Translations under genes and position numbers: made by a program
Shown here: positions 1-64,000 of the stretch, one piece after another
How positions within the stretch are numbered: position 1 is the first letter of the stretch
Layout: each line of letters begins with the position of its first letter
Notes under the pieces: generated by a model
The model's database searches: none
Told to the model about the DNA's origin: nothing
The model's input: the letters and a program-made list of their open reading frames with translations, nothing else
Source: Alistipes sp.
GTDB taxonomy: Bacteria > Bacteroidota > Bacteroidia > Bacteroidales > Rikenellaceae
Length of the DNA: 64,000 nt
NCBI GenBank assembly: GCA_017621455.1
Contig: JAGATC010000017.1
Location: 113,172-177,171 of the forward strand
Direction: 5' to 3'

Positions 1-2
1 CA

Positions 3-818
3 CTCCGCATCATACGATACCGCCGCAGCGTCATCATCGAAAACATAACACTCTCATTCCCTGAGAAGAGCCCCAAGGATATTAAGCGCATAGCCAAGGG
101 TGCATACAAGACGCTTGCCGAGGTTATCGTCGACACCATCTGTTTAGCGGGTGCACCCAAGCGAGGCGACCTAAAGCATATCACATGGATCAACCGCGAG
201 GAGCACCTCGCACGCACCAAAGGGCGCGACTGGATAGCCATGGCCTCGCACTACGGCTGCTGGGAGTACCTACCACTATGGAGCCTCGAGGACCCCGATG
301 CCCACTTTATGGGTGTATATCACAGACTTAAGAGCGATGTATTTGAGCACTTCTACCGCCGCCTGCGTGCCTTAGCGCCGAACATCCACCAGGTGGAGAT
401 GAACGACACTATACGTCATTACATCAAGAACCGCGGACAGAATAAGGGCATCATCCTCGGCCTTATCTCAGACCAGTCACCACTGCTGCGTCCCGACACC
501 GAGTGGTTCGACTTTCTCAATCGCAAGACAGCATTTATCGACGGCAGCGAAAAGCTCGCCATGCGCTTCCATATCCCCGTCTACTTCTTATATATCGAAC
601 GTATCGAGGCGGGATACTACAGCGCACGCTTCGATGAGATATACGACGGCGTGGAGGAGGTGGCACCCAACGAGATTACACGCCGCTATGCCGTAGCCCT
701 CGAGGAGATGATTAAGCGATGCCCCGAGCTGTGGATGTGGTCGCATAAACGCTGGAAACACTACCCCGCGAAGCAGCTACGACGATTCGGCAAAATGACC
801 AAGAGTGGCGAGTGCTAA
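3..818 (+). CDS. Lipid A/lysophospholipid acyltransferase (LpxL/HtrB family), 5'-truncated by window edge
   Basis: Frame is open from base 3 (LRIIRYRRSVIIENITLSFPEKS...). Motifs HYGCWE, LISDQSP and PELWMWSHKRWK. Confidence 0.85.
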   Translation, partial: LRIIRYRRSVIIENITLSFPEKSPKDIKRIAKGAYKTLAEVIVDTICLAGAPKRGDLKHITWINREEHLARTKGRDWIAMASHYGCWEYLPLWSLEDPDAHFMGVYHRLKSDVFEHFYRRLRALAPNIHQVEMNDTIRHYIKNRGQNKGIILGLISDQSPLLRPDTEWFDFLNRKTAFIDGSEKLAMRFHIPVYFLYIERIEAGYYSARFDEIYDGVEEVAPNEITRRYAVALEEMIKRCPELWMWSHKRWKHYPAKQLRRFGKMTKSGEC

Positions 819-850
819 CAGCCCCGCCTAAACAACCCAAACTACTGAGT

Positions 851-1801
851 ATGAGTAACAACAAATATAGACTATCACTCATCACGACTATCTATGGCGT
901 TGAGCCATACATAGCCAAGTTTGCTGAGAGTTTTCTCGGTCAGACCTCCATTATGCCTGGCTGTGTTCAGTTCATCTTCGTGAACGACGGCACCAAGGAC
1001 CGCTCTATGGAGATACTCAATAGAGTTATCGAGGAGCGTTTCGAGCACCTAAATGAGCATATCACCATCATCAACAAGGAGAACGGCGGTCTGCCCCTCG
1101 CCCGCAAGAGTGGCTTGGATAGAGCTGAGGGCGAATATATACTCTTTGCCGATGCCGACGACTGGTTGGAGCTCGATGCAGCACACAAGATTATCGACAA
1201 AATTGATGAGACGCATGCCGACATCATCTACTTCGACATTGTCAAGGAGTATGGCTACAAGCAGAGCATCAAGCACGAACGCGAATACACTGCCGAAAGC
1301 CGATACCTATGGATAGAGAACATCTTTAACTATCGCTCGCACGGCTACACCGCGACAAAGTGTTTCCGACGCTCGCTATACACCGACAACAAGATATTTA
1401 CCCCTAAGTTGGGCATGCATGAGGATATGTACCTCATGTCGCAGATTATCGCCAAGGCCGAGAGCATCGTTCACCTGCATGAGGTGCTATACCACTACCG
1501 CAAGGATAACGAGAACGCCATGTGCTCACAGCGCCGCAAGGTGCGACATATAGCCTCGTCGCGCAACCTCCTGGACCTATACTCAAAGTTTATGGACGAC
1601 CTTGCAGATAGCCCCATACGCGATGTCGCCGATGGCATAGTTCTGCGTGCTGGCTGGCATCAGATTATCCACAAATGCGACCTCTATGGCGAGTATCCAT
1701 GGCTTGGCGAGGCCATACGTCGTGCCCATGTCAGCACCCGCTACCGCACTCCCCTACTCTTTCAGCTCATCGTGAAGTGCTACAACAGGATGTTCCATTA
1801 A
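851..1801 (+). CDS. Glycosyltransferase family 2
   Basis: FVNDGTKD, NGGLPLARKSG and FADADDW (DxD) motifs; start taken at MSNNKY. Confidence 0.85.
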   Translation: MSNNKYRLSLITTIYGVEPYIAKFAESFLGQTSIMPGCVQFIFVNDGTKDRSMEILNRVIEERFEHLNEHITIINKENGGLPLARKSGLDRAEGEYILFADADDWLELDAAHKIIDKIDETHADIIYFDIVKEYGYKQSIKHEREYTAESRYLWIENIFNYRSHGYTATKCFRRSLYTDNKIFTPKLGMHEDMYLMSQIIAKAESIVHLHEVLYHYRKDNENAMCSQRRKVRHIASSRNLLDLYSKFMDDLADSPIRDVADGIVLRAGWHQIIHKCDLYGEYPWLGEAIRRAHVSTRYRTPLLFQLIVKCYNRMFH

Positions 1802-1856
1802 CAGGGACATCACTCACTTTCGAGCTGTTTTCTATTGCACTTTCGCAGATTTTTCT

Positions 1857-1864
1857 TAACTTTG
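1857..1864 (+). promoter_or_regulatory. Bacteroidota -7 promoter box upstream of valS
   Basis: TAACTTTG matches TAnnTTTG, 77 nt before the valS ATG. Confidence 0.6.
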
Positions 1865-1941
1865 TCGGTTGTGCGCGTGCATTACGCGCGCGACGCACGA
1901 GATTTGCTCAAGGAAAATAACAAACAAAAATATAAAGAGTT

Positions 1942-4692
1942 ATGCAGTTAGCAGACAAGTATTCACCCGAACAGATTGAGCAGAAGTGGTACGACTTCTG
2001 GATCAAAGAGAACCTATTCCACTCGGAGCCCGATGCTCGCGAGCCATATACAATCGTTATCCCACCACCCAACGTCACAGGTATGCTCCACATGGGTCAC
2101 ATGCTCAACAACACCTTGCAGGATGTACTCGTACGTCGCGCCCGCATGCAGGGCAAGAACGCCTGCTGGGTGCCTGGCACCGACCACGCATCTATCGCCA
2201 CAGAGGCAAAGGTGGTGAAGAAGCTCTCGGAGCAGGGCATCAAGAAGAGCGACCTCACGCGTGAGGAGTTCCTCAAGCACGCATGGGAGTGGACAAACGA
2301 GCATGGTGGCATCATCCTCAAGCAGTTGCGCAAGCTCGGTGCTTCGTGCGACTGGGAGCGCACAGCCTTCACCATGGATGAGATTCGCTCGAAGAGCGTA
2401 ATCCGCGTATTCTGCGACCTCTACAACAAGGGACTCATCTACCGTGGCCTACGCATGGTGAACTGGGATCCCAAGGCACAGACAGCACTAAGCAACGAGG
2501 AGGTAATCTACCGCGAGGAGAAGAGTAAGCTCTACTACTTGAAGTACTACGTAGATGAGGCTGCGGGCTCTACCGACGGCGAGGAGGCTGATGCCGTAAC
2601 ACTCAGCGCAACAGATGCCTTCGACCCCACGGTTAAGCACCAGATACTCCACCGCGATGCCGAGGGTCGTCGCTATGCCGTAGTGGCAACAACACGTCCT
2701 GAGACAATCATGGGCGACACCGCAATGTGTATCAACCCCAAGGACCCCAAGAATACTTGGCTTAAGGGTAAGCGCGTAATCGTGCCCCTCGTAAACCGCG
2801 TGGTGCCCATCATCGAGGATCGCTACGTTGAGATTGAGTTCGGTACGGGTTGCTTGAAGGTGACTCCCGCGCATGATGTCAACGACTACATGCTCGGCAA
2901 GAACCACAACCTTGAGACCATCGACATCTTCAACGCCGACGCCACAATCAGCGAGGCGGGAGGCCTATACGTGGGCATGGACCGCATGGATGTGCGCAAG
3001 CAGATTGTCAAGGACCTCGCCGAGGCAGGCCTCTTGGAGAAGGTAGAGGACTACGACAACAAGGTGGGCTACAGCGAGCGTAATGCCGACACTGCCGTAG
3101 AGCCACGCCTCTGCATGCAGTGGTTCTTGCGTATGCAGCACTTCGCAGACATCGCACTACCTCCCGTAATGAACGACGAGATTAAGTTCCACCCCGCAAA
3201 GTACAAAACTACATACAACAACTGGCTCACCAACATTCAGGACTGGTGTATCAGCCGCCAGCTATGGTGGGGACACCGCATCCCTGCATACTTCCTCCCC
3301 ACGGCTGAGGGCACTGAGGAGAAGTTCGTAGTGGCTGAGAGCCGCGAGGAGGCATTGGCACTCGCCAAGGCTATGCCAGGCTATGAGAACATCACCGCCG
3401 AGGAGCTACGCCACGACGAGGATGCCCTCGACACATGGTTCAGCTCATGGCTATGGCCTATATCGCTCTTCAACGGCATTCTCGAGCCAGGCAACAAGGA
3501 GATTAGCTACTACTACCCCACCAACGACCTCGTAACAGGTCCCGACATCATCTTCTTCTGGATTGCACGTATGATTATGGCGGGCTACGAGTGGTGCGAC
3601 AAGAAGCCTTTCTCTAACGTCTACTTCACGGGTATCGTTCGCGACAAGCTCGGCCGCAAGATGTCGAAGCAGCTCGGCAACTCGCCCGATCCCCTCGACC
3701 TTATAGCTAAGTATGGCGCTGATGGTATGCGTGTAGCGATGCTTATGTCTACATCTGCCGGCAACGACGTGATGTTTGACGAGGCACTCTGCGAGCAGGG
3801 ACGTAACTTCTGCATAAAGATATGGAACGCCTACCGCCTTATCAACATGTGGGAGGTGGACACAACAATAGCACAGCCCGAGGCTTCAAAGGAGGCCATC
3901 GCATGGTTCGACGAGGTGATGCTCGAGCGCATCGAGCGCATCAACCACGACATGGAGCAGTATCGTATCTCGGAGGCATTCACCGAGCTCTACCGCTTGT
4001 TCTGGGATGACTTTAGCGGCTGGTACCTCGAGATGATTAAGCCTGCATATCAGGCACCTATCGACGCCGAGACCATAGCTCGCACCAAGCACTACTTCGA
4101 CCAGCTGTTGCGCCTATTGCACCCCTTCATGCCATTCGTTACGGAGGAGATTTGGCAGGACCTCAAGCCCGAGGCAGATGTTAAGTCTATCGTCGTTGCA
4201 CTCCAGCCCAAGGCTGAGCGCAAGGCCGACGAGAAGATATTGGCACGCTTCGCACTTGCCGAGGAGATAATTAGCGCCGTGCGTAACGTCCGCAAGCAGA
4301 AGAATATAGCACAAAAAGAGGCGCTCACGCTAAACTACATTGCCGACGAGAACTACCCCGCAGAGTTCGAGCCCGTAATCAAGAAGATGGGTAACATCAA
4401 GGAGGTAGCTGCCGTAGCAGAGAAGGACCCCGCAGCTGCAGCATTCATCGTAAAGACCACGCAGTACTTCATACCACTCGAGGGTAACATCGACAAGGAG
4501 GCAGAGCTTAAGAAGCTCGCTGCCGATTTGGAGTACCTTGAGGGCTTCCTCTCTTCGGTAATGAAGAAGCTATCGAACGAGCGCTTCGTTTCGTCAGCAC
4601 CTGAGAAGGTTGTCGCCAACGAGCGCGCTAAGCAGGCAGATGCCGAGGCTAAGATTGCCGCCATCAAGGCTCAAATCGACGCCCTTAAATAG
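1942..4692 (+). CDS. valS: Valine--tRNA ligase
   Basis: [13 protein letters not shown] (HIGH-like), [20 protein letters not shown] (KMSKS-like), C-terminal coiled coil. Confidence 0.98.
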
Positions 4693-4705
4693 CGATTGCT
4701 CTATA

Positions 4706-5161
4706 ATGGCAGACATCACCATATATACCGACGGCTCGGCTCGTGGCAACCCCGGGCCGGGCGGTTATGGTATTGTGCTCATGTCGGGGCCCTATCGCAA
4801 GGAGCTCTCGGCAGGCTACCGTCTCACCACAAACAACCGCATGGAGCTTATGGCCGTATGTGTGGCATTAGAGGCGCTTAAGTACGACGGCTCGAACGTC
4901 ACGCTCTACTCCGACTCGAAATACGTAATCGAGGCGGTAAACCAGCGCTGGGTATTCGGTTGGGAGCGTAAGGGCTTCGCCGGCAAGAAGAACCCCGACC
5001 TATGGATGCGCTTCTTGAGGGTCTACCGCCGCCATAACGTACGCTTTGTGTGGGTCAAGGGTCACGCCTCAACTGTTGAGAACAATCGTTGCGATGAGCT
5101 TGCCGTAGCCGCAGCACTCGGTGCAACACTACTCGAAGATGTGGGCTACGACGGCCAATAA
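4706..5161 (+). CDS. rnhA: Ribonuclease HI
   Basis: IYTDGSARGNPGPGG, TTNNRMEL, SDSKY, WVKGH, NNRCDELA. Confidence 0.97.
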   Translation: MADITIYTDGSARGNPGPGGYGIVLMSGPYRKELSAGYRLTTNNRMELMAVCVALEALKYDGSNVTLYSDSKYVIEAVNQRWVFGWERKGFAGKKNPDLWMRFLRVYRRHNVRFVWVKGHASTVENNRCDELAVAAALGATLLEDVGYDGQ

Positions 5162-5186
5162 ATCAACAGCGTTAACCAAAGATAAT

Positions 5187-5792
5187 ATGAGTAACAACGA
5201 ACAACCTACGCGCAAGCAGTCGTGGAAGCCAGGGACGTTAATCTACCCTCTGCCTGCTGTGCTGGTATCGGTGGGAGCGACGCCCGAGGAGTATAACCTG
5301 CTGACAATAGCCTGGACGGGCACCATCTGCACCGACCCACCGATGTGTTATATCTCGGTACGCAAGGAGCGCCACTCGTACGACATCATACGCCGCACGG
5401 GAGAGTTTGTCATCAACCTCACGACCGAGGCTATGGCACGTGCTACCGACTGGTGCGGTGTACGCTCGGGACGCAACAAGAATAAGTGGGAGGCAGCGAA
5501 GCTTACGCCTATGGCTAATCCGCATGTCTCAGCACCCATCATCGCTGAATCTCCCCTCTCTATCTGCTGCCGCGTGCGTGAGGTTAAGGAGCTTGGCTCG
5601 CACGACATGTTTATCGCTGATGTTGTTGGCGTCGAGGCCGATGAACGATACATCGACCCTGAGACGGGTAAGTTCTCGCTCGACAAGGCCTCGCCCATAG
5701 TCTACTCACATGGCGAGTACTACACCCTCGGCAAGCTTATCGGTCACTTTGGCTGGTCGGTACGAAAGAAGAGAACCAAAAGAGGTAAATAA
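5187..5792 (+). CDS. Flavin reductase-like family protein
   Basis: PLPAVLVS, TIAWTG, FVINL and GSHDMFIA motifs. Confidence 0.85.
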   Translation: MSNNEQPTRKQSWKPGTLIYPLPAVLVSVGATPEEYNLLTIAWTGTICTDPPMCYISVRKERHSYDIIRRTGEFVINLTTEAMARATDWCGVRSGRNKNKWEAAKLTPMANPHVSAPIIAESPLSICCRVREVKELGSHDMFIADVVGVEADERYIDPETGKFSLDKASPIVYSHGEYYTLGKLIGHFGWSVRKKRTKRGK

Positions 5793-5809
5793 TAGAATAT
5801 TGATTTGAT

Positions 5810-6385
5810 ATGAATACCGAACAACACGATCTACTAAATAAATACGAGGAGGGTCTACGCAAGGCCCTTATCGACTTCCTATCGAAGGAGGGCATGATGG
5901 AGGGACGCATACTTGAGGTTGAGGAGCTTAACGAGAAGTGGCGTACCTCGGCACCATCATATATGGTCGATGCCGTACCCGAGGTTGCTAAGTACCCACT
6001 TGTTGCCATTGCCTGGGCTATGTACGAGGGTATGGGTGCTGCCGTATTGTGGGATAAGGAGTGGAACCGCTATGCCGATGTTGAGGACCTGCATAAGCTC
6101 TTCACCGAGCCCCGCGGCTTCGACTGCATGGACGAGTACATCACCGAGATACTCCTATGCCACCCCCTGGAGAGCCCCGAGGCTGTGAAGGTTGAGAACC
6201 TTATACGTTCTACGGCCGAGCTTGCCTTGTCGCTTATCCGCAAGGAGCAGGTCGAGGCACAGAGCGTCATGGCATTCCACGTCTTTGCGCGCACCACAAA
6301 GGTTATGTTTGAGCTCGGCGTGTCAGTAGAGCTTAAGCGCCTGGGTTACAACTATGTTAAGGTAAATGCCGAGGTGGTGAACTAA
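5810..6385 (+). CDS. Hypothetical protein
   Basis: 191-aa ORF with backbone-like codon usage; no motif recognised. Confidence 0.7.
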   Translation: MNTEQHDLLNKYEEGLRKALIDFLSKEGMMEGRILEVEELNEKWRTSAPSYMVDAVPEVAKYPLVAIAWAMYEGMGAAVLWDKEWNRYADVEDLHKLFTEPRGFDCMDEYITEILLCHPLESPEAVKVENLIRSTAELALSLIRKEQVEAQSVMAFHVFARTTKVMFELGVSVELKRLGYNYVKVNAEVVN

Positions 6386-6394
6386 CCTAATCTA

Positions 6395-6524
6395 TATTTT
6401 TTGTTAGAAGGGATTAGATTTAATCCCGATAAAGAAATTTCCCCCGGATGGGACATACGTAACGTATTTCCCATTCGGGGGAATGATTTAGGGGCTAAAG
6501 ATAGCCCCTTATCACAAAAAATTA
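6395..6524. mobile_element. MITE-like element, family A copy 1
   Basis: Ends TTGTTAGAAGGG ... CCCTTATCACAA; internal palindrome CCCCCGGATGGGA..TCCCATTCGGGGG; abuts the rplT stop codons. Confidence 0.65.
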
Positions 6525-6869
6525 CTATTTAACTGCATTAACAATTGCCTCAAACGCCTTAGGCTCGTTGAGAGCGAGGTCCGCCAAAACCTTACGGTTG
6601 AGGGCGATACCCTTGTTGTTCATCTTACCGATAAACTCTGAATAGGTCATACCATACATACGAACTGCAGCATTGATACGAACAATCCACAATGAACGAT
6701 AAGTACGCTTCTTCTCACGACGGTGAGAGTAAGCAAACTGTAAACCCTTCTCGACAGTATTTTTCGCAACTGTCCATACGTTTCCCCTTGAACCAAAGTT
6801 ACCCTTGGCAAGCTTCAAAACCTTCTTTCTTCTTGCGCGTGACGCAACAGCGTTGACTGAACGTGGCAT
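6525..6869 (-). CDS. rplT: 50S ribosomal protein L20
   Basis: [16 protein letters not shown] ... LWIVRINAA ... NRKVLADLA. Confidence 0.98.
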
Positions 6870-6994
6870 AAATTAAAAGTTTTTGATAGAGTTGGTAGCG
6901 GTGTGATTCTCTCACACTCTTTAGGGCTACTGCGCTCCGTTGTTAAAAAAAATGTTGTTTGTTTAGTTACTACTACTTTACAGCGGTCTGTTAA

Positions 6995-7189
6995 TTACTT
7001 AACGAGCAACTGCTTGATCTTAGCCTCATCAGCTGGAGATACGATACCTGAGTAGCAAAGGTTACGCTTACGCTTGTTAGTCTTTTTTGTCAGGATGTGA
7101 CTGTGATAAGCGTGCTTACGCTTGATCTTACCTGTGCCGGTGAAAGAAAAACGCTTCTTTGCAGCGGCATTTGTTTTCATTTTTGGCAT
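6995..7189 (-). CDS. rpmI: 50S ribosomal protein L35
   Basis: [29 protein letters not shown]. Confidence 0.98.
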
Positions 7190-7223
7190 TGTTACAAAAG
7201 TTAATTTAGTTAATAATAGCGCG

Positions 7224-7254
7224 CAAAGGTAAAAATTAATTTCGAGACTGCAAA
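7224..7254 (-). promoter_or_regulatory. Promoter for rpmI-rplT
   Basis: Minus strand TTTG-N19-TACCTTTG. Confidence 0.75.
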
Positions 7255-7293
7255 ATTATCGAATCCATTTTTTACATGACAGCGACTCTTTTG

Positions 7294-8460
7294 CTACTCT
7301 TCTGCTATGATAAACTGCGTAGCAACGGGGAGGTGATCCGAGAGCACTACCTCTTCGTTTGCGTCGTAGTTGATAGGCTCAAGACCCTCCGAGTAGAGGA
7401 TGTAGTCGATACGCAACCAACCCCACATTGGACGATAGGTACGGCCATAGCCACTACCCATCTCAACGAAGGCATCGTTGAGATTCTCGGTCATCACGTT
7501 GTATACATACGACATGGGGGCATCGTTGAAGTCACCCACGACAATATGGCGATATGGTGTAGCGTCGATAACCTTACGCAAAGAGTCTACATGGTTGATA
7601 CGCACAATAGAGTTGTGCTCAACGCGGTCGATGATGCTCATCATGCGGTCGCCATCGCTGAGGATGGTACCCTGTGAGATGTTATCCACATCGTCGACGG
7701 TGATGCTCATGGTGTAGAAGTGGTTGTTGAAGATACGCATCGTATCGCGCTTATCCTTGATAATATCCACCCACTGCGATGTGCCACGGTTTGTTCCCGA
7801 GATGCCACCATCGGCAATGATGGGATAGCGGCTATAGGTACGTAGCACCACATTCTCCGACTCATGCACATCGCGCACATATACCTCATTAAATACGCCA
7901 CGTATAAGCGAGTCTACCAGCTCCACGCCGTCAGCATCTATGGAGAACTCCTGCAAGCAGATCACATCTGCCGCCTTTATTCTATCGGTAAAGGGGTTTG
8001 AGTTGGCTATAAACTCGGCATAGTCACCCACCTTGCGTGTGCCATCGTCGGTGTAGAAGCCACGCACGTTGTACGAGAGCACCGTGAAGGCGTGCTTATT
8101 ATCCGAGTCGCTACCGCGGAAGAAGTTGATATTGTAGAACTGCGAGAAGTAGAATAGTCCGGGGATGAGCACAATGGCCACAGCGCCAGCCACCTTCCAC
8201 TCTCGGGCAATAAGCCAGATAAGCAGCGAGACCAATACACCAACGAAGAGTATTGGGGCGAAGTGTCCCACGATGGTTAGTGATCCGAAGCTCTCGGGAG
8301 AGATATAGGGCGTAAGGTATGAGATGATAAGAGCCACAGCCAGCGATATGGTTAGCGCCAAGTGGACAATAAAGAGTATCATCCCGAAATAGGTACGCTT
8401 CGACTTCTCCTGAGATTCGCCCAATGGCGAGTTACTGTAGGTTTCGCTATTATTTGACAT
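7294..8460 (-). CDS. Endonuclease/exonuclease/phosphatase family membrane protein
   Basis: N-terminal TM helices; SYNV, CLQE, GDFND, RIDYI and SDH motifs. Confidence 0.88.
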   Translation of the reverse strand: MSNNSETYSNSPLGESQEKSKRTYFGMILFIVHLALTISLAVALIISYLTPYISPESFGSLTIVGHFAPILFVGVLVSLLIWLIAREWKVAGAVAIVLIPGLFYFSQFYNINFFRGSDSDNKHAFTVLSYNVRGFYTDDGTRKVGDYAEFIANSNPFTDRIKAADVICLQEFSIDADGVELVDSLIRGVFNEVYVRDVHESENVVLRTYSRYPIIADGGISGTNRGTSQWVDIIKDKRDTMRIFNNHFYTMSITVDDVDNISQGTILSDGDRMMSIIDRVEHNSIVRINHVDSLRKVIDATPYRHIVVGDFNDAPMSYVYNVMTENLNDAFVEMGSGYGRTYRPMWGWLRIDYILYSEGLEPINYDANEEVVLSDHLPVATQFIIAEE

Positions 8461-8543
8461 GGTGTTTTGGTTTTAGCACCCGAGTGGGAGGCTCGCTTGT
8501 GCAGGTTATTGTTTGTGTCCGTTAGTCATTATTTGGGGTTCGC

Positions 8544-9224
8544 CTAAAAGTAGTAGTTGCGGCGACGGCGGTCGATATGACGCCATAGGAGCAGCAGGAG
8601 CCAGCCCCAGAACATGCCGCCGAGGTGGGCGAAGTGTGCCACGCCGCTCATTGTGCCCGACACGCCAAGGAGTAGCTCCAAGGCGCCATAGATGATGACA
8701 AACCACTTGGCTTTCATTGATATAGGCGGGAAGATGAGTGATATTATGGCATTAGGGTGCAGCATGCCGAATGCCAACAATAGGCCGAATATAGCACCCG
8801 AGGCACCCACCGTGGGTATGCCCATATAGTAAGCCCATTCTTGAGACCACACTGGCATATTCGATAGGTCTATCTGCGCAACGCCCATCTGGAACAGTGC
8901 TGCTCCCACACCACATACGAGGTAATAGATTAGGAAGCGCTTCCAGCCCAGCTCATACTCCAACATACGGCCGAACATCCACAACGAGAACATGTTGAAG
9001 AAGAGGTGCGTGAAGCCGCCATGCATAAACATATATGTAAACGGCTGCCAGATGTTGAAGAGTGTACAATTGGCATCAAGGCAGCGAAGGTCTACGTTAT
9101 ATAGCGCAAAATTCTCCCACATGGGAGCCTCAAAGAGCATCTGCGCCAAAAAGACCACAGCGTTTGCTATTAGCAGGTTCATCACCACGGGGGGTGTTGA
9201 CGAGTGTGTTCTGAATATTGACAT
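8544..9224 (-). CDS. Rhomboid family intramembrane serine protease
   Basis: HLFFNM, GASG (catalytic Ser) and AHLGG (catalytic His). Confidence 0.93.
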   Translation of the reverse strand: MSIFRTHSSTPPVVMNLLIANAVVFLAQMLFEAPMWENFALYNVDLRCLDANCTLFNIWQPFTYMFMHGGFTHLFFNMFSLWMFGRMLEYELGWKRFLIYYLVCGVGAALFQMGVAQIDLSNMPVWSQEWAYYMGIPTVGASGAIFGLLLAFGMLHPNAIISLIFPPISMKAKWFVIIYGALELLLGVSGTMSGVAHFAHLGGMFWGWLLLLLWRHIDRRRRNYYF

Positions 9225-9260
9225 AGCCTATAGTTAGGTTAGTTTTATCTTATTAAATCC

Positions 9261-11177
9261 TTAATTCTTAGTTAGTTTAGCCCTTATCTCCTCGGTTGTA
9301 AGCTCAGCCATGATGGGCGCTCCCGAGGGTGCGAAGCTCGGATTAGAGCACTTCGCGAGGCGGTGCAGCAGCTCCAATGCCTCTGCCGACTTTACGCCAC
9401 GGCCATAGCCCCAGCTACCACGGCGCGCCATAAGCTCCGCAAGGCGCTCACGCTCACGCTCCAATGGCATCGTACCATCCTCAATGCCGTGAAGCATCTC
9501 GTATAGGAGCTCGTCCAGTGGCGTCGCCACATCGAGAATCGCAGGGCGACCAATAACCGAGATATGTCCCTCGCCACGATACTCCACCTCGAAGCCCAAG
9601 GCGGCAAACTCCGTGGCATGCTCCTCCATTAACGCATACTCATCCTTGGCTAAGGTCAGCTCCTCGGCAAAGAACATACGCTGCGTAGGCACTGAGCCCT
9701 TGACAATGGTCGAGAGTATCTCCTCGTAGAGGATGCGTTCCTTAGCTCGGCGCAACGCTACAACCACACCACGGCCACCATACGTAGCCACAGCATAGCC
9801 CTCGCCCAGCACCATGCACTCGCCAAAGGTTAGCTCCTCGACACTCTGCATCGACGACGACACTATGTCGAAGAGCGACTCCTCATCCTCCGCCTCGTCG
9901 TCGATAAACTCCATCACGCTACCCGAGGCCATCACCCCTGACTGCGGTGCCACATCCTTAACAACGCTCACCTCAGCACGCTTCATAGCGCCATCGTAGG
10001 GCACATCGAAGCCCGTAAACGGCACATCGGGCATAGGGGCAGTGGGGTCGATATACTCCTCCAAGAAGGGGTTATACGACACGTTTGTTGCGGTGCGTGG
10101 CTCACGATAGCTACGACTGCCACCGTCACGCCCATATACCGGGATGTCAACAGCACCCTCCGCCGAGAAGTCCATCATGGGCACTGCGCCAGTCTTAGCC
10201 AAGGTCTCGCGCACTGCCGCCTGAAGTATCTCGAGGATGACATCCGTATCGGCAAACTTCACGGTGGTCTTCTGCGGATGCACGTTGACATCTACCCTAT
10301 CGGGATCCACCGTGATATATATAAAATAGGAAGGCATGCAGCCCTCGGGTATAAGCTTCTCATAGGCACGCACGATGGCTCGTTGCATTGCCTGCGAGTA
10401 GAAGTAGCGTCCGTTGACGAAGAGATACTGCTCGTTGTTGCGTCTCTTGGCAGCAGCGGGACGGCCCACAAAGCCCTCGATACGCACCACCGATGTATCC
10501 ACCTCAACATCAAGCAGATTTTGACGTATATGCTTACCCACAACGTCCACAATGCGGCCACGACGATTCGTAGGCTGCAACATATATAGTGGGGCATCGT
10601 TCTGGCGTAGCTCGAACTCCACCTCGGGGTTACATAGCGCCACACGCTGGAACTCGCTCTTAATCTGCGAAGCCAGGCGCGAGTTATCGCCATCGATAAA
10701 CTTACGGCGCGAGGGGACATTATAGAAGAGGTTGCGCACCATAAACTGCGAGCCCTTCGAGCACGACACAGGCGTCTGACTACGAAACTCGCCACCGGCA
10801 ATCTCGGTTATCGTGCCCAGTTCATCCTCCTCGCGGCGTGTGCGCAGCTCCACCTCTGCCACAGCGGCAATCGAGGCAAGAGCCTCACCTCTAAAGCCGA
10901 AGGTGTGTAGCTGATATACATCCTCTATCGAGCGTATCTTCGACGTGGCGTGGCGGTCGAATGCCATGCGTGCATCTATGGCCGACATACCAACACCGTC
11001 GTCGACAATCTGGATAAGGTCCTTGCCACCATTGCGGAAGTTGACACGCACCGAACGAGCACCGGCGTCAATGGAGTTCTCCATCATCTCCTTGACGACG
11101 TTCGAGGGGGCGTTAACAACCTCACCTGCAGCAATCTGGTTTGCCACAATCTCTGGCAGCAGTCTTATTTTATCCAT
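9261..11177 (-). CDS. mutL: DNA mismatch repair protein MutL
   Basis: NQIAAGEVV, KEMMENSIDAG, GFRGEALASI, DVNVHPQK. Confidence 0.96.
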   Translation of the reverse strand: MDKIRLLPEIVANQIAAGEVVNAPSNVVKEMMENSIDAGARSVRVNFRNGGKDLIQIVDDGVGMSAIDARMAFDRHATSKIRSIEDVYQLHTFGFRGEALASIAAVAEVELRTRREEDELGTITEIAGGEFRSQTPVSCSKGSQFMVRNLFYNVPSRRKFIDGDNSRLASQIKSEFQRVALCNPEVEFELRQNDAPLYMLQPTNRRGRIVDVVGKHIRQNLLDVEVDTSVVRIEGFVGRPAAAKRRNNEQYLFVNGRYFYSQAMQRAIVRAYEKLIPEGCMPSYFIYITVDPDRVDVNVHPQKTTVKFADTDVILEILQAAVRETLAKTGAVPMMDFSAEGAVDIPVYGRDGGSRSYREPRTATNVSYNPFLEEYIDPTAPMPDVPFTGFDVPYDGAMKRAEVSVVKDVAPQSGVMASGSVMEFIDDEAEDEESLFDIVSSSMQSVEELTFGECMVLGEGYAVATYGGRGVVVALRRAKERILYEEILSTIVKGSVPTQRMFFAEELTLAKDEYALMEEHATEFAALGFEVEYRGEGHISVIGRPAILDVATPLDELLYEMLHGIEDGTMPLERERERLAELMARRGSWGYGRGVKSAEALELLHRLAKCSNPSFAPSGAPIMAELTTEEIRAKLTKN

Positions 11178-11225
11178 ACCTTATCTGGTTCCTTCGCTTA
11201 TTGGATGGTGTCCTTATCTGAGGCT

Positions 11226-11789
11226 CTATTTCTCCACACGCTTACCATCCACAATCTCGACATCATCCGAGTATATTGTGAGCGTGTGGTTTTGGTTCCA
11301 CTCCTCAATCTCGTTTATAATCTCGGGTGATAGTGTCTCAAACTCCGTAAAGTCAATATCGCCATGCTGCTCATTCAGAATCATGGTGTGGCCGCCACCT
11401 GCGGGAGCGTCAGCATCGCTACTAAAGGCTCTACCCTCGGCGCCACCCTCCACGCTCTCCACAGCATTAGGCTGCTGCATGATACGCTCCAAAAAGGAGG
11501 TAATGCGCGGGAAGAGATACATCATAGCCATGCCTACAATAATGATAAGCAGGGCGTAGCGCAATAGGCGGTTTGTCGCGGCGTTAGAGTCGGACTCACG
11601 CGCCTCACGACGGGCATCGCGCTGCGTGCGCAGGTAGTTACCCGGCTGATAGGGCATGTTATCACTCTCGCTCGATGTGCCATGCAGCTCCCTACGGCGC
11701 TGCTCCATAGCCTCCTTCTGGGGGTCGTAGAAGCGTGGCGTGTAGTTGAACTGACGTGGCTTCGTCTTATGCGGCCTAAATATTGACAT
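11226..11789 (-). CDS. Hypothetical single-TM protein
   Basis: PRQFNYTPRFYDP N-terminus, one hydrophobic helix, acidic C-terminus. Confidence 0.65.
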   Translation of the reverse strand: MSIFRPHKTKPRQFNYTPRFYDPQKEAMEQRRRELHGTSSESDNMPYQPGNYLRTQRDARREARESDSNAATNRLLRYALLIIIVGMAMMYLFPRITSFLERIMQQPNAVESVEGGAEGRAFSSDADAPAGGGHTMILNEQHGDIDFTEFETLSPEIINEIEEWNQNHTLTIYSDDVEIVDGKRVEK

Positions 11790-11897
11790 AACGTTTTATT
11801 GTTTTTATTCTTAAAGCGTGCTCCTCAAGCTATTTTTTGCGCGACTCTTGGGTTACGATGGGGTTCTATATATTAACTCATCTTATCCCATTGTTTC

Positions 11898-12026
11898 AAT
11901 TTGTTGTCAGAAGGGTGGTAGATGTGGCGCCAAGTCGAAATTGACACGGATGGGACATACTTGAAGTATTTCCCATTCGGGGCAATGAGCTTGGTGCCGC
12001 AGATGCCCCCTTATCACAACAAATTA
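11898..12026. mobile_element. MITE-like element, family A copy 2
   Basis: AATTTGTTGTCAGAAGGG ... CCCTTATCACAACAAATT imperfect TIRs; internal GGATGGGACATAC/GTATTTCCCATTC; right end includes the dnaJ TAA. Confidence 0.7.
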
Positions 12027-13196
12027 CCGAAAGAAGTTCTTCAAACGGCTAAATATATCGGGACTATCGCGGCGCTCCACACGCTGGAAGTTGGGCTCCT
12101 TGCTGAGCTGCTCAACAAGTTTACGCTCCTCCTTATTTATGCTTGTGGGGATGACAATGTCCACCACAACGATAATATCGCCACGACCACGGCCATTAAC
12201 ATCGGGCAGACCCTTACCTCTGAGGCGCAAGACCTTACCCGACTGTGTGCCTGCATCTATCGAGATGCGCACGCGACCATCGATGGTAGGCACCTCAGCC
12301 TCGCCGCCGAGTATCGCCGTAGTTACCGATATATCGAGGTTGTAGACAAGGTCGTTACCCTTACGCTTAAAGTCGGGGTGCTCCTCCTCCTTGATAACAA
12401 CGATAAGGTCGCCATTGATGCCGCCATGACGCGCAGCATTACCATGACCCTGAAGCGTGAGTGCCATGCCCTCCGACACACCTGCCGGAATACGCACCTC
12501 AACAACCTTATCGCCACGCTCCGTGCCCTCGCCACCGCAATAGGTACACTTATCCTTGATGATGCGACCCTCGCCATGGCATGTGGGACAGACACTCTGC
12601 GTCTGCATGCGACCAAAGAACGAGTTCTGCACCGTGATAACATATCCCGAGCCACCACACTGCGTACATGTGGTGTATGCCGACTTATCCTTAGCACCCG
12701 TACCACCGCAGTGCTCGCACTCTACAATCTTGTTGATTTTTAGCTTCTTGGTTACGCCCTCGGCAATCTCCTTAAGCGACAGCTTCACCGTAATGCGCAC
12801 ATCGCTACCACGGTTTACCCTCTGGCGGCCACGACCACGTGAGCCGCCACCAAAGCCGCCACCAAAGGCACCGCCAAAGATGTCACCAAACTGCTCGAAT
12901 ATATCGTCCATCGTGAAGCCACCAGCGCCACCAAAGCCGCCAAAGCCGCCAGCACCACCTCCAGGGCCATTCATGCCGGCATGACCGAAGCGATCGTAGC
13001 GAGCACGCTTATCGTCGTTCGACAGCACGTCGTACGCCTCGGCAGCCTCCTTAAACTTCTCCTCTGCCTCCTTATCACCAGGGTTCTTATCGGGGTGATA
13101 CTTGATAGCAGCCTTACGGTAGGCCTTCTTTATGGTGTCAGCATCGGCATTACGCTCAACGCCCAGCACCTCGTAGTAGTCTCTCTTCTCTGCCAT
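12024..13196 (-). CDS. dnaJ: Chaperone DnaJ
   Basis: J domain with HPD, G/F-rich linker, four CxxCxGxG repeats; start taken at MAEKRDYY. Confidence 0.98.
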
Positions 13197-13210
13197 AACA
13201 TCCAATTCAA

Positions 13211-13831
13211 TTATTCGCCAACAACGACCTTAGCGTAGCGCAATACGTGGTCGCCCATCTTATAGCCGCGCTGCACGCAGTCGATAACAAGGCCGCGCTT
13301 ATCCTCTCCCGCCGCAAAGCGAGCCACGGCCTCCTGCTCATCCTCATTGAAAGGCTTACCTACGCAGTCGATGGCGGTGATACCCGCAGCATTAAGCACG
13401 CTCTCAAACTTCTTCATAACCAAGGTTTCGCCCTCACGCAACGCAACAATATCCTCACTCTTTGCCGAGGCTACTACTGCACGCTCCATATCGTCAAGAA
13501 TGGGCAGCACAGCCTTCCAAGCACCCTCCGAGCCACGCTCCACAAGTTCCATCTTCTCCTTGATGGTGCGCTTACGGAAGTTGTCAAACTCGGCCTGCAG
13601 ACGCATATACTTATCGCGCCATACGGCAATCTGCTCCTCAAGCGATGGCTCTGCGGGCTCCGCAGCTGACATATTGTCATCTGCAAGCTCCGCATCGACT
13701 GCCACATTGTCATTAGTCTGGGCAGTCTCGGTCTGCGCAGCTGCCTCCTCGTTTATCGATGTTTTCTTCATATCTCTCTCTTTATCAATCTTTTTCCTAT
13801 TCATAAACGGCATAAATTTAAATTGATTCAT
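13211..13831 (-). CDS. grpE: Nucleotide exchange factor GrpE (true start probably downstream)
   Basis: [40 protein letters not shown]. Confidence 0.95.
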
Positions 13832-13846
13832 ATATATATGAACAAA

Positions 13847-14563
13847 TTATATGCCTAATAAAAATATCGTCGGGCGCTTCTCTATCTGTGGCACTCCCAC
13901 CTTACGCCACTCTCCCACCGTAAGCGTACGTATAAACTCATCGGGGGCAGTTATGTCGGCTGCCACTGTTAGCCTCATTCGTGGCGAGAGGCTCTTAATG
14001 AGCGTATCAAAGAGCTTAATATTGCGGTACGGCGCCTCGATAAATAGCTGCGACTGATGCTCCTCCACAACCCTACGCTCAAGCTCCTTGAGCCTACGTC
14101 CGCGCTCGGGCTCCTTGATAGGCAGGTAGCCCACAAAGGCGAACGACTGGCCGTTAAGTCCCGATGCCATTACGGACATAAGTATCGACGAGGGACCAAC
14201 AAGCGGCACCACACGCACACCATGGCGGTGCGCCAAGGCAACAATAGCGGCACCAGGGTCGGCAACACCCGGAACACCCGCCTCGGAGATAACACCTGCC
14301 GAGCGGCCCTCAACCACGGGGCGAAGCATGCGCTCCACCTCGCGCTCATCTGTAGTATGCTCGTTGAGCTCCACAAACTCCAGTTCCTCGATGCGGCGCT
14401 TAACACCCGCCTTCGAGAGAAACCTACGCGCCGAACGCGTATTCTCTACGATGAAGTAGTCGAGTGAGTCCATAACCTTGCGGTTAGCCTCCGGCAGCAC
14501 ATCCCACACTGGCGTCTCATCCGATATGGGACATGGAATCATATATATCGTACCCTTGGTCAT
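13847..14563 (-). CDS. Tetrapyrrole-methylase/RsmI-like SAM-dependent methyltransferase
   Basis: ISEAGVPGVADPGA, VPLVGPSS, FIEAPYRN. Confidence 0.85.
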   Translation of the reverse strand: MTKGTIYMIPCPISDETPVWDVLPEANRKVMDSLDYFIVENTRSARRFLSKAGVKRRIEELEFVELNEHTTDEREVERMLRPVVEGRSAGVISEAGVPGVADPGAAIVALAHRHGVRVVPLVGPSSILMSVMASGLNGQSFAFVGYLPIKEPERGRRLKELERRVVEEHQSQLFIEAPYRNIKLFDTLIKSLSPRMRLTVAADITAPDEFIRTLTVGEWRKVGVPQIEKRPTIFLLGI

Positions 14564-16923
14564 CGCTCTGCATATATTCGTTTTACTCGTGCCGAAATCG
14601 AGGTCATAATCTCATACGAGATGGTGTCGAGCACACGTGCCATATCCTCAAGCGTATTACCCGCCTCGGGGCCAAATATGGTCACCGTGTCACCCACTTC
14701 CACTCCCGCAATGCCCGTGATGTCAATCATGGCGCTATCCATACATACGCGGCCAATAATCGGGGCACGCTTGCCTCCCACAATCACCTCCCAACGGCCA
14801 TTGCCAAGATGGCGGTCGAGACCATCGGCATAGCCCACAGGTATGGTTGCCGTAACTGTCTCGTGCTCGGTGCGTGCCGCACGGCCATAGCCTATCGACT
14901 CTCCCGCAGCGAGGTTCTTAATCTGCACGATGCGTGTCGAGAGCGTAGCAACAGGTATAAGGCTGTCGTTATGCTCAAAACCAAAGCCATAGAGGCCTAA
15001 GCCTAAACGGCACATATCGAAGTATGCCTCCTTGAAACGCACGATGGCTGCCGAGTTGGCAATATGGCGCAGAGGCTTGTAGTCGAGCCACTCGGTGAGC
15101 TGCTGGCTCATATAGTCGAACGCCGCAATCTGCTTGCGTGTAAAGTCATCCTCCTCAACAACATCGGCACTCGACAGATGTGAGAATATTGATGCAACAC
15201 GCAGCGTAGTGTCGAGGTGAATGGCGCGACCCAAGAGGTCTATCTCGTCATCCACAAAGCCGAGGCGGTGCATGCCTGTGTCGAGCTTGATGTGTATGGG
15301 GTACGCCTCGCGGTGGGCATGGTGCACGGCGCGACGGAAAGCATCCAACGAATGGAAGCTATATATCTCAGGTTCAAGGTCGTGGGCAATCATCATATCG
15401 AAGCTATCCTGGTCGGCATTGAGCACTACGATAGGCATTGTTATACCCTTCTTTCTCAACGTAACGCCCTCATCGGCAAAGGCTACAGCTAAGTAGCGCA
15501 CGCCCTCATGCTGAAGCATGCGTGCCACATCCACATCACCCGTACCGTAGCTACCAGCCTTGACCATTGCCACTATCGGGTGGTGCTGAGGCAGATGCTG
15601 ACGGAAGTAGTTCAAGTTCTTCTTCATCGCTGCAAGGTCTACCTCCAAGGTGGTGGTATGCGTACGGCGCTCCAATAGGCGCGTGAGGCGCTCAAACCTA
15701 CTATCGCGGCTACCCTTAACCAATATCACCGACTTAGCCCAACGCTCACGGTCGAAGTTCTCGATAAGTTCATCTGTCGAGAGGTAGAACGACGAGCCTC
15801 GTGGGAAGAGGTGCGCAAACGACGATATGGTCTCGCCAACGCCTATAAGGTGATCGACAGCAGCCTTCTTAACAGCCACTGCCACACGGCCATATAGCTC
15901 CTCGCTCGGTATGCCACTCTGGCGAATATCCGAGATTACAGCCACCCTACGGCGGCCCATCGACTGCACATAGAGGGCGTTAAGTGCCACGGCCACGGAG
16001 TTAATATCCGAGTTATACGTGTCGTCGATAATCATCGAGTCGTCGACACCCTCCTTCAGCTCAAGGCGCATGGCCACATTTGCCGAGAATACAGCATCGT
16101 CAACGCCATAACCCAAGCGGCGCATAAGTGCCGAGACATGTAGCGCATCCACCGATAGAGCATCGCTCAACTCAAGCTCATCCTCTACCGACTCTATGCT
16201 ACTATCTATAAGCTCACGGTCGCCATATAGCTCCTCCACGGCTTCGGCCAACGACTGATACTCGCTACTATATATAATGGTATGCGCGCGACGTGCCAAG
16301 AGTAGCTTCTCCTCAATCTTCTGGCGCTCGGACTTAAAGTTTGCCGAGTGCGCATCGCCAATCGAGGTCACCACCACTATGTCGGGGCGAATCATAGCCT
16401 CGAGGCGCTCCATCTCACCAGGCTCCGAGATACCCGCCTCGATGAATGCCACCTCCTCCGTGCCATCGAGCATCAAGAGCGATAGCGCCACACCGAGCTG
16501 CGAATTGTAGCTCTTGGGCGAGGCGAACGAACGCACCGTATCGGGCATCGAGCGCGACGCCCACTCCTTAACAATGGTCTTACCATTCGAGCCAGTGATG
16601 GCCACCACCCTACCTCTGAAATCGCGACGATGGTGTGCAGCAAGCCTCTGTAGCGCAACTATCGCCGAGGCAACAACCACAACACCCACACCCTCAGCGG
16701 GCATATCCACCTCACGCTCCACGATAAAGGCCTTAACGCCACGTGCAACCATTGCAGGGATGAAGTCGTGACCATCGTGGTGCTTACCATTGATCGCCAC
16801 AAATATTACATCGTCGGACGAGAGTACACCGCGCGAATCGGTAACGACCTCCTTCACACGAAGGTCACAACCACGATGCTCACCACCCACGATACGGGCA
16901 ATTTCAGACAATAGGTAATTCAT
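14560..16923 (-). CDS. alr: Bifunctional MurF / alanine racemase
   Basis: TDSR, ITGSNGKT, DTYNSD, VKGSR; AMVKAGSYG (PLP Lys), HIKLDTGMHRLG, GESIGYG, GRVCMD. Confidence 0.95.
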   Translation of the reverse strand: MNYLLSEIARIVGGEHRGCDLRVKEVVTDSRGVLSSDDVIFVAINGKHHDGHDFIPAMVARGVKAFIVEREVDMPAEGVGVVVVASAIVALQRLAAHHRRDFRGRVVAITGSNGKTIVKEWASRSMPDTVRSFASPKSYNSQLGVALSLLMLDGTEEVAFIEAGISEPGEMERLEAMIRPDIVVVTSIGDAHSANFKSERQKIEEKLLLARRAHTIIYSSEYQSLAEAVEELYGDRELIDSSIESVEDELELSDALSVDALHVSALMRRLGYGVDDAVFSANVAMRLELKEGVDDSMIIDDTYNSDINSVAVALNALYVQSMGRRRVAVISDIRQSGIPSEELYGRVAVAVKKAAVDHLIGVGETISSFAHLFPRGSSFYLSTDELIENFDRERWAKSVILVKGSRDSRFERLTRLLERRTHTTTLEVDLAAMKKNLNYFRQHLPQHHPIVAMVKAGSYGTGDVDVARMLQHEGVRYLAVAFADEGVTLRKKGITMPIVVLNADQDSFDMMIAHDLEPEIYSFHSLDAFRRAVHHAHREAYPIHIKLDTGMHRLGFVDDEIDLLGRAIHLDTTLRVASIFSHLSSADVVEEDDFTRKQIAAFDYMSQQLTEWLDYKPLRHIANSAAIVRFKEAYFDMCRLGLGLYGFGFEHNDSLIPVATLSTRIVQIKNLAAGESIGYGRAARTEHETVTATIPVGYADGLDRHLGNGRWEVIVGGKRAPIIGRVCMDSAMIDITGIAGVEVGDTVTIFGPEAGNTLEDMARVLDTISYEIMTSISARVKRIYAER

Positions 16924-16943
16924 TGTTATACTGTTATTTATCT

Positions 16944-19442
16944 TTATAAATCTCTTTTAAACGTCACTACCGTGATGCCGGCGCCACCTCTATCGGCATG
17001 GTCATCCTTGATGCTCTCGATGTCACGTATCGTGCGCAGATACTTGCGTATCTCCTCCTTCAGAGCACCCGTACCCTTACCATGGAGTATCGTAACACCC
17101 GACACACCCACCATAAGGGCATCATCCACAAGGTCTTCGACTGCTGCTAATGCCTCCACCGCGCGCATACCGCGCACATCGATGCTATCACGGAAGTTGA
17201 GCTTGCGCTCGCGTATATCCACCGATACCACCGTGCGTGCCGTCGTGGGACGTGTAGCCTCACGGTACTCTGCCGACGATACGCCCTTCAACCTATCGAG
17301 CTCCACCATTATCATCATCTGGCCGAAAGCCACCTGCGCCCTCTTACCCTTAATCATCTGCACCACGCCAGGCACATCCTGACCCTCGATCTTCACCTTC
17401 GAGCCAACCTCAATCTTTACGGGCTTCACCTCCGCGGGCTTTGTCTCCGCCACAGCGCCACTCTCACGCTCTGCGGCACGCTGCTCACGACGCTCACGAC
17501 GACGTGCCAAGCGCTCCATCTCGCGCTCTATGCGCTCATCTTTAGCACTCTTCGCGCCATCCTCCACAGCCTCAGCGAAGCCCACAAGCTCTTTGCGGGC
17601 AAGGCGCGTAAGCTCCTTATCGGCTTGCGACTCGCGGATGGTGCGTATCGTATTCTCAATCTGGCGGTTAGCCTCAGCAATCAGGGCATCTGCCTCCTTG
17701 CGTGCCTTATCCAATATCTCCTTACGCTCGTCGCGTATCGACTGCAGACGGTCGGTGTAGGTCTGCTCCAACTGCTCCACCTTGCGGTCGGTTTGACGTA
17801 TGCGGTCGCGCTTCTCTGCCCAGTAGCGCTTGTCGCGGGCAATCTCGCGCAACTGCTTCTCGAGGTTGATATGGTCCTCTCCCGCCTTATCCATGGCCTT
17901 GCGAACAATATCTTCGGGAAGACCAATCTTACGCGCCACCTCTATGGCAAACGAGCTACCAGGCTTACCCATCTCGAGGCTAAAGAGCGGCTGTATCTGC
18001 TTCACGTCGAACGACATAGCTCCGTTAGCCACGCCCTCGTTACGCGAGGCGAAGTACTTTATGTTGGCGTAATGCGTGGTGATTACACCATAGGCCTTGC
18101 GCTCAACAAAGCGTTCGAGTATCGACTCCGATATGGCGCCACCAATCGTAGGCTCTGTACCTGAGCCAAACTCATCAATCATGATGAGCGTCCTCTCGGA
18201 TGCCTCCTGTAGCATCGCCTTCATATTGACGAGGTGCGACGAGTAGGTCGAGAGGTCGTTCTCCAACGACTGCTGGTCGCCGATGTCTATCATCAGCGAG
18301 TCGAAGAGCGGAAACTCCGAGTTCTCCAAGCAGGGGACTAAAAATCCGCACTGCACCATATATTGCAGTATGCCCGTGGTCTTGAGGCATACCGATTTAC
18401 CACCAGCATTAGGTCCCGAGATAACCAAAATGCGACGCTCGGCATTTAGCTCCATGTCGAGCGGCACGATAGCCTTTCCCTGCGCCTTCAGGGTCTGCTC
18501 CAGAAGCGGGTGGCGTCCCTTACGCACCAAGAGGCGTCCCTCGGTCGAGATAATGGGCTTCACGGCACCATTATCGAGTGCCCAGCGCGCCTTAGCACGA
18601 AGCAGGTCTATACGCGTCAGGTACTCCTCGATACGGCTAAGGCCCTCAACATCAACGCGTAGCTCTGCCGTAAGTTCTGTGAGTATACGCACAATCTCGC
18701 GCATCTCGGCATACTCCAGTTCGCGTAGCTCGTTGTTTAGCTCCACCACCTCCACGGGCTCGACATAGAAGGTACGTCCCGTTGCCGACTCATCGTGAAT
18801 AAATCCCGCTAACTTACGCTTGTTTGCCGCAGCAACGGGGATAACCGCATGGCCATCACGTATCGAAATCATGGCATCAGCCTCAACGATACCCGCCGCC
18901 TTAGCTCGCTGCAACACCTGCTGCAGGCGCTTTGCCACCTGTCCCTCATGCTCTCGTATCGAGTGGCGTATGGTCGATAGCTCCGAAGATGCAGACGAGC
19001 GCACCTCGCCCTTATCGTCTACGACAGCCTCGATGCGACGTTGCAGCTCTGGGAAGAGCACCACGCGCTCGGTCATGCGTTTAAGTGCCGGATAGCTACC
19101 CTCGCGGCGCGAACGAATGAAGCCCACTATGATACTCACCCCGCGCAACGCTCTGAGCAACACCGCACACTCATCAGCCATGAGGTAGGCACCCTCAACG
19201 GCAATCTTGTCGATGATTGAACGCAGGTCCTCCTGCTCGCCAATCTCCGCACCTGGCTCCATGGCCAGCACCGTGCGCATCTCATCGGCAAGCGTAAGGC
19301 GCTCCTCGACCTCACGGCGTGAGCGCGAAAAGCCCTCATTCGCCATAAGTTCGCGCGCCGAGAGCATCGAGCATCGCTCTATAATCTGCTCACGGATGCG
19401 GTCGAAGCCGACCCTCTGTTCAAAATTCGACGGATAAATCAT
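16944..19442 (-). CDS. mutS2: Endonuclease MutS2
   Basis: ISGPNAGGKS, IDEFGSGTEP, TTHY, C-terminal Smr domain (HGKGTG); start taken at MIYPSNFE. Confidence 0.95.
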   Translation of the reverse strand: MIYPSNFEQRVGFDRIREQIIERCSMLSARELMANEGFSRSRREVEERLTLADEMRTVLAMEPGAEIGEQEDLRSIIDKIAVEGAYLMADECAVLLRALRGVSIIVGFIRSRREGSYPALKRMTERVVLFPELQRRIEAVVDDKGEVRSSASSELSTIRHSIREHEGQVAKRLQQVLQRAKAAGIVEADAMISIRDGHAVIPVAAANKRKLAGFIHDESATGRTFYVEPVEVVELNNELRELEYAEMREIVRILTELTAELRVDVEGLSRIEEYLTRIDLLRAKARWALDNGAVKPIISTEGRLLVRKGRHPLLEQTLKAQGKAIVPLDMELNAERRILVISGPNAGGKSVCLKTTGILQYMVQCGFLVPCLENSEFPLFDSLMIDIGDQQSLENDLSTYSSHLVNMKAMLQEASERTLIMIDEFGSGTEPTIGGAISESILERFVERKAYGVITTHYANIKYFASRNEGVANGAMSFDVKQIQPLFSLEMGKPGSSFAIEVARKIGLPEDIVRKAMDKAGEDHINLEKQLREIARDKRYWAEKRDRIRQTDRKVEQLEQTYTDRLQSIRDERKEILDKARKEADALIAEANRQIENTIRTIRESQADKELTRLARKELVGFAEAVEDGAKSAKDERIEREMERLARRRERREQRAAERESGAVAETKPAEVKPVKIEVGSKVKIEGQDVPGVVQMIKGKRAQVAFGQMMIMVELDRLKGVSSAEYREATRPTTARTVVSVDIRERKLNFRDSIDVRGMRAVEALAAVEDLVDDALMVGVSGVTILHGKGTGALKEEIRKYLRTIRDIESIKDDHADRGGAGITVVTFKRDL

Positions 19443-19502
19443 ATCTTTAACGACCATGCACCACACCCCGCAACTACGGAGCATGGTGCACGTATTAAAT
19501 CA

Positions 19503-20474
19503 TTAGTTTGCAGCCTTCTCTGCCCTTGCAGCCTCTCTTGCAGCGCGCTTCTCAGCCTTAGCCTTAGCCTTCTCCTCCGACTGACCGAATACCGAGATGT
19601 TGATATAGCGCTTAGGATTAGTCTTAATATCCTCGAGCAACAAGCCAAGGTTGTCGCTTGCGGTGTTGAGCGAGTTGTAGAGCTCCTCGTCGTTAAGAAG
19701 CTTACCCACAGAGCCCTCACCCTCCTGGATAGATGCAAGCACAGCATTGAGCGAGTCGACAGTTGCTGTAAGCTGATTTACAAGGTCAGCATCTGCCAAG
19801 TCGCCACTGAAGGTCTCGAGGTTTGCAAGCATAGCCTCGATGCGCTCCGAGTTCTCCGAGAGCGTTGTGGTGAATGTGTGGAGGTCGTTGAGAGCGCCCT
19901 CGATGTCGCCGCTCGACGCCGACAACAAGTTGTCGATAGACGATGTCATAGACTCTAAGTTAGCAATCATCTGACCAATCTCCTCGCTATTATCGTCAAG
20001 CAACGCATTGACGTTGGTAACCGTAGTATTGAGGTTCTCAAGAAGAGCGCCACCCTGGTCTGCCAATGAGCCAAGCATATCGGGACGAACACGGCCCTCA
20101 AACTCGCCACCATCCTTCATCACTGTCTCCGAGTCACCCTGGATGATGTAGATCTCCATACCACCCATAAGACCCGACGAGCCAAGCTCAGCAACAGAGT
20201 TATCGGGAATCATATCGGCATACTTATCCTCGATGGCAATCTCCACCTCTACCTTGTCACCCAAAAGCGTGATAGAGCGAACGTTACCCACCTCTACGCC
20301 ACGCAGCTTAACACGCGACGACTCCTGCAAGCCCGACACATCGTCGTAGTGAACATAGTAGATATTGTCAGACAAAAGGATGTTCTGACCACCGAGCCAC
20401 TTGATACCCCACCACGATACCAAGATTACGATGACGGCAAATGTGCCGACCTTCAACATACTGCTAATCTTCAT
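19503..20474 (-). CDS. MlaD/MCE family protein
   Basis: N-terminal TM, VSGLQESSRVKLRGVEVGNV MCE motif, helical tail ending DIKTNPKRY. Confidence 0.88.
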   Translation of the reverse strand: MKISSMLKVGTFAVIVILVSWWGIKWLGGQNILLSDNIYYVHYDDVSGLQESSRVKLRGVEVGNVRSITLLGDKVEVEIAIEDKYADMIPDNSVAELGSSGLMGGMEIYIIQGDSETVMKDGGEFEGRVRPDMLGSLADQGGALLENLNTTVTNVNALLDDNSEEIGQMIANLESMTSSIDNLLSASSGDIEGALNDLHTFTTTLSENSERIEAMLANLETFSGDLADADLVNQLTATVDSLNAVLASIQEGEGSVGKLLNDEELYNSLNTASDNLGLLLEDIKTNPKRYINISVFGQSEEKAKAKAEKRAAREAARAEKAAN

Positions 20475-20518
20475 AATTTATTCTGTTTTTTGTTATTATC
20501 ATTGAGTCTGTGTGGCAA

Positions 20519-21628
20519 CTACTGCGTAACGATATTACCGCCCTTGAATCTAACCACGTAGGCATCCTTAAAGGTCTTTTTAGCCTCCTCAAGGTCGCGC
20601 TTAGCAGCCTCACGCGAGGCGTAGCTACCGTAGCAATACTTATATTTGTATCGGCCCGTGCTCATCAGCAATCGCACACGGCCCTTATACCCCTTGAACT
20701 GATAGTCGTTCGTGTCAACCTCGTGCGTTGCCGATATTAGCTGAATGGTATAACCCTCCTCCAACGCCTCGTCACTCGCCGCAGGCTGTGCCTCACTCAC
20801 ACTCTGCTCCTCGGTTGTTGCCGACACATCTCCCGACAGCGCATCGAGACTCTCAAAGAAGCTAACAATAGCATCGCTAATAGCCCCCGCAATCTCCTTC
20901 TTACCCTTTTCCGAAGAGATATAGGCAAGGTCCTTAGCATTTGTCATATAACCCACCTCGATAAGCACGCCGTGACCCTCCAGATAGTAGAGCATGGTCC
21001 AAATCTTTCCCGACTTGACACCGAGGTTCTTAAGTCCCAACTTATTAATATTGTCGCAGCACTGCTGTGCAAACATACGGTTGCGAGGCTCGTTGTCGAG
21101 CTGGCGTGTGAGCACCTTGATAAAGCCCATCGACTTGGTGTCGAGGTCGTTGATGTCGAGCGCATCGCCATCGTCCGCAAAGAGGTTTGCACGGGCATTA
21201 TTCTGTTTCATCAGCGACTCGTCGAGCGACAATACCCACGCCTCACAGCCATTAGTGGTGGTGTTACCTATGGCGTTGGCGTGAATACCTACCGTAAGGT
21301 CAGCACCCTTGCTGTTGGCAAACTCAGCACGCATACGGTTATCCTTAGTCTGGTCGGCATTGTAGGCAGAATCGCAGTGGCGTGTGAGGTAGACATCCAA
21401 TTCGGGCATCTTCGTAGCGAGCTGACGACGCACCTCCTTCGATATGTCGAGGACAATATCCGCCTCATGCACCTTGCCCACAACCTTACCAGGACGGGGG
21501 CCTCCATGACCTGGGTCGAGTACCACCACTCTTTTTCGTGAGCTATCGACAACATTTCCCGCCTGTTGAGCGTTAGCAACAACAGGTAGCATAAGCGACA
21601 CAAGGAGTGCTATTATGAGATTTCTCAT
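20519..21628 (-). CDS. N-acetylmuramoyl-L-alanine amidase (Amidase_3) with C-terminal SPOR-like domain
   Basis: LDPGHGG, HEAD, GIHAN and LIEVGYMTN Zn and catalytic residues. Confidence 0.9.
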   Translation of the reverse strand: MRNLIIALLVSLMLPVVANAQQAGNVVDSSRKRVVVLDPGHGGPRPGKVVGKVHEADIVLDISKEVRRQLATKMPELDVYLTRHCDSAYNADQTKDNRMRAEFANSKGADLTVGIHANAIGNTTTNGCEAWVLSLDESLMKQNNARANLFADDGDALDINDLDTKSMGFIKVLTRQLDNEPRNRMFAQQCCDNINKLGLKNLGVKSGKIWTMLYYLEGHGVLIEVGYMTNAKDLAYISSEKGKKEIAGAISDAIVSFFESLDALSGDVSATTEEQSVSEAQPAASDEALEEGYTIQLISATHEVDTNDYQFKGYKGRVRLLMSTGRYKYKYCYGSYASREAAKRDLEEAKKTFKDAYVVRFKGGNIVTQ

Positions 21629-21781
21629 AAAATATTCCGGTTAATACAAAAAATTTACTATATTTGCGGGTTGTTCGCGCCATACGAGCGCGCACTCCCA
21701 TACGCAGGAGCGAGTGTTAACACTCAGTCCCTGTCGGGTTTGCCGACATGCGTCGGCAAAGTTACAAAAAATAATTGAATT

Positions 21782-24457
21782 TTGAGACGTTTTTACGTAA
21801 AATATCTCCCATCGGTGCTACTTGCCATGGTATTTCTGAGCTTCTGCTTTGGCCTTACTGCCGCAAGCAGAAGCACTTTCAGCATGCTATGGTCGAGTGA
21901 CTCCACAGCTATGTCATCCCCCCTTAGGGACACAACTGACGACAAAAGAGAGAGTCCCCAAGGTGAGCGCAAGCCCAGCGGAGGCGTCCGCTTTACGGAT
22001 ATTGTCGAGGGTAAGGCTGTGGACTCTGTCGTGTTCGATGCCCGCAACAAGCTCATTCATAGCTACAAGAGCGGCGATGTGACATACCAGGGCATGAATC
22101 TCAAGGCCGACTATATGCGTGTGGATATGCAGACAAAGGACATCTTTGCGCATGGCTACACCGACACCGTCAACCTCAAGGAGGATGGCACGCCCACAAC
22201 CACACAGCCCGAGTTCTCGGATGGTGGCACACCCTACTCTATGGATACCATCACCTACAACCTCGACTCGCGCAAGGCTAAGATTAAGGGTATCGCCACA
22301 CAGCAGGGCGACGGCTGGCTTATCGGTAGTAGCGTAAAGATGCACCCCGACGAGACCATACATATCGGTCACGGTATGTACACCACGTGTGACTGTGTCG
22401 ACCACCCCCACTTCTACCTTGCCATGACCCAGGCAAAGGTTATCCCTGGCAAGAAGGTGGTTACGGGCTACGCCTACCTCGTCATGGAGGATGTCCCCAT
22501 CTACTTCCCTGGTATTCCCGAGGGCTTCTTCCCCGTGCAGACAGGCCCTAAGTCGGGTCTTTTGATGCCCACCTATGGTGAGGATGCCAAGGGTTTCTTT
22601 ATACGTGATTTGGGCTACTACTTCACCTTTGGTGAGCACATGGACCTCGCCATACGTGGTGGTATCTACACACTCGGCTCGTGGGAGGTATCTGCCGTAT
22701 CGCAGTATGTTAAGCGCTACAAATTTAAGGGTAACTTCAACCTTATGTACTCGGCGATACGCACGGGCGAGAAGGGACAACCCGACTTTGTACAGCAGAA
22801 CAACTATAAAATCCAGTGGACACACTCACAGGATGCTAAGGCAAACCCTGGTTCTACATTCTCCGCCTCGGTGAACCTCACGTCAAGTGGTTATAGCCGC
22901 TACTCGGCGACTAACGTGAGCGACATCCTTGCTACGCAGACCAACTCATCTATCTCATATTCAAGAAACTGGGAGGGCACACCCTTCTCACTCGCTTTGA
23001 ACATGTCGGTGTCGCAGAACTCGCGCGATAAGACCATCGCCGTGACGCTGCCTACCATCACCTTCAACGTGGCGAGCTTCAACCCCTTCAAGCGTAAGGA
23101 GGCTGTGGGTAAGACTCGCTGGTATGAGAAGATTAAGATGAGCTACTCGATGAAGATGACCAACTCGGTGAATACTAAGGAGAACGAGATATTCACGCGT
23201 GAGACCCTCAACAAGATGAAGAACGGTATACAGCACACCATCCCCGTCTCTACATCGTTGTCGTTGTTCAACTACATCAACATCAGCCCCTCGTTCAACT
23301 ATACCGAGCGTTGGTACTTCAAGAAGGTGCGTCAAGAGTGGAACGAGGAGGCCCACAAGGTGGAGACCCTCGACCCGGAGTATGGCTTCTGGCGTATATA
23401 CAACTACAACGCCTCGGTGTCGGCAAATACCACCATCTACGGTACCTACACCGCAAAGAAGAAACAACGCAAGCTGCAGGCCGTGCGTCATACGCTTACG
23501 CCCAACATCGGCTTAAGCTATGCCCCCGACTTCAGCCGCCAGATGTATGGCTTCTACGAGACGGTGCAGACCGATACCACGGGTCGCTTCAAGGTCTATT
23601 CTCCATTTACCGACAACGCCTATGGCGTGCCAGGTAGTGGTCAGCAGTTTAGCATCAACTTCGGCCTGTCACAGTCGTTGGAGGCTAAGGTTCGCACCAA
23701 GGATACGGTCAAGAAGGTCAAGATTATCGACCAGCTCTCAATCACGGGCTCTTATAACTTCCTCGCCGACTCTATGCGTCTGTCGTCGCTCCCCATCCAG
23801 TTGCGTACGACGGTCTACCAGAATATCGCACTCAACCTATCGCTCACTCTCGACCCCTACGAGGTGTCGCCCCAGGGTGTGCGCTACAATAAGCTTATGT
23901 GGCGCCGCGGTCTGCCTGGCCGTATACAGTCGGCAAGCTGGAGCTTCGGTTATACGTTTAAGTCGCGCGAGGATAAGTCGAAGGTTGCGGGCAACGACAT
24001 CACGTCGCTCCCTGCCGAGTACTTCAACTCGTGGTCTGACCCCTATGGCCAGCTTAATCCCGCTATGCGACGACAATGGATGGCGGGCCAATACTATGAC
24101 TTCTCCATACCGTGGAACTTCGGGTTCAACTATAGCTTTAGCTATAATGCCCGCTATGTGAATAACGGAACCACGGGATATACGAAGAACATACAGCAGA
24201 CCATCAACTTCAATGCCAGCGTCAAGCTCACGCCCAAGACGATGATTACGGCGACGTCGGGTTACGACTTCACCTCCCGCAAGATGTCGATGACCTCTAT
24301 ATCTATTACGCGCGACCTGCACTGCTGGCAGATGTCGTTCACGTGGATACCCTTCGGTAACCACCGTAGCTGGGCCTTTAATATCGGCGTTAAGGCGGCA
24401 TCGTTGGCCGACTTGAAGTACGATAAGAGCTACTCACAGTACGACTATATGTATTAG
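21782..24457 (+). CDS. lptD: Putative LPS-assembly protein LptD (Bacteroidota type)
   Basis: YTTCD..HPHF, large beta-barrel, RDLHCW near the C-terminus; divergent from amidase-mlaD. Confidence 0.85.
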   Translation: MRRFYVKYLPSVLLAMVFLSFCFGLTAASRSTFSMLWSSDSTAMSSPLRDTTDDKRESPQGERKPSGGVRFTDIVEGKAVDSVVFDARNKLIHSYKSGDVTYQGMNLKADYMRVDMQTKDIFAHGYTDTVNLKEDGTPTTTQPEFSDGGTPYSMDTITYNLDSRKAKIKGIATQQGDGWLIGSSVKMHPDETIHIGHGMYTTCDCVDHPHFYLAMTQAKVIPGKKVVTGYAYLVMEDVPIYFPGIPEGFFPVQTGPKSGLLMPTYGEDAKGFFIRDLGYYFTFGEHMDLAIRGGIYTLGSWEVSAVSQYVKRYKFKGNFNLMYSAIRTGEKGQPDFVQQNNYKIQWTHSQDAKANPGSTFSASVNLTSSGYSRYSATNVSDILATQTNSSISYSRNWEGTPFSLALNMSVSQNSRDKTIAVTLPTITFNVASFNPFKRKEAVGKTRWYEKIKMSYSMKMTNSVNTKENEIFTRETLNKMKNGIQHTIPVSTSLSLFNYINISPSFNYTERWYFKKVRQEWNEEAHKVETLDPEYGFWRIYNYNASVSANTTIYGTYTAKKKQRKLQAVRHTLTPNIGLSYAPDFSRQMYGFYETVQTDTTGRFKVYSPFTDNAYGVPGSGQQFSINFGLSQSLEAKVRTKDTVKKVKIIDQLSITGSYNFLADSMRLSSLPIQLRTTVYQNIALNLSLTLDPYEVSPQGVRYNKLMWRRGLPGRIQSASWSFGYTFKSREDKSKVAGNDITSLPAEYFNSWSDPYGQLNPAMRRQWMAGQYYDFSIPWNFGFNYSFSYNARYVNNGTTGYTKNIQQTINFNASVKLTPKTMITATSGYDFTSRKMSMTSISITRDLHCWQMSFTWIPFGNHRSWAFNIGVKAASLADLKYDKSYSQYDYMY

Positions 24458-24572
24458 TGATGAGCCGCCTTTCGAGAGGTGGAGGAGATAGAAAGTTTGT
24501 TAGGGAGAGTAAATAGTTTAGGGAGTTTAGGGGAATTTACCTTAAGCTCCCTAAATTATCTAAAGCCCTCTT

Positions 24573-24707
24573 TAATCTTTGAAGTCAGAAGGGGCATAAT
24601 TTGGCGCTGATAAAGAGAAAGAGCGGATGGGACATACTTGGCTGGCGTATTTCCCATTCGCTCTTTGGATTGAGGCGTCGAAGGATGCCCCTTATCACTT
24701 CAAATTA
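24573..24707. mobile_element. MITE-like element, family A copy 3
   Basis: TTTGAAGTCAGAAGGGG ... CCCCTTATCACTTCAAATTA; internal GAGCGGATGGGA/TCCCATTCGCTC; overlaps the TAA of the last Ehr gene. Confidence 0.7.
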
Positions 24708-25454
24708 CTTGCGGAGTTTGGTTATACCATCAATAAAACACAATGGATGCGTGGGGGCGCCAGGCAACCATAGGTCGACATGATATTTATCGAGGAAGGT
24801 GCGGTCGATGGCGGGGCTATCAGCGTAGAGACCACCAGATATAGCCTCTGAGCCACATACGACCAGGATTTTAGGCTCAGCTATAGAGTTGTAGCAGATG
24901 TCGAGAGCCTCAGCCATATTGGCTGATATGGGACCCGTGAGCACAAGGCCATCGGCGTGGCGGGGAGAGGCGGTGAAGCCTACGCCATAGCGGCCAAAGT
25001 CGAAGTTGACGTTGCCTGTGGCATTTAGCTCCATCTCTACCGAGGCATCACCACCGGCAGATACCTCGCGCAGTTGGAGTGTCTGACCGAAATACTTGGC
25101 TATCTCGGGGCGCACAGCATCCTTCGTAAAGCATGGCTTTGTTTGACCTGCCATAACTACAAGGTCCTCACGACGTGTTGCAGCGAGGCGGTGCTCGTTC
25201 GTAAAGCGTATGTTCTTAGGGGCACAGCGCTGACACTCACCACAAAAGAGACACTTACCCATGTCAAGAGTTAGTGGCGAGGTGGTGATAGCCTTTGTAG
25301 GGCATATCGCCGCAGCACGCTCAATGTCGCTCTTATCGTCGGTGACGGTGAGCAGCGGGAAGCCACGAAACTCCTCAGTGAGGGTCACATTGTCGAGGTT
25401 GGGAATATACTGCCAGCCATGGCTGTGCAGAATCTTAAATTTTCCGAATATCAT
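24705..25454 (-). CDS. Ehr/Hyf-like ferredoxin + small-subunit fusion (HyfH/HyfI-like)
   Basis: CLFCGEC ferredoxin motif fused to a NuoB-like domain (FTASPRHADGLVLTGPIS). Confidence 0.85.
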   Translation of the reverse strand: MIFGKFKILHSHGWQYIPNLDNVTLTEEFRGFPLLTVTDDKSDIERAAAICPTKAITTSPLTLDMGKCLFCGECQRCAPKNIRFTNEHRLAATRREDLVVMAGQTKPCFTKDAVRPEIAKYFGQTLQLREVSAGGDASVEMELNATGNVNFDFGRYGVGFTASPRHADGLVLTGPISANMAEALDICYNSIAEPKILVVCGSEAISGGLYADSPAIDRTFLDKYHVDLWLPGAPTHPLCFIDGITKLRK

Positions 25455-25486
25455 AACTACTAAATATTCAAATGGTTATGCCGCGA

Positions 25487-27001
25487 CTATAGGTCGTGAC
25501 CGCAATACGACAGGTTGAAACTCTTGTTGTTGATGGGGAAGTCGGAGATACCCTCCGAGCGCACAGCGATGGCAAGGCCGAGCCAGTTATGCACACTGGG
25601 GTCCTTTACCTTATACTTGGCGATGGCTCCCTCCTTGTCGGTGAGTGCCACGTGGCATATCTCGCCACGCCAACCCTCTACAAGCGAGAACGATAGCGCC
25701 TCGGGCATAAGAGAAGCATCGTAGTCGGGGGCCTCGATGGTTGTAGATGGCTTATAGTTGGCAAGCACCTGGTGGATGTAGTCGATACTCTGCAGCACCT
25801 CGTCCATGCGCGTAGCGAGGCGCGACATTACATCGCCGTCGGTGCGCAGTATGGGCTCGTGGCTGAACTCCTCGGCATAGAAACCCGATGGGTGCGTAGC
25901 ACGCAGGTCACGCTTTAGTCCACTGGCACGTGCTACCTGACCCACGCCACCTATGCGCTGCATCTCATCCTTCGACACTAAGCCGCACTGCTCGAAACGC
26001 GCCAAAAGCGTCTGTGCCTCAAGTATATCCTCGCGCACCTCGTTATAGCGGCGGCGCACATCTGCCATATTTGTACGGATGGTCTCAATCTTAGCCTCAG
26101 TAAGTGGGAAGTTAGAGCCGAGAGGACGTATGAGGCTCTTACCGAAGCGGTTACCGCACCACGCCTGCGTGGTGTTGATGGTGACGGTACGCAGTGCCTC
26201 GCACGCCACCTGGTAGAGCTGGAAGCCAATATCGGTAGCGAGGGCACCCGTGTCGGCTAGGTGCATGGCGATGCGCTCGAGCTCGATGGCCACAAGGCGC
26301 TCACGCTTCAAGTCGTCGCCGATATCCTTGCCCGCGAGCTTCTCAACGAGCTCGGCGTATGCTGTGGTGTGACCTACAGCCGTATCGCCAGCAATGGACT
26401 CGGCGATAAGTGTCTGGCGCAGGCGGTTACCGTTGCGTATCATCTCGCTCTCGACGCCGCGATGCTGATAGCCTAAGGCTATTTCGAGGTGGAGCACCTG
26501 CTCACCGTCGCAGATAAAGCGGAAGGCTCCGGGTTCGATAATACCCGCATGGATAGGACCCACGTTCACCTCGTGAAGCTCCTCACCCTCGATGACATAG
26601 AATGGGTAGCTATCCATCGTCGATGTCTTGTCGCGTCTGTCGTGCGAGAAACGCAGAGGCTTAAGCCATGGGTGGTTATCGAAGGGTACGCCATAAAGCT
26701 CGAATATCTCACGCTCGAAGGGGTGGAACTGCTGGTGCACAGCCGTAAGCGACGCCAAGCCCTCGGCGTAGTAGTCGGGGACAAACGAGGTGATAAGCAC
26801 CTCACCCGTCTGGTCGTCGAGCAGTATCATGTAGAACCTCAAACCGTTCTCCACCTCCGTAGCAAAGTAGTGACCTACGTGGTAACGAGGGTCGTTCATG
26901 CGCTCCTTAAGGTCGTTATATAGCGCCACATAGTCGACAACAGGAATGTCGGCAATGGCTACAGCCGAGGCTGTATTGTTCGTAACATAAAACATCTCCA
27001 T
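25487..27001 (-). CDS. Ehr large subunit (HyfG/NuoCD-like, no NiFe ligands)
   Basis: VGPIHAGIIEPGAFRF, YQHRGVE, VEGWRGE, YKVKDPS, DFPINNKSFNLSYCGHDL. Confidence 0.88.
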   Translation of the reverse strand: MEMFYVTNNTASAVAIADIPVVDYVALYNDLKERMNDPRYHVGHYFATEVENGLRFYMILLDDQTGEVLITSFVPDYYAEGLASLTAVHQQFHPFEREIFELYGVPFDNHPWLKPLRFSHDRRDKTSTMDSYPFYVIEGEELHEVNVGPIHAGIIEPGAFRFICDGEQVLHLEIALGYQHRGVESEMIRNGNRLRQTLIAESIAGDTAVGHTTAYAELVEKLAGKDIGDDLKRERLVAIELERIAMHLADTGALATDIGFQLYQVACEALRTVTINTTQAWCGNRFGKSLIRPLGSNFPLTEAKIETIRTNMADVRRRYNEVREDILEAQTLLARFEQCGLVSKDEMQRIGGVGQVARASGLKRDLRATHPSGFYAEEFSHEPILRTDGDVMSRLATRMDEVLQSIDYIHQVLANYKPSTTIEAPDYDASLMPEALSFSLVEGWRGEICHVALTDKEGAIAKYKVKDPSVHNWLGLAIAVRSEGISDFPINNKSFNLSYCGHDL

Positions 27002-27003
27002 AG

Positions 27004-28575
27004 CTATTCGAGATTTTCTGCGTTAACATCTTCATTCTCTGTTGGCTCTTCCACTACGGGAACTGCGGAAGTATTGGGCGCCGTATGCTCTACAGCGGGC
27101 TGCTGCTTCTCGGCGAATACGACAATATTCTGCTCAACGACCTCCGTCTTAGCCTTAACAATGGGCGTATCGGTGATAATCGTGTCGATCATATCCGTAA
27201 GGAACTTAGGCTGCCAGAGACCCAGCACAACGGCCACAACCAGAGGAATTGATGCAATATACGAGAGGCGGCGATTTACGGCCGTGAGGTGAAGCTCATC
27301 CTGGTTGGAGTGGTAGCTGAGGCGCAACGAGCGCGACCATATAGAGTAGAGCACAACGCACATAAGCACCAACATAAGGATAAGTAGCCACCACTTACCC
27401 ACCGTGACAATCTCCGAGAAGATCATAATCTCCGAGACGAAGAGTGGCGAGGGTGGGAATGCCAAGAGCACAAGCGTGCCGACAATAAAGCCGATAGCAC
27501 CCACGCGGTTGATGTTCATATAGTTACCAATACGGTTGATGCTATAGCTGTCGTAGACATGTCGCATGATGCCAACGTGGAAGAACATCGAGCTCTTAAC
27601 AAACGTGTGGCACACGACATGGAACACCGCAGCCCAGAGCGCAACGCCACCGATGCCGAGGCCTATGGCCACGATACCCATATTCTCCACGGTAGAGTAC
27701 GACAGGAATCGTTTGTAGTTGTTCGCACGGCGCAGGAACATAGCACCCACAGCCAACGACAGCACACCGATGAGTATCAAGAGGTGGCGCGCCCATACAA
27801 ACACCTCACCCGCCGAGGCGTAGAGGTTGTATATACGCATTATCGACAAGAAGCCCGCGTTGACAAGTGCCGTAGAGATGAATGCCGAGGCGGGGGCAGG
27901 GGCTGCGTAGTTAGCATCGACACCCACGGTATACAAGGGGAAGATCTCCATCTTACAGCTGTAACCCACAACCATAAGCAGGAAGGCGACCTTCAAATAG
28001 AGGGGGTTACCCTCAACGATAGCCTCCTTGAGCGAGGCGTAGTCCAGTGCGCCCTCCGTAGCCACGGTAGAGAGCAGCAATATGCCGAGGTATGCCATAG
28101 CGATACCCGTAGAGCAGACGAAGACATACTTCCATGTAGCCTCCAACGACTGCTTGAACTCGCGGTGGTAGATGATACCCGCCGAGCAGATGGTCGTAAG
28201 CTCGAGGAACACCCATGTCATGGCGATATTGTCGGAGTAATATACGCACGTGATGGCCACAGCGAGGAGCATGAGTAGCGTGTAGTATGCCTTATAGGAG
28301 CGTGTAGATATGCCCTCGGCCTTGAGGTATGACGACGAGTGCAGAAGCGAGAAGCCCAACACCGCGGTCATAAGTGCATGGAACAGGAGCGCCATGCTGT
28401 CGGCACGGAAGATAGATAGTAGCACTGTGTCTACCCTATCGAAGTAGAAGACGAGAGCTATGCCCACCACCTGAACGAGGAAGAAGAGCGCCGCAATGAT
28501 GTTGGTCAAGCGCTCGGTGCGCACCACGAGGGGCAGGACTGCCAGAATTACCGAAATTATTAAATATGTAAGCAT
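27004..28575 (-). CDS. Ehr/HyfF-like antiporter-type membrane subunit
   Basis: WVFLELTT, ATWKY, AAPAPASA, KRFLSYSTVENMG. Confidence 0.85.
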   Translation of the reverse strand: MLTYLIISVILAVLPLVVRTERLTNIIAALFFLVQVVGIALVFYFDRVDTVLLSIFRADSMALLFHALMTAVLGFSLLHSSSYLKAEGISTRSYKAYYTLLMLLAVAITCVYYSDNIAMTWVFLELTTICSAGIIYHREFKQSLEATWKYVFVCSTGIAMAYLGILLLSTVATEGALDYASLKEAIVEGNPLYLKVAFLLMVVGYSCKMEIFPLYTVGVDANYAAPAPASAFISTALVNAGFLSIMRIYNLYASAGEVFVWARHLLILIGVLSLAVGAMFLRRANNYKRFLSYSTVENMGIVAIGLGIGGVALWAAVFHVVCHTFVKSSMFFHVGIMRHVYDSYSINRIGNYMNINRVGAIGFIVGTLVLLAFPPSPLFVSEIMIFSEIVTVGKWWLLILMLVLMCVVLYSIWSRSLRLSYHSNQDELHLTAVNRRLSYIASIPLVVAVVLGLWQPKFLTDMIDTIITDTPIVKAKTEVVEQNIVVFAEKQQPAVEHTAPNTSAVPVVEEPTENEDVNAENLE

Positions 28576-28579
28576 GGCG

Positions 28580-29206
28580 TTAGTCTTTAATAGAGGTTAA
28601 TGCTTCGCTCTCATCCGTGTTCATATCGTTATCCATACGGCGCAAGAACATGCCGAGCACAAGGATTGAGATAAGAATATCGAGCATAATTGCAAGGTTG
28701 ATAAGCATAGGTAGCTCCACACCTATCGCCATTGAGAACAGAAAGACACCATTTTCAATAACGAGGAAGCCGACAAGGTGGGCAAAGACACGCTTACGCA
28801 TAACGATAAGGATAAGTCCCGAGAGCAAGGCGTAGAGTGCCACACCAAACGATATGATGTCGGTGCTGTCGTCATGCATATAGTAGGTGATGGTACAGCT
28901 CGCCACAAGTGCCACGACAGACATCACCAACGAGCCGAACTGAGAGGACGAGCTGGTGATGCGGTTAATCTTCGTCTTGCGGATAACGTGTATAAGGATG
29001 ATGGGGATGATTATCGCCTTGAAGACAAGCGTTTCGACGATGATAAAGCCCATCTCCACTGGGTGGAACTCGTGCATACGAGCTATGGCCAAGCCGAAGA
29101 GAAGAAGTCCCTGCAGGGCAAGTATCATCGTATGCGTACGGAAACGGTCAGCCATCGACAGATAGATGAGCGTCAAAACGTATAATATAATGAGTGACAG
29201 TATCAT
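28580..29206 (-). CDS. Ehr/HyfE-like membrane subunit
   Basis: Highly hydrophobic; GFLVIENG motif. Confidence 0.83.
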   Translation of the reverse strand: MILSLIILYVLTLIYLSMADRFRTHTMILALQGLLLFGLAIARMHEFHPVEMGFIIVETLVFKAIIIPIILIHVIRKTKINRITSSSSQFGSLVMSVVALVASCTITYYMHDDSTDIISFGVALYALLSGLILIVMRKRVFAHLVGFLVIENGVFLFSMAIGVELPMLINLAIMLDILISILVLGMFLRRMDNDMNTDESEALTSIKD

Positions 29207-29212
29207 AATTGC

Positions 29213-30139
29213 TTAAATCTGAATATCTTGCATAAGTAGGAAGCCTACAAGGAGCACCAACGCCGAGAGCGCCGAGAGGGTGAGTATGTAGGTGATGTTT
29301 CGCGAGAGCTTATTGCGCGCACGTAACGACTCGACAACACCCACCGAGATACCTGCGCCAAGTATTGCCAAGGGCGCGGCAAAGCCCCAGTGGAAGCAGA
29401 ATACCGCCGAGACAGCATTCGCAGCGATGATGGCAAAGATGGCATTCTTAAGCCAGCCAGCCATCTGTATCATAGCCAGGTCGATACCCGAGTAGTCGAG
29501 GCACATAACCTCGTGAATCATCGTAAGCTCAAGGTGGGTCTTGGGGTCATCAACGGGCACGCGGCCACCCTCGATAAACATAATGATGACGAAGATGTAT
29601 GCCACCAAGAGAAGCACTATTGTGAGGTTAACGTCGAGCACCTGGCCCTCCGAGAATATCTCGGCAAATGAAGAGTCGCCACAGAATAGCGCCAACGTAG
29701 CAAGGCCAATCATCAGCGCAGGCTCAACAAGAGCTCCATAGAGCGCCTCACGCGCAGCACCCATACCCTCGAACGAGCTACCCGTATCCATCGCTGCGAG
29801 AATAAGCGCCAAGCGCGAGAATGCTAACAGGTAGGCCACCAAGATTATATCGCCGTGGAACGACAACAGCGGCTCGAGGTTGGCAATGGGAATAAATAGG
29901 AACGCCATGAGCGCAGCGCCCAGATATACGCAGGGGGCGATGCGGAACAGCGCCGTAGTAGTTGTTGAGTATACCGAGCCCTTACGCAAGAGTAGGCGCA
30001 CGTTATAGATATGTTGCAAGAAGCGAGTACCACGACGACCAGCCAGCAGAGCACGTGTTCGGTTGATAACACCCGTAATAGAGAGCGCTACGACAACCAT
30101 CAGCAGTGTATTGAGTAGTTTTATCAGCATAGCAATCAA
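29213..30139 (-). CDS. Ehr/HyfC (NuoH-like) membrane subunit
   Basis: GSSFEGMGAARE, GRVPVDDPKTHLELTMIHE. Confidence 0.87.
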   Translation of the reverse strand: MIAMLIKLLNTLLMVVVALSITGVINRTRALLAGRRGTRFLQHIYNVRLLLRKGSVYSTTTTALFRIAPCVYLGAALMAFLFIPIANLEPLLSFHGDIILVAYLLAFSRLALILAAMDTGSSFEGMGAAREALYGALVEPALMIGLATLALFCGDSSFAEIFSEGQVLDVNLTIVLLLVAYIFVIIMFIEGGRVPVDDPKTHLELTMIHEVMCLDYSGIDLAMIQMAGWLKNAIFAIIAANAVSAVFCFHWGFAAPLAILGAGISVGVVESLRARNKLSRNITYILTLSALSALVLLVGFLLMQDIQI

Positions 30140-30149
30140 TATTTTAGGG

Positions 30150-32132
30150 TTACAATACTCCGAAGAGGGTTAGGACTAATACAACAACAAGGAACACCAG
30201 AGCGAAGGTAATGTAGTTGTTTACCCTACCCGTTCTTAGGCGCATGACATACTCGTTGATGCGGTGCATCATCTGCACCCACCAACGACCAAGCAACGAG
30301 TCAACCTTATCGCTATGCTTGATGCGGTAGCGGTGTGGCGCAGGGAAAATCTCGCCCTTATCCACAGCACGACCATCCACCGTATCCTTCATTAGCGGGC
30401 GACCAATGCTCTCCAGACCCTCCGAGAACGACTCGCCGGTATACTGCATGCGGGTGTTTAGCGCCGTGAAGCCACAGCCCCACGTAGGACCTTCGGTCAC
30501 AACACGCTTGCGCTGTGCTCTACGCTTCAATACATAGAGCAACGCAACCACCGCAACGAAGGCGATTCCTATGTAGCTGAGCGTCTCGAGTGACGAGCCG
30601 AAGTGTATCGACGCCAACGTGGGATCAGTGCCTGTAACGGCCTCAGCAACAAGCGCTATAGGGTGAATAACAAACTGTGGCATTAGGCCAATCATAAGGA
30701 TAAAGGCTGCGGGGATTGCCATAGCCACTATACGCTGATTATCCACTTCGGTGCACTCAGCGACATGGTGTGAGCGAGGCGAACCGAGGAATACCACGCC
30801 ATATAGTTTCGTGAAGGCAAGCACCACAAAACCACCAATAAGCGAGAGTGCGATGATACCCGTAACCGAGTACAACACCTCGTGACCGCTACCCACGCCA
30901 TTAAACATGCCTATATAAATAAGGAGCTCCGACACAAAGCCATTGAGCGGAGGCAAGGCACAGATAGCCACCGTGGCAAAGAGCATCATAATAGCCGTAA
31001 TGGGCATATGTTTGGCAAGACCACCCATCTCGTTCATCGCCGTGGTGTGCATCTTCGAGTAGATGTTACCTGCACTGAAGAAGAGCATCGTCTTAAAGAG
31101 CGAGTGGTTTACCATGTGCAGTAGAGCGCCACACATGCCACACATACCCACAATAGGGCTACCCGCAGCGTGACCCACGGCAGCGATACCAAGACCGATG
31201 AGTATCACACCCACGTTCTCGATACTTGAGTATGCCAACATACGCTTAATGTCGTTCTGCATGGCGGCAAGTATTACACCCCAAAGGCCTGTAACAGCAC
31301 CCGAAATAAGGATGATAAGACCCACCGAATATAGCAGCGAGCCATCCTCAACAGCCTGCATTAGGCGGATGATGCCGTAGACACCCGTTTTAATCATCAC
31401 GCCCGACATAATCGCCGACACGTGTGATGGTGCTGCGGGGTGAGCCTCAGGCAGCCATATATGCATTGGGAAGAGGCCAGCCTTCATACCGAAGCCGATA
31501 AAGAGGATAACAAAGAGTGGTAGTGGCGCCTCAAGGTGAAAATAGTCCTGGATGGCTTCGAAGTTTGCCGAGCCTGTAACATTGTAAAGAAGCACGAAAC
31601 CTGCCACCAAGAATATAAAACCTATATGCATCATTACCAGGTAGTTGAGCGCAGCACGGCGCACATCCTGACGCTCCGCCTCAAACAGAATGAGTATGAA
31701 CGATGCGATGGTCATCAGCTCCCACGAGAAGAGGAACGAGAAACCACCACTCGACATAACCACCAGCATCATCGACACCACCAACGTAACCAACGCCGTA
31801 TAGTGGATGGAGATGTGTGCCGAGGAGAAACGCTCAAGGTAACCCGCGACATAACCGCGCGAGTATAGCACCGTAGCCACCGATGCCACCGAAATGATAA
31901 CGAGCATAAGCGCCGTGAGCTTATCTATGGCGAAGCTCTCCGCACCGAAGAGCGTCGTCGTAAACTCCACTGCATCGAGCTTCATGTCGCAGAATGCCAT
32001 GACTGCCACAGCAATGGCCGCCACAGCAACAAGCGATACCACGCCCGTTGCCACCCACACCTTGAGCCTCTTCGGAACAAGGAAGATGAGGAAGATGACG
32101 AGCATCGCCGCAAGTAGTGAATACAAATACAT
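30150..32132 (-). CDS. Ehr/HyfB (NuoL-like) antiporter subunit
   Basis: WELMT, KAGLFPMHIWLPEAHPAAPSHVSA, KRMLAYSSIENVG, WGCGF. Confidence 0.88.
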   Translation of the reverse strand: MYLYSLLAAMLVIFLIFLVPKRLKVWVATGVVSLVAVAAIAVAVMAFCDMKLDAVEFTTTLFGAESFAIDKLTALMLVIISVASVATVLYSRGYVAGYLERFSSAHISIHYTALVTLVVSMMLVVMSSGGFSFLFSWELMTIASFILILFEAERQDVRRAALNYLVMMHIGFIFLVAGFVLLYNVTGSANFEAIQDYFHLEAPLPLFVILFIGFGMKAGLFPMHIWLPEAHPAAPSHVSAIMSGVMIKTGVYGIIRLMQAVEDGSLLYSVGLIILISGAVTGLWGVILAAMQNDIKRMLAYSSIENVGVILIGLGIAAVGHAAGSPIVGMCGMCGALLHMVNHSLFKTMLFFSAGNIYSKMHTTAMNEMGGLAKHMPITAIMMLFATVAICALPPLNGFVSELLIYIGMFNGVGSGHEVLYSVTGIIALSLIGGFVVLAFTKLYGVVFLGSPRSHHVAECTEVDNQRIVAMAIPAAFILMIGLMPQFVIHPIALVAEAVTGTDPTLASIHFGSSLETLSYIGIAFVAVVALLYVLKRRAQRKRVVTEGPTWGCGFTALNTRMQYTGESFSEGLESIGRPLMKDTVDGRAVDKGEIFPAPHRYRIKHSDKVDSLLGRWWVQMMHRINEYVMRLRTGRVNNYITFALVFLVVVLVLTLFGVL

Positions 32133-32163
32133 ATAACTTATTTAGTTTATCTAACGAGCTGGG

Positions 32164-32874
32164 TTATAGCTTATTAACAGTCGACACAACGGTCGTGGCA
32201 ACCACTGCCGCAGTCTCGGTACGCAAGCGTTCACGACCGAGCGTGATGGCAGTAAAGCCATTTTGGGCTGCAAAGTTAATCTCTTCTTTCGAAAAGTCAC
32301 CCTCTGGGCCTATTAAAATTAGCGTATCACGCGATTTTTTTACCAATTTACCTAAATACTCCTTATGGCCGAAGCTCGAATCGCAGTGCGCGATGAATTT
32401 ATCGCCCTCGAAATCCATGGCGATAACGTCGCGTACCGAGGTCATGGGGTGGAGTATGGGGTGGTACGCCTTAAGTGACTGCTTGACTGCTGCTGTTATC
32501 ACCTTCTCTTCACGCTCATCCTTAATCTGTCGGCGCTCGCTGTGCTCACACTCGATGGGATAGATCTCAGAAACACCTATTTCCGTAGCTTTTTCCAAAA
32601 ACCACTCAAACCTATCGATAATTTTTGTGGGTGCCACGGCCATCACAAGTCGGTAGTCCAAAGGCTCATACTCGGGAGTCGTCTCAACCACCTCCACCAC
32701 ACAACGTTTTGCGTTGTCTTCCACCACTTTACAGCGATGCATAGCACCTCTGCCGTCGGTCAAATGGAGCTCATCACCGACGGTCATTCTGAGCACTCTG
32801 ATGCAGTGTTTCGACTCCTCCTCCGTGAGCGTGTGACGCGGGAGTGAAATTTCTGGGGCATAAAATAGTTGCAT
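32164..32874 (-). CDS. rsmE: 16S rRNA m3U1498 methyltransferase
   Basis: HCIRVLR, KATEIGV, IGPEGDFS, LGRERLRTETAA. Confidence 0.95.
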   Translation of the reverse strand: MQLFYAPEISLPRHTLTEEESKHCIRVLRMTVGDELHLTDGRGAMHRCKVVEDNAKRCVVEVVETTPEYEPLDYRLVMAVAPTKIIDRFEWFLEKATEIGVSEIYPIECEHSERRQIKDEREEKVITAAVKQSLKAYHPILHPMTSVRDVIAMDFEGDKFIAHCDSSFGHKEYLGKLVKKSRDTLILIGPEGDFSKEEINFAAQNGFTAITLGRERLRTETAAVVATTVVSTVNKL

Positions 32875-32923
32875 TGGTCAATAATTTTTTTAACTTTGCA
32901 AAGTTAATTAAAAAATATCATAG

Positions 32924-35173
32924 ATGAAACCTATTTTGCTATTATCATCACTATTGTGTGTTATGACACTAAACTATTCATGCGCCGAAGAGGCTGCACC
33001 CGAGAAGGGTAACCCTCTTATGGAGGAGTGGACTACCGAGTATGGTGTGCCACCATTCGACGAGATTCGTGCCGAGCACTTCGCCCCAGCATTCACCGAG
33101 GCTATTGCTATGCACACTGCTGAGATTGACGCTATTGTCGCCTCAGAGGAGGAACCCACGTTCGACAATACCATCGTGGCTTTGGACAACGCCGGCATCA
33201 AACTCTCGGAGATAAGCCTCCTCTTTGGCATGCTCTCATCATCGGACCTCACACCCGAGATGGAGGCAGTACAGACAGAGATAACCCCCATCTTGGAGGA
33301 TCACTTCAACAGCATCATGCTTAACGACGCACTCTTCCAGCGCGTTAAGGCGGTATACGACAAACGTGCATCACTCAAGCTCGACGACGTTCAGATGCGC
33401 TTAGTGGAGAAGACCTACAACGACTTTGTACGCTCGGGAGCACTGCTCGAGGGCCAGGATAAGGAGCGCCTAAAGCAGATAAACGCCGACCTCGCCATGC
33501 TCACCGTAGAGTTCAACAAGAACCTCCTTGCTGAGAATGGTGCCTTCACGCTCCTCGTTGAGGAGAACCAGGTTACCGAGCTTCCTGAGGGTGTGAAAGC
33601 TCAGGCACGCGAGGCTGCCGAGGCTGAGGGCAAGACGGGCTACCTCTTCACGCTTGACAAGCCCTCGATGCTACCCTTCCTCACCTACTCATCGAACCGC
33701 GACCTTCGTCGTGAGCTATACAACGGCTACCTTATGCGTTGCAACAACGACAACGCCCACGACAACAAGGAGATTGTCAAAAAGATGACCGAATTGCGTA
33801 TCGAGAAGGCCAATCTTCTTGGCTTCGATTCATACTCGGCATACGTCACGGCCGACCAGATGGCAGGCACTCCCGAGGCCGTTTACGAACTCTTGAACGA
33901 GATATGGGAGCCCGCCGTGGAGTCTGCCAAGGAGGAGTTGGCACAGATGAAGGCTATGTTTGAGCGAGAGCATCCCGGACAGACCTTCGAGATGTCGGAC
34001 TGGTGGTACTACGCTGAGAAGGTGCGTAAGCAGAAGTATCAGCTCGACGAGGAGGCCGTACGTCAGTACCTCTCGTTGGACAACGTACGCGAGGGCATGT
34101 TCTACCTTGCTAACCGCCTCTATGGCATTACGTTCCGCCCCATCACCGTACCCCGCTACCACAAAGAGTGCACCGTATATGAGGTTCTCGACCACGACCA
34201 GTCACACATCGGCGTGCTCTACATCGACCCATATCCCCGTAAGGAGAAGAGCGGCGGCGCATGGTGTGGCAACTTCACCGAGCAGCGCTATGTTGATGGC
34301 GTGCGCAAGGCCCCCGTTGTAGGCATCGTTTGCAACTTCACACCTCCCACGGGCGACACCCCATCGTTGCTCTCGTTCGACGAGGCAGAGACCATGTTCC
34401 ACGAGTTTGGCCACGCGCTACACTTCCTCTTCGCTGATGTCCGCTACCGTGGTCTCACTGAAGTTGAGGGCGACTTTGTGGAGCTCCCATCGCAGATTAT
34501 GGAGAACTGGGCCTTCGAGCCTGAGATTTTGAAGATGTACGCTAAGCACCACCGTACAGGCGAGGTTATCCCCGATAATCTTATCGCTAAGATTCAGCGT
34601 GCTTCGCTCTTCAACCAGGGCTTCACCACCACGGAGCTTGCAGCTGCGGCACTTATCGACATGGATATCCACACCTTGGAGCAGATGCCCGCAAACTTCG
34701 ACGTTGTAGCCTTCGAGAAGTATAACCTTGCACAGCGTGGCCTTATCCCCGAGATTGCACCCCGCTACCGCTACACCTACTTCGCACACATCTTTGCTGG
34801 TGGCTACTCTTCGGGCTACTACTTCTACCTCTGGGCTGAGGTACTCGACAAGGATGCCTTCGAGGCATTTAAGTCGAGCCGCGACATCTGCGACCGAGAG
34901 CTTGCCAACAGCTTCCGCTACGACCTCTTGGCACAGGGTGGCCAGCGTCCGGGCATGGAGATGTATCGCACATTCCGAGGTGCCGACCCCGACAAGACGC
35001 CTATGCTCAAGGCACGTGGCCTATGGAAGGAGCCCGAGCCCGTTGCAGACACCCTCGCAGAGGGCACTACAGAGCTACAGCCTACTGTGCAGCCTGGCAG
35101 ACCTATGCTTAAGACCGAGCCTAAGGCTGGTCGTCCCATCAAGCCCACAGTTAAGGACAACAGCCCCAACTAA
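32924..35173 (+). CDS. M3 family metallopeptidase (Dcp-like), probable lipoprotein
   Basis: Lipobox LNYSC, HEFGHALH, FVELPSQIMENW, GGYSSGYY. Confidence 0.92.
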   Translation: MKPILLLSSLLCVMTLNYSCAEEAAPEKGNPLMEEWTTEYGVPPFDEIRAEHFAPAFTEAIAMHTAEIDAIVASEEEPTFDNTIVALDNAGIKLSEISLLFGMLSSSDLTPEMEAVQTEITPILEDHFNSIMLNDALFQRVKAVYDKRASLKLDDVQMRLVEKTYNDFVRSGALLEGQDKERLKQINADLAMLTVEFNKNLLAENGAFTLLVEENQVTELPEGVKAQAREAAEAEGKTGYLFTLDKPSMLPFLTYSSNRDLRRELYNGYLMRCNNDNAHDNKEIVKKMTELRIEKANLLGFDSYSAYVTADQMAGTPEAVYELLNEIWEPAVESAKEELAQMKAMFEREHPGQTFEMSDWWYYAEKVRKQKYQLDEEAVRQYLSLDNVREGMFYLANRLYGITFRPITVPRYHKECTVYEVLDHDQSHIGVLYIDPYPRKEKSGGAWCGNFTEQRYVDGVRKAPVVGIVCNFTPPTGDTPSLLSFDEAETMFHEFGHALHFLFADVRYRGLTEVEGDFVELPSQIMENWAFEPEILKMYAKHHRTGEVIPDNLIAKIQRASLFNQGFTTTELAAAALIDMDIHTLEQMPANFDVVAFEKYNLAQRGLIPEIAPRYRYTYFAHIFAGGYSSGYYFYLWAEVLDKDAFEAFKSSRDICDRELANSFRYDLLAQGGQRPGMEMYRTFRGADPDKTPMLKARGLWKEPEPVADTLAEGTTELQPTVQPGRPMLKTEPKAGRPIKPTVKDNSPN

Positions 35174-35202
35174 GCAAGACGAAACTAACTAAAATATCAA
35201 CT

Positions 35203-37320
35203 ATGACAACAACAGCACTTATTATGTCAGCATTGACAGCTATGTCGACATGTGGCGATAAGCCCCTTGTTGATGTGCCCGAGTCACTCAAGGGCAACCC
35301 ATTGGTTGAGGAGTGGAACACACCCTACCAGACACCTCCATTCTCGGAGATTGAGTATGCACACTACGAGCCAGCGTTCGACTACGCAATTGAGCTCAAC
35401 CGCGCCGAGATTGACGCCATCGTTAACAACCCCGAGGCTCCAACGTTTGAGAACACCATCGTGGCTATGAACAACTCGGGCGAGTTGCTCGGCCGCATCT
35501 CTGGCGTATTCTTCGTGCTCAACAACTGCATGTCATCGCCCGAGATGCAGCAGATAGCTATGAACATCACCCCAAAGCTTACCGAGCTCTCGAACGACGT
35601 GTCGCTCAACCCCGCACTCTTCGAGCGTGTGAAGGTTGTGTACGACCAGCGCAAGAAGCTCCACCTCGACCAGGAGGATATGATGCTCTTGGAGGAGACC
35701 TATAAGGGCTTCTCACGCTCGGGTGCTCTGCTCGAGGGTGAGGCTCGCGAGCTCTACCGCCAGTACTCTTCGGAGCTCTCACAGCTCACACTCCAGTTTG
35801 GCCAGAACGCTCTTGGCGCTACCAACGCCTTTTCGTACAACATCACCGACCCCGCAAAGGTTGCCGAGTTGCCCGACTTCGTAAAGGATGGCTTGGCTGC
35901 TGAGGCTGCGGCACGTGGCGAGGAGGGCTGGACCGTAACTCTTGACGCACCCAGCTATGGTCCCTTCATGACCTACTCTACACAGCGTGACATCAAAGAG
36001 GCACTCTACCGCGCTTACAACACCCGTGGCATCGGTGGCGAGTTCGACAACACCGAGAACATCCGTCGCATCGCTGAGCTCCGCCTCAACATCGCCAACC
36101 TCCTCGGCTACAAGTGCTATGCAGACTACGTCCTCGAGGACCGCATGGCTGAGAGCACCAAGACCGTGAATGGCTTCCTCAACCAGCTCAACAAGGCTAC
36201 GCTAAGCTATGCTAAGCGCGATGTTGCCGACGTTACCGCCTACGCTCACTCACTCGGCTTCGAGGGCGAGCTTATGCCTTGGGACTTCGGCTACTACAAC
36301 GAGAAGTATAAGGAGGCTATGTACTCTATCAATGACGAGCAGATTAAGCCCTACCTACAGCTCGAGAACGTTAAGCAGGCGGTATTTATGCTTGCTGGCG
36401 AGCTCTACGGATTGACATTCACCGAGGTGGACAACATCGAGACATACCACCCCGAGGCTACCGTATACGAGGTACGCGACGATAAGGGTGAGCTTATGGC
36501 TATCCTCTACCTCGACTTCTTCCCACGCGAGTCGAAGCGTCAGGGTGCTTGGATGACCGAGTTCCGTGGCGTTAAGGTTCAGGATGGCGAGGAGCAGCGT
36601 CCTTTAGTTCAGCTCGTTATGAACTTCACCAAGCCCACTGCTAACACTCCATCGTTGCTCACCTTCGACGAGTTCACCACCTTCCTCCACGAGTTTGGTC
36701 ACGGCCTCCACGGCATCCTTGCTCACGGTAAGTATGAGTCTATCAACGGCACATCGGTTAAGCGCGACTTCGTGGAGCTCCCATCGCAGATTATGGAGAA
36801 CTGGGCTACCGAGAAGGAGTATCTCGACCTCTGGGCTAAGCACTACGTTACTGGCGAGCCTATGCCCGCAGAGCTTATCGAGAAGCTCGTAGCTGCTAAG
36901 AACTACCTTGCTGCTTACTACAACGTGCGCCAGCTCTCATTCGGTATGCTCGATATGAAGTGGCACACCATCACTGAGCCATACAGTGGCGACATCCTCG
37001 AGTTCGAGGCTAAGGCTATCTCTCCTACTCAGGTATTGCCTATCGTAGATGGCACAGCTATGGGTCCCGCCTTTACGCACATCTTCAGCGGTGGCTATGC
37101 TGCTGGCTACTATGGTTATAAGTGGGCTGAGGTACTCTCTGCTGATGCCTTCTCATACTTCAAGGAGAAGGGCATCTTCTCAGACGAGGTTGCGGGCAAG
37201 TTCCGCCACGAGGTATTGGAGAAGGGTGGCCACGAACACCCCATGACTCTCTACAAGAACTTCCGCGGTCACAAGCCCAAGACTCAGGCTCTTATCGACC
37301 AGATGGGTCTTAAGAAGTAG
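35203..37320 (+). CDS. M3 family metallopeptidase (Dcp-like), paralog
   Basis: HEFGHGLH, FVELPSQIMENW, GGYAAGYYGYKWAE. Confidence 0.92.
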   Translation: MTTTALIMSALTAMSTCGDKPLVDVPESLKGNPLVEEWNTPYQTPPFSEIEYAHYEPAFDYAIELNRAEIDAIVNNPEAPTFENTIVAMNNSGELLGRISGVFFVLNNCMSSPEMQQIAMNITPKLTELSNDVSLNPALFERVKVVYDQRKKLHLDQEDMMLLEETYKGFSRSGALLEGEARELYRQYSSELSQLTLQFGQNALGATNAFSYNITDPAKVAELPDFVKDGLAAEAAARGEEGWTVTLDAPSYGPFMTYSTQRDIKEALYRAYNTRGIGGEFDNTENIRRIAELRLNIANLLGYKCYADYVLEDRMAESTKTVNGFLNQLNKATLSYAKRDVADVTAYAHSLGFEGELMPWDFGYYNEKYKEAMYSINDEQIKPYLQLENVKQAVFMLAGELYGLTFTEVDNIETYHPEATVYEVRDDKGELMAILYLDFFPRESKRQGAWMTEFRGVKVQDGEEQRPLVQLVMNFTKPTANTPSLLTFDEFTTFLHEFGHGLHGILAHGKYESINGTSVKRDFVELPSQIMENWATEKEYLDLWAKHYVTGEPMPAELIEKLVAAKNYLAAYYNVRQLSFGMLDMKWHTITEPYSGDILEFEAKAISPTQVLPIVDGTAMGPAFTHIFSGGYAAGYYGYKWAEVLSADAFSYFKEKGIFSDEVAGKFRHEVLEKGGHEHPMTLYKNFRGHKPKTQALIDQMGLKK

Positions 37321-37334
37321 TCTTAGTTAGAGCT

Positions 37335-37382
37335 AAAACCAAAACGGAGTCAGCCACCGCGGCTGACTTCGTTTTGGTTTTA
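37335..37382. terminator. Bidirectional intrinsic terminator
   Basis: AAAACCAAAACGGAGTCAGCC-accgc-GGCTGACTTCGTTTTGGTTTT between convergent genes. Confidence 0.8.
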
Positions 37383-37421
37383 GCACTGATGTGATGATTT
37401 TTAATTTTCTGCAGCAAGAGA

Positions 37422-37826
37422 TTATCTGCCATATGAATTAGGGGCACTCCAAGTGTAATATTTACCTTTGTGATAAAAATTACCACGCGTTACAGATTGT
37501 ATAAACCCTGCATCGCGAATAGTTTTTAACGTATGTCTATCTATATAATCTTCTTCATTATTATTATAAATATCAATATCAATACGAATATAATTACCAT
37601 CCTTCTCATATATTGCGTAGGGCCTACCAAAATCGTCTTCTACTTCACTAAACGTGGAGACAAATCTAACATCCCCCATATAAGACCAACCGTTAGCTTC
37701 TAACTCTTCTCTGGCAGATATGAAACCTTTTTCATCTTTATTATCATCTTTCTTTTTATCCTCACCACATGAGATGTTCAATACCATGCTTACTAATAAA
37801 GTACTTATAAATAATAATTTTCTCAT
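37422..37826 (-). CDS. Hypothetical lipoprotein, AT-rich
   Basis: MRKLLFISTLLVSMVLNIS-C lipobox followed by a charged linker. Confidence 0.7.
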   Translation of the reverse strand: MRKLLFISTLLVSMVLNISCGEDKKKDDNKDEKGFISAREELEANGWSYMGDVRFVSTFSEVEDDFGRPYAIYEKDGNYIRIDIDIYNNNEEDYIDRHTLKTIRDAGFIQSVTRGNFYHKGKYYTWSAPNSYGR

Positions 37827-37886
37827 AATTACAAATCATTTACTGCTTAATATTCAATATTGTACACACAACGTCCACATAAATAA

Positions 37887-38119
37887 TTACGCACAAAAAA
37901 AAGCGCGGGACAATTAGTTATATTCCCGCTCAGAGGTGTTTGGCGTAACCCGACAGAATAATACAACAAAAAGCCCACGCTATACAGCGCGAGCATTCCA
38001 ACTATTATTCCTTCTGTCTATTAGTCGCCAAACTTCCTGAGCAGCAGAATAAAGCTAAAACGCTTTTCCAATATGTCTAAAATGTGCGTATCAACTATAC
38101 GCTATGCTTCATAGGCAAT
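37887..38119 (-). ncRNA. Putative structured 5' leader RNA with terminator, family B copy 1
   Basis: ~235-nt repeat of 47771-48004; nested stems with compensatory changes; ends GCGGGA..TCCCGC-GC-T8. Confidence 0.65.
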
Positions 38120-38198
38120 GTTTGTTTAAGTATTGATTATTAAGGTGTCTTATTTAAAAAACCTTAAACCCATATTGTCTTCGTCTCCAATATTAATG

Positions 38199-38229
38199 CA
38201 AATGTAATAAAAAGTTATAAATATACAAA
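38199..38229 (-). promoter_or_regulatory. Promoter upstream of leader B1
   Basis: Minus strand TTTG-N19-TACATTTG. Confidence 0.7.
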
Positions 38230-38322
38230 ATATTGGAATGATCTGCTCTTTATACGTACATATTTGGATGATTACAATAGATTTCGTATATCTGTAGTAT
38301 TAATTACAACCTTATAGTCTGC

Positions 38323-38708
38323 ATGGACCTCAAATTATTCAAAATAGGATATACGAAATTCGCGGGCAAAGGGTGATGCTCGACTTTGACTTGGCAGAGT
38401 TATACCAAGTGGAGACGCGAGCCCTAAAGCAAGCCGTGAGACGTAATATCGAGCGATTCCCAGAAGATTTTCTATTTAGATTAACCAAAGAAGAGGCTAA
38501 TAGACTGATTACCATAGGGGTATCACAAAATGTGATACCCCCCGACTACAATATTGGATCATCGGAGGAGAATATGGAGGCTGTAAACGACCTCTCGGAG
38601 GATATGCGCAAGGAACTTGACAATATCTACCAAGCCATTGCCGCACTCTCGGTAAAGCCCCCACAACCACCCCGTGCGCCCATCGGTTTCAAAACGAACG
38701 ATAAATAA
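38323..38708 (+). pseudogene. ORF6N-domain protein, frameshifted and apparently internally deleted
   Basis: ATG GAC CTC then a 1-nt shift restores (Q)[24 protein letters not shown]; the usual central AFTEQGVAMLS-type segment is absent; ends PIGFK. Confidence 0.75.
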
Positions 38709-38766
38709 CAACAATGGGGTGACTAAAAAGTAAATTAGCCACCCCCACTTTGTCATGAGGTTGAAG

Positions 38767-38846
38767 AAAAAGATGTAGTTTTAGGCATGCGAAGTCCGAA
38801 AAAGCGGAGTTTACTCGACGTAAATGAGCATTTTGAGGGCGAGCAT
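38767..38846. repeat. 80-bp dispersed repeat, family C copy 1
   Basis: Near-exact reverse complement of 42846-42926. Confidence 0.8.
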
Positions 38847-39015
38847 ATTTGTTGGGAGAAGGCATTAGATACAACACTCGACAAATTTCGAGGCGATGGG
38901 CTGTACTTTGACGTACTGCCCATTGCCAAGATAATTTGTTAGCGGCAGTAGATGATGCCTTATCTCAACAAAGAACGACAAAATACACTTATTATTCAGC
39001 CTCTTCATAATTTCT

Positions 39016-39621
39016 CTACCGTGAGCGTTTACGGCGCGGAAGCTCGATATACTCCGTGTAGACGAGCTCCGTATTGGGATTCGACGACCACACCTCCTGG
39101 CGGATAGCCTTAGTGCCGTAGCGTATAAACCAAAACTTACGCGGCACGCGGTGGATGACCTGATGCAGCGTGTCGACGCTATGCACGGCGTAGCTAAGGC
39201 TATCGCCATACAATATGCCCTCCACCCTACTCCACGCATCCGCAGCAGCAAAGTAGCGATAGGCCCGAGGCAGACTATCGCGCACTACGACCGTATCGCG
39301 CACCACAACCGTGTCGGCTATGGTCGTAATCATGGCACTCTTAGCGTAGCTCTCGGCACGGCGCAGGCGTATGCCGAGCGACTCTATCTCCTTGGCATCG
39401 CGCTCATGCGCCTCGCGAAACTCCGCCACGGTAAGCTCCAGCGCCTCAATCGAGGCGGCAGACCTATCGTTCTCAGTACGATAGAGTTGCACCTCACCCA
39501 TAAGCGCCCGCTGGTTACGCTCCAAGCGGCCATTCTCCTCGATAAGGCGGCTAATAACAACGCCACACACAACGGCAACAATAGTGGCAATGGCTGCCAC
39601 CCACAACAAAATTTTCTTCAT
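39016..39621 (-). CDS. Membrane-anchored coiled-coil/beta protein resembling Bacteroidales phage lysis-module (spanin-like) proteins
   Basis: N-terminal TM, heptad coiled coil, DTVVVRDTVVVRD repeat, KFWFIRYGTK; family assignment is from recall only. Confidence 0.45.
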   Translation of the reverse strand: MKKILLWVAAIATIVAVVCGVVISRLIEENGRLERNQRALMGEVQLYRTENDRSAASIEALELTVAEFREAHERDAKEIESLGIRLRRAESYAKSAMITTIADTVVVRDTVVVRDSLPRAYRYFAAADAWSRVEGILYGDSLSYAVHSVDTLHQVIHRVPRKFWFIRYGTKAIRQEVWSSNPNTELVYTEYIELPRRKRSR

Positions 39622-39815
39622 ACGATTAGGATTTTATGCTCGATTATGCGACAAAGATAGCAGTGTGCGATGCGGTCGTTTTCCAAAAATTGTATAAAAA
39701 GCACATTTTATTGCCCGAATAATTGGCAGTTTGATAAAAAAGTCCTACCTTAGCCTAATATTATGGACATGTCTATTCGGACACAAACAACTAAATAAAC
39801 ATAAACCTAAAGACT

Positions 39816-41246
39816 ATGATTAATTATTCAGGCAAGACTCGCGTTGAGAGCGACCTTCTCGGCGAGATGGAGGTGCCCGTTGAGGCCCTTTATGGTGTGC
39901 AGACATTGCGCGGTATCGTAAACTTCCCCATTAGCCGCTTCCACCTAAACGACTATCCATTGTTTATCAATGGCTTAGCTATGACTAAGCTCGGTGCTGC
40001 TGAGGCTAACCACCAGCTCGGCCTCCTCACCGACGAGCAGTTCGATGGCATCTCAAAGGCTTGCCTCGAGATTATGCAGGGCCAGCACCACGACCACTTC
40101 CCCTGCGACATGATTCAGGGTGGTGCAGGTACTACCACCAACATGAACGCTAACGAGGTTATCGCAAACCGCGCTCTTCAGATTATGGGTCACCAGCCTG
40201 GCGAGTATCAGTACTGCTCACCCAACGACCACGTAAACTGCTCACAGTCAACAAACGACGCATACCCCTGCGGTATCCACCTCGGTCTCTACGCTACACA
40301 CAAGGCATTCATGGGTCACTACAACGAGCTTATCGAGGCATTCGAGAAGAAGGCTAAGGAGTTCGCACACATCCTTAAGATGGGTCGTACTCAGCTTGAG
40401 GACGCTGTGCCTATGACCCTCGGTCAGACATTCGGCGCATTTGCTCAGATCCTCAAGGAGGAGCGCAAGAACCTCGAGTTCGCAGCAGAGGAGTTCCTCA
40501 CAGTGAACATGGGTGCTACAGCCATCGGTACAGGTATCTGCTCAGAGCCCGAGTACTCAGAGAAGTGCATCGCAGCGCTCCGCCAGATCACCGGTTGGGA
40601 CATCAAGCTCGCTGAGGACCTCGTAGCAGCTACATCGGACACCACTTGCATGGTGGGCTACTCTTCAGCACTTCGTCGCGTGGCTGTTAAGCTCAACAAG
40701 ATCTGTAACGACCTCCGTCTCTTGGCTTCAGGTCCTCGTTGCGGTCTCCACGAGTTCGACCTCCCCGCACGTCAGCCCGGCTCATCTATCATGCCAGGTA
40801 AGGTTAACCCCGTTATCCCCGAGGTTATGAACCAGATATGCTACAAGGTTATCGGTAACGACGCATGTGTGGCTATGTGCGCACAGGAGGCTCAGATGGA
40901 GCTCAACGCCATGGAGCCTACAATGGCACAGTGCTGCTTCGAGTCTGCTGAGATCATGATGAACGGTTTCGACACCTTGCGCGTAAACTGCGTTGAGGGC
41001 ATCGTTGCTAACGAGGCACAGTGCCGCAAGTATGTTGAGGATAGCTTCGGCATCGTAACAGCGCTCAACCCCATCATCGGCTACAAGAACTCTACAAAGA
41101 TTGCTAAGAAGGCAATGGCAACTGGTGGCCGCGTTTACGACATCGTACTCGAGGACGGCATCCTAACAAAGGAGGAGCTTGATACTATTCTCTCACCCGA
41201 GAATATGATTAAGCCTGTAAAGCTTAACATTAAGCCCCGCCGATAA
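39816..41246 (+). CDS. aspA: Aspartate ammonia-lyase
   Basis: QGGAGTTTNMNANE, KMGRTQLEDAVP, GSSIMPGKVNP. Confidence 0.95.
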   Translation: MINYSGKTRVESDLLGEMEVPVEALYGVQTLRGIVNFPISRFHLNDYPLFINGLAMTKLGAAEANHQLGLLTDEQFDGISKACLEIMQGQHHDHFPCDMIQGGAGTTTNMNANEVIANRALQIMGHQPGEYQYCSPNDHVNCSQSTNDAYPCGIHLGLYATHKAFMGHYNELIEAFEKKAKEFAHILKMGRTQLEDAVPMTLGQTFGAFAQILKEERKNLEFAAEEFLTVNMGATAIGTGICSEPEYSEKCIAALRQITGWDIKLAEDLVAATSDTTCMVGYSSALRRVAVKLNKICNDLRLLASGPRCGLHEFDLPARQPGSSIMPGKVNPVIPEVMNQICYKVIGNDACVAMCAQEAQMELNAMEPTMAQCCFESAEIMMNGFDTLRVNCVEGIVANEAQCRKYVEDSFGIVTALNPIIGYKNSTKIAKKAMATGGRVYDIVLEDGILTKEELDTILSPENMIKPVKLNIKPRR

Positions 41247-41282
41247 TTTTCGATTATAAGGCAGACATCTACTGCCGCTAAC

Positions 41283-41337
41283 AAAAAGTCCCGACAATGA
41301 GCAGTACCACCAAGTACAGCCCATCGTCGGGATTTTT
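41283..41337 (+). terminator. Probable terminator after aspA
   Basis: AAAAAGTCCCGAC...GTCGGGATTTTT (long loop). Confidence 0.5.
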
Positions 41338-41373
41338 GCCGAGCGTTGTATCTGCAGCCTTCTAATCAAAAAT

Positions 41374-41502
41374 TAATTTGTTGTGATAGTGGGCCTCCTT
41401 CGACGCCTCAATCCAAAGCCCGAATGGGAAATACGCAAAGTATATCCCATCCGGGCTTTCTCTTTATCGGCGCCAAATTAAGCCTCTTCTGACTTCAAAT
41501 TA
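41374..41502. mobile_element. MITE-like element, family A copy 4 (opposite orientation)
   Basis: TAATTTGTTGTGATAGTGGG ... CCTCTTCTGACTTCAAATTA; interior closely matches the reverse complement of copy 3. Confidence 0.7.
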
Positions 41503-41648
41503 GGTCGTGGGGTAGGGTATGTCATCACAAAATGATAATTCAATGAATACCACCATCTTTTCTTGATTATTTAGAAAATCTTTACTATATTTGTATAGCT
41601 ATCAGCCAGGTTAGCAATTACACTATTCCCATTAAAAACTACAACGTT

Positions 41649-42791
41649 ATGAAGAGACTATTCCTACTTTTAATTTTGTGCGGCACACTCGGTGCAGTAA
41701 ATCTATTTGCGCAAGATCTCTATAAAGTTACCTCTAACTCGGGGTTAAATGTGCGTAGCGCGCCAAATACTAATAGTACAATCTTGGGAAGATTGGCTAA
41801 TGGGCAACTTATTGAGGTGGATACGTTTGTTGGCGATTGGGCTGAGTTTCAGTACAATGACAAAACAGCCTATGTCTATTCTAAGTATATAAGCAAGGTA
41901 GAGTCCAATGCAGAGGGAGACACCAAGACTGATATATATGAAGTTATAAACGCATCATATCTTAACGTGCGCAGTCAGCCTACCACACAGTCGAGCGTAA
42001 TAGGCTCATTGGCAGCAGGCGACAGGGTCGAGGTAATCTCTACCACCACCTACTGGGCAAAGATTATATATAAGGGGAGGGAGGCATATGCCAGTCTCAA
42101 ATACCTAAAAAAGATTGAGGAGGAGCCTCTTGATGAGCAACGCATCCCCATTGACGTCACCGATACTTCAGAAAAGAGAGCGAACACAAACAACACTACT
42201 ACTAAAACAAATTCCACTGCTGATAGCAAACCTATTAATGGTGTCTCATTTAGAATAGTATACTCTCAGCCTTTTAAAGACAATGATGTATCATCGATTA
42301 CTTATTCTTTGCACTATGTCCACAATATTATTGGGCCGTTATATGGTTCATTGGGTTTAGGTATCGATCACACGTTAACATCCAGGTATTTAGGATACAA
42401 TAGCTATGCAGCATATGACACAATTGACTCATCTACAACTGCGTTAACTATACCTCTTGAATTAGGAGTACGCCTACCGTGGGATGGCAACTTTGCACTA
42501 AACCTATATACAGGTCCTCGTTTCGATATACTCCTTGGCGGAAAGACCAAGTATAAGTACGGAGGAGAGGTTATTGAAACTATAAAGATAAATGAACGGA
42601 TAAGAAAGCAAGATAAAGATGACGAGAACAGAATCAGACGAGGCTCAAGTTCATGGGTCTTCGGTGCAGCAGTAAACATCTATGGTTTCGATCTTGGTTG
42701 TCAGTTCGGCTTAAAAATGTCTCAACGTGATAAAATAGGAAACACCGCCGATTCTTGGGGTGTATACATAGGCTGGACGGCGTTATTTTAA
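41649..42791 (+). CDS. Secreted protein: two SH3b domains plus C-terminal outer-membrane beta-barrel-like domain
   Basis: Signal peptide; LNVRSAP..W..Y.YSKY and LNVRSQP..W..YASLKY; T/N-rich linker; alternating beta-strands ending GVYIGWTALF. Confidence 0.75.
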   Translation: MKRLFLLLILCGTLGAVNLFAQDLYKVTSNSGLNVRSAPNTNSTILGRLANGQLIEVDTFVGDWAEFQYNDKTAYVYSKYISKVESNAEGDTKTDIYEVINASYLNVRSQPTTQSSVIGSLAAGDRVEVISTTTYWAKIIYKGREAYASLKYLKKIEEEPLDEQRIPIDVTDTSEKRANTNNTTTKTNSTADSKPINGVSFRIVYSQPFKDNDVSSITYSLHYVHNIIGPLYGSLGLGIDHTLTSRYLGYNSYAAYDTIDSSTTALTIPLELGVRLPWDGNFALNLYTGPRFDILLGGKTKYKYGGEVIETIKINERIRKQDKDDENRIRRGSSSWVFGAAVNIYGFDLGCQFGLKMSQRDKIGNTADSWGVYIGWTALF

Positions 42792-42845
42792 TAGTCTCTT
42801 CCGTTAAACAAAGGGGAGTGAATAAAAAGTGTATTTTTTTTCGTT

Positions 42846-42926
42846 ATGCTCGCCCTCAAAATGCTCATTTACGCTTAAGTAAACTCCGCTTTTTCGGGCT
42901 TCGCATGCCTAAAACTACATCTTTTT
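42846..42926. repeat. 80-bp dispersed repeat, family C copy 2 (inverted)
   Basis: Reverse complement of 38767-38846 with a few substitutions. Confidence 0.8.
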
Positions 42927-42991
42927 ATTCACTCTCTTAGATATCAAGGGCTGGCTAAGTAACTTATTAGTCAGCCCCTTTGTTTGTTGTC

Positions 42992-44401
42992 TTAGTGCGT
43001 AAAGACCTTACCCATCTGTCTCTCTTGGCGCTCATACTGTAGGCGCGAGTTGGTGGGATAGGTGAGCTTGTCGAGCTCCTTGGCAGCATCCTCAATATCG
43101 CGCAGAAGCATATCGGCCATATCTCGTGACATGCCTTGGCGCACAACAATACGCATAACGACCATATCCTCAATGCTCTTAGGCATGGAGTAGGCGGGCA
43201 CCATCCAGCCACTCTGCTGCAGGCGCGCCTGTAGGTCGTACAACGTCCACTTAGCACTCTTGTCGTAGCCTGCCCTCATCGTCCAGACAAAGAGCGGGTT
43301 AACCACCTCCTTTGCGTAGTTCTCGAAGTATGGCATAGCACCTATGCGCTCGTGGCAGTAGCGGGCAATCTCCATGGAGTTGCGGTGCACGTTCTCATAG
43401 CCCTTGCGGCCGAGGCGGATAAAGTTGTAGTATTGTCCAAGTATCTGCGCTGCGGGGCGCGAGAAGTTGAGGCCCACCTGCGTAACCTCCGCACCGAGGT
43501 AGTTCACCGAGAAGCTCATCTCCTCGGGCAGATAGCTCTTATCGCGCCATACCACCCAGCCGAGACCAGGATATACCAGGCCGAACTTATGTCCCGAGGT
43601 AGAGATAGACACCACCCACTTTAGCCTAAAGTCCCACTTCGTGTCGGGGCTGACAAAGGGGAGAATAAAGCCTCCTGAGGCTGCATCCACATGAATAGGG
43701 ATGTTGTAGCCCGTGCGCTTATTGTAGTCGTCCAACGCCTTATCTAAGGCCTCCACATCATCGTTAAGGCCAGTCCACGTAACGCCCGCAATGGCGACAA
43801 CGGCAATGGTGTTCTCGTCGCACATCTTCAGCGCGTCGTCGGTGCATAGCGTGCGCTTCTCACGCGTGAGGGGCACCTGGCGCAGCTCTATCTGCCATAG
43901 CTTGCAGAACTTCTCCCACACGACTTGTAGGCCAGTGCTTATGACAAGGTTGGGCTTATCGGTGGGCTTGCCCTCCTTCTCGCGGCGATGACGCCAGCGG
44001 AGCCATGCGGCGACACCACCAAGCATGCAGGCCTCCGAGGAGCCTATGCCCACGGCACCCGTCATCGACTCGCTCTTCTCGGGGCTGTGCCAGAGGTTGG
44101 CGATGATGTTGATGCAGCGCGAGGCCATAACGGCAACACGCGGATACTCCGTCTGGTCGATGTAGTTGATGGCGATAGCCTCGTTCATAAGACGCGTGGC
44201 GTGGTCGTCCATATAGGTTGTCACAAATGTTGCGAGGTTAAGCTGTGGATTGGTCTCCACCATGGCCTCATCCTTAACCATGCGGTAGGCAATCTCGGGC
44301 ATGGTCATCTCCTCGGGGATTGTTGTTGTAGGCGCGGGGCGAAGCATCTCCTCCGACCCGTAGACGGCAGCTGTTGCCGTAGAGCATCGTTTTTCGTTCA
44401 T
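42992..44401 (-). CDS. gadB: Glutamate decarboxylase
   Basis: NLATFVTTYMD, NYIDQTEYP, IHVDAASGGF, SGHK(PLP)FGLVYPG, LNFSRP; start taken at MNEKR. Confidence 0.93.
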   Translation of the reverse strand: MNEKRCSTATAAVYGSEEMLRPAPTTTIPEEMTMPEIAYRMVKDEAMVETNPQLNLATFVTTYMDDHATRLMNEAIAINYIDQTEYPRVAVMASRCINIIANLWHSPEKSESMTGAVGIGSSEACMLGGVAAWLRWRHRREKEGKPTDKPNLVISTGLQVVWEKFCKLWQIELRQVPLTREKRTLCTDDALKMCDENTIAVVAIAGVTWTGLNDDVEALDKALDDYNKRTGYNIPIHVDAASGGFILPFVSPDTKWDFRLKWVVSISTSGHKFGLVYPGLGWVVWRDKSYLPEEMSFSVNYLGAEVTQVGLNFSRPAAQILGQYYNFIRLGRKGYENVHRNSMEIARYCHERIGAMPYFENYAKEVVNPLFVWTMRAGYDKSAKWTLYDLQARLQQSGWMVPAYSMPKSIEDMVVMRIVVRQGMSRDMADMLLRDIEDAAKELDKLTYPTNSRLQYERQERQMGKVFTH

Positions 44402-44517
44402 AATAGTGTAAAATTTAAGTGTTATACAACGCCTCCGACCGACACAAACCATGCCACCCGCAATGCTAGAATTATGCTGCGGGGTACCTCTTTAGTTAAT
44501 ATAAAACATATACAATT

Positions 44518-44889
44518 ATGAAACGGCTGTTTACAATCTTTACTATAACACTTGCGCTACTAACCATTGATTATGCCTCTGCGGCAGATTCAACAACGGC
44601 TGATAACACCATAGATAAGACCGAAATCACAGGTCGTGTGAGTGCAAACGACTGCCACATTATCGCCTATGATGCTACCAAAGGTGAGAAAATTATAGTA
44701 GAACTATATGGCGATGGCGATACAGACCTCGCACTATATGTCTACGATAAGGAGGAAAGGCTAATTGTGGATGATGAACTCAGCGATGATGGCACCTATG
44801 GTTGGACGGCAGAGTATACAGGTAAGTATTATATTGTTGTAAAGAATCAAGGTGACGTGTATAACGAATTTAGGATGGTTATCCAGTAG
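44518..44889 (+). CDS. Small secreted protein with pre-peptidase C-terminal (PPC)-like domain
   Basis: Signal peptide; GDGDTDLALYVYD and TGKYYIVVKN motifs. Confidence 0.6.
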   Translation: MKRLFTIFTITLALLTIDYASAADSTTADNTIDKTEITGRVSANDCHIIAYDATKGEKIIVELYGDGDTDLALYVYDKEERLIVDDELSDDGTYGWTAEYTGKYYIVVKNQGDVYNEFRMVIQ

Positions 44890-45073
44890 CCCCACGACTG
44901 GTTATTATTTTCCATACGATAAAATAGTGGCCTATTTATCGCAAAATAGATAGATGCAAACAATTTTATTTTACACTCAATCGTTATATTGGCACGAGTA
45001 TTGCAAAAGACTCTGACAGCTACGTTGGCAACGAGACAACGTAGTTAGGTTTCTTCATTTATTTAAGTTTGGG

Positions 45074-45798
45074 TTAGTAGTTTTTACAGAATTTGTTTCT
45101 GGAAGGCGAGCGGCAGTCGTGAGACTCCCGCTCGTTCTTTTTTATGACAAATTCTGTAAAAACTATGACTGCTCCCGCGGCGTGGCAGAGTAACCTGCGA
45201 GTTTGTATGATAGTTTGGCGTATTGCTACGCAATAAGCGTGGTTGTGCCGTAGGTCTTTTGCAAACAAGTTCACATAGACCAACGACACAACCACACACG
45301 TCTTCGTCGTCGCCAAACCATCATACCTCCTCTTGCTCTGCGCAAACCTTAAGGAGAGTTAGTAGTTTGTTAAAGGTGTTACGCTGCGCTCCACAAAAGT
45401 ATTAATAGAATTTGTTTCTGGAGAATAGGCGGCAGTTGTGAAACTCCCGCCTATTTCTTTTGTTTATTTCTGTAAAAACTATGACGATTCGGTGGCGGCT
45501 CGGATGACTTATCTTGTGTATTGTGTGGCAAAGATGCTATGCATCCAATGTGTCTGCTTTGACACCAAGCACCTCATATAAATATGGCTGACTTGTTGCC
45601 AAATCAGCCACACATCTACGATGTTGCGCCACACAACACCCTGCGGTCACCTCTCGCCTGCTGCGAACGTTAGTAGTTTTGGCGTGCTACCCCGCTGGTC
45701 GTGCGTAGCACAAACAGTTGTCCTATGAAATAGTTTTTTACAGAATTTGTTTCTGGAAGGCGAGCGGCAGTCGTGAGACTCCCGCTCGTTCTTTTTTT
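45074..45798. repeat. Non-coding mosaic of interrelated structured repeats
   Basis: Core GAATTTGTTTCTGGA at 45089, 45408 and 45743, each followed by a GCGGCAGT.GTGA.ACTCCCGC hairpin; family-B-like stem at 45205-45326. Confidence 0.8.
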
Positions 45799-46950
45799 TT
45801 ATTCCTTTTCATTTATTGTATATAGTATATCATGCAGATAGTCAAATATCATTTGTTTACTTTGACATAGATGGTCGACCTCACTAATATTTTGTCCTTC
45901 ACTAGCGATGAAAGAGTGGTATGGACACCCTCCATTACAAATATAAAAGTATCCACATTTGTTTTGTGCACACTTGTTTATAGCCTCTACTCTTTGATCT
46001 ATTAACTCGCACATTTTTTTTGATTCCACGGATAATAACTCCAAAAGAGTAGACTGCTGAATATTTCCCAACATCATATTATCAGAACCAGTAAATTTGG
46101 GACACAAATAGGCATCTCCATTTGGAGTTAACGCAACAAAATTAGTCAAACACCTACCGCCATATGTACAAATGGTATCGCTAATAGGTGCTTGTTTTTG
46201 CAGACATTTAATAATGTCATACACAGTTCTAGGCACTGGTGAAATTTTTCCTCGCTCAACCCAGGCATTAAATTCAGATATAAAGTATCTCGCTACATCT
46301 TCTTTTGACAATGCAATGCTATTATCTTTGACATTATTCTTTTCATAGTATATATATGGATTACTATGAAAAGAATTCACCTCAAGTTGTTGAAAACACT
46401 CAAGCATCTCATTTTCAAACCCCAAATTATTTTTTGTGATAGTACTAATAAAACCGCAAGACGCTCCTTTATCTCGAATATAATTCATCGTTTTAACAAC
46501 AGCATCATACGAACCTTGATTAGTGTTGGTTGGTCGATTCTGATTGTGAATTGTACGAGTGCCATCTATGGTTGTTGATATTGAAAATTCATTCTCTATC
46601 AAAAAATCAATAAGTCCAGGATCAAAAAGATTACCACTTGTTTGGACACAATTTTCATATGGTTTAGTTGAGTGTTTCTTCTGGAGTTCAATAACATTCT
46701 CAAAGAAATATTTGCCAACCAAAAGAGGCTCTCCTCCAGTCCATTCAAAAACTACATAACTATGATTTGTTTGAAATGCTTGGTATATGGCCTGATCTAA
46801 CAACTCTATTGGGAATGTTATAGGCTTACCATTATGCGTTCCTTTGGCGAAACAATATTTGCACGAAAGAACACATTTATCCGTAAGTTGAAAGATAACA
46901 TTTAATGTATTACACTCTCTTAATCGTGAGATATATTCGGTTCGCAACAT
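45799..46950 (-). CDS. Radical SAM/SPASM domain protein, putative peptide maturase
   Basis: CVLSCKYC (CxxxCxxC), WTGGEPLL, STTIDG; SPASM cysteines CTYGGRC..GDAYLC..CAQNKCGYFYICNGGCP..HLC; start taken at MLRTEY. Confidence 0.92.
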   Translation of the reverse strand: MLRTEYISRLRECNTLNVIFQLTDKCVLSCKYCFAKGTHNGKPITFPIELLDQAIYQAFQTNHSYVVFEWTGGEPLLVGKYFFENVIELQKKHSTKPYENCVQTSGNLFDPGLIDFLIENEFSISTTIDGTRTIHNQNRPTNTNQGSYDAVVKTMNYIRDKGASCGFISTITKNNLGFENEMLECFQQLEVNSFHSNPYIYYEKNNVKDNSIALSKEDVARYFISEFNAWVERGKISPVPRTVYDIIKCLQKQAPISDTICTYGGRCLTNFVALTPNGDAYLCPKFTGSDNMMLGNIQQSTLLELLSVESKKMCELIDQRVEAINKCAQNKCGYFYICNGGCPYHSFIASEGQNISEVDHLCQSKQMIFDYLHDILYTINEKE

Positions 46951-46969
46951 ATAGGTAATATTAAAAATA

Positions 46970-46998
46970 GGGGGCGATTTCATACAACAATCGCCCCT
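46970..46998 (-). terminator. Stem-loop/partial terminator between precursor and rSAM genes
   Basis: GGGGCGATT/AATCGCCCC stem followed by TATTTTT on the minus strand. Confidence 0.65.
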
Positions 46999-47067
46999 TG
47001 TTGTCATTTAGAAAACATTAATTGCTCTTATACATCTTCCTGCAACACTCTTTCTGGATTATATAGA

Positions 47068-47538
47068 TTAGTTACATTCGTAATAAGAATCCCTATTTGA
47101 ATGTTTATCTGTGTGGTGTTTATTTCCAGAATTAGTGTGACTTTGAACAGGATTTCTATTTGTATGCCTATCAGAATGAGGATCACAAAATTCAACCCTT
47201 TCCTGAGTTCCATCATCCTTCGTTACCCACTTATAGCTACTCTTGGCGTTAGTATTACTGTGGCTGTCTGAATGATTTGTATTAGCATGATGGTCAGCGT
47301 GATTATTACCAATGTTTGTGTGCACATCTGAATGAACCATTAATCCAGATTCGGAAGTATAATTACTATGTAATGGACTTATCAGATCAATAACTTCATT
47401 TTTACAAACTTCCATTATATCTTGTTCTGGCACCTGCAGCATAGTGGGTTCCGCTGCATTCGCAGCTGAGATTGATAACACACTTGCAGGTATTGTAATG
47501 CCTAATTTTATAGCAATTTCTTTTGCGCTCTTTTTCAT
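47068..47538 (-). CDS. His-rich repeat protein, putative RiPP precursor (H-x-D-x-H-x-N repeats)
   Basis: Signal-like leader ending AANA-A; 12 H-[STA]-[DN] motifs; lies directly upstream of the rSAM/SPASM gene. Confidence 0.8.
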   Translation of the reverse strand: MKKSAKEIAIKLGITIPASVLSISAANAAEPTMLQVPEQDIMEVCKNEVIDLISPLHSNYTSESGLMVHSDVHTNIGNNHADHHANTNHSDSHSNTNAKSSYKWVTKDDGTQERVEFCDPHSDRHTNRNPVQSHTNSGNKHHTDKHSNRDSYYECN

Positions 47539-47550
47539 AGTTATCAAATA

Positions 47551-47703
47551 TTAGTCATCAAACACACTTTCATCTCCAGTTAGTCCATAATTGTATCCAT
47601 CCCAAAATGCCTCATACTCCTCAGGTGTACAAGATGTTGTCAATAGACATATAGACACTGATAAAATGATTACAAAGAACATTGATTTTATTAACTTTTT
47701 CAT
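47551..47703 (-). CDS. 50-aa small lipoprotein (not in ORF track)
   Basis: Hand translation MKKLIKSMFFVIILSVSICLLTTS-CTPEEYEAFWDGYNYGLTGDESVFDD*; AT-rich run before the ATG; stop 12 nt before the precursor ATG. Confidence 0.7.
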   Translation of the reverse strand: MKKLIKSMFFVIILSVSICLLTTSCTPEEYEAFWDGYNYGLTGDESVFDD

Positions 47704-47770
47704 AATTAAAGTTAGGATACCAAATCATTTTTGCTCAATTCAATCCCGTTACTCCAATCTCATCTCACTT

Positions 47771-48004
47771 TTACGCACAAAAAAAGCGCGGGACAATTAG
47801 TTATATTCCCACTTCGAGGTGTTTGGCGTAACCCAGGTAGATGAATAACTAAAAGCCCGCACCGAATAGTGCGAGCATTTCAACTATTATTCCCATCTAC
47901 CTTTTTTAGTCGCCAAACTTCCGAAGTGATAGAATAAAGCTAAAACGCTTTTCCAATATGTCTAAAATGTGCGTATTAACTATACGCTATGCTTCATAGG
48001 CAAT
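47771..48004 (-). ncRNA. Putative structured 5' leader RNA with terminator, family B copy 2
   Basis: Repeat of 37887-38119 with compensatory stem changes; ends GTGGGA..TCCCGC-GC-T7. Confidence 0.65.
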
Positions 48005-48080
48005 ATCTCTTTAAGTGATTTACAAAATTCATGTCGGCCCTAAATACCATCAATACACTGCATATTTCACAATGATAGTA

Positions 48081-48112
48081 CAAATATACGAATTTCTTAT
48101 GCAAAAACCAAA
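48081..48112 (-). promoter_or_regulatory. Promoter upstream of leader B2 / RiPP operon
   Basis: Minus strand TTTG-N20-TATATTTG. Confidence 0.7.
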
Positions 48113-48197
48113 TGTTTACCCACCATAATTTGTTTCTGGAGAGGGAGTGTGGATATATAAAATAACAAACCGTCAAGATAACTTAACGGTTTGAATT

Positions 48198-48800
48198 TTA
48201 TAGACGCTCCTTTATGATTTTTGCCCATTCGGGAATTGGTCCACTGTACTCCTTCGCGACTTTGCCTTCGACTGTTCTAAATAGTGGTCGAGCATCGCAA
48301 TTCTCTGCCGAGTTATCGTAGAGATAGCAACGATCGACTACACGGGCTACCTCAACACAATTAGCGATAGATAGATTGTAGCGTGAGATAATTTTAGATA
48401 TTGGCACATCGTGACCACCTTGCATAACTCGTCGAGCAATACGCGATGCATTTATCGTGGGAGACTCCGTGCACACAAAGAACACCCTAACAAAGAATCC
48501 AGCCGCCTTTGCTCTACGGATATAATCGACCTTATCTTTACGCGAAAGTACCGTTTCGAAGATAAGACTCTTACCCTCAGCAAGAGATTTCTCGCGCAAC
48601 GCCTCACAGTAAGCGATAGACTTCTTAACAGCCTCCGCCGAGTTCCAATCACCAAATTGCTCTTGTGCAACGATATCAGGATTGATATATATAGCATCCT
48701 CCATCCACTCGTGACGCAAGATCTGTTCTGTCACAGTCGTTTTGCCCGACCCGTTGGGCCCAGCGATAACTATCAAAACAGGTTTGTGATTATTTACCAT
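48198..48800 (-). CDS. Zeta-toxin-like/AAA_33 P-loop protein
   Basis: AGPNGSGKT Walker A, YINPD, FETVLS, RVMQGGHDVP, LYDNS; start taken at MVNNHK. Confidence 0.85.
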   Translation of the reverse strand: MVNNHKPVLIVIAGPNGSGKTTVTEQILRHEWMEDAIYINPDIVAQEQFGDWNSAEAVKKSIAYCEALREKSLAEGKSLIFETVLSRKDKVDYIRRAKAAGFFVRVFFVCTESPTINASRIARRVMQGGHDVPISKIISRYNLSIANCVEVARVVDRCYLYDNSAENCDARPLFRTVEGKVAKEYSGPIPEWAKIIKERL

Positions 48801-48987
48801 CGCTACAAGTGTACTCTGCCAAATTGTCCGACACCAACTGCTCCAACTCGGCGCGGAATTTTGCCTCAACCTCGGCACCACGACGACGAGCCTCCTCGCC
48901 CGCTGCGTGCATCAAGGCTTCAAGCTGTTCATCTGTAGGCTCTTCAATACCAGTGAGACGATATTTCTTTAACTCTTGCTCCGACAT
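48790..48987 (-). CDS. Small helical protein, putative antitoxin
   Basis: 65 aa (EEPTDEQLEALM); overlaps the start of the P-loop gene; own promoter TTTG-N20-TAACTTTG containing an ATTATT/AATAAT palindrome. Confidence 0.6.
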   Translation of the reverse strand: MSEQELKKYRLTGIEEPTDEQLEALMHAAGEEARRRGAEVEAKFRAELEQLVSDNLAEYTCSDGK

Positions 48988-49070
48988 AATGAGAATCATT
49001 GGTTTCTGCAAAGTTAGCAATTATTAAGCAATAATACAAAACTCGCTCTATTTTTATTGCTCGGGAGTTT

Positions 49071-49161
49071 TCTTGCTCTGCGCAAACCTTAAAGAACGTT
49101 AGTAGTTTATAAAAGGTGTTACGCTGCGCTCCACAAAAGAGTTAATGAATTTGTTTCTGGA
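49071..49161. repeat. ~92-bp direct repeat of 45331-45422
   Basis: About 8 differences in 92 nt by manual alignment; ends in the GAATTTGTTTCTGGA core. Confidence 0.85.
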
Positions 49162-49167
49162 AGGCAG

Positions 49168-50055
49168 TTAATACCTTACCTTAAAATAGTCGAGTACCGC
49201 TTTGTAGTTATCTTGTGCCGTTAGGCAGGTATCGCGCAGATACTCCTTAATGCGAGGCCACTCACGCAGACCACGATAGTAGAACATTTTTAGTTCATCG
49301 GTGATGATAAATGGCACATGGCCATTTGCCAGGCACTCCTTGAACATCACAAGGCGGCCTACACGACCATTGCCATCCTGGAATGGGTGTATCGCCTCGA
49401 AACGCTGATGCAGGTCGATAATATCCTCGAATGACTTTCGCTTCTTGCCGTTATACTCCTTGAAGAGTGCCTTTATCTCACGATGTACATCTTCGGGTGC
49501 GGTGGTCTCGTTGCCACCCACCTCGTTAGGGAGACGTTTATAGTCGCCAACGGTAAACCAATCCTTGCGACTATCCGAAGTGCCCATCTTTAGCGTCGAG
49601 TGCAACTCCTTGATAAGGCTCTCGGTAAGTCGCTCCTCTGCTCGGTCGATAATAAGGTCGATGCAACGGAAGTGATTAGTAGTCTCGATGATATCATCCA
49701 CACGCACGCTCTCACCCTCGATGCCAATAGTATTGGTCTCGAAGATGTAGCGTGTCTGGTCGTGTGTCAGACGACTGCCCTCGATATGGTTGGAGTTATA
49801 TGTAAGGTCGATTTGTGTCTTGTGATAGATGCCACCTTTGAGCTTCGCTTCCTTCTCTTGGCGCAGAACAACAAGCAATGGCATCGCCTTGCGCTGCCGA
49901 GGCTTACGCCCTGGCAACTCCGCATCGGCAGGGATGTTCCACGTCTTACCCACAAGGGTTGCGCCCTCAATCTTTCCGAGAGCACAATAATTACGCGCTG
50001 TACGCTCCGAGACGCCATACTTGGCAGCAAAATCTGTTACTGAAATATACTTCAT
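49168..50055 (-). CDS. HTH + Fic family protein
   Basis: N-terminal HTH (VSERTARNYC); HPFQDGNGRVGR Fic motif. Confidence 0.92.
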   Translation of the reverse strand: MKYISVTDFAAKYGVSERTARNYCALGKIEGATLVGKTWNIPADAELPGRKPRQRKAMPLLVVLRQEKEAKLKGGIYHKTQIDLTYNSNHIEGSRLTHDQTRYIFETNTIGIEGESVRVDDIIETTNHFRCIDLIIDRAEERLTESLIKELHSTLKMGTSDSRKDWFTVGDYKRLPNEVGGNETTAPEDVHREIKALFKEYNGKKRKSFEDIIDLHQRFEAIHPFQDGNGRVGRLVMFKECLANGHVPFIITDELKMFYYRGLREWPRIKEYLRDTCLTAQDNYKAVLDYFKVRY

Positions 50056-50311
50056 ACGCTACGACTATCGGCAAGTTTAAGGCCGATTACTCGATGCAAA
50101 TATAGCAATTCTTGCCGATAACGGCAAATTAATCCTGTGTTTTCAATGATTTATTTACCTCATTATATCTTTCCCTTATAGCGCCATAAGAATATATGAT
50201 TAATGATTTTAACCAAAAACACTTGTGCTTTTATTTTTTATTTATACTTTTGCATCGGAATAATATTTGATTATACCGTAAGCAAACAAAATAAATAAAA
50301 GATATACTACT

Positions 50312-50902
50312 ATGAACATTAGAACAAAGAGCTGCTGCTGCAGCGCGAACAAGCAGAAGTCAATCTACGATTTTGAGGTAATGGCAATGGGAGGCAAGAG
50401 TGTTAGCCTCGCAGACTACAAGGGTAAGGTATTGCTTATCGTAAACACCGCGAGCAAGTGTGGCTTCACACCACAGTATGCCGACCTTGAGGCTATCAAC
50501 AAGCGTTTTGCCGACAAGGGTCTTGCCATCCTCGACTTCCCCTGCAACCAGTTTGGCAACCAGTCACCCGAGAGCGATGCCGAGACTGTGCAGTTCTGCC
50601 AGCTAAACTACGGCACCACCTTCCCACAGTTCAAGAAGCTCGAGGTGAATGGCGAGAATGAGGCGCCGCTCTACACATGGCTTAAGGGCCAGAAGGGCTT
50701 TGCGGGCTTCGACAAGGATCACACCCTCACACCCATCCTCGAGAAGATGCTCGCGGAGGCCGACCCCGACTACGCATCGAAGGCCGACATCAAGTGGAAT
50801 TTTACCAAGTTTCTCGTTGACCGCGAGGGTAACGTCGTTGCGCGCTTCGAGCCCACAGCGCCGATGGAGAGCGTGGCAAGCGCCATCGAGGGCCTGCTAT
50901 AG
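50312..50902 (+). CDS. Glutathione peroxidase family (Cys type)
   Basis: NTASKCGFTPQY, FPCNQFG, WNFTKFL. Confidence 0.95.
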   Translation: MNIRTKSCCCSANKQKSIYDFEVMAMGGKSVSLADYKGKVLLIVNTASKCGFTPQYADLEAINKRFADKGLAILDFPCNQFGNQSPESDAETVQFCQLNYGTTFPQFKKLEVNGENEAPLYTWLKGQKGFAGFDKDHTLTPILEKMLAEADPDYASKADIKWNFTKFLVDREGNVVARFEPTAPMESVASAIEGLL

Positions 50903-51025
50903 TGGTTGCATAACACATACAACAAGTGCCGTTGGAGCTATCTCCGACGGCACTTGTTGTATTGGCATAGACGCTCTCCGCACCACATAAAAAAAAGAAA
51001 AGCGGCAACCTAAGTTACCGCCTTG

Positions 51026-51099
51026 TGACTCCGCCAGGATTCAAACCTGGAACCGCTTGATCCGTAGTCAAGTACTCTATTCAGTTGAGCTACGGAGCC
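51026..51099 (-). tRNA. tRNA-Arg(ACG)
   Basis: GGCTCCG acceptor stem; anticodon arm CTTGA-CTACGGA-TCAAG; GGTTTGAATCC T-arm. Confidence 0.95.
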
Positions 51100-51227
51100 A
51101 TTTCTTTGCTTTTGCGAGTGCAAATGTAGGGCAAATATTTCAATTCACCAAACTTTTTGCAATCTTTTTTCAAAAAAAATGTAGCGGCCGAAACCGCTAC
51201 ACTCTCTAAATGCTCTGTATCAGTCTA

Positions 51228-51722
51228 TTAGTCGAGGTATGACGAGAGTATTTTTTTTATATCCTCGCCGCGCAACTGTGTTGCAACAATCTCGCCCGAG
51301 GGCGAAACAAGGAAATTTGAGGGGATATACTCCACGCCATAGTCCGCGGCAGCCTTCGACTGGCCACCCTCATAGCCCCATACGTTCACCCACGTCATAC
51401 CGTTATCCTTAACGAAAGCCTTCCACGCACCCTCACGGCCGGGACCGCAGAGCGACACGCCATATATCTCAAGACCCTTGGCCTTGAACTCGGCGTATGC
51501 ATCCACAAGATGGGGAATCTCAGCACGGCAGGGGCCGCACCATGTAGCCCAGAAGTCTATGAGCACCCACTTGCCATCCTCCAGAAGCTCCGAAATAGTA
51601 ACAACGTTACCCTGGGCATCTGCGAGGCTGATGTCGGTATATTTGTCGCCCACCTCTGGCTTCGCAGCCATAGCCACGTTGATGGCCATAAGGCAGCAGA
51701 CAAGTGCAATAATTCTCTTCAT
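51228..51722 (-). CDS. TlpA-family disulfide reductase (secreted)
   Basis: Signal peptide; DFWATWCGPC. Confidence 0.9.
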   Translation of the reverse strand: MKRIIALVCCLMAINVAMAAKPEVGDKYTDISLADAQGNVVTISELLEDGKWVLIDFWATWCGPCRAEIPHLVDAYAEFKAKGLEIYGVSLCGPGREGAWKAFVKDNGMTWVNVWGYEGGQSKAAADYGVEYIPSNFLVSPSGEIVATQLRGEDIKKILSSYLD

Positions 51723-51757
51723 AGTCCTATAGTTATTAGTTGTTATGTAGCGCGATG

Positions 51758-52819
51758 CTACTTAATATGCTCGGCGAGAATCTTCTCTATATCCTCACCA
51801 CGCAAGTTCTTTGCCACAAGCTTACCCTCGGGCGAGTAGAGGAAGTTGGCGGGGATGGCGTTAACGTTGAGGTGCTTAGCCACGCTCCAGCCACCCTTCT
51901 CGTCTGTACCCCAGACGTTGATCCATGTCATGTTATTCTCCTCGACAAACTGCTTCCAACGCTCCTCAGTGCCATTGTTATCAAACGATACGCCGTAGAT
52001 CTCCAAGCCCTTGGGTGCGAACTTCTCGTACGCTGCTACAAGGTGGGGAATCTCACCACGGCAGGGGCCGCACCATGTTGCCCAGAAGTCAACAAGCACC
52101 CACTTGCCACTCTTGCAGAGCTCGGCAACGCTAACCTCGTTGCCTGCAGCGTTCTTAAGACGTATATCCACGAGGTCGGCACCGATGGCTGTATTCACAG
52201 CATTCTCCACCTGCGACTTCTGCTCCTGGTAGAGGTAGAGGTGGTCGAAGTCGCCCTCAATCATGTTGAAGAGCTCGGCATAGCGCACGCTGTCGCCACC
52301 AAACATATTGTAGTACTGCAAGAAATAGATAGCCGCCGCGCTATTCTTATTTGCCACGACAAAGTCGTCGATATAGCCAAGGATTGTCTCCTCCGTAGCT
52401 GACTCGTCGTATAGCACCTTCATAAAGCCATCCATAGCATCGCGGAGTTTGCTGTGGAGCTCAGAGCCCTCACAGTCAAATTGGTCCTTCTCGGCATTGT
52501 AGCTAACGGTCATATCGTTGCCATCCAAGGCCAACAGAGCCACGTGATTGTCGTTTATAGCGAGCGATGCAAACTGCACCTTATCGACATTGATGTCAAG
52601 GACGAAGCTCAAATCCTCGGCGATAGCAGTCTCGGCAATGACTTCGTCGCTACCCATAATCGTAATCTGCGCCTTGTCGCCAGCCTTTACGTGCTCCACA
52701 CCCTCGAAGTTACCCGAGATAGTGATGCCATCATCGACACTCTCCTTAACATTATTACCGCCACAGCTCACCATAAGAGCCAGGGCGAAAAACATAAAAA
52801 TCTTTTTCATTGTATTCAT
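51758..52819 (-). CDS. TlpA-family disulfide reductase lipoprotein with N-terminal extension
   Basis: Lipobox MVSC; DFWATWCGPC. Confidence 0.9.
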   Translation of the reverse strand: MNTMKKIFMFFALALMVSCGGNNVKESVDDGITISGNFEGVEHVKAGDKAQITIMGSDEVIAETAIAEDLSFVLDINVDKVQFASLAINDNHVALLALDGNDMTVSYNAEKDQFDCEGSELHSKLRDAMDGFMKVLYDESATEETILGYIDDFVVANKNSAAAIYFLQYYNMFGGDSVRYAELFNMIEGDFDHLYLYQEQKSQVENAVNTAIGADLVDIRLKNAAGNEVSVAELCKSGKWVLVDFWATWCGPCRGEIPHLVAAYEKFAPKGLEIYGVSFDNNGTEERWKQFVEENNMTWINVWGTDEKGGWSVAKHLNVNAIPANFLYSPEGKLVAKNLRGEDIEKILAEHIK

Positions 52820-52877
52820 AGCATTTAGGTTTTACACTCAGATATAACGCTAATATATAGGTCTTTATTGCGCCATA

Positions 52878-53489
52878 TCACTTTTTTACCCTATCGGGGT
52901 TCGACTCCACAAACGACTTCCAGGACGAACTGCCCTTGCGCGCCTTGCTGTCGCCACCTAAGCCCTTGCGCTTGTCGCCCGCTGTTAGGCGTGTAAGCAG
53001 ATTGGAGGTTGTAAACCAGTGACATAGCGCCACGGCCATACCATCCGTAGCATCGAGCTTACGCGGCTGGTAGTCGGTAGAGAGTATGGAGTTAATCATC
53101 GTTGCCACCTGCTGCTTCGATGCCGAGCCGCGACCCGTAATCGCCTGCTTGATACGCATCGGTGCATACTCTTCGATGGCTATATCGTGGCTCACACTCA
53201 AGACCGCAGCTATGGCGACACCCTGCGCTCTGCCCAGCTTAAGCATTGACTGCACATTCTCGCCAAAGAATGGCGACTCGAATGCCACCTCCGAGGGTTG
53301 GTAGGTCTCCACAAGATTACGCACACGCTCGAAGATATAGGCGAGCTTCTGGTGTGCATCCTTGATTTTGTGCATATCTATCTCGCCCATAACCAACGCC
53401 TCGGGCTTGCCATCGCGAATCTCGACAATGCCATAGCCCATATAGTTGGTACCGGGGTCGATGCCCATTATACGCACACACTCAGCCAC
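52878..53489 (-). CDS. ruvC: Holliday junction resolvase RuvC
   Basis: MGIDPG, FESPF, LKLGRAQG, KQAITGRGSASK, DATDG. Confidence 0.96.
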   Translation of the reverse strand: MAECVRIMGIDPGTNYMGYGIVEIRDGKPEALVMGEIDMHKIKDAHQKLAYIFERVRNLVETYQPSEVAFESPFFGENVQSMLKLGRAQGVAIAAVLSVSHDIAIEEYAPMRIKQAITGRGSASKQQVATMINSILSTDYQPRKLDATDGMAVALCHWFTTSNLLTRLTAGDKRKGLGGDSKARKGSSSWKSFVESNPDRVKK

Positions 53490-53493
53490 GTCG

Positions 53494-54525
53494 CTACTCC
53501 TCGAGTTTTGCTATGCGCTTCTCCATCTCGCGCATCTTCTGCGACATCTCGGGCAGCTGGCGGAATACGGCAAACGAGCGGTGATACTGCAAGCCAGGAA
53601 GTGCGGGATAGCCGAAGCGAATCTCGCCATCGGGGACATTCTTGTCGATGCCCGACTTCGAGCCTATCTGCACCTTGTTGCCTATGGTTACATGGTCAGC
53701 AACACCCACCTGACCCGCTACGAAGCAGTTAGAGCCAACCTTCGAGGTGCCAGCGATGCCCACCTGTGCCGACATAACGGTGTCGGAACCAATCTCCACG
53801 TTGTGGCCAATCTGTATGAGGTTGTCGAGCTTCACGCCGCGACGAATGATGGTAGAGTCGGTCTTAGCGCGGTCGATACATGTGTTTGCACCAAGCTCAA
53901 CGTCATCCTCGATGATGACATTACCGAGCTGAGGAATCTTAGCGAACGAGCCATCCTCACGGGGTGCGAAGCCGAAGCCATCAGCGCCAATAACAACACC
54001 CGCATGGAGGATGCAGTTCTTACCTACCGAGCAACCCTCATAAATCTTCACGCCAGGATAAATCTTCGTGCCCTCGCCAATGGTTACATTGTCGCCAATA
54101 TAGCACTGGGGATATATCTGCACGTTTGCGCCCACCTTAGCACCCGCCTCGATAACGGTAAAGTCACCCACGTAGCAGTCGTCACCCACGGTGGCACCCT
54201 CGTTTATTGACGCGAGCTTCGAGATACCCGTCTTGCGGGGACGCGTAGCGTTATACATCTCAAGGAGGTTGAGCACGCACTGACCCACGTTCTCCACCTT
54301 GATAAGCGTGGTCTTCACCTCATCCTTAGGTTCAAACGTATTGTCTACCAAGACGATAGAGGCCTCAGTGGTATAGACATACTGCTCATATTTGGGATTA
54401 GTTAGATATGCCAACGAACCGGCCTTACCGCCGTCGATGGATGATACGGTTGAAACTGTGGCGTTCTTGTCGCCCACGATTGTGCCGTTAAGTAGTCCGG
54501 CAATCATCTCTGCTGTAAACTGCAT
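53494..54525 (-). CDS. lpxD: UDP-3-O-acylglucosamine N-acyltransferase
   Basis: Hexapeptide repeats, [28 protein letters not shown]. Confidence 0.96.
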
Positions 54526-54564
54526 CTCTATTTTCGTAGTTAATTATTTACACTGTGTTGTTGC

Positions 54565-55059
54565 CTATAGGTAGTCCTCGAGGCGTATGCCTTTGGGTAG
54601 CAGTCCTTCGGTCGTATGACCAAAGGCATGTAGCTCTCTTACGAGCGACGAGCTGATGTGCTCCAACTCTGCGGGGGCGATAAGCACCACGGTAGATATA
54701 TCGCTGAACACATGGCTGTTAGCATGTGCTAAGGTGCGCTCATAGTCGAAGTCGGCAGCGTTGCGTGCGCTGCGAATCATCGCCGTAGCACCCACACGAC
54801 GCGCCTCGTCACCCGTAAGCGAGGTGTAGGTGGTGACCTCCACACGGTCGTCACCCTCGTAGACACGTTCAATAAGCGCCTTACGCGCCTCTACCGACAG
54901 CATGCCGCGCTTCTGGGGGTTGTAACCGATGGCTACGACCACCCTATCGAAGAGCTTCAGTGCCTCCTCTACCACAGCCTGATGGCCACGTGTGAATGGA
55001 TCGAACGACCCAGGGAATATTGCAACTCGCTGCATACCTATATTAATACAATTTTGCAA
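54565..55059 (-). CDS. coaD: Phosphopantetheine adenylyltransferase
   Basis: FPGSFDPFTRGH, ISSSLVREL. Confidence 0.95.
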   Translation of the reverse strand: MQNCINIGMQRVAIFPGSFDPFTRGHQAVVEEALKLFDRVVVAIGYNPQKRGMLSVEARKALIERVYEGDDRVEVTTYTSLTGDEARRVGATAMIRSARNAADFDYERTLAHANSHVFSDISTVVLIAPAELEHISSSLVRELHAFGHTTEGLLPKGIRLEDYL

Positions 55060-55167
55060 AGATAGTAATTTTTCTCTTTAACACACACATATATGGCAAA
55101 AAAGTAGGGAGATTGGGAGAAATGTAAAAAACAAAAGCGGAAGAGCTAAACTCCTCCGCTTCTCTCG

Positions 55168-55251
55168 TGCCCAGGACAAGACTCGAACTTGCACGAGCTA
55201 ATGCTCACTACCCCCTCAAAGTAGCGTGTCTACCAATTTCACCACCTGGGC
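55168..55251 (-). tRNA. tRNA-Leu(GAG)
   Basis: GCCCAGG acceptor stem; anticodon loop TTGAGGG; long variable arm; GTTCGAGTC T-loop. Confidence 0.95.
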
Positions 55252-55387
55252 TTTGTGGTTTGGGTGTGCAAATGTAGTAACTATTTTCTAATCTGCAAAC
55301 TTTTTTGCGAAAAAGTTTTAGTAAAAAATAAGGCTCCGCATCTAATCGACTGATGCAGAGCCTTATAGTAATAGAGTAGTTTTGTTA

Positions 55388-56683
55388 TTAATTTAGGCCG
55401 AACTCATGCTTTAGGCGGTCAACCTCATCAATCTTCTCCCACGAGAAGAACTCAACCTCCTTAGCGAACTCCTTGCCCTTATCGCCCACGAAGCGTACAA
55501 GCTCGGTGTAGGGGCGACGACCAAAGTGGCCATACGAAGCTGTAGCCTCGAAGATGGGATACTTCAAACCGAAGCGCTCGACGATAGCTGCGGGGCGTAG
55601 GTCGAATAGTGCGCTAATCTTGGCAGCAATCTCGCCATCGGTCATATCTACATTTGCCGTGCCGTAGGTGTCGACATATACCGAGAGGGGCTGTGCGATA
55701 CCTATGGCGTAGCTCACCTGTACCAACACCTCGCGTGCGATGCCCGCAGCAACCATATTCTTAGCAATGTGGCGTGCTGCATAGGCTGCCGAGCGGTCCA
55801 CCTTCGACGAATCCTTACCCGAGAAGGCACCACCACCGTGTGCGCCACGGCCACCGTAGGTATCGACAATAATCTTACGGCCAGTAAGGCCAGTGTCGCC
55901 ATGAGGACCGCCGATTACGAACTTACCCGTGGGGTTAACGTGAAGGATGTAGTCGTCGCCAATAAGCTCTGCCACCTTGTCGCCCGCGCGCTCCAGGCGT
56001 GCCTTAACGCGGGGGATAAGGATGTTACGCACATCGTCGGCAATGATGCGCTGCATCTCGCGCTCGGCCTCGGCCTCGGTACGAGTGCGTGTGGGCAGGA
56101 TAAACTCGTCGTGCTGCGTAGATACCACGATGGTATGCACACGCTTAGGACGGCGGTCGTCACCATACTCTATGGTCACCTGACTCTTAGAGTCGGGACG
56201 TAGGTAGGTCATAAACTCGCCACCACGGCGGATGTCTGCCAACTCCTTGAGGATGACGTGCGAAAGGATAAGCGTTGCGGGCATAAGCTCGCGTGACTCA
56301 TCCACAGCGTAGCCAAACATGATACCCTGGTCGCCAGCACCCTGGTCCTCGCCATCCTTGCGGTCTACGCCCTGGTTGATGTCTGCCGACTGCTCGTGGA
56401 TTGCCGAGAGTACGCCACACGATGCTGCATCGAACTGATACTCGCTGCGGTTGTATCCTATGCGGTCGATAACGCGGCGTGCCACGCCCTGGATGTCAAC
56501 ATAACCCTCCGAGCGTACCTCACCCGAAACGACAGTTAAGCCTGTGGTACACAGCGTCTCGCATGCCACCTTAGAGTTAAGGTCGCGACGGAGAAACTCG
56601 TCGAGGATAGCGTCTGAAATCTGATCGGCCACCTTATCGGGGTGACCCTCTGAAACTGATTCTGATGTGAATAAAAAAGCCAT
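55388..56683 (-). CDS. metK: S-adenosylmethionine synthetase
   Basis: [45 protein letters not shown]. Confidence 0.98.
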
Positions 56684-56739
56684 ACGTTAAATTCAATTAC
56701 AAGTTATAAACGTATGGAAGGGGAATTGCGTATAAAATA

Positions 56740-56790
56740 TGCCTTTTAGCAATTTTTTATTGTGGTTGCAATAAGTCCAAATCCTTCCAC
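56740..56790 (-). promoter_or_regulatory. SAM-II-type riboswitch in the metK leader
   Basis: GUGG-AAG-GAUUU-GGACUUAU-UGCAA-CCAC-AAUAAAAAAU-UGCUAAAAGG matches the SAM-II core (P1 GUGG/CCAC); TACCTTTG promoter box at 56806-56813. Confidence 0.75.
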
Positions 56791-56918
56791 ATTGGTTTTC
56801 GGCTGCAAAGGTAATAAAAAAAAGTGACGGGCAAATATTTCGGTAAAATTATTTTCTTATAGTGACATAGGCAGGGCTGATAGCATAATCGGAGAGGGGT
56901 GCTATTAGCACCACAAAC

Positions 56919-57120
56919 TAATTTTTATGAGAAGAGATTAGATCTTTCGACTACGCTTCGCTACGCTCAAGATGACATGTAGTGAGGCCCCCACGACCTA
57001 ATTTCTTGTCAGAAGGGGTTAGGCTTGGTCTATCACAAGCAAGATAGTACAAAGACGTACAGCCTGCGACACTCTACTTTTAGTGATGGGCCGAGAATGA
57101 CACCTTATCACAAGAAATTA
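56919..57120. mobile_element. Composite repeat: REP-like palindrome unit plus family A MITE-like copy 5
   Basis: AGATCTTTCGACTACGCTTCGCTACGCTCAAGATGAC unit, then TAATTTCTTGTCAGAAGGGG...CCTTATCACAAGAAATTA. Confidence 0.7.
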
Positions 57121-58226
57121 TGCAGTAGGTAGCTAATCTTATCACTCGGACACTCATCCTCTCTTACGCGTGTGGCGTAGCCATCCTTGCTGATTACCAC
57201 GCGCTTTGTGGGGCTTTGGTTCTCCACGGCTATATCTATATGGAACTCGCCCTGGCTATTGGTGGTGGCGGTCACGCCCTCCACATCGACGGTAACACCC
57301 TCAATAGGGATGCCATTGTCATCGAGGACAACACCAGCATAAGTACCGAAGCTATCATCGCGGCTGAGCGCTATGGCAACGCTGTTACTTATGCCTGCAG
57401 TGAGAGGAATGGGCTCCACTATATCGTTATAGTATGTCGCAGCGAAACGCAGCTCCACATCACGCAGACGATAGTAGCCTGGGAGGTCATCAATAACAAC
57501 ACTCTGGTCGAATGATGCAATGCTATATTTACGCCCCGCAACCTCGATATAAGCCTCCTCGGGCATGGGGAGGTTGTTGTGGTTTGCGTCGCGTAGCTCT
57601 ATGGTTAGCGACACAGGTACTGCAAACCAGTAGATGAGAAATAGCGAGAATAGGCCAAGAGTACTACCCAACAGCGTGTTGCGTCGACGCTCCCTGAGGT
57701 GACGGCGCCACAGCTCGTCAAACTCAATGTCAAGCATGCGCGACACCACACGGATATATGCCTTGGTTGCCCCAGCCTCGCGTATATCTACGCTAAGCAG
57801 CTCCTTATCTGGATTCGCCGCGTAGTGGTCGCGAAGTACGGGAGGTATGGGGTTGTCGGCACCCTCGGAGGTGATGTCACCACCAACGATAAAGGGTATG
57901 ATATACTCATCCCTACCCCACTCCAAAAAGGTACGTATCTCGTTGTTCACCCACTCTGAGGCCGCCGCCTGCGGGGAGCATACAACGATAAGGAACTTGG
58001 AGCTATCGAGGTGCTTGCGTAGCTCATGGTTTAGAACACCAGCCCCCAGGTCGGCACGGTCGCGAAAGATGGGACGCAGATAGCGGCTATCCTCAAACTC
58101 GTTGTGTATCTCAGCAGGAAGTTTATACGACTCCAACCTACGCTGTAGCCATCGGGCATGTCGTGTATCGCGGTGGCTATAGCTGATGAAGGCGTACTTC
58201 TTACGTGCTGTGTGCATCTCGGCCAT
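57108..58226 (-). CDS. TIR-domain membrane protein (TIR - TM - predicted periplasmic beta-sandwich domains)
   Basis: AFISYSHRD, IFRDRADL, LIVVCSPQAAASEWVNNEI; TM LLGSTLGLFSLFLIYWFAV; C-terminal GVVLDDNGIPIEGVTV...TTNSQGEF. Confidence 0.88.
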   Translation of the reverse strand: MAEMHTARKKYAFISYSHRDTRHARWLQRRLESYKLPAEIHNEFEDSRYLRPIFRDRADLGAGVLNHELRKHLDSSKFLIVVCSPQAAASEWVNNEIRTFLEWGRDEYIIPFIVGGDITSEGADNPIPPVLRDHYAANPDKELLSVDIREAGATKAYIRVVSRMLDIEFDELWRRHLRERRRNTLLGSTLGLFSLFLIYWFAVPVSLTIELRDANHNNLPMPEEAYIEVAGRKYSIASFDQSVVIDDLPGYYRLRDVELRFAATYYNDIVEPIPLTAGISNSVAIALSRDDSFGTYAGVVLDDNGIPIEGVTVDVEGVTATTNSQGEFHIDIAVENQSPTKRVVISKDGYATRVREDECPSDKISYLLHNFL

Positions 58227-58234
58227 GGTAGAGA

Positions 58235-60388
58235 TTAGTTATTTGTGGCACCAAACATATCGTACAGAGGCGATGGGATAGTGACATAGAAGTTAGCATC
58301 TGCCTCTATTGCAAGACGATACATCTGCTCCGCCTTTTTTGTTTTACCCGATAATAGTGCCATCTCACCCTGGATATTGTAGTATTGCGCACACTCGCCA
58401 TACATCGACTTGTATCGCTCCAATGCACTCTTCACATCGCCCGTACGACCCGAGCCGTGAAGAGCAATGATATAGCCTCTATATGCCAAGCCATGCTCAT
58501 AAGCCACCGCCTCGGCACCGTACGTCGCGTATAGCTCATCCATAATGCCTACCGCTGCTTCAGCCTTTTCGAGCGACTTTACGTACTTTGCCTGGTCGTT
58601 GTAGAGCGACATAAAGTTGATGTTTATGCGTGCATACTCGAGCTTCACATCGGGCAGTGGTGAGCGCTCGTAAAGTTCGCTGATAAAGCCCAAGGCGCGG
58701 TCGTAGTATATTTCGCTCTTAGCATATAGCTTACTCATATAGGCGAGGTATCCCAAGTTGTTGAGCGTCTGGTAGTAGCTCATACCATGCATACCAGGGC
58801 TCTGCTTATATAACTTCTGCACATACTCGTATGCCTCTTCCATATACTCCAACGCCTTAACATTATCACCCAGAGCGTTATACATATAGCCCATGTTTAA
58901 GTGAATTTCAAAGAGGCTGGTGTTATACTTTTCGGGATTGTACGTATATAACATATCGCATAACTCTATAGCAAAGTCGTATGACTTAAGTGCAGCGTCG
59001 AAGTCACCTATCTCGGTATATGCTCTTGCAAGTCCTGAGTATGCCACCATAAGTGAGTGCTGCGACTCAATCTTATCGATCATCACAGCACTATCCTTCG
59101 CTATACTAGTATACAAAGCTGCCTGTATATTAAAGACATCAATAGCCTCACGCCACATGCCTCGTACCACATACATATAACCCAACGAGTTGGCCGCACT
59201 CGACCTGGCTATAGGGTGCGCATACTCCGCGTCGAGAATGGGCGTAAGCACCTCTATCGCCTTATCGAACTCACCTTTGATTACGTATATCTCGCCCATG
59301 TTCTGCAGATGGACGTAATACATAGCCTCATCCTCCGAACATACCGCTAAGCCCGCCATTGCATACTCGAGAGCCTTATCTGCATCGCGTAATAAGATAT
59401 AGGCACTCGCGAGGTTGTGACATGCGTCAGAGTAGGTGTCAACATCGGGATTAGACTGCAATACGAGTAGCGACACCTCCACCGAGCGCTCTACGTCGCC
59501 CTGCTGAATGAGGAAGCTGGCGTAGTCGCTCGCAGCCTTAGTGTTGGTGACATCTACCGCAAGGATTTTCTCATATAGGTCGTAGACCTTTTGGAAGTTC
59601 TCCTCGCCTCCCGCCAATAGGTATATAAGCACCTGACGCTCAATGGCCTCGTAGGTCTGCGCAATCTCGGCATTCATCTTATCCAACTCCTCGTTACGCT
59701 GCTCCACCTGACGGATATATGTCTCGAGAAACCTCTGGTCTTCGTACATCTGTATCGCTTCATCTATGCGTCCCTCCTCTATGGCTGCCACAATCTCCTT
59801 CTCTACAACCGACAGGTTCTCAAGGTCGATGCGCGCAAAGCGGTCGATGTAGCTTGTGAGGTCCTGCAGGCGCTGCTCATACTCGTTCACAAGGCGTGTA
59901 CGCTCCTCTTCGTAGGCCTGCTCCGAGATACGATTCTGCTGACGCTCCTGCTCGAGGCGTTCCAACATGCGCTCATGCTGCACACGGTAGCTATTCGAGC
60001 AGTTTGAGTAGTAGCGGTCGCATAGATTCTTGAAATTGGCACTCTTTACCATAACGATAACAAAGGGCTCATCTACGCTGATGTTCCACTGCTCCAGTGC
60101 GTCGAGGTTAAGAATCTCGTAGCCCTCCTTTACGATGCTTGTCACGCTCACACGCTGTCCTGGTCGCATGGTGCGGAACTCGAGGATAAAGCGACCATCT
60201 TGTGCCGACACAGTAGAGCCCGCATTCTTGATGTTTATCTCTACGCCCGAAAGGGGAGTCTTCTGGTTTTCACCGTTATACTCTTTGATGTATCCGACCT
60301 GCTGGGTCTGTGCCTCGGCCGTGAATATACCCACCTGTGCAACGACTATCGCTGTTGCGAAAAGGGTTTTGAGGAGATTTCGTCTCAT
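58235..60388 (-). CDS. Secreted TPR-repeat protein with N-terminal carboxypeptidase-regulatory-like domain
   Basis: Signal MRRNLL...AEA; PLSGVEI..STVSAQDGRF; coiled coil; many TPR-like repeats (ANSLGYMY, NNLGYLAY); -7 box TATATTTG at 60413-60420 favours the 60388 start. Confidence 0.82.
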   Translation of the reverse strand: MRRNLLKTLFATAIVVAQVGIFTAEAQTQQVGYIKEYNGENQKTPLSGVEINIKNAGSTVSAQDGRFILEFRTMRPGQRVSVTSIVKEGYEILNLDALEQWNISVDEPFVIVMVKSANFKNLCDRYYSNCSNSYRVQHERMLERLEQERQQNRISEQAYEEERTRLVNEYEQRLQDLTSYIDRFARIDLENLSVVEKEIVAAIEEGRIDEAIQMYEDQRFLETYIRQVEQRNEELDKMNAEIAQTYEAIERQVLIYLLAGGEENFQKVYDLYEKILAVDVTNTKAASDYASFLIQQGDVERSVEVSLLVLQSNPDVDTYSDACHNLASAYILLRDADKALEYAMAGLAVCSEDEAMYYVHLQNMGEIYVIKGEFDKAIEVLTPILDAEYAHPIARSSAANSLGYMYVVRGMWREAIDVFNIQAALYTSIAKDSAVMIDKIESQHSLMVAYSGLARAYTEIGDFDAALKSYDFAIELCDMLYTYNPEKYNTSLFEIHLNMGYMYNALGDNVKALEYMEEAYEYVQKLYKQSPGMHGMSYYQTLNNLGYLAYMSKLYAKSEIYYDRALGFISELYERSPLPDVKLEYARININFMSLYNDQAKYVKSLEKAEAAVGIMDELYATYGAEAVAYEHGLAYRGYIIALHGSGRTGDVKSALERYKSMYGECAQYYNIQGEMALLSGKTKKAEQMYRLAIEADANFYVTIPSPLYDMFGATNN

Positions 60389-60499
60389 ATTGTTGGGATT
60401 GTAATATTTATGCAAATATATACATTTTTTTTAAATCGTACAACACCTTGCCCCACGACCATTTTTTTATCAACAGGGGTAATGACCCATTATCACAAT

Positions 60500-60712
60500 A
60501 AATTTCTTGTCAGAAGAGATTAGATCTTTCGACTGCGCTTCGCTACGCTCAAGATGACATGCAGTGAGGGCACCACGGCCTAATTTCTTGTCAGAAGGGT
60601 GCCGAGTGCAACACTCGGCAAAAATACCACCGATGGGTAGTACTTAGACGTACGTCCCATTGGTGGCATTTTTTGTTAGGGGCCGCAATCGACCCCTTAT
60701 CACAAGAAATTA
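60500..60712. mobile_element. Composite repeat: REP-like unit plus family A MITE-like copy 6
   Basis: 60500-60600 is a near-identical direct repeat of 56919-57018; ends CCCTTATCACAAGAAATTA. Confidence 0.7.
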
Positions 60713-60713
60713 T

Positions 60714-61373
60714 CTACTCGATGTAGTATGCCTTCGAGGCATCACGCGCAGGGGCAGCGGGAGCTTCACCTGCGGGATAGCCAAAGGCGATAGCTATCTG
60801 TAGGTGGTAACCCTCGGGGAGGTCGAGACGCTCGAGGTAGGGCTTTGCAGCGTCGGAGTTCATCACAGGGATGACACTACCAAGGCAGCATGAGCCTATG
60901 CCCATGCTCCACGCCGAGAGCATCATATTCTCGGCCAAGAGACCAGAGTCGAACTCACCGCTATAGCTCTCATCCGGCACGGCGATAAATGCCACGGTGG
61001 GAGCATTGCGGAAGAAGTTGCGGAAGTTGGGTTGCTCCTTAAGCTGGGGCATCTGCTCCACAGCGATAGCTGTCACGCCATCGATAAAGTCGGGAGCATC
61101 GACCACACGCACCGCCCACGCCTGCATATTCATAGCGCTGGGGGCGTAGATGCCGCACTCAAGAATCTTTGCCATCTGGTCGCGGTCTACAGGCTCTGCC
61201 TTATAGTCGCGCACCGAACGACGCGTCATAATATTCTCAACAACAGCACTCTCCTTGTCGCAAGTGCACTGCTCACACTCTTTTTCGGCGCACTCGTTCG
61301 AGCAGCAACCAACCATTGTCGCAGCACCTACAAAGGCTACTGCAAATTTAGCCAACTTGTTCATAACCATCAT
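60714..61373 (-). CDS. Nitroreductase family protein with lipoprotein-like signal
   Basis: TRRSVRDY, APSAMNMQAW, SAWSMGIGSC, AFGYP; MVGC lipobox. Confidence 0.88.
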   Translation of the reverse strand: MMVMNKLAKFAVAFVGAATMVGCCSNECAEKECEQCTCDKESAVVENIMTRRSVRDYKAEPVDRDQMAKILECGIYAPSAMNMQAWAVRVVDAPDFIDGVTAIAVEQMPQLKEQPNFRNFFRNAPTVAFIAVPDESYSGEFDSGLLAENMMLSAWSMGIGSCCLGSVIPVMNSDAAKPYLERLDLPEGYHLQIAIAFGYPAGEAPAAPARDASKAYYIE

Positions 61374-62614
61374 TATAAGTTAATTAGTTTACCTTTAAGT
61401 ACTATGTCGCGAATAATGGGGGTCTGATGTGCATAGGGCAGGTATGCCAACGAGGGCAGAGGCTTCGTTAAGTAGAAGTTGGCCACCTTACCGCGCGTGA
61501 TAGAGCCGTAGTCGCGACTCTCACCCATAGCGCATGCCGAGTTAAGCGTAGCAGCGTTGAGTGCCTCGGCGGGTGTCATCTTCATCTTGATGGAGCCGAG
61601 CGATACCACAAAGCGCATATTGCCCGAGGGTGCGGTGCCAGGGTTGAAGTCCGAGGCGAGAGCCACGGCCAAGCCCGCATCTATCATCTTGCGTGCAGGA
61701 GGGTATGTGATGCCGAGGAAGAAGGCGCAACCGGGCAGCATAGTGGGCATCGTCTCCGTGCCACGCAACGCCTCAATCTGCTCATCACCCATCGACTCGA
61801 GGTGGTCGACAGATAGGGCCTTATGCTCCACGCCAATCTCCACGCCACCAGAAACGGCAAGCTCGTTAGCATGAATCTTCGCACGCATACCATACTTCGC
61901 TCCCGCAGCCATAATCTTTGCCGTCTCCTCAACGGTGAAGAAGCCACGGTCACAGAATACGTCGACAAAGTCGGCAAGACCCTCTGCGGCAACCGCGGGA
62001 ATCATATCGTTGCACACGTGGTCGACATACTCCGCCTGACGACCCTTATAGGCGCGGCCCACGGCATGTGCGCCAAGGAACGTAGCACGCACGGCGATAG
62101 GTGCCGTCTCGCGGATGCGGCGGATAACGCGCAAGATTTTGAGCTCGTCCTCCAACGTGAGACCATAGCCCGACTTAATCTCCACAAGGCCTGTACCCAT
62201 TCGGATAATCTCCTCGACACGCTCCATAGCCTGACGATATAGCTCATCCTCCGAGGTATCGTGCAGGCGGTCGGCAGAGTTAAGGATGCCACCACCACGC
62301 TTTGCTATCTCCTCGTATGAGAGGCCGTTAATCTTATCGAGGAACTCCTGCTCGCGGCTACCAGCATAGACAATGTGTGTATGCGAGTCGCAGAACGAGG
62401 GGAAGAGCCAACCACCCTTGGCATCGAGGATGTCGCAACCCTCCGCAGAGGGTAGCGACTCCATAGTGCCATAGTCCTTAATACGCTCGCCATCCGTAAG
62501 CAGCCACGCATTCTCAAGGGTTGCAATGTCAGCCATCGCCTTACCCTCGACCTTGAGGCGGCCACTCTCGTCGATGCCGACGAGCACACCTATGTTTTTA
62601 ACGAGCAAGCTCAT
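61373..62614 (-). CDS. hutI: Imidazolonepropionase
   Basis: DSHTH, GGGILNS, EIKSGYG, FLGAH, HANEL, ALASDFNPG. Confidence 0.95.
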   Translation of the reverse strand: MSLLVKNIGVLVGIDESGRLKVEGKAMADIATLENAWLLTDGERIKDYGTMESLPSAEGCDILDAKGGWLFPSFCDSHTHIVYAGSREQEFLDKINGLSYEEIAKRGGGILNSADRLHDTSEDELYRQAMERVEEIIRMGTGLVEIKSGYGLTLEDELKILRVIRRIRETAPIAVRATFLGAHAVGRAYKGRQAEYVDHVCNDMIPAVAAEGLADFVDVFCDRGFFTVEETAKIMAAGAKYGMRAKIHANELAVSGGVEIGVEHKALSVDHLESMGDEQIEALRGTETMPTMLPGCAFFLGITYPPARKMIDAGLAVALASDFNPGTAPSGNMRFVVSLGSIKMKMTPAEALNAATLNSACAMGESRDYGSITRGKVANFYLTKPLPSLAYLPYAHQTPIIRDIVLKGKLINL

Positions 62615-63998
62615 AGTCGTTAAGGAAGGTTACAGATGTTGCAATATGTGGGTACATAACGGTGTCGTTATCCACGAAGGGGACAACCTTGCGGTATGCC
62701 TCGAAGATAGCCTCAACGGCAGCCGACGACTTAAGCGAGGTCATCTGGTGGCGGAACTCGAGTGCCTGTGCCGAGTTCATAAGCTCGATAGCCAACACGC
62801 GCTCGGTGTTCTTAACCACTCTCCAGAGCTTCGTAGCGGCATTAGAACCCATACTTACGTGGTCCTCCTGACCCTGCGACGAGGGGATAGAGTCGCACGA
62901 AGCAGGCCAGCACAAGCCCTTAGTCTGGCTAACGATAGATGCCGCCGTATACTGTGGAATCATAAAGCCCGAGTTAAGACCAGGGTTAGCCACGAGGAAG
63001 TTAGGCAGGTTACGAGCGCCAGAGATTAGTTTGTAGGTACGACGCTCCGAGATATTGCCCAACTCCGCCACGGCGATAGCCAAGAAGTCCATGGCTACGG
63101 CGATAGGCTGGCCGTGGAAGTTGCCTGCAGAGATAACCTCGTCGGTATCGGGGAATACGGTTGGGTTGTCGGTAGCCGAGTTAATCTCGGTCTCGAGCAC
63201 CGATGCTACGTATGCAATGGTATCCTTCGACGCACCGTGTACCTGTGGGATGCAACGGAACGAATATGGATCCTGAACGTGCTGCTTGGGCTGCTTTGCA
63301 ATCTCCGAGCCCGCCAGGAGCTCACGGAAGTTGCGCGCGGTCTCAATCTGGCCGTTGTGAGGACGGATGGCGTGCACGTTGTGCTCGAAGGGCTCCATGC
63401 GACCATCAAAGGCATCGAGCGACATGGCACCGATAGAGTCAGCCCAACGGCTCAAGCGCTGTGCGTTGATAAGCGAGTATACGCCGTATGCCGACATAAA
63501 CTGTGTGCCGTTAAGTAGAGCAAGGCCCTCCTTCGAGCAGAGTGTGATAGGCTCCCAGCCCATCTTCTCCATCATTACGCTACCCTCGACCACCTCGCCG
63601 TCAATCTCCACGTGGCCGAGGCCAAGCAGTGGCAAGCACATATGTGCCAAGGGTGAGAGGTCACCCGAAGCACCCAACGAGCCCTGCTCGTAGACTACGG
63701 GGATGATGTTGTTGTTGAACATCTCGATAAGGCGCTCTACGGTAATAAGCTGCACGCCCGAGTGGCCATAAGACAACGACTGCACCTTGAGCAGAATCAT
63801 CAATCGAGCAATCTCCGAGGGCACACGGTCACCAGTACCGCAGGCGTGCGACATGGTGAGGTTCTTCTGCAACTGCGACAGCTCCTCCTTACCTACCGAG
63901 ATGTTACACAACGAGCCGAAGCCTGTGGTTACGCCATAGATGGGACGCCCAGCATCCTCCATCTTTCTGTCGAGGTACTCACGGCACTTATTGATGCG
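62598..63998 (-). CDS. hutH: Histidine ammonia-lyase, 5' end beyond window
   Basis: YGVTTGFG, GASGDL (MIO triad), QDPYSFRC, GNFHGQP, QEDHVSMG; frame stays open to the window end (RINKCREYLDRKM). Confidence 0.96.
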   Translation of the reverse strand, partial: RINKCREYLDRKMEDAGRPIYGVTTGFGSLCNISVGKEELSQLQKNLTMSHACGTGDRVPSEIARLMILLKVQSLSYGHSGVQLITVERLIEMFNNNIIPVVYEQGSLGASGDLSPLAHMCLPLLGLGHVEIDGEVVEGSVMMEKMGWEPITLCSKEGLALLNGTQFMSAYGVYSLINAQRLSRWADSIGAMSLDAFDGRMEPFEHNVHAIRPHNGQIETARNFRELLAGSEIAKQPKQHVQDPYSFRCIPQVHGASKDTIAYVASVLETEINSATDNPTVFPDTDEVISAGNFHGQPIAVAMDFLAIAVAELGNISERRTYKLISGARNLPNFLVANPGLNSGFMIPQYTAASIVSQTKGLCWPASCDSIPSSQGQEDHVSMGSNAATKLWRVVKNTERVLAIELMNSAQALEFRHQMTSLKSSAAVEAIFEAYRKVVPFVDNDTVMYPHIATSVTFLNDYELAR

Positions 63999-64000
63999 AG

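Follow-up and report, generated by a model that had tools for sequence, protein, structure and literature searches.

What does a hydrogenase-4-like complex do once it has lost its NiFe ligands and nearly all of its Fe-S ligands? An operon in the genome of a gut Alistipes bacterium raises this question. The window analyzed here is a 64,000-nt stretch of that genome, in which six genes occupy positions 24705-32132 on the minus strand in the order A-B-C-D-L-S; by gene type these are HyfB-, HyfC/NuoH-, HyfE-, HyfF-, and NuoCD/HyfG-like genes followed by a fused ferredoxin and NuoB-like gene. All six reading frames are intact, and Pfam and NCBIfam matches for all six ORFs describe a group-4-hydrogenase/complex-I-like subunit set, as follows.

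ehrA, 30150..32132, minus strand: HyfB/NuoL-like antiporter-like subunit, 660 aa
ehrB, 29213..30139, minus strand: NuoH/HyfC/HycD-like membrane subunit, 308 aa (Pfam NADHdh, 1.1e-26)
ehrC, 28580..29206, minus strand: HyfE-like membrane subunit, 208 aa (NCBIfam hydrogenase 4 membrane subunit [HyfE], 3e-11)
ehrD, 27004..28575, minus strand: HyfF/NuoN-like antiporter-like subunit, 523 aa (Pfam Proton_antipo_M, 2.1e-36)
ehrL (P0001), 25487..27001, minus strand: NuoC-NuoD/HyfG-like large subunit, 504 aa (Pfam Complex1_49kDa and Complex1_30kDa)
ehrS (P0002), 24705..25454, minus strand: fused small subunit, 249 aa (Pfam Oxidored_q6 and Fer4_15)
ehrS residues 1-110, 25125..25454, minus strand: half-degenerate HyfH/HycF/NuoI-like ferredoxin domain with one [4Fe-4S] site
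ehrS residues 117-249, 24708..25106, minus strand: NuoB/HyfI-like domain with the N2 ligand positions replaced

The product of ehrA matched Pfam Proton_antipo_M (1.8e-58) and the NCBIfam model for hydrogenase 4 subunit B (1.3e-156), the latter under the equivalog cut-off. The operon routinely carries the label “NADH:ubiquinone oxidoreductase” or “Ni,Fe-hydrogenase III small subunit.”

Assignment to the Ehr complexes

A first-pass annotation had assigned the operon to Ehr on the basis of a hydrogenase-4-like subunit set lacking NiFe ligands, and our results agree with that placement: judged from its genes, the operon appears to be the Alistipes form of a Bacteroidales branch of the Ehr (energy-converting/Ech-hydrogenase-related) complexes. 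Ehr is represented by EhrA-D, L, and S of Geobacter sulfurreducens (GSU0739-45; Coppi 2005 and Marreiros et al. 2013, as cited in PMC6349859, PMC4758237, and PMC7894505). As far as those citing papers describe it, the Geobacter complex shares with ours the group-4 hydrogenase subunit set, the antiporter-like subunits, and a large subunit without NiFe-binding cysteines, and the A-B-C-D-L-S order fits the Geobacter naming (PMC7894505), a comparison of subunit names alone. The Ehr definition as relayed in the same papers names missing NiFe ligands only, whereas the Alistipes complex also lacks the proximal cluster and one ferredoxin cluster. Our literature search, which covered papers other than Marreiros et al. 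2013, returned nothing on Fe-S ligand loss in EhrS.

Large subunit

The best solved relatives of EhrL are MbhL and HycE. In alignments to MbhL, HycE, HyfG, and NuoCD, the positions of the four NiFe cysteines are occupied by A204, T207, S498, and G501, which fall in HycE columns C241, C244, C531, and C534. Residues 200-211 of the translation read AESIAGDTAVGH, where NiFe hydrogenases have RxCGxC, and residues 494-504 read SFNLSYCGHDL, at the C terminus, in place of DPCxxC; the protein ends at HDL, without a C-terminal extension. Thus, both motifs from which the first-pass annotation had concluded that the NiFe site is lost are present as quoted, with all four cysteines replaced. Alignment to E. 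coli NuoCD placed G205 and P157 at the complex I Tyr and His positions, those of the quinone-head ligands in NuoD.

Small subunit

The EhrS translation contains SAGGDASVEME, CGSEAISGG, PGAP, ICP, and CLFCGEC. When EhrS was aligned to MbhJ, to E. coli HyfI, HycG, and NuoB, and to HyfH, HycF, and NuoI, the four cysteine positions of the proximal cluster (N2) were found to hold D136, V139, E203, and A233, so that the small-subunit cluster ligands reported earlier as lost are indeed replaced. The ferredoxin part has kept C51, the CP cysteine of motif 1, together with the motif 2 CxxCxxC (C68, C71, and C74), in line with the earlier estimate of ligands for about one [4Fe-4S] cluster; it has lost the first three motif 1 cysteines as well as the motif 2 CP cysteine, where A78 stands. 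The distal ferredoxin cluster and N2 are therefore both gone, and one four-Cys [4Fe-4S] site is left. From the alignment and textbook ferredoxin topology, this site would correspond to the middle one of three ancestral clusters, which in complex I is called N6b.

We looked by alignment for alternative ligands that could restore the small-subunit cluster, an outcome that would have argued against the earlier description, and found none. The candidates in the NuoB-like part (C187, C200, C239, and position 137) were rejected, as they do not form a conserved set. C200 and C239 are not conserved past close relatives, C187 is partly conserved (23/30), which is insufficient alone, and position 137 is Cys or Ala in proportions of about 50:50. 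Given the behavior of C187, C200, and C239, no four-ligand site can be rebuilt in this domain. The loss of N2 and of the distal ferredoxin cluster, together with the lack of conserved alternative ligands, bears out the proposal that the complex has no canonical electron wire. An AlphaFold2 model of the S subunit alone had a pLDDT of 92.5, and its C-terminal half superposed on MbhJ/NuoB at about 2.2 Å over about 131 residues; this confident model suggests that the NuoB-like half retains the NuoB fold, which speaks for a functional complex.

Membrane arm

EhrA retains E138, K217, K248, and E402, a pattern that matches E. coli HyfB and NuoM; EhrD has E125, K208, N239, and E382, matching E. coli HyfF. 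The Glu/Lys pattern is identical to that of HyfB and HyfF, and the antiporter-like subunits had rightly been described as intact. Aligned to HyfC, HycD, and NuoH, EhrB retains the DTGSSFEG..RE, EP, PVDDP..LEL..HE, and DYSG motifs; three residues are inserted in its loop, where acidic residues are also altered. EhrC has kept the membrane Glu of the ENG motif. These alignments show a complete membrane arm, in which both antiporter-like subunits have the canonical Glu/Lys residues.

Conservation and spread

All six genes are under strong purifying selection, with dN/dS values of 0.04-0.15 that are lowest for S. In each of the 21 orthologous operons that were compared, conservation is higher for L and S than for A and D. 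Within the small subunit, C51, C68, C71, and C74 are invariant or nearly so among 121 close homologues (C77 varies), and the replaced ligand positions are themselves conserved in this set. The ligand-loss pattern holds in the 121 close homologues, in 9 orthologous operons at the genus and order levels, and in 29 further Bacteroidales orthologues; it is therefore not a product of chance or sequencing error.

Orthologues were found in 77 of 301 Bacteroidales genomes, representing 63 of 209 genera, and the operon structure is kept across those 63 genera. Of 24 congeners, 10 lack the operon, which points to an accessory role. Most Bacteroidales orthologues have D-N-C-D-N at the N2 site, and Alistipes has D-A-V-E-A; by this comparison, Alistipes has the most stripped form among the Bacteroidales orthologues.

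Among relatives in other phyla, we sampled about 80, all Ehr-type, and tallied 81 small and 78 large subunits. The NiFe cysteines are absent from all 78 large subunits adjoining related small subunits, with both CxxC motifs gone. N2 was kept in 45 of the 81 small subunits and lost in 36; N2 loss is thus not a general property of Ehr, about half of the sampled relatives keeping the cluster. By comparison, the four-Cys site that remains in Alistipes is present in 80/81 of these distant relatives and in 30/30 Bacteroidales sequences. With one cluster so strictly conserved across the family, the complex is not cofactor free. In an AU test run with the ligand columns removed, the constraint that N2-lacking sequences form a single clade was rejected (delta lnL, 153; p-AU, 4e-9); in agreement with the tree, N2 was lost at least twice independently. 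Two independent N2-less lineages, the Bacteroidales and the Actinomycetota, share Asp at ligand position 1 and Asp or Glu at position 3. The Alistipes motifs and gene order match those of subtype I, and the subunits fall with NiFe-less complexes rather than with true hydrogenases. Across the family, N2 would seem to be dispensable for the role of the complex.

Genomic context and fluoride riboswitches

Complex I and Mrp were not found in the genome, nor was any other PF00361 or PF01058 gene. HypD (PF01924), the sole Hyp factor searched for, was not found in this 98%-complete genome, and the search controls responded. The genome encodes Rnf, Nqr, and one [FeFe] hydrogenase. No gene for a redox partner lies next to the operon, here or in 12 other Bacteroidales, and the idea of a conserved partner gene was rejected since the flanks differ among those 12. 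One of the Bacteroidales flanks holds a rubrerythrin gene and a flavin reductase-rubredoxin gene, and others hold an endonuclease III-like gene or weak DUF6427 matches; rsmE lies upstream of the operon in Alistipes only.

Fluoride riboswitches precede 6 of 7 BCDLSA-type operons, both N2 containing and N2 lacking, which fits a role that does not depend on N2; these are the proteobacterial and actinobacterial forms. The genes most often associated with fluoride riboswitches include those for “formate hydrogen lyase” and for Na+/H+ antiporters, and fluoride stress acidifies the cytoplasm (PMC11139923). The BCDLSA-type relatives appear to be the genes once annotated as formate hydrogen lyase: they share the riboswitch with the operons that Baker et al. 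(2012, as cited in PMC11139923) are credited with describing, whereas the Alistipes operon lacks it. No Rfam match at an E value of ≤1 was obtained between positions 20000 and 37000, for this or any other regulatory RNA; no fluoride riboswitch was found anywhere in this Alistipes genome, nor was CrcB, and none was found at 7 subtype I loci from other phyla or at 12 Bacteroidales operons. Fluoride-riboswitch control of the Alistipes operon was therefore rejected, the link being confined to BCDLSA-type relatives.

Comparison with known systems

For every subunit, the best family matches are in E. coli hydrogenase 4 (HyfABCDEFGHI) and hydrogenase 3/FHL (PDB 7Z0S). Those enzymes have a NiFe site, a proximal cluster, and two HyfH/HycF clusters, a set that is not retained in the Alistipes complex, as well as HyfA/HycB, Hyp maturation, and a C-terminal cleavage peptide, none of which was found in Alistipes (of the Hyp factors, HypD was searched for). 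HyfD is also absent from the operon, and HyfH and HyfI are fused. In terms of what defines a group 4 [NiFe] hydrogenase (Hyf/Hyc/Ech/Mbh), the NiFe motifs and the proximal cluster are missing, and HypD was not found.

The closest solved structures for L and S are those of Pyrococcus MBH (6CFW) and of MBX/MBS. MBS illustrates that the NiFe site can be replaced by other chemistry, but MBH and MBS retain three [4Fe-4S] clusters and a Mrp-type Na+ module, unlike the Alistipes complex. Complex I (NDH-1) differs in its separate NuoA, NuoJ, and NuoK and its three antiporter-like subunits, compared with six genes and two antiporter-like subunits here; moreover, alignment to E. coli NuoB showed that EhrS lacks the N2 pattern (CC...C...CP). 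Mrp Na+/H+ antiporters share the MrpA/D-type subunits (TM5 Glu, TM7/8 Lys, and TM12 Lys/Glu) and run without redox input, the mode that we propose for the Alistipes complex. However, the seven-subunit MrpA-G system lacks NuoH-, NuoCD-, and NuoB-like subunits, and the Alistipes operon lacks MrpB/E/F/G-like ORFs.

The Hyq “endo-hydrogenase” of Azorhizobium caulinodans (hyqRBCEFGI; PMC2650096 and PMC3357923) matches the Alistipes operon in its six structural genes and in their order, and HyqG is likewise a 504-residue protein without CxxC motifs. In contrast to the ferredoxin-fused EhrS, which has no N2 cysteines, HyqI is unfused and NuoB-like and has all four (PMC3357923). The host is an aerobe, in which hyq is part of the nif regulon, and H2:quinone activity has been inferred for the hyq product. 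Among the relatives, a genetic phenotype has been described for Hyq alone: diazotrophic growth was slower in the deletion mutant, and H2 recycling was attributed to Hyq (PMC2650096 and PMC3357923).

Possible functions of the complex

The reading that we favor, at about an even chance, is that an Ehr complex without NiFe, N2, and the distal cluster is an ion translocator or antiporter acting in pH and ion homeostasis. The first-pass annotation had offered a repurposed ion transporter, or dependence on an undiscovered redox partner, as possibilities, and both fit the present results. The remaining middle cluster lies two cluster-hops from the large-subunit pocket, and electrons would therefore no longer reach it; at that distance, the complex would be neither a hydrogenase nor a complex-I-type or MBS-type reductase. 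Instead, it would move H+ and/or Na+ by means other than the usual electron wire. The L-S cap would probably be kept as a structural and conformational partner of the NuoH-like subunit, and the lone [4Fe-4S] cluster would probably have a structural or redox-sensing (gating) role rather than serve as an electron conduit. The assignment to ion and pH homeostasis draws on the Na+/H+ antiporters among fluoride-riboswitch genes and on cytoplasmic acidification by fluoride; carrying that link over to Alistipes is weak, however, with riboswitches in BCDLSA subtypes only. Also at odds with ion translocation are the Mrp antiporters, which work without an L-S-like cap, and the conservation pattern itself, since it is not evident why a purely structural cap should require the most conserved subunits or a near-universal cluster. 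A more specific version, which we consider unlikely as a whole, is that the peripheral arm now caps a secondary ion translocator, in a regulatory or coupling role, with the cluster acting as a redox or oxygen sensor that gates transport and the N2-replacing carboxylates forming a new proton or cation site that communicates with the NuoH-like subunit.

The same conservation of L and S, and of the four cluster cysteines in 80 of 81 relatives and throughout the Bacteroidales sequences, would be expected if the complex were still a redox-driven pump or oxidoreductase. Here, the [4Fe-4S] cluster would pass electrons from ferredoxin or flavodoxin to an acceptor bound nearby, or a cofactor, not predictable from sequence, would occupy the carboxylate-lined former N2 site, and redox changes would drive the membrane arm. 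The ferredoxin-linked metabolism of the genome is rich (Rnf and [FeFe] hydrogenase), and the acidic residues at positions 1 and 3 recur in both N2-less lineages; however, positions 2 and 4 are Val and Ala in Alistipes, leaving at most two carboxylates at the old N2 site. In complex I, energy coupling depends on reactions in the pocket, a site that would be out of reach of the remaining cluster here, and L lacks both the quinone-binding Tyr/His and the NiFe ligands. With linkage to a partner gene also absent, we regard this explanation as possible but doubtful. Far less probable is a cryptic hydrogen-linked activity of the kind proposed for Hyq, despite the shared genes, the CxxC-less HyqG, and the diazotrophic growth phenotype (PMC2650096 and PMC3357923): HyqI has the four N2 cysteines that the Alistipes subunit lacks, a NiFe site is “uncertain, if not unlikely” in the words of the Hyq authors, the search of the genome for HypD was negative, and an [FeFe] hydrogenase is already encoded there. 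Stepwise site loss, from three clusters through D-N-C-D-N in most Bacteroidales to D-A-V-E-A in Alistipes, and the absence of the operon from 10 of 24 congeners could be taken as signs of a decaying remnant without function. Pseudogenization was rejected on the dN/dS values, and the six intact reading frames, the conserved replaced positions, and the operon structure kept in 63 genera make decay extremely improbable.

Implications

Ehr complexes are widespread: a genome scan confirmed at least 594 relatives, and an orthologue occurs in 26% of the Bacteroidales sampled. Ehr complexes have reportedly been regarded as a missing link that joins hydrogenases to complex I. N2 has been discarded at least two times, and yet the peripheral subunits are the most conserved and one cluster is almost always kept, which narrows the mechanisms that can be considered. 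Whatever the nature of the Ehr function, it would need no electrons at the old active site. Current annotations of these operons would mislead metabolic models of gut hydrogen and respiration. If the peripheral arm does act as a cap and sensor, then the complex would be a machine derived from complex I that operates without redox turnover, in pH and ion homeostasis of gut Bacteroidales.

Ligand loss in an intact six-gene operon

Window positions 24705-32132 on the minus strand hold six tightly packed ORFs of the hydrogenase-related Ehr type, in the gene order A-B-C-D-L-S.

Subunits encoded by the operon, in reading order (all on the minus strand)
A (first): HyfB/NuoL-like, 660 aa
B (second): NuoH/HyfC-like, 308 aa
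C (third): HyfE-like, 208 aa
D (fourth): HyfF-like, 523 aa
L (fifth; P0001): NuoC-NuoD/HyfG-like large subunit, 504 aa
S (last; P0002): HyfH/NuoI-like ferredoxin remnant and NuoB/HyfI-like domain in one protein, 249 aa

All NCBIfam matches of the operon ORFs scored far under the equivalog cutoffs, so the proteins are relatives of Hyf and Nuo rather than members of those families. To place the cofactor ligands, we aligned L and S with the solved relatives MbhJ, MbhL, and HycE and with HyfI/HycG/NuoB, HyfG/HycE/NuoCD, and HyfH/HycF/NuoI from the E. coli K-12 record. Every motif of L and S quoted in the first-pass annotation was found in the translations. A204, T207, S498, and G501 of L align with the four NiFe cysteines, and D136, V139, E203, and A233 of S align with the four cysteines of the proximal cluster (N2), D136 and A137 standing in the register of the NuoB "CC" pair. 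L also lacks the quinone-head ligands of complex I (G205 and P157 occupy those columns) and the C-terminal peptide that hydrogenase proteases cleave off. In the ferredoxin part of S, motif 1 has lost its first three cysteines and retains the CP cysteine (C51), and motif 2 has lost its CP cysteine (now A78) and retains CxxCxxC (C68, C71, and C74). In the 2x[4Fe-4S] ferredoxin fold, residues equivalent to these four are the ligands of one cluster, which we take to be N6b from the Nqo9/NuoI topology of complex I and the HyfH/HycF/NuoI alignment; N6b lies in the middle of the chain, after the entry cluster and before N2.

Among 121 homologues of S with ≥80% identity, D136, E203, C51, C71, and their surrounding motifs were invariant, C68 was kept in 119 and C74 in 120, position 137 was Cys or Ala in equal shares, and position 233 was Ala or Thr. 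The remaining cysteines of S showed no such retention: C200 and C239 were not conserved in the genus and order orthologues, and C77 was variable, so a four-ligand site cannot be rebuilt from them. The claim that the small-subunit cluster had been lost along with the NiFe site would have fallen had substitute ligands restored it; no conserved substitute set was found, and the claim stands. Judged by its ligand positions, the complex lacks the NiFe site, N2, and the entry cluster and retains one conserved four-Cys cluster.

In the membrane arm, by comparison, subunit A carries E138, K217, K248, and E402, which is the HyfB and NuoM pattern, and subunit D carries E125, K208, N239, and E382, an exact match to E. 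coli HyfF. The NuoH-like subunit retains the DTGS..RE, PVDDP, LEL, HE, and DYSG elements, with an altered loop that includes a three-residue insertion, and the membrane Glu of the HyfE-like subunit is retained. The proton/ion-channel residues of the operon are intact.

The peripheral cap is under strong constraint. All six frames were intact in nine orthologous operons (the genus and one other family), and in comparisons with three congeners the dN/dS ratio was 0.04 to 0.15 for each gene and lowest for S, although dS was near saturation and these ratios are rough. L and S were the most conserved subunits in every comparison (versus the compared genome G031, S was 52% identical, L 48.5%, A 34%, and D 32%) and were also the best conserved in 12 further Bacteroidales operons. 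The selection data exclude a decaying remnant. An AlphaFold2 model of S had a pLDDT of 92.5, and its C-terminal half superposed on MbhJ and NuoB/PSST chains at ~2.2 Å.

Genomic setting

Near-identical proteins carry Alistipes source names, which places the genome in that genus (Rikenellaceae, Bacteroidales). The 2.14-Mb, 98%-complete assembly holds its only NuoB-family and antiporter-family genes in this operon and therefore encodes neither complex I nor Mrp. It does encode Rnf and Nqr-type genes and one [FeFe] hydrogenase; searches of this assembly for HypD, for CrcB (PF02537), and for a fluoride riboswitch found none of the three. The operon is present in 14 of 24 congeners, many congeners being without both the operon and complex I. 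No Rfam family matched near the operon, and its neighbors are ordinary housekeeping genes.

Genes flanking the operon
20519-21628 (-): AmiC-type amidase with SPOR domain
21782-24457 (+): LptD
32164-32874 (-): rsmE, 16S rRNA methyltransferase, ending 31 bp upstream of ehrA (gap 32133-32163)
32924-35173 (+): M3 peptidyl-dipeptidase (Dcp-like)

Linkage of rsmE to ehrA was seen in each of the nine Alistipes-genus operons compared and in 0 of 12 other Bacteroidales operons; the pair may thus be cotranscribed in Alistipes. The sequence TAACTTTG, which fits the Bacteroidetes -7 consensus TAnnTTTG, occurs twice on the minus strand, at 32899-32906 (25 nt before the rsmE start) and at 32271-32278 (within the rsmE 3′ end, ~139 nt before ehrA), chance matches being expected at such a length. 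The genes flanking the 12 other Bacteroidales operons were unrelated among themselves, so no partner is encoded in cis.

N2 was lost more than once in a widespread family

A search among 50%-identity representatives returned 71 relatives at E ≤ 1e-30, with a mixed ligand state. Two of the representatives, P0142 and P0150, appear to be Alistipes-type small subunits with a frameshifted or chimeric gene call (all ferredoxin cysteines of P0150 read as other residues) and were excluded from the counts. When species-representative genomes were scanned with non-Alistipes N2-less sequences as queries, at least 594 loci were confirmed; those listed include Actinomycetota, Acidobacteriota, Pseudomonadota, Verrucomicrobiota, Planctomycetota, Omnitrophota, Ignavibacteriota, Bacteroidota, and one Nitrososphaerales MAG. 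We tallied 80 of these loci in detail (78 large and 81 small subunits). Both CxxC motifs were missing from 78/78 large subunits, so all of the tallied loci are of the Ehr type. The single ferredoxin cluster was present in 80/81 small subunits, and the four N2 cysteines were kept in 45 and not kept in 36.

Subtypes of the Ehr loci
I: ABCDLS; L motifs AES.SGDS..H and SFNLSY.G.D.; Acidobacteriota, Verrucomicrobiota, and others; N2 kept
II: BCDLSA; Pseudomonadota and a few Acidobacteriota; three clusters
III: BCDLSA; Actinomycetota; D-G-E-D-S in place of N2

By motif and gene order, the Alistipes operon belongs to subtype I, though it is without N2. In a maximum-likelihood tree, the Bacteroidales N2-less clade (SH-aLRT 98) lay inside N2-containing sequences, and the Actinomycetota clade (SH-aLRT 98) was sister to N2-containing proteobacterial sequences. 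With the ligand columns removed and four long-branch rows (P0197, P0218, P0165, and P0168) left out, a single N2-less clade was rejected (delta lnL, 153; p-AU, 4e-9), the group having been named only after the tree was seen, and two changes of N2 state sufficed on the reduced tree. Gene order and large-subunit motifs independently separate the two N2-less clades. The replacements at ligands 1 and 3 are alike in the two lineages, with Asp at the first and Asp or Glu at the third. An orthologue was present in 77 of 301 Bacteroidales genomes sampled (63 of 209 genera); the commonest N2-site pattern there was D-N-C-D-N (18/30), and the D-A-V-E-A of Alistipes is the most stripped form.

Three loci (L030, L062, and L100) had a second Ehr-like gene set, partial or complete, ≤10 kb away, and one Bacteroidales operon (L145) had two A genes in tandem. 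A subtype-I operon on a contig labeled as an uncultured Bifidobacteriaceae MAG (L043) had a small subunit within the Verrucomicrobiota clade, which may reflect misbinning or gene transfer.

A fluoride riboswitch precedes BCDLSA loci

The fluoride riboswitch RF01734 lay immediately upstream of the first gene in six of seven BCDLSA loci; none turned up at seven subtype-I loci or at 12 Bacteroidales operons. The loci so preceded include N2-containing (L059, L066, and L073) and N2-lacking (L037, L056, and L087) members, and this shared control argues that N2 is dispensable for the physiological role. According to a review that cites Baker et al. 2012, the genes most often associated with fluoride riboswitches include "formate hydrogen lyase" and Na+/H+ antiporters, and fluoride stress is tied to cytoplasmic acidification (PMC11139923). 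The riboswitch-preceded loci seen here suggest that the "formate hydrogen lyase" operons actually encode Ehr complexes; carrying a fluoride or pH role over to Alistipes would be an extrapolation. Three or four fluoride riboswitches lie within 20 kb around each of the operons of L059, L073, and L087, suggesting fluoride response gene islands in Mesorhizobium, Paraburkholderia, and Actinocatenispora.

Possible roles of the complex

With its hydrogenase-like subunits and no NiFe ligands, the Alistipes complex is an Ehr complex as the literature defines it (PMC6349859, PMC4758237), whereas by the defining tests of each it is not a group 4 hydrogenase, complex I, Mrp, or a Hyq-type complex. We found no description of proximal-cluster loss in Ehr in the literature searched, coverage of which was partial, so that an earlier mention is possible.

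We infer that electrons could not reach the pocket of L, which would exclude the kinds of coupling used by hydrogenases, complex I, and MBS. The most economical reading, to which we give an even chance, is that the complex is an ion translocator or antiporter: the membrane arm would carry out ion translocation or antiport for the homeostasis of pH and ions, the cap would serve the NuoH-like subunit as its partner in structure and conformation, and the lone cluster would be structural or would work as a sensor. That this cluster is kept almost throughout the family and that L and S are so highly conserved would also suit a redox enzyme using the single cluster with a further acceptor or cofactor; this is the main rival, and we regard it as less likely. 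A cryptic H2 activity like that proposed for the Azorhizobium caulinodans "endo-hydrogenase" Hyq (PMC2650096, PMC3357923) is unlikely, since its NuoB-like subunit HyqI retains N2 but Alistipes S does not, and the Hyq authors themselves doubted a NiFe site (PMC3357923). The finding constrains the possible mechanism and lends itself to direct testing.

Follow-up and report, generated by a model that had tools for sequence, protein, structure and literature searches.

In the classical transcription attenuators, such as the trp and his leaders and the PyrR and TRAP attenuators, pairing of RNA segments 1:2 and 3:4 terminates transcription and pairing of 2:3 prevents termination, a logic to which the RNA described here bears a likeness. 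Within the Bacteroidia, the described multicopy RNAs include FopS, a family of 65 to 70 nt with a single-stranded seed and a terminator that acts in trans on susC mRNAs (PMC11697453). In this study, we analyzed a 64,000-nt stretch of DNA from Alistipes sp. (GCA_017621455.1 JAGATC010000017.1:113172-177171; here called the window) in which both copies of a repeat of about 237 nt belong to a widespread folded RNA of Bacteroidia that is absent from Rfam 15. We establish this RNA as a family, together with its two covarying sets of helices, the strand that folds, the position of its promoter, and its association with genes. As judged from sequence, the leader sits between a promoter and many unrelated genes for exported proteins and most likely switches these genes on and off.

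RESULTS

Two leader copies in the window

An earlier note, made from the DNA sequence alone, had described two minus-strand copies of a repeated leader, each about 80 nt behind a promoter and followed by a U-run and an unrelated small lipoprotein gene. All of these elements are present, with covariance-model matches for both leaders, Bacteroidetes −7 boxes about 78 to 85 nt upstream of them, and tracts of T8 (copy A) and T7 (copy B) directly after GTCCCGCGC. Alignment of the copies over ∼235 nt shows 86% identity that breaks off sharply at TTGCCTATG and TGTGCGTAA, and most of the differences between them are compensatory changes in stems. Three of these, listed in the note, were found in the sequence as described: (i) the outer stem GCTCAG/CTGAGC becomes CACTTCG/CGAAGTG around an invariant GTTTGGCG/CGCCAAAC; (ii) the inner stem GACAGA..GAATAATA/TATTATTCTGTC becomes GGTAGAT..GAATAA/TTATTCATCTACC; and (iii) the apical hairpin GCTCGCGCT/AGCGTGGGC becomes GCTCGCAC/GTGCGGGC. 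Predicted fold energies are −80.7 (A) and −84.0 (B) kcal/mol, with z scores of −5.3 and −7.4, and were equaled by none of 200 shuffles. Neighboring genes in the window encode ORF6N, DUF6549, zeta-toxin-like, and Fic proteins. The features are as follows, with segments R1 to R4 and helices P1 to P7 named according to the joined and split folds described below.

Copy A
38199-38206, minus strand: promoter, −7 box TACATTTG, 81 nt upstream of the leader
37882-38118, minus strand: leader RNA, full model match (235.3 bits)
38046-38067, minus strand: segment R1 (AAAAGCGTTTTAGCTTTATTCT), small hairpin P1c in the joined fold and partner of R2 in the split fold
38036-38045, minus strand: 5′ strand of P2 (GCTGCTCAGG), partner at 37928-37936
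38026-38033, minus strand: 5′ strand of P3 (GTTTGGCG), partner at 37938-37945 (CGCCAAAC); P3 is 98.9% paired family-wide
37986-38018, minus strand: 5′ strand of P4 and R2 (GACAGAAGGAATAATAGTTGGAATGCTCGCGCT); the 5′ strand of P5 is 37986-37994
37969-37981, minus strand: segment R3 (AGCGTGGGCTTTT), 3′ strand of the P5 apical hairpin and partner of R4 in the terminator fold
37934-37963, minus strand: 3′ strand of P4 (TATTATTCTGTC) and GGGTTA-CGCCAAAC-ACCT, in which the P3 3′ strand lies between the GGU and ACC arms of the alternative hairpin Hb
37895-37911, minus strand: segment R4 (GTCCCGCGC) and T8, terminator 3′ strand and U-tract; duplex with R3, −13.2 kcal/mol
37888-37895, minus strand: TGTGCGTA, 3′ of the U-run, complementary to TACGCACA at 38083-38090 (outer helix P1)
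37422-37826, minus strand: cargo, a 134-aa lipoprotein without a Pfam match

Copy B
48081-48088, minus strand: promoter, −7 box TATATTTG, about 78 to 85 nt upstream of the leader
47766-48003, minus strand: leader RNA, full model match (233 bits)
47931-47952, minus strand: segment R1
47868-47901, minus strand: 5′ strand of P4 and R2; the 5′ strand of P5 is 47868-47876
47851-47863, minus strand: segment R3 (GGTGCGGGCTTTT)
47779-47794, minus strand: segment R4 (GTCCCGCGC) and T7
47737-47750, minus strand: candidate 3′ strand of the post-terminator helix P7 (AACGGGATTGAATT), read from the sequence as complementary to AATTGTCCCG immediately 5′ of the U-run
45799-47703, minus strand: cargo operon
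47551-47703, minus strand: operon gene 1, a 50-aa lipoprotein without a Pfam match
47068-47538, minus strand: operon gene 2, a 156-aa His-rich signal-peptide protein
45799-47007, minus strand: operon gene 3, a radical SAM enzyme

A multicopy family across the Bacteroidia

A covariance-model search found ∼16 divergent copies of the leader in the 2.1-Mb host genome and matches in 129 of 401 sampled Bacteroidales genomes, representing 83 of 237 genera, as well as in other orders of the class; named carriers include Alistipes putredinis DSM 17216, Rikenella, Odoribacter, Dysgonomonas, and Prevotellaceae. The earlier reading of the leader as no named family agrees with our scan of Rfam 15, which gave no family in the window at the gathering threshold or at E values up to 10 and no match at E up to 1 for 10 distant members, and we found no paper that describes the family.

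The third, divergent version proposed at 45205-45326 is not a member, as the covariance model has no match on that strand. The hairpin itself exists as written (−71.8 kcal/mol; z score, −8.3), has only the arms GTTTGGCGAC/ACGCCAAAC in common with the leader, and is without relatives in the 150 genomes searched from the host's taxonomic family. Nor did we find support for the suggested analogy to antisense control by phage P1 c4/a1b1 or P4 CI. Rfam 15 holds the c4 antisense family and gave no match; no phage context or antisense partner was seen. Leader matches numbered 0 in a phage collection of 50,697 records and 2 in IMG/VR.

The joined fold and the folding strand

In the joined fold, helices P2, P3, P4, and P5 form one long hairpin. 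That the leader is a structured RNA with real covariation, as the note had proposed, is borne out by a family alignment of 101 sequences, in which 95.0% of cells pair compared to 73.7% in shuffles (34 to 55% in slid controls), 34 of 38 pairs show double changes, and double-change cells number 799 compared to 221 in shuffles, a value reached by none of 500; this alignment was fitted by the model to that very structure, so these counts favor the joined fold. The tests of P4, R1:R2, R3:R4, and P7 are free of this bias. For P4, which lies outside the model, strands taken from one locus (cognate) pair at −13.5 kcal/mol compared to −6.9 kcal/mol for non-cognate pairs, whose strands come from two loci (P = 4e-52). 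In the strand test, G·U pairs outnumber A·C pairs 318 to 42, which indicates that it is the sense-strand RNA that folds.

This strand preference bears on a DNA-level explanation, in which the repeat would be a recombination site or mobile cassette border, similar to an integron attC site or a miniature transposon, that folds as single-stranded DNA. Such an element would account for the sharp borders between the two window copies, for the location of leader and cargo in islands of 34 to 35% GC in a genome of ∼55% GC, and for the portability that the note had suggested and that we observe in related genomes, where a leader conserved at one site is followed by cargo genes that differ between genomes, with identity stopping exactly after TGTGCGTAA, the 3′ border of the leader. 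We nevertheless consider it highly improbable: the G·U excess places the fold on the sense strand of the gene, the repeat is preceded by a promoter and followed by a U-run, the copies, diverged through compensatory changes, are old and not recent insertions, and plasmid and phage collections contain no match. As for attC in particular, GTTTGGC and GCCAAAC, read from the sequence, do not fit the core sites GTTRRRY and RYYYAAC, and the P3 arms vary freely across the family.

The split fold and the terminator

The joined fold and a second, split fold are mutually exclusive, and both covary, which fits the note's term attenuator. In the split fold, R1 and R2 form a 5′ helix, and the 7 to 8 nt immediately before the U-run pair with R3 (the apical hairpin's 3′ strand) to create a predicted intrinsic terminator. 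The P5 3′ strand, 71 to 87 nt away, is the best upstream partner of this pre-U segment in all 29 loci listed out of 141, and across all 141 loci the mean R3:R4 energy is −11.9 kcal/mol compared to −8.6 kcal/mol when the segments are shuffled (P = 9e-43). In an alignment made without fitting to R3:R4, 87% of cells pair (31 to 59% in slid controls), and the 38 double-change cells compare to 13.8 in shuffles, none of 500 being as high. The helix comprises 7 bp immediately 5′ of U-run columns that are at least 90% T and closes an unusually long loop of ∼65 nt. A terminator in the leader, as the note had it, is supported; the hairpin GCGGGA/TCCCGC that it took for the terminator is specific to the two window copies, and the family-wide stem uses the 3′ strand of the apical hairpin instead. 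R1:R2 was assessed by energy comparison, not by column counts, and gave −18.5 kcal/mol for cognate compared to −14.2 kcal/mol for non-cognate strands (P = 4e-22) and −8.5 kcal/mol for shuffled controls. Of two further small hairpins, Hb has covarying arms (UA 81, CG 9, AU 2, GC 1), and for Ha the pairing in one register extends to only 73% of cells.

By prediction, the nested split fold falls 9 to 22 kcal/mol short of the joined fold in stability, so that, to matter, it must be kinetically trapped or stabilized by a factor. This large difference in stability would also suit a constitutive 5′ UTR element for mRNA stability, processing, or translation, whose U-run would not be a regulated terminator and whose alternative pairings would be folding intermediates. 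Helices P1 and P7, which shape the read-through RNA around the start codon, and our finding neither a sensor nor a ligand pocket in the family are in line with such an element, which we regard as unlikely since it leaves unexplained both the covarying complementarity of the pre-U segment to the P5 3′ strand, against a conserved U-run, and the mimicry by R1 of R2's partner.

Promoters, downstream genes, and helices across the U-run

Of 136 loci, 104 (76%) carry a TAnnTTTG box at the leader start or farther upstream, and only 8 (6%) carry one in the first 110 nt past the U-run. In most loci, a same-strand ORF begins at most about 120 nt downstream of the leader, and a signal peptide or lipobox is present in 112 of 148 first downstream ORFs (about 75%). 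Among 110 downstream proteins there are 72 Pfam families, with a theme of export and envelope rather than any one pathway, and ∼25% of the genes encode non-exported proteins; given this heterogeneity, the functions of the genes do not point to one shared signal. Two helices, P1, which covaries in the family alignment, and P7 (P = 2e-14), span the U-run and can thus form only in read-through RNA.

These observations make it quite unlikely that the leader is mainly a stand-alone small RNA gene whose ∼200-nt terminated transcript acts in trans, with the neighboring gene incidental. The leader does have its own promoter and U-run, is multicopy like Bacteroides small RNA families such as FopS (PMC11697453), and could accumulate as a small RNA when terminated. 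Yet the downstream ORF is close and on the same strand in most loci, a −7 box between U-run and gene is confined to the 8 loci above, P1 and P7 covary in a pairing that requires read-through RNA, and the variable stems are locus specific and self-complementary, with no shared seed.

Ribosome-mediated attenuation, in which a conserved mini-ORF of 2 to 5 codons at the 5′ end would set the fold, is very unlikely in our estimation. Both window copies contain ATG AAG CAT AGC GTA TAG, the ATG was invariant in the first alignment (A7 T8 G9), 99 of 109 members with the ATG have a stop within 5 codons, and the −7 box of some members directly adjoins the ATG, so that the mini-ORF would be leaderless. 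Against this, the ATG or the entire 5′ part is missing in 32 of 141 members, the mini-ORF ends ∼30 nt before R1, its ATG and TAG also result from the hairpin CTATG/CATAG, and stops are common in such AT-rich sequence.

DISCUSSION

Our analysis suggests that each copy is probably a cis-acting 5′ leader of a class-wide, multicopy family that attenuates transcription through four segments, supplemented by additional clamp helices. From the sequences, we infer regulated termination with a default fold, a kissing step, and a trigger, as follows. In the joined fold, P2, P3, P4, and P5 would stack as one hairpin, with R2 paired to R3 and R4 unpaired, and RNA polymerase would read through into a downstream gene that lacks its own promoter. 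In the split fold, R1 would pair with R2 and R3 with R4, and transcription would stop, as expected of a GC-rich R3:R4 stem that abuts the U-run. The split fold may also display the P3 strands in the loops of Ha and Hb, and these hairpins could then kiss loop to loop and so seed the switch into the joined fold. The trigger could be a protein that binds the RNA, a small ligand, or a cue of a kinetic or physical nature (Mg2+, temperature, or transcription speed, for example). A bolder version, which we put forward as speculation and think unlikely, is that a single input governs the whole family, which would act as a global switch over the accessory surface and secreted proteins of Bacteroidia. 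Every copy in a cell (∼16 here) would answer one cue: a small ligand or second messenger to which the joined fold binds, or else a physical cue (Mg2+ or temperature, for example) that acts on the intramolecular kissing-loop step. The switch would gate horizontally acquired envelope genes, and the conserved module would also serve as a homology handle for cargo exchange.

Bacteroidia dominate the mammalian gut, where surface lipoproteins and secreted proteins decide colonization, competition, and host interaction. RNA-level control in this class is, to our knowledge, poorly understood. Present in about one-third of the sampled Bacteroidales genomes, with up to ∼16 copies per genome, an association with genes for exported proteins, and the covarying architecture of a two-state switch, the leader family would be among the largest uncatalogued cis-regulatory RNA classes of the phylum. 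Identifying the trigger would uncover a signal that acts regulon-wide on accessory envelope genes and would provide a portable control part for engineering Bacteroides.

Among known systems, the phage P1 c4 and P4 CI RNAs are likewise small structured RNAs from a leader region, but for the Bacteroidia leader no target repeats and essentially no phage context were seen. FopS and GibS (PMC11697453) are also multicopy Bacteroidia RNAs with canonical sigma-ABfr promoters and a link to the outer membrane, whereas the leader is 190 to 240 nt long, forms a long hairpin, and is linked in cis to a gene. The kissing loops of ColE1 RNA I/RNA II and CopA/CopT offer a parallel in that complementary loops of 7 to 8 nt on two hairpins could nucleate a larger duplex; here, the two loops would belong to one molecule in a putative kiss, and the pairing data argue more firmly for Hb than for Ha. 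Riboswitch expression platforms (e.g., c-di-GMP-I) resemble the leader in being covarying, structured 5′ leaders with mutually exclusive helices and, for multicopy riboswitches such as c-di-GMP-I, in occurring many times per genome before diverse envelope genes. Unlike them, the leader matches no Rfam riboswitch, no ligand pocket was identified, its conserved non-helical nucleotides are mostly accounted for by the alternative fold rather than by a pocket, and the 72 Pfam families downstream form no single metabolic or transport theme. With classical attenuators, the leader shares its position between a promoter and a same-strand ORF, a GC-rich 3:4 helix adjoining a U-run, an alternative helix that shares a strand with it, and a 1:2 helix. 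It differs from them in that no leader peptide overlaps segment 1 and there is no known protein site, and in three added clamp helices (P2 to P4, ∼25 bp) that join the two halves in the read-through fold; and whereas a classical attenuator serves one biosynthetic operon, the Bacteroidia leader occurs in ∼16 copies per genome before unrelated genes for exported proteins.

Leader copies in the window and their relatives

The two repeats proposed in the earlier note are present on the minus strand as ~237-nt elements that share 86% identity between unrelated flanks, their aligned stretch starting with TTGCCTATG and ending with TGTGCGTAA:

37882-38118, minus strand: leader copy A
47766-48003, minus strand: leader copy B

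All the stem changes listed in that note were found in the sequence, and all are compensatory. The copies fold at −80.7 and −84.0 kcal/mol, respectively (z of −5.3 and −7.4 against dinucleotide shuffles). The surroundings described for them also hold, in that a Bacteroidetes −7 box (TAnnTTTG) lies ~80 nt 5′ of each copy, each ends in a run of T8 or T7, and the genes downstream encode unrelated lipoproteins of 134 and 50 amino acids. Leaders and cargo, that is, the genes downstream of each leader, form islands of 34 to 35% GC in a region of ~55%. A local GCGGGA/UCCCGC hairpin occurs in the window copies but is not general, being missing by reading from most other members. In these two copies, a simple scan scores the apical hairpin P5 together with the UUUUUGUUG or UUUUAGUUAU that follows it (37973-37994 and 47855-47876, minus strand) as terminator-like; most family members carry CUUUAC after P5.

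The leader matches no Rfam 15 family, either across the whole window at the gathering threshold or within 37000-49000 at E values up to 10. The only matches near the leaders were chance microRNA and snoRNA hits, real ones (tRNA and SAM-II) lying elsewhere in the window, and ten distant family members gave nothing relevant. No account of the family turned up in the literature, searched by keyword and by sequence string; a transcriptome paper on Flavobacterium psychrophilum reports uncatalogued structured 5′ regions and Flavo-1, none identifiable as this leader. FopS was rejected as an identity, since its size and architecture differ.

Relatives were found by blastn in 36 of 201 genomes of the same family, and 31 of these sequences were used to build a covariance model. 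The window's own 2.1-Mb genome holds ~16 full-length model matches, most of them beyond the reach of blastn because of their divergence. Across the order, 129 of 401 sampled genomes, representing 83 of 237 genera, contained a match in a survey whose absence calls are unreliable because only top candidates were scored, under stricter filters; further matches came from other orders of the same class. Carriers recovered by a pattern scan over named genomes include Alistipes putredinis DSM 17216, A. muris, A. senegalensis, Rikenella, Odoribacter, Dysgonomonas, and Tannerella, as well as metagenome-assembled genomes (MAGs) of Prevotellaceae, Paludibacteraceae, and Muribaculaceae. The A. putredinis DSM 17216 copy, on NZ_DS499580.1, precedes the gene for a 133-aa lipoprotein. 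Collections of plasmids and phages gave no leader match by blastn, and in IMG/VR the pattern scan found two contigs only. One uncultured Bacteroidales MAG carries two members 12 nt apart (locus L090, 2372-2619 and 2631-2851, minus strand) 5′ of a single lipoprotein gene, which may be a tandem-switch arrangement.

A long irregular hairpin

In the joined fold, P2, P3, P4, and P5 are stacked as a single long irregular hairpin. Across 101 members aligned to the model, standard pairs fill 95.0% of cells (shuffles, 73.7%), 34 of the 38 pairs include double changes, and double-change cells number 799 compared to 221 in shuffles, none of 500 shuffles reaching the observed value, although these counts lean towards structure because the alignment was fitted to the model. 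Sliding the partners by 1 to 3 columns lowers pairing to 34 to 55%. P4 lies outside the model and therefore provides an independent test: cognate strands pair at −13.5 kcal/mol and non-cognate strands from different loci at −6.9 kcal/mol, with the cognate pair in the top decile at 89% of loci. The excess of G·U pairs (318) over A·C mismatches (42) indicates that it is the sense-strand RNA of the gene that folds, not the antisense strand or the DNA duplex.

A competing fold with a putative terminator

The 7 to 9 nt directly 5′ of the U-run (segment R4) have no general local partner. Their best upstream partner is the 3′ strand of P5 (segment R3), 71 to 87 nt away, in all 29 loci listed of the 141. 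Over the 141 loci, the R3:R4 duplex averages −11.9 kcal/mol compared to −8.6 kcal/mol for shuffled R4 (p = 9e-43). In the 101-sequence alignment, which was built blind to this helix, R3:R4 is paired in 87% of cells, rising to 94 to 99% at the six pairs adjoining the U-run (slid controls, 31 to 59%), and double-change cells number 38 compared to 13.8 in shuffles (0 of 500 reaching the observed value). R4 thus mimics the 5′ strand of P5, and pairing with it would make R3 one arm of a putative terminator stem in the split fold.

When R3:R4 was forced, the 5′ half refolded in all eight sequences tried. The other helix of the split fold, of ~20 bp, joins R1 (the conserved AAAAGCGUUUUAGCUUUAUUCU plus the start of P2) to R2 (the end of P4 plus GGAAUAAUAGUUGAAAUGCU) and is locus specific (cognate −18.5, non-cognate −14.2, shuffled −8.5 kcal/mol; p = 4e-22). 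A first reading of AAAAGCG/CGCUUUU as a closing helix was dropped because AAGC has other partners: a nearby GCUU in one fold, where the resulting hairpin covaries, and R2 in the other. The split fold also accounts for the conserved "loop" nucleotides around P3. AGGU and ACCU, which flank the 3′ strand of P3, covary with each other (UA 81, CG 9, AU 2, GC 1); their pairing is impossible in the joined fold and fits a small hairpin, Hb, that holds this strand in its loop. The corresponding hairpin around the P3 5′ strand, Ha (GAAA/UUUC), is weaker, with 73% paired. By predicted energy, the split fold in its nested form is 9 to 22 kcal/mol less stable than the joined fold.

Position, read-through, and cargo

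Of 136 loci, 104 have a −7 box inside a 155-nt interval at the start of the leader (median, 29 nt upstream), and only 8 have one in the 110 nt 3′ of the U-run, about the chance level. Two further helices, P1 and P7, span the U-run and so exist in read-through RNA only. P1 (ACGCACA/UGUGCGU) shows covariation within the window's subfamily; P7 pairs the 5′ flank of R4 with a segment 22 to 37 nt past the U-run (cognate −9.2 versus −7.1 kcal/mol; p = 2e-14). Many Alistipes-type copies carry a second conserved module, GGUACnnnGGAGUAACCCGAAAAGCCGUnAAnUGAGUAGGG, between terminator and start codon, with a short stem whose sequence varies while its complementarity is kept, as judged by eye; the GGUAC within the module supplies the 3′ strand of P7:

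Past the U-run: loci L004, L005, L007-L011, L017, L018, L020, L021, L024, and L026
47748-47755: partial copy in the window

In most family members, the leader 5′ end carries a conserved ATG (in the window at 38102-38112 and 47987-47997, minus strand), which opens a mini-ORF of 2 to 5 codons, MKHSV* in the window; a stop follows within 5 codons in 99 of the 109 members that have the ATG. In some members, the −7 box directly adjoins this ATG, and the mini-ORF would be leaderless. Alternatively, the ATG may simply arise from the CTATG/CATAG hairpin.

Among the 148 ORFs that come first after a leader, a simple rule called a signal peptide or lipobox in 112. Pfam assigned 72 families among 110 downstream proteins, including DUF6567, type IX secretion (T9SS) sorting domains, BspA-type LRR, BACON, outer-membrane beta-barrels, OmpH, and Sel1. 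In three genomes from a single genus, both the leader and the gene upstream of it are shared, and two of the three are near-identical until TTTTTTTTGTGCGTAA, after which the cargo genes are unrelated. Copy B precedes a putative operon, which may be a peptide-modification cassette:

45799-47703, minus strand: 50-aa lipoprotein; 156-aa signal-peptide protein rich in His/Asn/Thr/Ser repeats (HSDVHTNIGNNHADHHANTNHSDSHSNTN...); radical SAM enzyme

Other features of the window

The hairpin at 45205-45326 (minus strand), previously proposed as a third, divergent version, is not counted as a member, the model having no match on that strand. It is unique and very stable (−71.8 kcal/mol, z = −8.3), lacks relatives in the 150 genomes of the family that were searched, and resembles the leader only in the 10- and 9-nt P3 arms (GTTTGGCGAC / ACGCCAAAC), within its outer arms. 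It could be a leader remnant or a chance resemblance.

The modules around copy B are punctuated by a 14-mer, TCCAGAAACAAATT, with five copies on one strand within 4 kb (0.02 expected). Those at 45090 and 45409 come after a GC-rich hairpin, as read from the sequence, and the only two further genomic copies (genome and contig G000:C14, 85629-85949) sit 1.4 kb downstream from a different leader copy. Accessory genes neighboring the leaders are consistent with a variable island. The SAM-II riboswitch has an ordinary arrangement, upstream of an ORF that by eye looks like S-adenosylmethionine synthetase:

45090-45103, 45409-45422, 45744-45757, 48127-48140, and 49148-49161, all minus strand: 14-mer
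48198-50055 (minus strand) and 38373-39621: zeta-toxin-like ATPase; Fic/DOC protein with HTH domain; ORF6N fragment; DUF6549
56736-56796, minus strand: SAM-II riboswitch (55.4 bits; gathering score, 44)
55388-56683: ORF downstream of the riboswitch

Discussion

Since the split fold is the less stable of the two, it would have to form first during transcription and persist over the ~40 nt from Hb to the U-run, or else need a stabilizing factor. A kiss between the loops of Ha and Hb is a plausible nucleation of the change to the joined fold; we infer this kissing step, as we do the default state and the trigger. In our model, the alternative pairings R1:R2, R2:R3, and R3:R4 are arranged like the four segments of a classical attenuator, and P2 to P4 would act as clamps that hold the two halves together in the read-through state.

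Follow-up and report, generated by a model that had tools for sequence, protein, structure and literature searches.

Integron cassettes are promoterless and are expressed from a common Pc. A different kind of insertion site is provided by the ryeA/ryeB sRNA locus of Salmonella, which is cited as an insertion hot spot (Balbontin et al., 2008, J Bacteriol 190:4075, cited in PMC3384567).

The locus considered here lies in a 64,000-nucleotide stretch of Alistipes sp. DNA (the window). From the sequence of this window, an earlier note had proposed a serial-integration hotspot of integron-like layout, in which independent modules are each followed by the same short core repeat. Part of this proposal stands: the locus is a hotspot for accessory modules that differ across Alistipes species. 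The other part, a capture platform that recombines at the core, is not supported. We consider it probable that a putative tandem array of plus-strand ncRNA genes has turned into a landing pad for accessory genes, and that toxin-antitoxin, Fic and peptide-modification genes landed among the RNA gene copies by ordinary imprecise recombination and not by integron-like capture.

The core repeat and the candidate small RNA U0

The 14-base core (AATTTGTTTCTGGA) is found in five exact copies in the window (45090, 45409, 45744, 48127 and 49148), all on the plus strand, versus 0.42 copies expected by chance, and none of 100 shuffles reached five. The five-fold repeat in a single orientation is therefore as the earlier note had described it, with the difference that its coordinates count a leading G (the base 5' of the 48127 copy is T). 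The longer shared blocks were also recovered, with 91% identity between 45331-45406 and 49071-49146 and 100% identity over 63 nt between 45081-45143 and 45735-45797, and so was the minus-strand order of the Fic, zeta-like and rSAM genes, with the Fic stop 6 nt from the core. In the whole 2.14-Mb genome the core occurs seven times, the two copies outside the window belonging to a second, similar array on contig 14.

The role of cassette boundary that had been assigned to the core is not borne out. The core is stem-loop 2 (SL2, CAGAA-UUUGU-UUCUG) together with the two bases GA after it in the candidate small RNA U0, a widespread element conserved in Rikenellaceae, and not a free-standing recombination site. 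It sits within a 19-nt perfect inverted repeat that brackets the plus-strand terminator. The core was also compared with the Bacteroidota -7 promoter box (TAnnTTTG), and on inspection of the sequence no copy fits.

In the predicted layout, a sigma-54 promoter precedes U0, which opens with a 5' hairpin that covaries; a single-stranded segment of 34 invariant nt, SL2 and an intrinsic terminator follow (Table 1). The promoter is one of three exact TGGCAC-N5-TTGCA sites in the genome, which encodes rpoN (PF04552 match at C5) and has two full matches to the sigma-54 activator family PF00158 (C18 and C11). When the promoter was counted as kept with three mismatches or fewer at a fixed distance, 129 of 146 distinct U0 copies had it. 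Of the features expected of a sigma-54-dependent sRNA, the promoter, RpoN with activators, and a covarying structure with an intrinsic terminator were found. The start point of U0, and the transcription of U0, U1 and U2, are what we infer from these sequence features. A U0 RNA of about 115-125 nt is predicted, with its 5' end some 12 nt past the -12 element, and U1 and U2 would give either discrete RNAs of about 320 nt or read-through species.

U0 is present in 274 of 301 genomes of the same genus and on at least 120 contigs, most of which carry the label Alistipes, Tidjanibacter or Rikenellaceae (one label is Alphaproteobacteria). It was sought in 148 other families of the order and found in none. 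As judged from its distribution, U0 is a candidate Rikenellaceae-specific small RNA, conserved across the family. An alignment of 109 copies contains 30 pairs, 96.3% of them canonical, with double-sided changes in 17 pairs versus 6-8 in shifted controls. Of 81 distinct SL2 variants, 93% fold, versus 34% of shuffles, and the stem-loop is kept as a structure across 45 different arm combinations; its sequence differs between species, so that there is no conserved recombination core. The terminator stems covary as well (GCGAGCGG/CCGCTCG, ATAGGCGG/CCGCCTAT and CAGGGAG/CTCCCTG). Just past the U0 terminator, 58 of 122 loci carry the species' own p3-SL2 in reverse complement, versus 2 of 122 controls.

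Among Alistipes, CAGAAUUUGUUUCUG is one SL2 sequence variant. A search of Rfam 15 gave no match in the window at gathering thresholds, and relaxing the cut-off to E = 10 brought up no meaningful hit within 44800-50200. Non-exhaustive searches of the literature did not turn up any sigma-54-dependent sRNA described in Bacteroides or Alistipes. When start codons were screened as targets of the invariant segment, 254 sites at E <= -16 were predicted versus 177 +/- 59 in shuffles, which is not significant.

Structured RNA units and cargo modules in the window

Table 1. Features of the array, in positions of the window.
Feature	Position	Strand	Details
Sigma-54-type promoter of U0 (predicted), TGGCACGAGTATTGCA	44990..45005	+	exact match to TGGCAC-N5-TTGCA
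U0 small RNA (candidate)	45016..45143	+	SL1 45020-45044; invariant segment 45047-45080; SL2 45087-45103; terminator 45104-45143
U1 structured RNA unit (predicted)	45144..45462	+	p5 45147-45169; p3 45358-45368; SL2/core 45406-45422; terminator 45423-45460
U2 structured RNA unit (predicted)	45460..45798	+	p5 45466-45485; p3 45669-45679; SL2/core 45741-45757; terminator 45758-45798
rSAM module	45799..48126	-	rSAM 45799-47007 (PF04055); His-rich 156-aa ORF 47068-47538; 50-aa lipoprotein 47551-47703; leader and promoter region 47704-48126
Relic of unit 3' end (SL2/core and degenerate terminator left arm)	48127..48155	+	homologous to the G187 junction 'core+20 / zeta module'
Zeta-toxin-like module	48166..49070	-	zeta-like gene 48198-48800 (PF06414); 69-aa partner 48790-48999; promoter region
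3' fragment of U1-type unit	49071..49165	+	p3 49098-49108; SL2/core 49145-49161; ends 4 nt past core
Fic-domain gene and upstream region	49168..50130	-	gene 49168-50055 (PF02661); last module before flanking gpx gene

The two "non-coding modules" of the earlier note are U1 and U2, which by their predicted folds are structured RNAs of about 270-320 nt (MFE -118.1 kcal/mol, z -6.9 for U1; MFE -118.6 kcal/mol, z -5.2 for U2). Across 19 units, 58 pairs are 88.9% canonical, with double-sided changes in 30 versus 7-11 in controls, and the unit interior covaries in the manner of RNA, with G-U pairs. U2 is 95% identical over 220 nt to a unit of the second array on contig 14. Perfect inverted repeats of 16-19 nt are found at the unit ends. 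U1 and U2 both end in a common 3' module (GUUAGUAG, SL2, terminator) and start with the complement of that module, so that the two ends of a unit could pair with each other, or its 5' end with the 3' end of the preceding RNA. For the same reason the array is rich in direct and inverted repeats and in redundant gene copies. Neither U1 nor U2 has a promoter that could be recognised. A sigma-54-like GG-N10-GC element that runs across the core and the terminator's left arm was considered as their promoter and is unsupported, with four mismatches to the consensus that include both -12 T's.

At 48127 and 49148 the cores are remnants of units that were broken, and the fragment at 49071-49161 is 91% identical to 45331-45422. 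The modules next to them have upstream sequence of their own in every case (50-420 nt), and in one of them the minus strand shows a TAnnTTTG-type box near 48085. In the rSAM module, the His-rich ORF and the lipoprotein gene are upstream of the rSAM gene. The stretch 45839-48012 of this module is 73% identical to G258:C25, with no unit fragment close to the match there; the module occupies unrelated, unit-free sites in both G258 and G412, the corresponding site in this genome being empty, and its leader has a repeat copy at 37887-38131.

The zeta module, which has its own terminator-like hairpin (48166-48193) before the core, is 84% identical to a module of the related genome G187, with like junctions on both sides. 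In G187 the module is flanked by a duplication of about 110 nt of the U1 3' end, and the junctions in the window are identical, as expected from recombination through unit homology. Orthologues of the Fic gene are found within the arrays of four other species. The 'core+3/4 / Fic' junction recurs in G296 and G388, and in three species 6 nt separate the Fic stop codon from the core.

Junctions in related genomes and rival readings

In about 20 related species, minus-strand cargo was found among unit fragments. It includes Fic genes, zeta and ParDE toxin-antitoxin pairs, lipoproteins and the rSAM operon, and its content varies from species to species. The cargo is opposite to the unit strand for 27 of 28 ORFs and for 16 of 17 distinct families, and in G387 a cargo block is inverted. 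Breakpoints between cargo and units fall at more than 20 positions (p5+10/+24/+26/+38, V46-62, V122-130, p3+0/+32/+38, core-76 to core-0 and core+2 to core+45). At L056 and L064 the cargo replaces unit sequence with no flanking duplication, and many cargo junctions are without any SL2 or p3. Three unrelated cargos begin exactly past p3 (GTTAGTAGTTT), two of them ending at SL2; internal cargos are followed by a unit fragment containing SL2, and several species have a palindrome of about 110 nt at the unit junction. A clustering of breakpoints at this palindrome was initially claimed and then withdrawn, since an unbiased BLAST of whole units also gave breaks within the variable region. In about 23 conspecific assemblies the array is identical, without module polymorphism.

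No PF00589 match was found on the contig of the window, in agreement with the earlier remark that the window holds no integrase. In 12 array-bearing genomes the search gave only housekeeping Xer-like genes, which lie either on other contigs or at distances from 4.5 kb to more than 50 kb, and neither an integrase nor an integrase remnant was found in about 24 arrays. A recurrent 429-aa ORF, considered as an integrase candidate, is MetK. A retron, considered on account of inverted repeats around a long hairpin, was rejected because no reverse transcriptase gene is linked to the arrays: 5 of the 12 array-bearing genomes have no PF00078 match, and elsewhere the RT genes are on other contigs.

These results bear directly on two of the checks proposed in the earlier note. 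Gain or loss of modules was to break at the core, and the breakpoints in relatives are spread over the whole unit, with no turnover among conspecific assemblies; a tyrosine recombinase was to be linked to the core, and none is linked in the 12 genomes. The dispersed breakpoints, and the position of the core within a widespread RNA element, are the two outcomes that the note itself had named as speaking against its reading. The locus is best read as a landing pad prone to recombination and not as a machine for capture.

A true capture platform would depend on a recombinase encoded elsewhere that reads the folded p3-SL2-terminator-anti-SL2 and inserts self-promoted modules one way, like an integron integrase at attC. 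The orientation bias of the cargo families fits such a platform, as do the SL2-bearing unit fragments after internal cargos, the three cargos that start exactly after p3, the palindromic junction and the direct repeats around the zeta module. We nevertheless regard it as very unlikely, given that some of the many breakpoints lie inside the variable core of units, that no integrase is consistently near the arrays or on the contig of the window, that conspecific assemblies lack module polymorphism, that the rSAM module is also at unit-free sites, and that the SL2 sequence varies by species. Measured against integrons proper, cassette orientation is near-uniform, no IntI-type recombinase is beside the array, and GTTAGTA does not fit the attC crossover GTTRRRY, with breaks at more than 20 positions. 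Similarly unlikely is the specific proposal that the junction (GTTAGTAG, SL2, terminator, anti-SL2) is the substrate of structure-specific recombination acting in trans, which would make the array an orientation-specific Bacteroidota capture platform with sRNA genes doubling as attachment sites. Modules left behind by integrative islands after integrase loss, with the 3' end of the sRNA gene as attachment site like a tRNA or tmRNA gene, would account for the duplicated RNA-gene 3' ends around the zeta module and for cargo 3' of intact units, and both RNA-gene 3' ends and a Salmonella sRNA locus are known insertion hot spots. However, about 24 arrays show no integrase at one end and no remnant, the modules measure just 1-2.4 kb, the crossover position varies among them, and the direct repeats seen at the zeta module are absent at L056 and L064, where unit sequence is replaced instead; this origin is quite improbable.

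The units themselves could be MITE-like mobile elements with terminal inverted repeats of about 20-25 bp (p5, p3-SL2) that inserted repeatedly beside genes, a reading to which the perfect inverted repeats bounding the units and the second array on another contig would lend themselves. We hold it to be extremely improbable, because copies are confined to two genomic loci, both of them arrays adjoining a U0-type gene, and not dispersed in large number, the interior shows RNA-type covariation with G-U pairs, the inverted repeat follows each species' own SL2, and no target-site duplications were seen. Functional coupling is unlikely. Here, cargo would stay convergent with the RNA units because its mRNA 3' ends run antisense into SL2/p3, with U0/unit RNAs or transcriptional interference controlling the toxin and secreted-protein genes and selection keeping the core beside the cargo. 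The cargo orientation, the short distance between the Fic stop and the core in three species, and the complementarity of RNA 5' and 3' modules, which is clearly under selection in the U0/unit family, all point this way, but SL2 or p3 is wholly lost at many cargo junctions, and the zeta module's own terminator precedes the core.

In the preferred reading, the landing pad, U0 would be transcribed from its sigma-54 promoter, with U1 and U2 as tandem structured RNA units behind it. Self-promoted minus-strand modules (rSAM operon, zeta pair, Fic) would have entered the array by imprecise events, and later homologous recombination between unit copies would have reshuffled them, leaving unit fragments between. 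This route is a proposed one, and any regulatory role of the RNAs is putative. Several observations run against the route: random imprecise insertion does not predict the strong one-way orientation shared by 16 of 17 families, the right border of the rSAM module is the 14-nt core alone, which is short for homologous recombination, and the cargos that start exactly after GTTAGTAGTTT hint at a preferred insertion point.

Comparison with known systems

The candidate small RNA U0 represents a family from a common gut genus that had not been described before and that Rfam 15 lacks. It resembles the sigma-54 sRNAs (Qrr1-5 of Vibrio, GlmY/GlmZ, CrcZ/CrcY) in its -24/-12 promoter, predicted short length, invariant single-stranded segment, intrinsic terminator and paralogous or tandem copies. 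It differs from them in belonging to Bacteroidota and in having no sequence or Rfam relationship to them; moreover, the downstream partner RNAs in Alistipes lack the invariant segment and start with the complement of the shared 3' module. The marks of the family are its sigma-54 promoter, 34 nt that do not vary throughout Rikenellaceae, and an adjacent partner RNA whose 5' end co-evolves with the 3' stem-loop of the sRNA. As with sRNA sponges or anti-sRNAs, the adjacent RNA has 11-25 co-evolving nucleotides complementary to the sRNA. In contrast to sponges, the predicted complementarity targets the 3' stem-loop region and not the invariant 'seed', and it could equally be the closing helix of the unit. 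U0 and its partner are candidates for an sRNA with a sponge or for two conformations of one RNA. The pair is directly testable in cultured Alistipes, and either reading would add to what little is known about RNA-based regulation in Bacteroidota.

The array would be a clear example of tandem RNA genes that came to serve as a landing pad, here for genes of toxin-antitoxin pairs, Fic and secreted proteins. It shares with the RNA-gene hot spots (tRNA/tmRNA islands, ryeA/ryeB) the build-up of horizontally acquired DNA 3' of a conserved sRNA gene, with one module lying between duplicated RNA-gene 3' ends. Unlike these, it has no integrase-bearing elements, and the RNA gene itself is amplified in tandem and broken at many positions. 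The reading as a new integron was tempting but unsupported, and is now removed. Integrons and chromosomal cassette arrays do have in common with the Alistipes array the serial short modules of near-uniform orientation, the imperfectly palindromic repeats between them and, as in super-integrons, a cargo rich in toxin-antitoxin genes. The Alistipes array, however, is without IntI, attI, a conserved crossover or within-species turnover; its modules carry putative promoter regions of their own, and its repeat is a structured-RNA gene on the opposite strand.

The core repeat and its RNA units

The core, the 14-mer AATTTGTTTCTGGA, occurs five times in the window (45090, 45409, 45744, 48127 and 49148), always exactly and on the plus strand, against an expectation of 0.42 matches in dinucleotide-preserving shuffles (n = 100), none of which reached five. 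The earlier note's account of five same-strand copies, of longer shared blocks (91% identity between 45331-45406 and 49071-49146, and complete identity across 63 nt between 45081-45143 and 45735-45797) and of the minus-strand gene order Fic, zeta pair, radical-SAM (rSAM) is borne out. The whole genome (2.14 Mb) holds seven copies, the other two at a similarly built locus on contig 14. Since the core is the form taken by a stem-loop, SL2, in the window's subclade, the exact sequence is limited to a few species, and was found in 3 of 37 genus genomes sampled.

The core is not a free-standing site. At 45078-45165 it sits within a perfect 19-nt inverted repeat (TAGTTTTTACAGAATTTGT / ACAAATTCTGTAAAAACTA) surrounding a hairpin rich in G+C with a T-run after it, a predicted intrinsic terminator of the plus strand. 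In its second copy this hairpin stays paired through compensatory changes (GCGAGCGG/CCGCTCG versus ATAGGCGG/CCGCCTAT).

The modules earlier described as non-coding are not spacers. The two units following the short RNA gene U0, named U1 and U2, have closed predicted folds, formed by pairing of the 5' end with the stretch that immediately precedes the core (45144-45462, -118.1 kcal/mol, z -6.9; 45460-45800, -118.6 kcal/mol, z -5.2). In 19 full-length units from 15 genomes, the consensus of 58 base pairs has 88.9% canonical cells, versus 36-48% in controls with partners slid by 1-3 columns, and double-sided changes in 30 pairs versus 7-11. Folding and covariation together therefore identify the modules as structured RNA genes of the plus strand. 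No Rfam family matches them, and no promoter was recognised for U1 or U2; we infer that U0, U1 and U2 are transcribed.

U1 and U2 have the 3' module of U0 in common (GUUAGUAG, a variable insert, SL2 and terminator), without the remainder of its invariant segment, and their 5' ends are the reverse complement of GUAG...SL2. Within 60 nt past the U0 terminator, an 11-25-nt complement of the species' own p3-SL2 (SL2 with the 3' element preceding it; for example ...TTTAGGAGGGGCAAC with GTTGCCCCTCCTAAA) is present at 58 of 122 distinct loci, versus 2 of 122 for a control region. Because the complement tracks each species' own sequence, the pairing is taken to be under selection; it may close the downstream unit, let the unit sequester U0, or both. 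Family-wide, units that end in the species' own SL2 were found at 14 of 57 loci, and gaps large enough for cargo (accessory genes among the units) at only 4 of 57.

The small RNA U0

U0 is kept in 274 of 301 genus genomes and, among those of high quality, in 114 of 122. At least 120 contigs carry an exact 30-nt piece of it; nearly all of them bear the label Alistipes, Tidjanibacter or Rikenellaceae, and one that of Alphaproteobacteria. The piece was found in none of 148 other families of the order. A sigma-54-type promoter lies at constant distance 5' of 129 of 146 distinct copies. The window's genome, which encodes RpoN and two sigma-54 activators, has exact TGGCAC-N5-TTGCA sites at just three places, one being the window's U0 promoter. 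The remaining sites (contig 9, 58523, and contig 14, 10056, both minus strand) are candidate members of the same sigma-54 regulon.

From 5' to 3', U0 consists of a hairpin that covaries through numerous compensatory changes, an invariant segment of 34 nt (AGGUUUCUUCAUUUAUUUAAGUUUGGGUUAGUAG), the variable SL2, and a terminator with a covarying stem and conserved loop (CAGUCGUGAGACU). In the alignment of 109 copies, 96.3% of cells in 30 pairs are canonical, with double-sided changes in 17 versus 6-8 in controls. Of 81 distinct SL2 variants, 93% form a hairpin, versus 34% of shuffles, and 45 different arm combinations occur; the SL2 of the window's subclade, CAGAA-UUUGU-UUCUG followed by GA, is the core. 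Predicting start-codon targets of the invariant segment gave no significant result. The terminator loop is conserved across Rikenellaceae despite its covarying stem, which is unusual in a plain terminator and hints at a binding site.

Further U0-like sequences occur in this genome. The contig 14 copy has neither the invariant segment nor the sigma-54 promoter; it is accompanied by a U2-like unit (95% identity over 220 nt) and then a U1 3' fragment with truncated terminator, after which the opposite strand has small ORFs of membrane-protein and lipoprotein type. A degenerate segment on contig 9, with a terminator-like hairpin, probably sits at an island boundary.

Features of the locus and of related sequences
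Feature	Position	Strand	Remark
U0, first short copy	~45016-45143	+	conserved in most genus genomes
U0 sigma-54-type promoter	44990-45005		TGGCACGAGTATTGCA
U0 terminator loop	45112-45125		homologues conserved
Fic (PF02661)	49168-50055	-	stop codon 6 nt from one core
zeta-toxin-like gene (PF06414)		-	69-aa partner upstream
radical-SAM gene (PF04055)		-	preceded by His-rich 156-aa ORF and 50-aa lipoprotein
rSAM operon leader	47771-48016		85% identical to 37887-38131, 10 kb off
tRNA genes	51026-51099; 55168-55251	-	3' of array
SAM-II riboswitch	56736-56796	-	near metK region; metK seen in conspecific contig L201
second array	contig 14, ~85.6-86.0 kb (L008 5600-6050)	-	U0-like copy, U2-like unit, U1 fragment
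U0-like segment	contig 9, 73282-73323	-	directly 3' of partial tRNA 3' copy, ~170 nt upstream of tRNA-Gly(CCC)
TTAGGGAGTTTAG / CTAAACTCCCTAA repeats	L052 ~2957, L057 ~3437, L069 ~3366, L070 ~3706, L061 ~4590, L067 ~3108		loci of relatives

Cargo and breakpoints in relatives

In about 20 loci of the window's subclade, one to three units follow U0, and next come minus-strand genes interleaved with unit fragments. The cargo differs (Fic in five loci, zeta pairs in four, ParE/ParD, a SEL1-repeat protein, a four-helix-bundle protein, many small lipoproteins, an 887-aa surface protein), and 16 of 17 distinct families are encoded on the strand that the units do not use. This makes the locus a real hotspot with a cassette-like appearance, as had been proposed.

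The proposed integron-like capture platform is not supported. Rather than coinciding with the core, breakpoints are dispersed over the whole unit: cargo starts at core+2, +3, +4, +8, +10, +12, +14, +20, +23, +25, +28 or past the full terminator, and unit fragments start at core-0, -3, -9, -24, -27 or -76. Three different cargos break directly after GTTAGTAGTTT; further breaks lie at p3+32 and +38, at +10, +24, +26 and +38 of the 5' stretch (p5) and, by unbiased whole-unit BLAST, inside the variable region (V46-62 and V122-130). The absence of an integrase holds for the entire contig, which has no PF00589 match, and a linked tyrosine recombinase was not found either: the 12 array genomes have only Xer-like genes, 4.5 kb to >50 kb away or on other contigs. 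A retron reading was rejected, as 5 of these 12 have no reverse transcriptase. Strains show no module turnover; in all of about 23 conspecific assemblies (encoding the identical left-flank protein or the identical Fic protein, two strain variants included) the same 910-nt RNA array is followed by rSAM, zeta and Fic. Finally, modules occur independently of the array: the whole rSAM module (45839-48012) is 73% identical to a segment on another contig of a related genome (G258), between homologues of two contig 1 segments separated by only ~220 nt in the window's genome. No unit fragment lies near it there, and another relative (G412) is similar.

The rSAM leader belongs to a separate family of repeated, structured leaders, also present 5' of lipoprotein cargo in G187. 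Degenerate short repeats (TTAGGGAGTTTAG / CTAAACTCCCTAA) at six or more cargo/unit junctions of relatives, which in L061 run into a four-helix-bundle ORF (23S-IVS/Avd-like), may constitute a small mobile or repeat family of their own.

Origin of the mosaic and known systems

The mosaic most likely arose through imprecise insertion first and, later, homologous exchange between unit copies along with inversion; the dispersed breakpoints, the zeta and Fic junctions and an inversion in G387 all fit this. Cargo would have entered a redundant, repeat-rich, palindromic stretch, with unit copies recombining afterwards. Both zeta junctions are the same in the window and in G187, where a ~110-nt stretch of the U1 3' end (TCTTGCTCTGC to core+20) is duplicated on either side of the module; a single recombination through homology between units should give this product, and it would have happened once and then been inherited. 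The junction of core+3/4 with Fic is common to three species, with differing sequence on its left. In G387 (L060 113-2808), zeta, gpx and Fic lie upstream of U0, inverted relative to other species, which points to an inversion, plausibly between inverted unit ends. A directed mechanism of cargo placement has a small probability, in view of the orientation bias, of three cargos beginning exactly after GTTAGTAGTTT, two of them ending at SL2, in the gap that is also the place of 0-95-nt inserts in intact units, and of the repeat right of the rSAM module, which is only 14 nt.

The layout recalls a chromosomal integron, and the position recalls islands at tRNA, tmRNA or sRNA genes, but the locus has the defining features of neither; the Salmonella ryeA/ryeB sRNA locus is described as an insertion hot spot (Balbontin et al., 2008, as cited in PMC3384567). 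A limited literature search found no described counterpart of the U0 family in Bacteroidota. The RNA part of the locus is like sigma-54-dependent sRNA families such as Qrr, GlmY/Z and CrcZ, to which it is unrelated in sequence. What is chiefly new here is this RNA family.

Follow-up and report, generated by a model that had tools for sequence, protein, structure and literature searches.

The question raised by this locus is what reaction a single radical SAM enzyme with a SPASM domain might carry out on the histidine-rich, apparently exported protein encoded next to it. Both genes lie in a stretch of 64,000 nucleotides from a gut Bacteroidales bacterium (Alistipes sp., contig JAGATC010000017.1), referred to below as the window. 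The histidine-rich protein, the putative precursor, contains 14 histidines, 12 of which are found in H-x-[DN] triplets, with S, T or A as the middle residue in all twelve cases. This recount agrees with the preliminary description of the locus, as do the five heptads (HSDVHTN, HADHHAN, HSDSHSN, HSDRHTN and HTDKHSN) and the KWVTKDDGTQERVEFC spacer listed there. When the mature part was shuffled 100,000 times, 2.8 motifs were obtained on average and 10 at most, never twelve.

Among 69 distinct precursors, which together contain 627 histidines, 51% of these histidines have Asn at +2 and 37% have Asp (88% together), whereas just 67% have Thr or Ser at +1; another His is found at +4 in 41%. This difference indicates that the His and the Asp/Asn are the selected positions, and as a sequence pattern they resemble the aromatic-x-x motif of triceptides. 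Members of the family measure 105–170 residues, carry 4–13 HxD/N repeats, and are predicted to yield a net acidic product (median charge -4). No match to NCBIfam, Pfam or PADLOC models was found for the precursor. Its two conserved Cys residues were considered as the target of the enzyme and rejected, as several family members are devoid of cysteine.

At the N-terminus, basic residues are followed by LGITIPASVLSISAANA/AE (the slash marks the putative cleavage site), which looks like a Sec signal. The same succession of a basic part, a hydrophobic part and a small-x-small motif is retained in 63 of the 69 relatives, with a median of three K/R residues preceding a stretch of 16 residues with a mean hydropathy of +1.5, so that the earlier assignment of a Sec-like signal holds as far as its layout is concerned. 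The leader reads KEIAIKLGITIPASVLSISAANA, followed by NEVI; across phyla L12, G13 and P17 never vary and N47 hardly does, a degree of conservation that appears to exceed the needs of a plain signal peptide. The product is probably an exported protein of about 128 residues rather than a short peptide, and no protease is conserved with the precursor.

Homologues of the enzyme were collected at 21 loci (19 from genomes and 2 from metagenomes), with identities of 80–37%, from several phyla: Bacteroidales, Chlorobiales, Elusimicrobiales, Rhizomicrobium and Deltaproteobacteria are represented. At each of the 21 an ORF with HxD/N repeats adjoins the enzyme gene on the same strand, and hence the check proposed at the outset, whether the neighbours of enzyme homologues share the motif, gave a positive answer throughout. 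All-against-all clustering of the loci showed that only the precursor and enzyme families are conserved; a third conserved gene, be it for a protease, an exporter, an RRE or an HxsD-like protein, was found at none of the 21 loci. At the locus itself the ORF list and a neighbour scan likewise confirmed that no protease, ABC exporter or RRE gene is adjacent. Sequence comparison thus supports a conserved enzyme-substrate pair. In the NCBIfam and Pfam scans neither protein attained the cut-off of a curated family, consistent with the initial impression that the pair is not characterised, and the motif is indeed distinct from HxS. A literature search on His-Asn, His-Asp, HxN and HxD crosslinks and on His-rich radical SAM precursors returned nothing on the HxD/N family, and the system is not mentioned in a paper on RiPP mining in Bacteroidales (PMC10352776). 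The pairing is an uncharacterised one that recurs across several phyla.

The two genes form a self-contained cassette of 2,383 bp that is horizontally mobile; its features are collected in Table 1.

Table 1. Features of the two-gene cassette and its boundaries, in window coordinates.
Feature	Position	Strand	Remarks
14-nt core AATTTGTTTCTGGA	48127..48140	+	Upstream cassette boundary; end of the preceding toxin-antitoxin cassette
Structured leader RNA, ~235 nt	47768..48004	-	Heads the operon
50-aa lipoprotein-like ORF	47551..47703	-	Signal sequence; Cys at position 25
Precursor, 156 aa from ATG	47068..47538	-	Signal-like leader, 12 H-x-[DN], two conserved Cys
GC-rich hairpin, 9 bp, then U-rich run	46971..46997	-	Between precursor and enzyme genes
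Putative radical SAM/SPASM maturase, 383 aa from conserved Met	45799..46950	-	ORF open up to 47007
63-nt repeat	45735..45797	+	Downstream cassette boundary; 14-nt core at 45744-45757, GC hairpin with T-run

Within the enzyme ORF the conserved start is the ATG at 46950, not position 47007. The stem-loop noted earlier behind the precursor gene was found again, with arms GGGGCGAUU/AAUCGCCCC and the U-rich run after them; by analogy with other RiPP operons it is probably a leaky terminator or an attenuator that sets the precursor-to-enzyme ratio. The 50-residue ORF is an optional part of the cassette, as a homologue is present only in the closest (L003) of the 20 other loci compared, and it was rejected as a core component.

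Five copies of the 14-nt core are found in the window, all of them within 45090-49161, with a chance expectation of 0, and only seven genome-wide. The 63-nt repeat occurs in three copies, at 45081, 45400 and 45735. Junctions that differ from strain to strain fall within the core, and others in the 63-nt repeat; in loci L045 and L047 the order of the toxin-antitoxin cassette and the radical SAM cassette is swapped relative to the window, again with junctions in the core. The cassette thus changes position between strains via recombination at the 14-nt core. A core at each cassette boundary together with reshuffling between strains is a trait of the integron type; no recombinase was identified among the array-flanking ORFs scanned against Pfam (ORFs up to about 52.8 kb), and a tRNA scan gave no hits. 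In the window the cassette adjoins candidate defence-type genes. A consistent neighbourhood in other species was looked for and rejected, as the flanking genes are in some cases housekeeping ones (pheT, ffh, rmlD) and in others conflict-related (AbiEi, CdiA_C, DUF4143, YhcG).

The leader RNA is conserved more strongly than the genes it precedes: its DNA is 79–81% identical to that of other genera, compared to about 67% for the coding parts. Changes on both sides were seen in 23 of the 43 predicted pairs, and many G-U pairs fit the gene strand only. A search of Rfam in E-value mode (44000-51000) gave no match at the leader or at the repeats, while our model of the leader, R1, has hits in 98 of the 301 Bacteroidales genomes sampled; the leader is an uncatalogued RNA with a wide distribution in this order. 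Sixteen other copies were inspected, and in 12 of them it is located upstream of genes for small signal-peptide proteins. The mobile cassette, the defence-flavoured array and this conserved structured leader had all been missed in the preliminary description.

The enzyme scores above the cut-off for PF04055 and for the TIGR04085 SPASM domain, and its CX3CX2C motif and eight further invariant C-terminal cysteines make up a full SPASM set, as had been noted from the sequence at first sight; an RRE is absent. Its structure model (pLDDT 87) superimposes equally well on anSME and on the triceptide maturase ChlB (TM 0.78 in both cases), and the epimerase EpeE is also among its fold matches. Of the NCBIfam models for characterised peptide maturases, that of the dynobactin enzyme DynA (NF041298) scores best, with 175 bits against a cut-off of 450, while NF038005 and NF041300 give 101 and 112 bits (cut-off 650). 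The enzyme fails to reach the cut-off of any curated triceptide maturase family, i.e. GrrM/OscB (87 bits, cut-off 310), YhhB (79, 445), FxsB (50, 370) and AmcB (95, 425). PADLOC returned only weak generic matches to viperin (radical SAM core).

By analogy with characterised triceptide maturases we lean, with moderate confidence, towards triceptide-type rings from His to Cβ of Asp/Asn; they would be made in the cytoplasm before Sec export, in a protein that then acts outside the cytoplasm. We infer the following sequence of events, from bond formation through export to function. The N-terminus of the precursor would be a Sec-type signal and probably also a leader for docking of the enzyme, through the conserved motifs LG[IV]x[IV]P and NEV[IV]. 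Before export, the cytoplasmic enzyme would travel along the unfolded precursor chain and abstract a hydrogen from the Asp/Asn Cβ at each His-x-Asp/Asn triplet. The Cβ radical would then attack the imidazole ring of the His located two positions before it, C2 being the most likely site, and each of the resulting three-residue rings, up to 12 in the 156-residue precursor, would cost 2 Da. The stapled protein would be exported by Sec, with the signal cut after ANA, and outside the cytoplasm would present a rigid, acidic imidazole array. A first guess for its role is metal binding, the alternative being defence or competition; the metal-binding or antimicrobial role put forward at first may be read in the same way.

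The ring reading is favoured by the pairing, the motif, the SPASM enzyme class, the fold match to ChlB, the conserved residues of the leader and chemical precedent. Rings from His C2 to Cβ have been proven on HAA, HNR, HTK and HAS (PMC11499958, PMC11002830, PMC12912966), and Asn/Asp Cβ is a proven acceptor for XncB, OscB and YxdB. Both halves of the bond are thus precedented, and the His-to-Asp/Asn combination is without precedent. With regard to the preliminary description, it should be added that three-residue rings of His were already known with these other third residues. Export is favoured because the signal layout is kept, no exporter or protease is conserved, and the leader RNA heads genes for signal-peptide proteins. 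On the other hand, the ring reading is weakened by the scores far below the curated triceptide cut-offs and the closer sequence relationship to anSME, and by the fact that characterised triceptides are all short and released by a protease, none of which is encoded here. Moreover, the HXS system, discussed below, shows +8 Da in its last repeat and not a ring per repeat, and the Thr/Ser found at 67% of middle positions may point to a second or a different modification. Twelve rings may also hinder transport by Sec.

Of the other explanations, the one that survives best keeps the same enzyme and substrate with different chemistry: modification of a few sites with N-terminal processing, as in HXS, a link from His nitrogen to Cβ, as made by DynA, or epimerisation, the remaining repeats being left unmodified. 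We regard it as unlikely, though still to be reckoned with. HxsA has five HxS repeats, of which only the last carries a mapped modification, and a non-canonical N-terminal cleavage is part of its maturation. The dynobactin enzyme, whose model scores best among those of characterised peptide maturases, makes two kinds of link, C-C and C-N, the latter between a His nitrogen and Cβ; SPASM-type peptide epimerases, such as EpeE, also exist. However, every His-x-Asp/Asn triplet is conserved in the present family, not one alone. HXS requires two radical SAM enzymes and HxsD where a single enzyme is conserved here, and the match to the HxsB model is confined to the N-terminal half of this enzyme (102 bits, cut-off 370).

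Decidedly less probable is a dehydrogenation of the anSME type, in which oxidation of the middle Ser/Thr would give formylglycine or a keto residue, in the way that anaerobic sulfatase maturases treat Sec-exported sulfatases. In a third of the motifs the middle position is taken by a residue that has no hydroxyl group, such as Ala, Val or Gly, whereas the His and the Asp/Asn are kept in 88–100%, and a C/S-x-P/A-x-R sulfatase motif is lacking. What recommends this reading, apart from the 67% of middle residues that are Ser or Thr, is that anSME is the top match by sequence (4K36 and 4K37 are among the matches), by profile (TIGR03942) and by fold, and that the genome holds no other anSME above the cut-off. 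Furthermore, anSME has no RRE either and acts on Sec substrates that are still unfolded in the cytoplasm. The profile score of 176.8 bits is nevertheless only half of the curated cut-off of 349. In addition, the enzyme has an invariant C294-P295-K296, whose Pro aligns with D277 of anSMEcpe; this Asp, which follows the third Aux-I Cys, is said to have been proposed as the catalytic base by Goldman and co-workers in 2013. In view of the score, the absence of this Asp and the constant pairing with the precursor, the enzyme was also rejected as the housekeeping sulfatase maturase of this genome. Finally, that the His-rich protein is no substrate at all, and merely an ordinary periplasmic metal binder co-transcribed with an unrelated radical SAM enzyme, is very improbable: His/Asp/Asn-rich exported proteins do bind metals unmodified and the link between enzyme and precursor is a prediction from sequence, but the two genes are strictly adjacent at all 21 loci, in several phyla and with no third gene conserved, they travel as a single cassette, the leader has invariant residues beyond those a signal peptide needs, and the substrates of SPASM enzymes in this clade are peptides or proteins.

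If the proposed rings are formed, a new crosslink, His to Asp/Asn, would be added to the repertoire of radical SAM enzymes, and we know of no ribosomal product stapled as densely as this one would be, with up to 12–13 rings. Rings on a full-size, Sec-exported protein would moreover blur the border between RiPPs and protein maturation, in a compact two-gene system whose rigid poly-imidazole scaffold might be put to use in metal binding. The setting, a moving cassette in a defence-flavoured array under a leader RNA present in a third of the sampled Bacteroidales genomes, raises the questions how such cassettes recombine and what the leader senses. A more far-reaching possibility, which we consider doubtful, is that of a minimal one-enzyme counterpart of HXS: a stapled His-repeat protein exported to the periplasm as a defence (antiphage) or competition effector, encoded in an integron-like array that has no integrase close by, and switched by a structured leader RNA that would represent a new class.

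Among known systems, the triceptide maturases (XncB, OscB, MscB, YxdB, HaaB, YhhB, HtkB, MicB and ChlB) share with the present enzyme a SPASM radical SAM architecture of about 380 residues without an RRE, and act on repeated aromatic-x-x triplets, with His as a proven donor, Asn/Asp Cβ as a proven acceptor and, in ChlB, a matching fold. The present system differs in falling below all curated models, in its unreported His-x-Asp/Asn combination, in placing up to 13 motifs on a protein of 105–170 residues instead of a short core, and in its Sec-like leader, with no protease or exporter alongside the pair. The dynobactin/darobactin maturases (DynA, DarE, DarW) also make aromatic-to-Cβ links, one of them from His; unlike the HxD/N proteins, their precursors are short, with one C-terminal core, and have dedicated exporters. 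With anSME (PDB 4K36-4K39), which acts before Sec export, the enzyme shares its domain layout and two auxiliary clusters in addition to the best sequence and fold match, whereas its score, the invariant Pro and a partner that is no sulfatase set it apart. Bufferins, which are RiPPs modified by MNIO enzymes, use a Sec signal peptide in place of an exporter and bind copper in the periplasm (PMC11626156); they provide a precedent for the proposed export route and metal role, with the difference that an MNIO and not a radical SAM enzyme is involved and that the chemistry is on Cys and not on His.

The closest system in logic is HXS (HxsA-D; TIGR03976-03979), now characterised as a periplasmic antiphage system (Li et al., Nat Commun 2026, PMC13128918), a status that the preliminary description did not take into account. 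In HXS a His-x-small protein with a signal peptide is matured by cytoplasmic radical SAM chemistry and acts in the periplasm; it involves two radical SAM enzymes and HxsD, a peptidoglycan-binding domain, five basic HxS repeats and a mass change of +8 Da at one site (PMC13128918). The HxD/N system has one radical SAM enzyme, neither HxsD nor a peptidoglycan-binding domain, 4–13 repeats and a net acidic product, and the HxsA (TIGR03979) and HxsB models are unmatched. Common to both is a signal-peptide protein with His-x-small repeats coupled to radical SAM chemistry, and the present cassette is likewise found among defence-type genes, a likeness of logic and not of homology.

The 156-residue His-repeat precursor and the adjoining SPASM radical-SAM (rSAM) enzyme are present as the preliminary description had them, and together they constitute an enzyme-substrate system that is genuine, conserved and uncharacterised. 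When one genome per species was scanned, 19 enzyme loci (80–37% identity) were identified, in Alistipes, Rikenellaceae, Tannerella, Prevotellaceae, other Bacteroidales, Chlorobiales, Elusimicrobiales, Rhizomicrobium and Deltaproteobacteria. The idea that neighbours of enzyme homologues might share the precursor motif held throughout: in 19 of 19 loci, and in two metagenome loci, an adjoining ORF on the same strand contains 4–11 H-x-[D/N] motifs; this ORF precedes the enzyme gene everywhere except at a single locus, where it is downstream. The enzyme has 307 relatives, mostly from Bacteroidales. Only seven precursor relatives were found in a word-indexed search of 5.8 billion proteins, with all His and Asp/Asn columns conserved. 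A profile of 20 precursors matched only 49 precursor clusters among 1.84 billion representatives, indicating a real but rare family, and the rSAM unit (leader RNA, 50-residue ORF, precursor and enzyme) occurs in only one of 151 sampled Rikenellaceae genomes. A Bacteroidales-type pair (55% identity) on a 2.6-kb contig, assigned to a MAG with the label Lachnospiraceae, probably reflects erroneous binning rather than an occurrence in Firmicutes.

Features of the rSAM unit, its leader RNA and the surrounding cassettes (C14, another contig of the same genome)
Feature	Position	Strand	Remarks
Lipoprotein-like ORF, 50 aa	47703..47551	minus	ORF listing
Precursor ORF, 156 aa	47538..47068	minus	ORF listing; ATG at 47538
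9-bp GC-rich hairpin, then U-rich run	46971-46997		between precursor and enzyme genes
Enzyme ORF, 402 aa	47007..45799	minus	ORF listing
Structured leader RNA, ~235 nt	47768-48004	minus	upstream of operon
Leader RNA, second copy	37885-38118	minus	window
Lipoprotein-like ORF, 134 aa	37422-37826	minus	directly downstream of second leader RNA copy; no family match
Leader RNA, third copy	C14:84027-84261	plus	genome
Second leader-headed cassette	C14:84332-85563
Integron-like cassette array	45081-49165		between gpx and gadB; also C14:85630-85949
14-nt core copies	45090, 45409, 45744, 48127, 49148		window
Zeta-toxin-like kinase and small upstream partner (putative antitoxin)	48198-49020	minus
Fic/DOC protein with N-terminal HTH	49168-50055	minus	PADLOC PDC-S04 candidate defence family, 370 bits; SoFic

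The His motifs claimed for the precursor were borne out, since 12 of its 14 His residues are found in H-x-[D/N], with x always Ser, Thr or Ala; the five heptads, the KWVTKDDGTQERVEFC spacer and the N-terminus MKKSAKEIAIKLGITIPASVLSISAANA followed by AE are likewise present. When the mature precursor was shuffled 100,000 times, H-x-[D/N] occurred 2.8 times on average and at most 10 times, compared to the 12 observed. Among 627 His residues of 69 distinct precursors, Thr or Ser follows directly in 67%, the residue at +2 is Asn (51%) or Asp (37%) in most cases, and position +4 is again His in 41%. These frequencies identify His and the third residue as the selected positions of the motif, the pattern that marks the aromatic-x-x motif of triceptides. 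The precursor/rSAM region is an AT-rich island (GC 0.33–0.36, flanks about 0.55), and the post-leader part of the 69 precursors is net acidic (median charge −4). From Bacteroidales to Chlorobiales, L12, G13 and P17 of the leader are invariant, and N47 of an NEV[IV] motif is nearly so. The motif LG[IVL]x[IVL]P, found in 63 of 69 members, has a median of three Lys/Arg residues before it and lies within 16 residues whose mean hydropathy is +1.5; a small-x-small site usually comes after it. This leader is thus a putative Sec-type signal that may double as recognition leader for the enzyme. The HxD/N precursor of a Deltaproteobacteria MAG (L020:5488-5817), encoded downstream of its enzyme, has no LGIxIP signal-like leader, which suggests a family branch without export.

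A Met conserved among homologues corresponds to the ATG at 46950 and gives an enzyme of 383 residues; gene callers chose 383, 394 or 402 residues in other strains. The enzyme matches Radical_SAM in Pfam and the SPASM domain above cut-off in NCBIfam, where it reaches no curated cut-off of a functional family: anSME TIGR03942 (176.8 bits, cut-off 349), DynA (175.2, 450), PapB (116, 340), HxsB (102, 370), AmcB (95, 425), GrrM/OscB (87, 310), YhhB (79, 445) and FxsB (50, 370). An alignment of twenty homologues contains CX3CX2C and eight further invariant Cys residues. The AlphaFold model (pLDDT 87) is equally similar in fold to anSME and the triceptide synthase ChlB (TM 0.78 each), followed by CteB, TigE and SuiB. 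The enzyme lacks an N-terminal RRE.

Triceptide enzymes form a bond between an aromatic carbon and the Cβ at position i+2; proof of rings from His-C2 exists for HAA (HaaB, ScaB), HNR (YhhB), HTK (HtkB) and HAS (MicB), and XncB, OscB and YxdB use the Cβ of Asn or Asp as acceptor (PMC11499958, PMC11002830, PMC12912966). Literature searches found no report of His-x-Asn/Asp rings; hence each half of the proposed bond has precedent and the combination has none, nor is there one for so many motifs or for so large a substrate. The most likely mechanism, to which we give somewhat better than an even chance, is that the enzyme would make triceptide-type His-to-Cβ(Asp/Asn) rings on the precursor in the cytoplasm, after which Sec would export a multiply stapled acidic protein. 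It is possible, albeit unlikely, that the same pair carries out other chemistry, i.e. an HXS-like modification, an N-C link or epimerisation. The C-N link of dynobactin connects a His nitrogen to the Cβ of Tyr. A C-N link is also among the products of the dynobactin enzyme (PMC11002830). Neither precursor nor enzyme matched the Hxs models in NCBIfam and Pfam scans.

An anSME-like oxidation of the middle Ser/Thr of the motif is improbable. No other anSME above cut-off was found in the genome, which encodes one PF00884 protein, but the Asp after the third Aux-I Cys of anSMEcpe (D277) is replaced in the HMMER alignment by the invariant Pro of C294-P295-K296. This Asp was reportedly proposed as the catalytic base by Goldman et al. 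in 2013, and the Pro therefore argues against sulfatase-maturase chemistry. Least probable is the absence of any enzyme-substrate relationship: in all-against-all clustering of all ORFs of the enzyme loci the two proteins were the only real conserved families, with flanks varying from pheT, ffh and rmlD to AbiEi, CdiA_C, DUF4143 and YhcG.

The leader RNA upstream of the operon is 79–81% identical between genera, compared to about 67% for the genes. Changes on both sides occur in 23 of its 43 predicted pairs, and many G-U pairs are compatible with the gene strand only. It has no Rfam match; its covariance model matches 98 of 301 Bacteroidales genomes, frequently with several matches in each. 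As a rule, 55–100 nt separate it from a downstream gene whose product is a small exported protein or a lipoprotein; of 16 copies inspected, 12 have as their next ORF one for a small protein whose N-terminus is of the signal or lipoprotein type. With nhmmer the RNA was located, whole or partial, upstream of most Bacteroidales rSAM loci. The second leader-headed cassette encodes a 78-residue lipoprotein with DnaJ-like CxxCxGxG zinc-finger repeats, a 148-residue secreted protein and a 74-residue membrane protein. Several other leader-associated ORFs of relatives are likewise Cys- and His-rich, which hints at a metal theme.

The 14-nt core AATTTGTTTCTGGA has only seven copies in the genome. Five of them fall within 45090–49161 of the window, each with a minus-strand module immediately upstream. 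The modules ending in this core are Fic, antitoxin plus zeta toxin, the rSAM unit and two without ORFs. In contigs of other strains of the species, the same precursor lies between the same gpx and gadB genes, with differing module orders: Fic, rSAM unit, gadB; Fic, toxin-antitoxin, rSAM unit; Fic, 125-residue gene, toxin-antitoxin, rSAM unit; and Fic, rSAM unit, toxin-antitoxin, 125-residue gene. The junctions are located in the core, and the rSAM unit is therefore a mobile cassette of 2,383 bp. The Fic/DOC gene is the first cassette in every strain seen; the zeta-toxin pair, whose small partner has no family match, is a 1.0-kb cassette of its own, which some strains have ahead of the rSAM cassette and others behind it. 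No recombinase was found among the array-flanking ORFs scanned against Pfam.

As a first guess, the product may serve in metal binding; a role in defence is the more novel possibility, albeit a doubtful one. In its logic, the closest system is HXS, characterised in 2026, in which two rSAMs and HxsD carry out a maturation whose steps include processing of the N-terminus and a change of +8 Da in one of the repeats, and the matured product stops phage DNA entry from the periplasm (PMC13128918). The logic is common to both systems, but the parts are not: the present system has one rSAM and no HxsD, it has no counterpart of the PG-binding domain of HXS, and its precursor product is acidic, whereas HxsA is basic.
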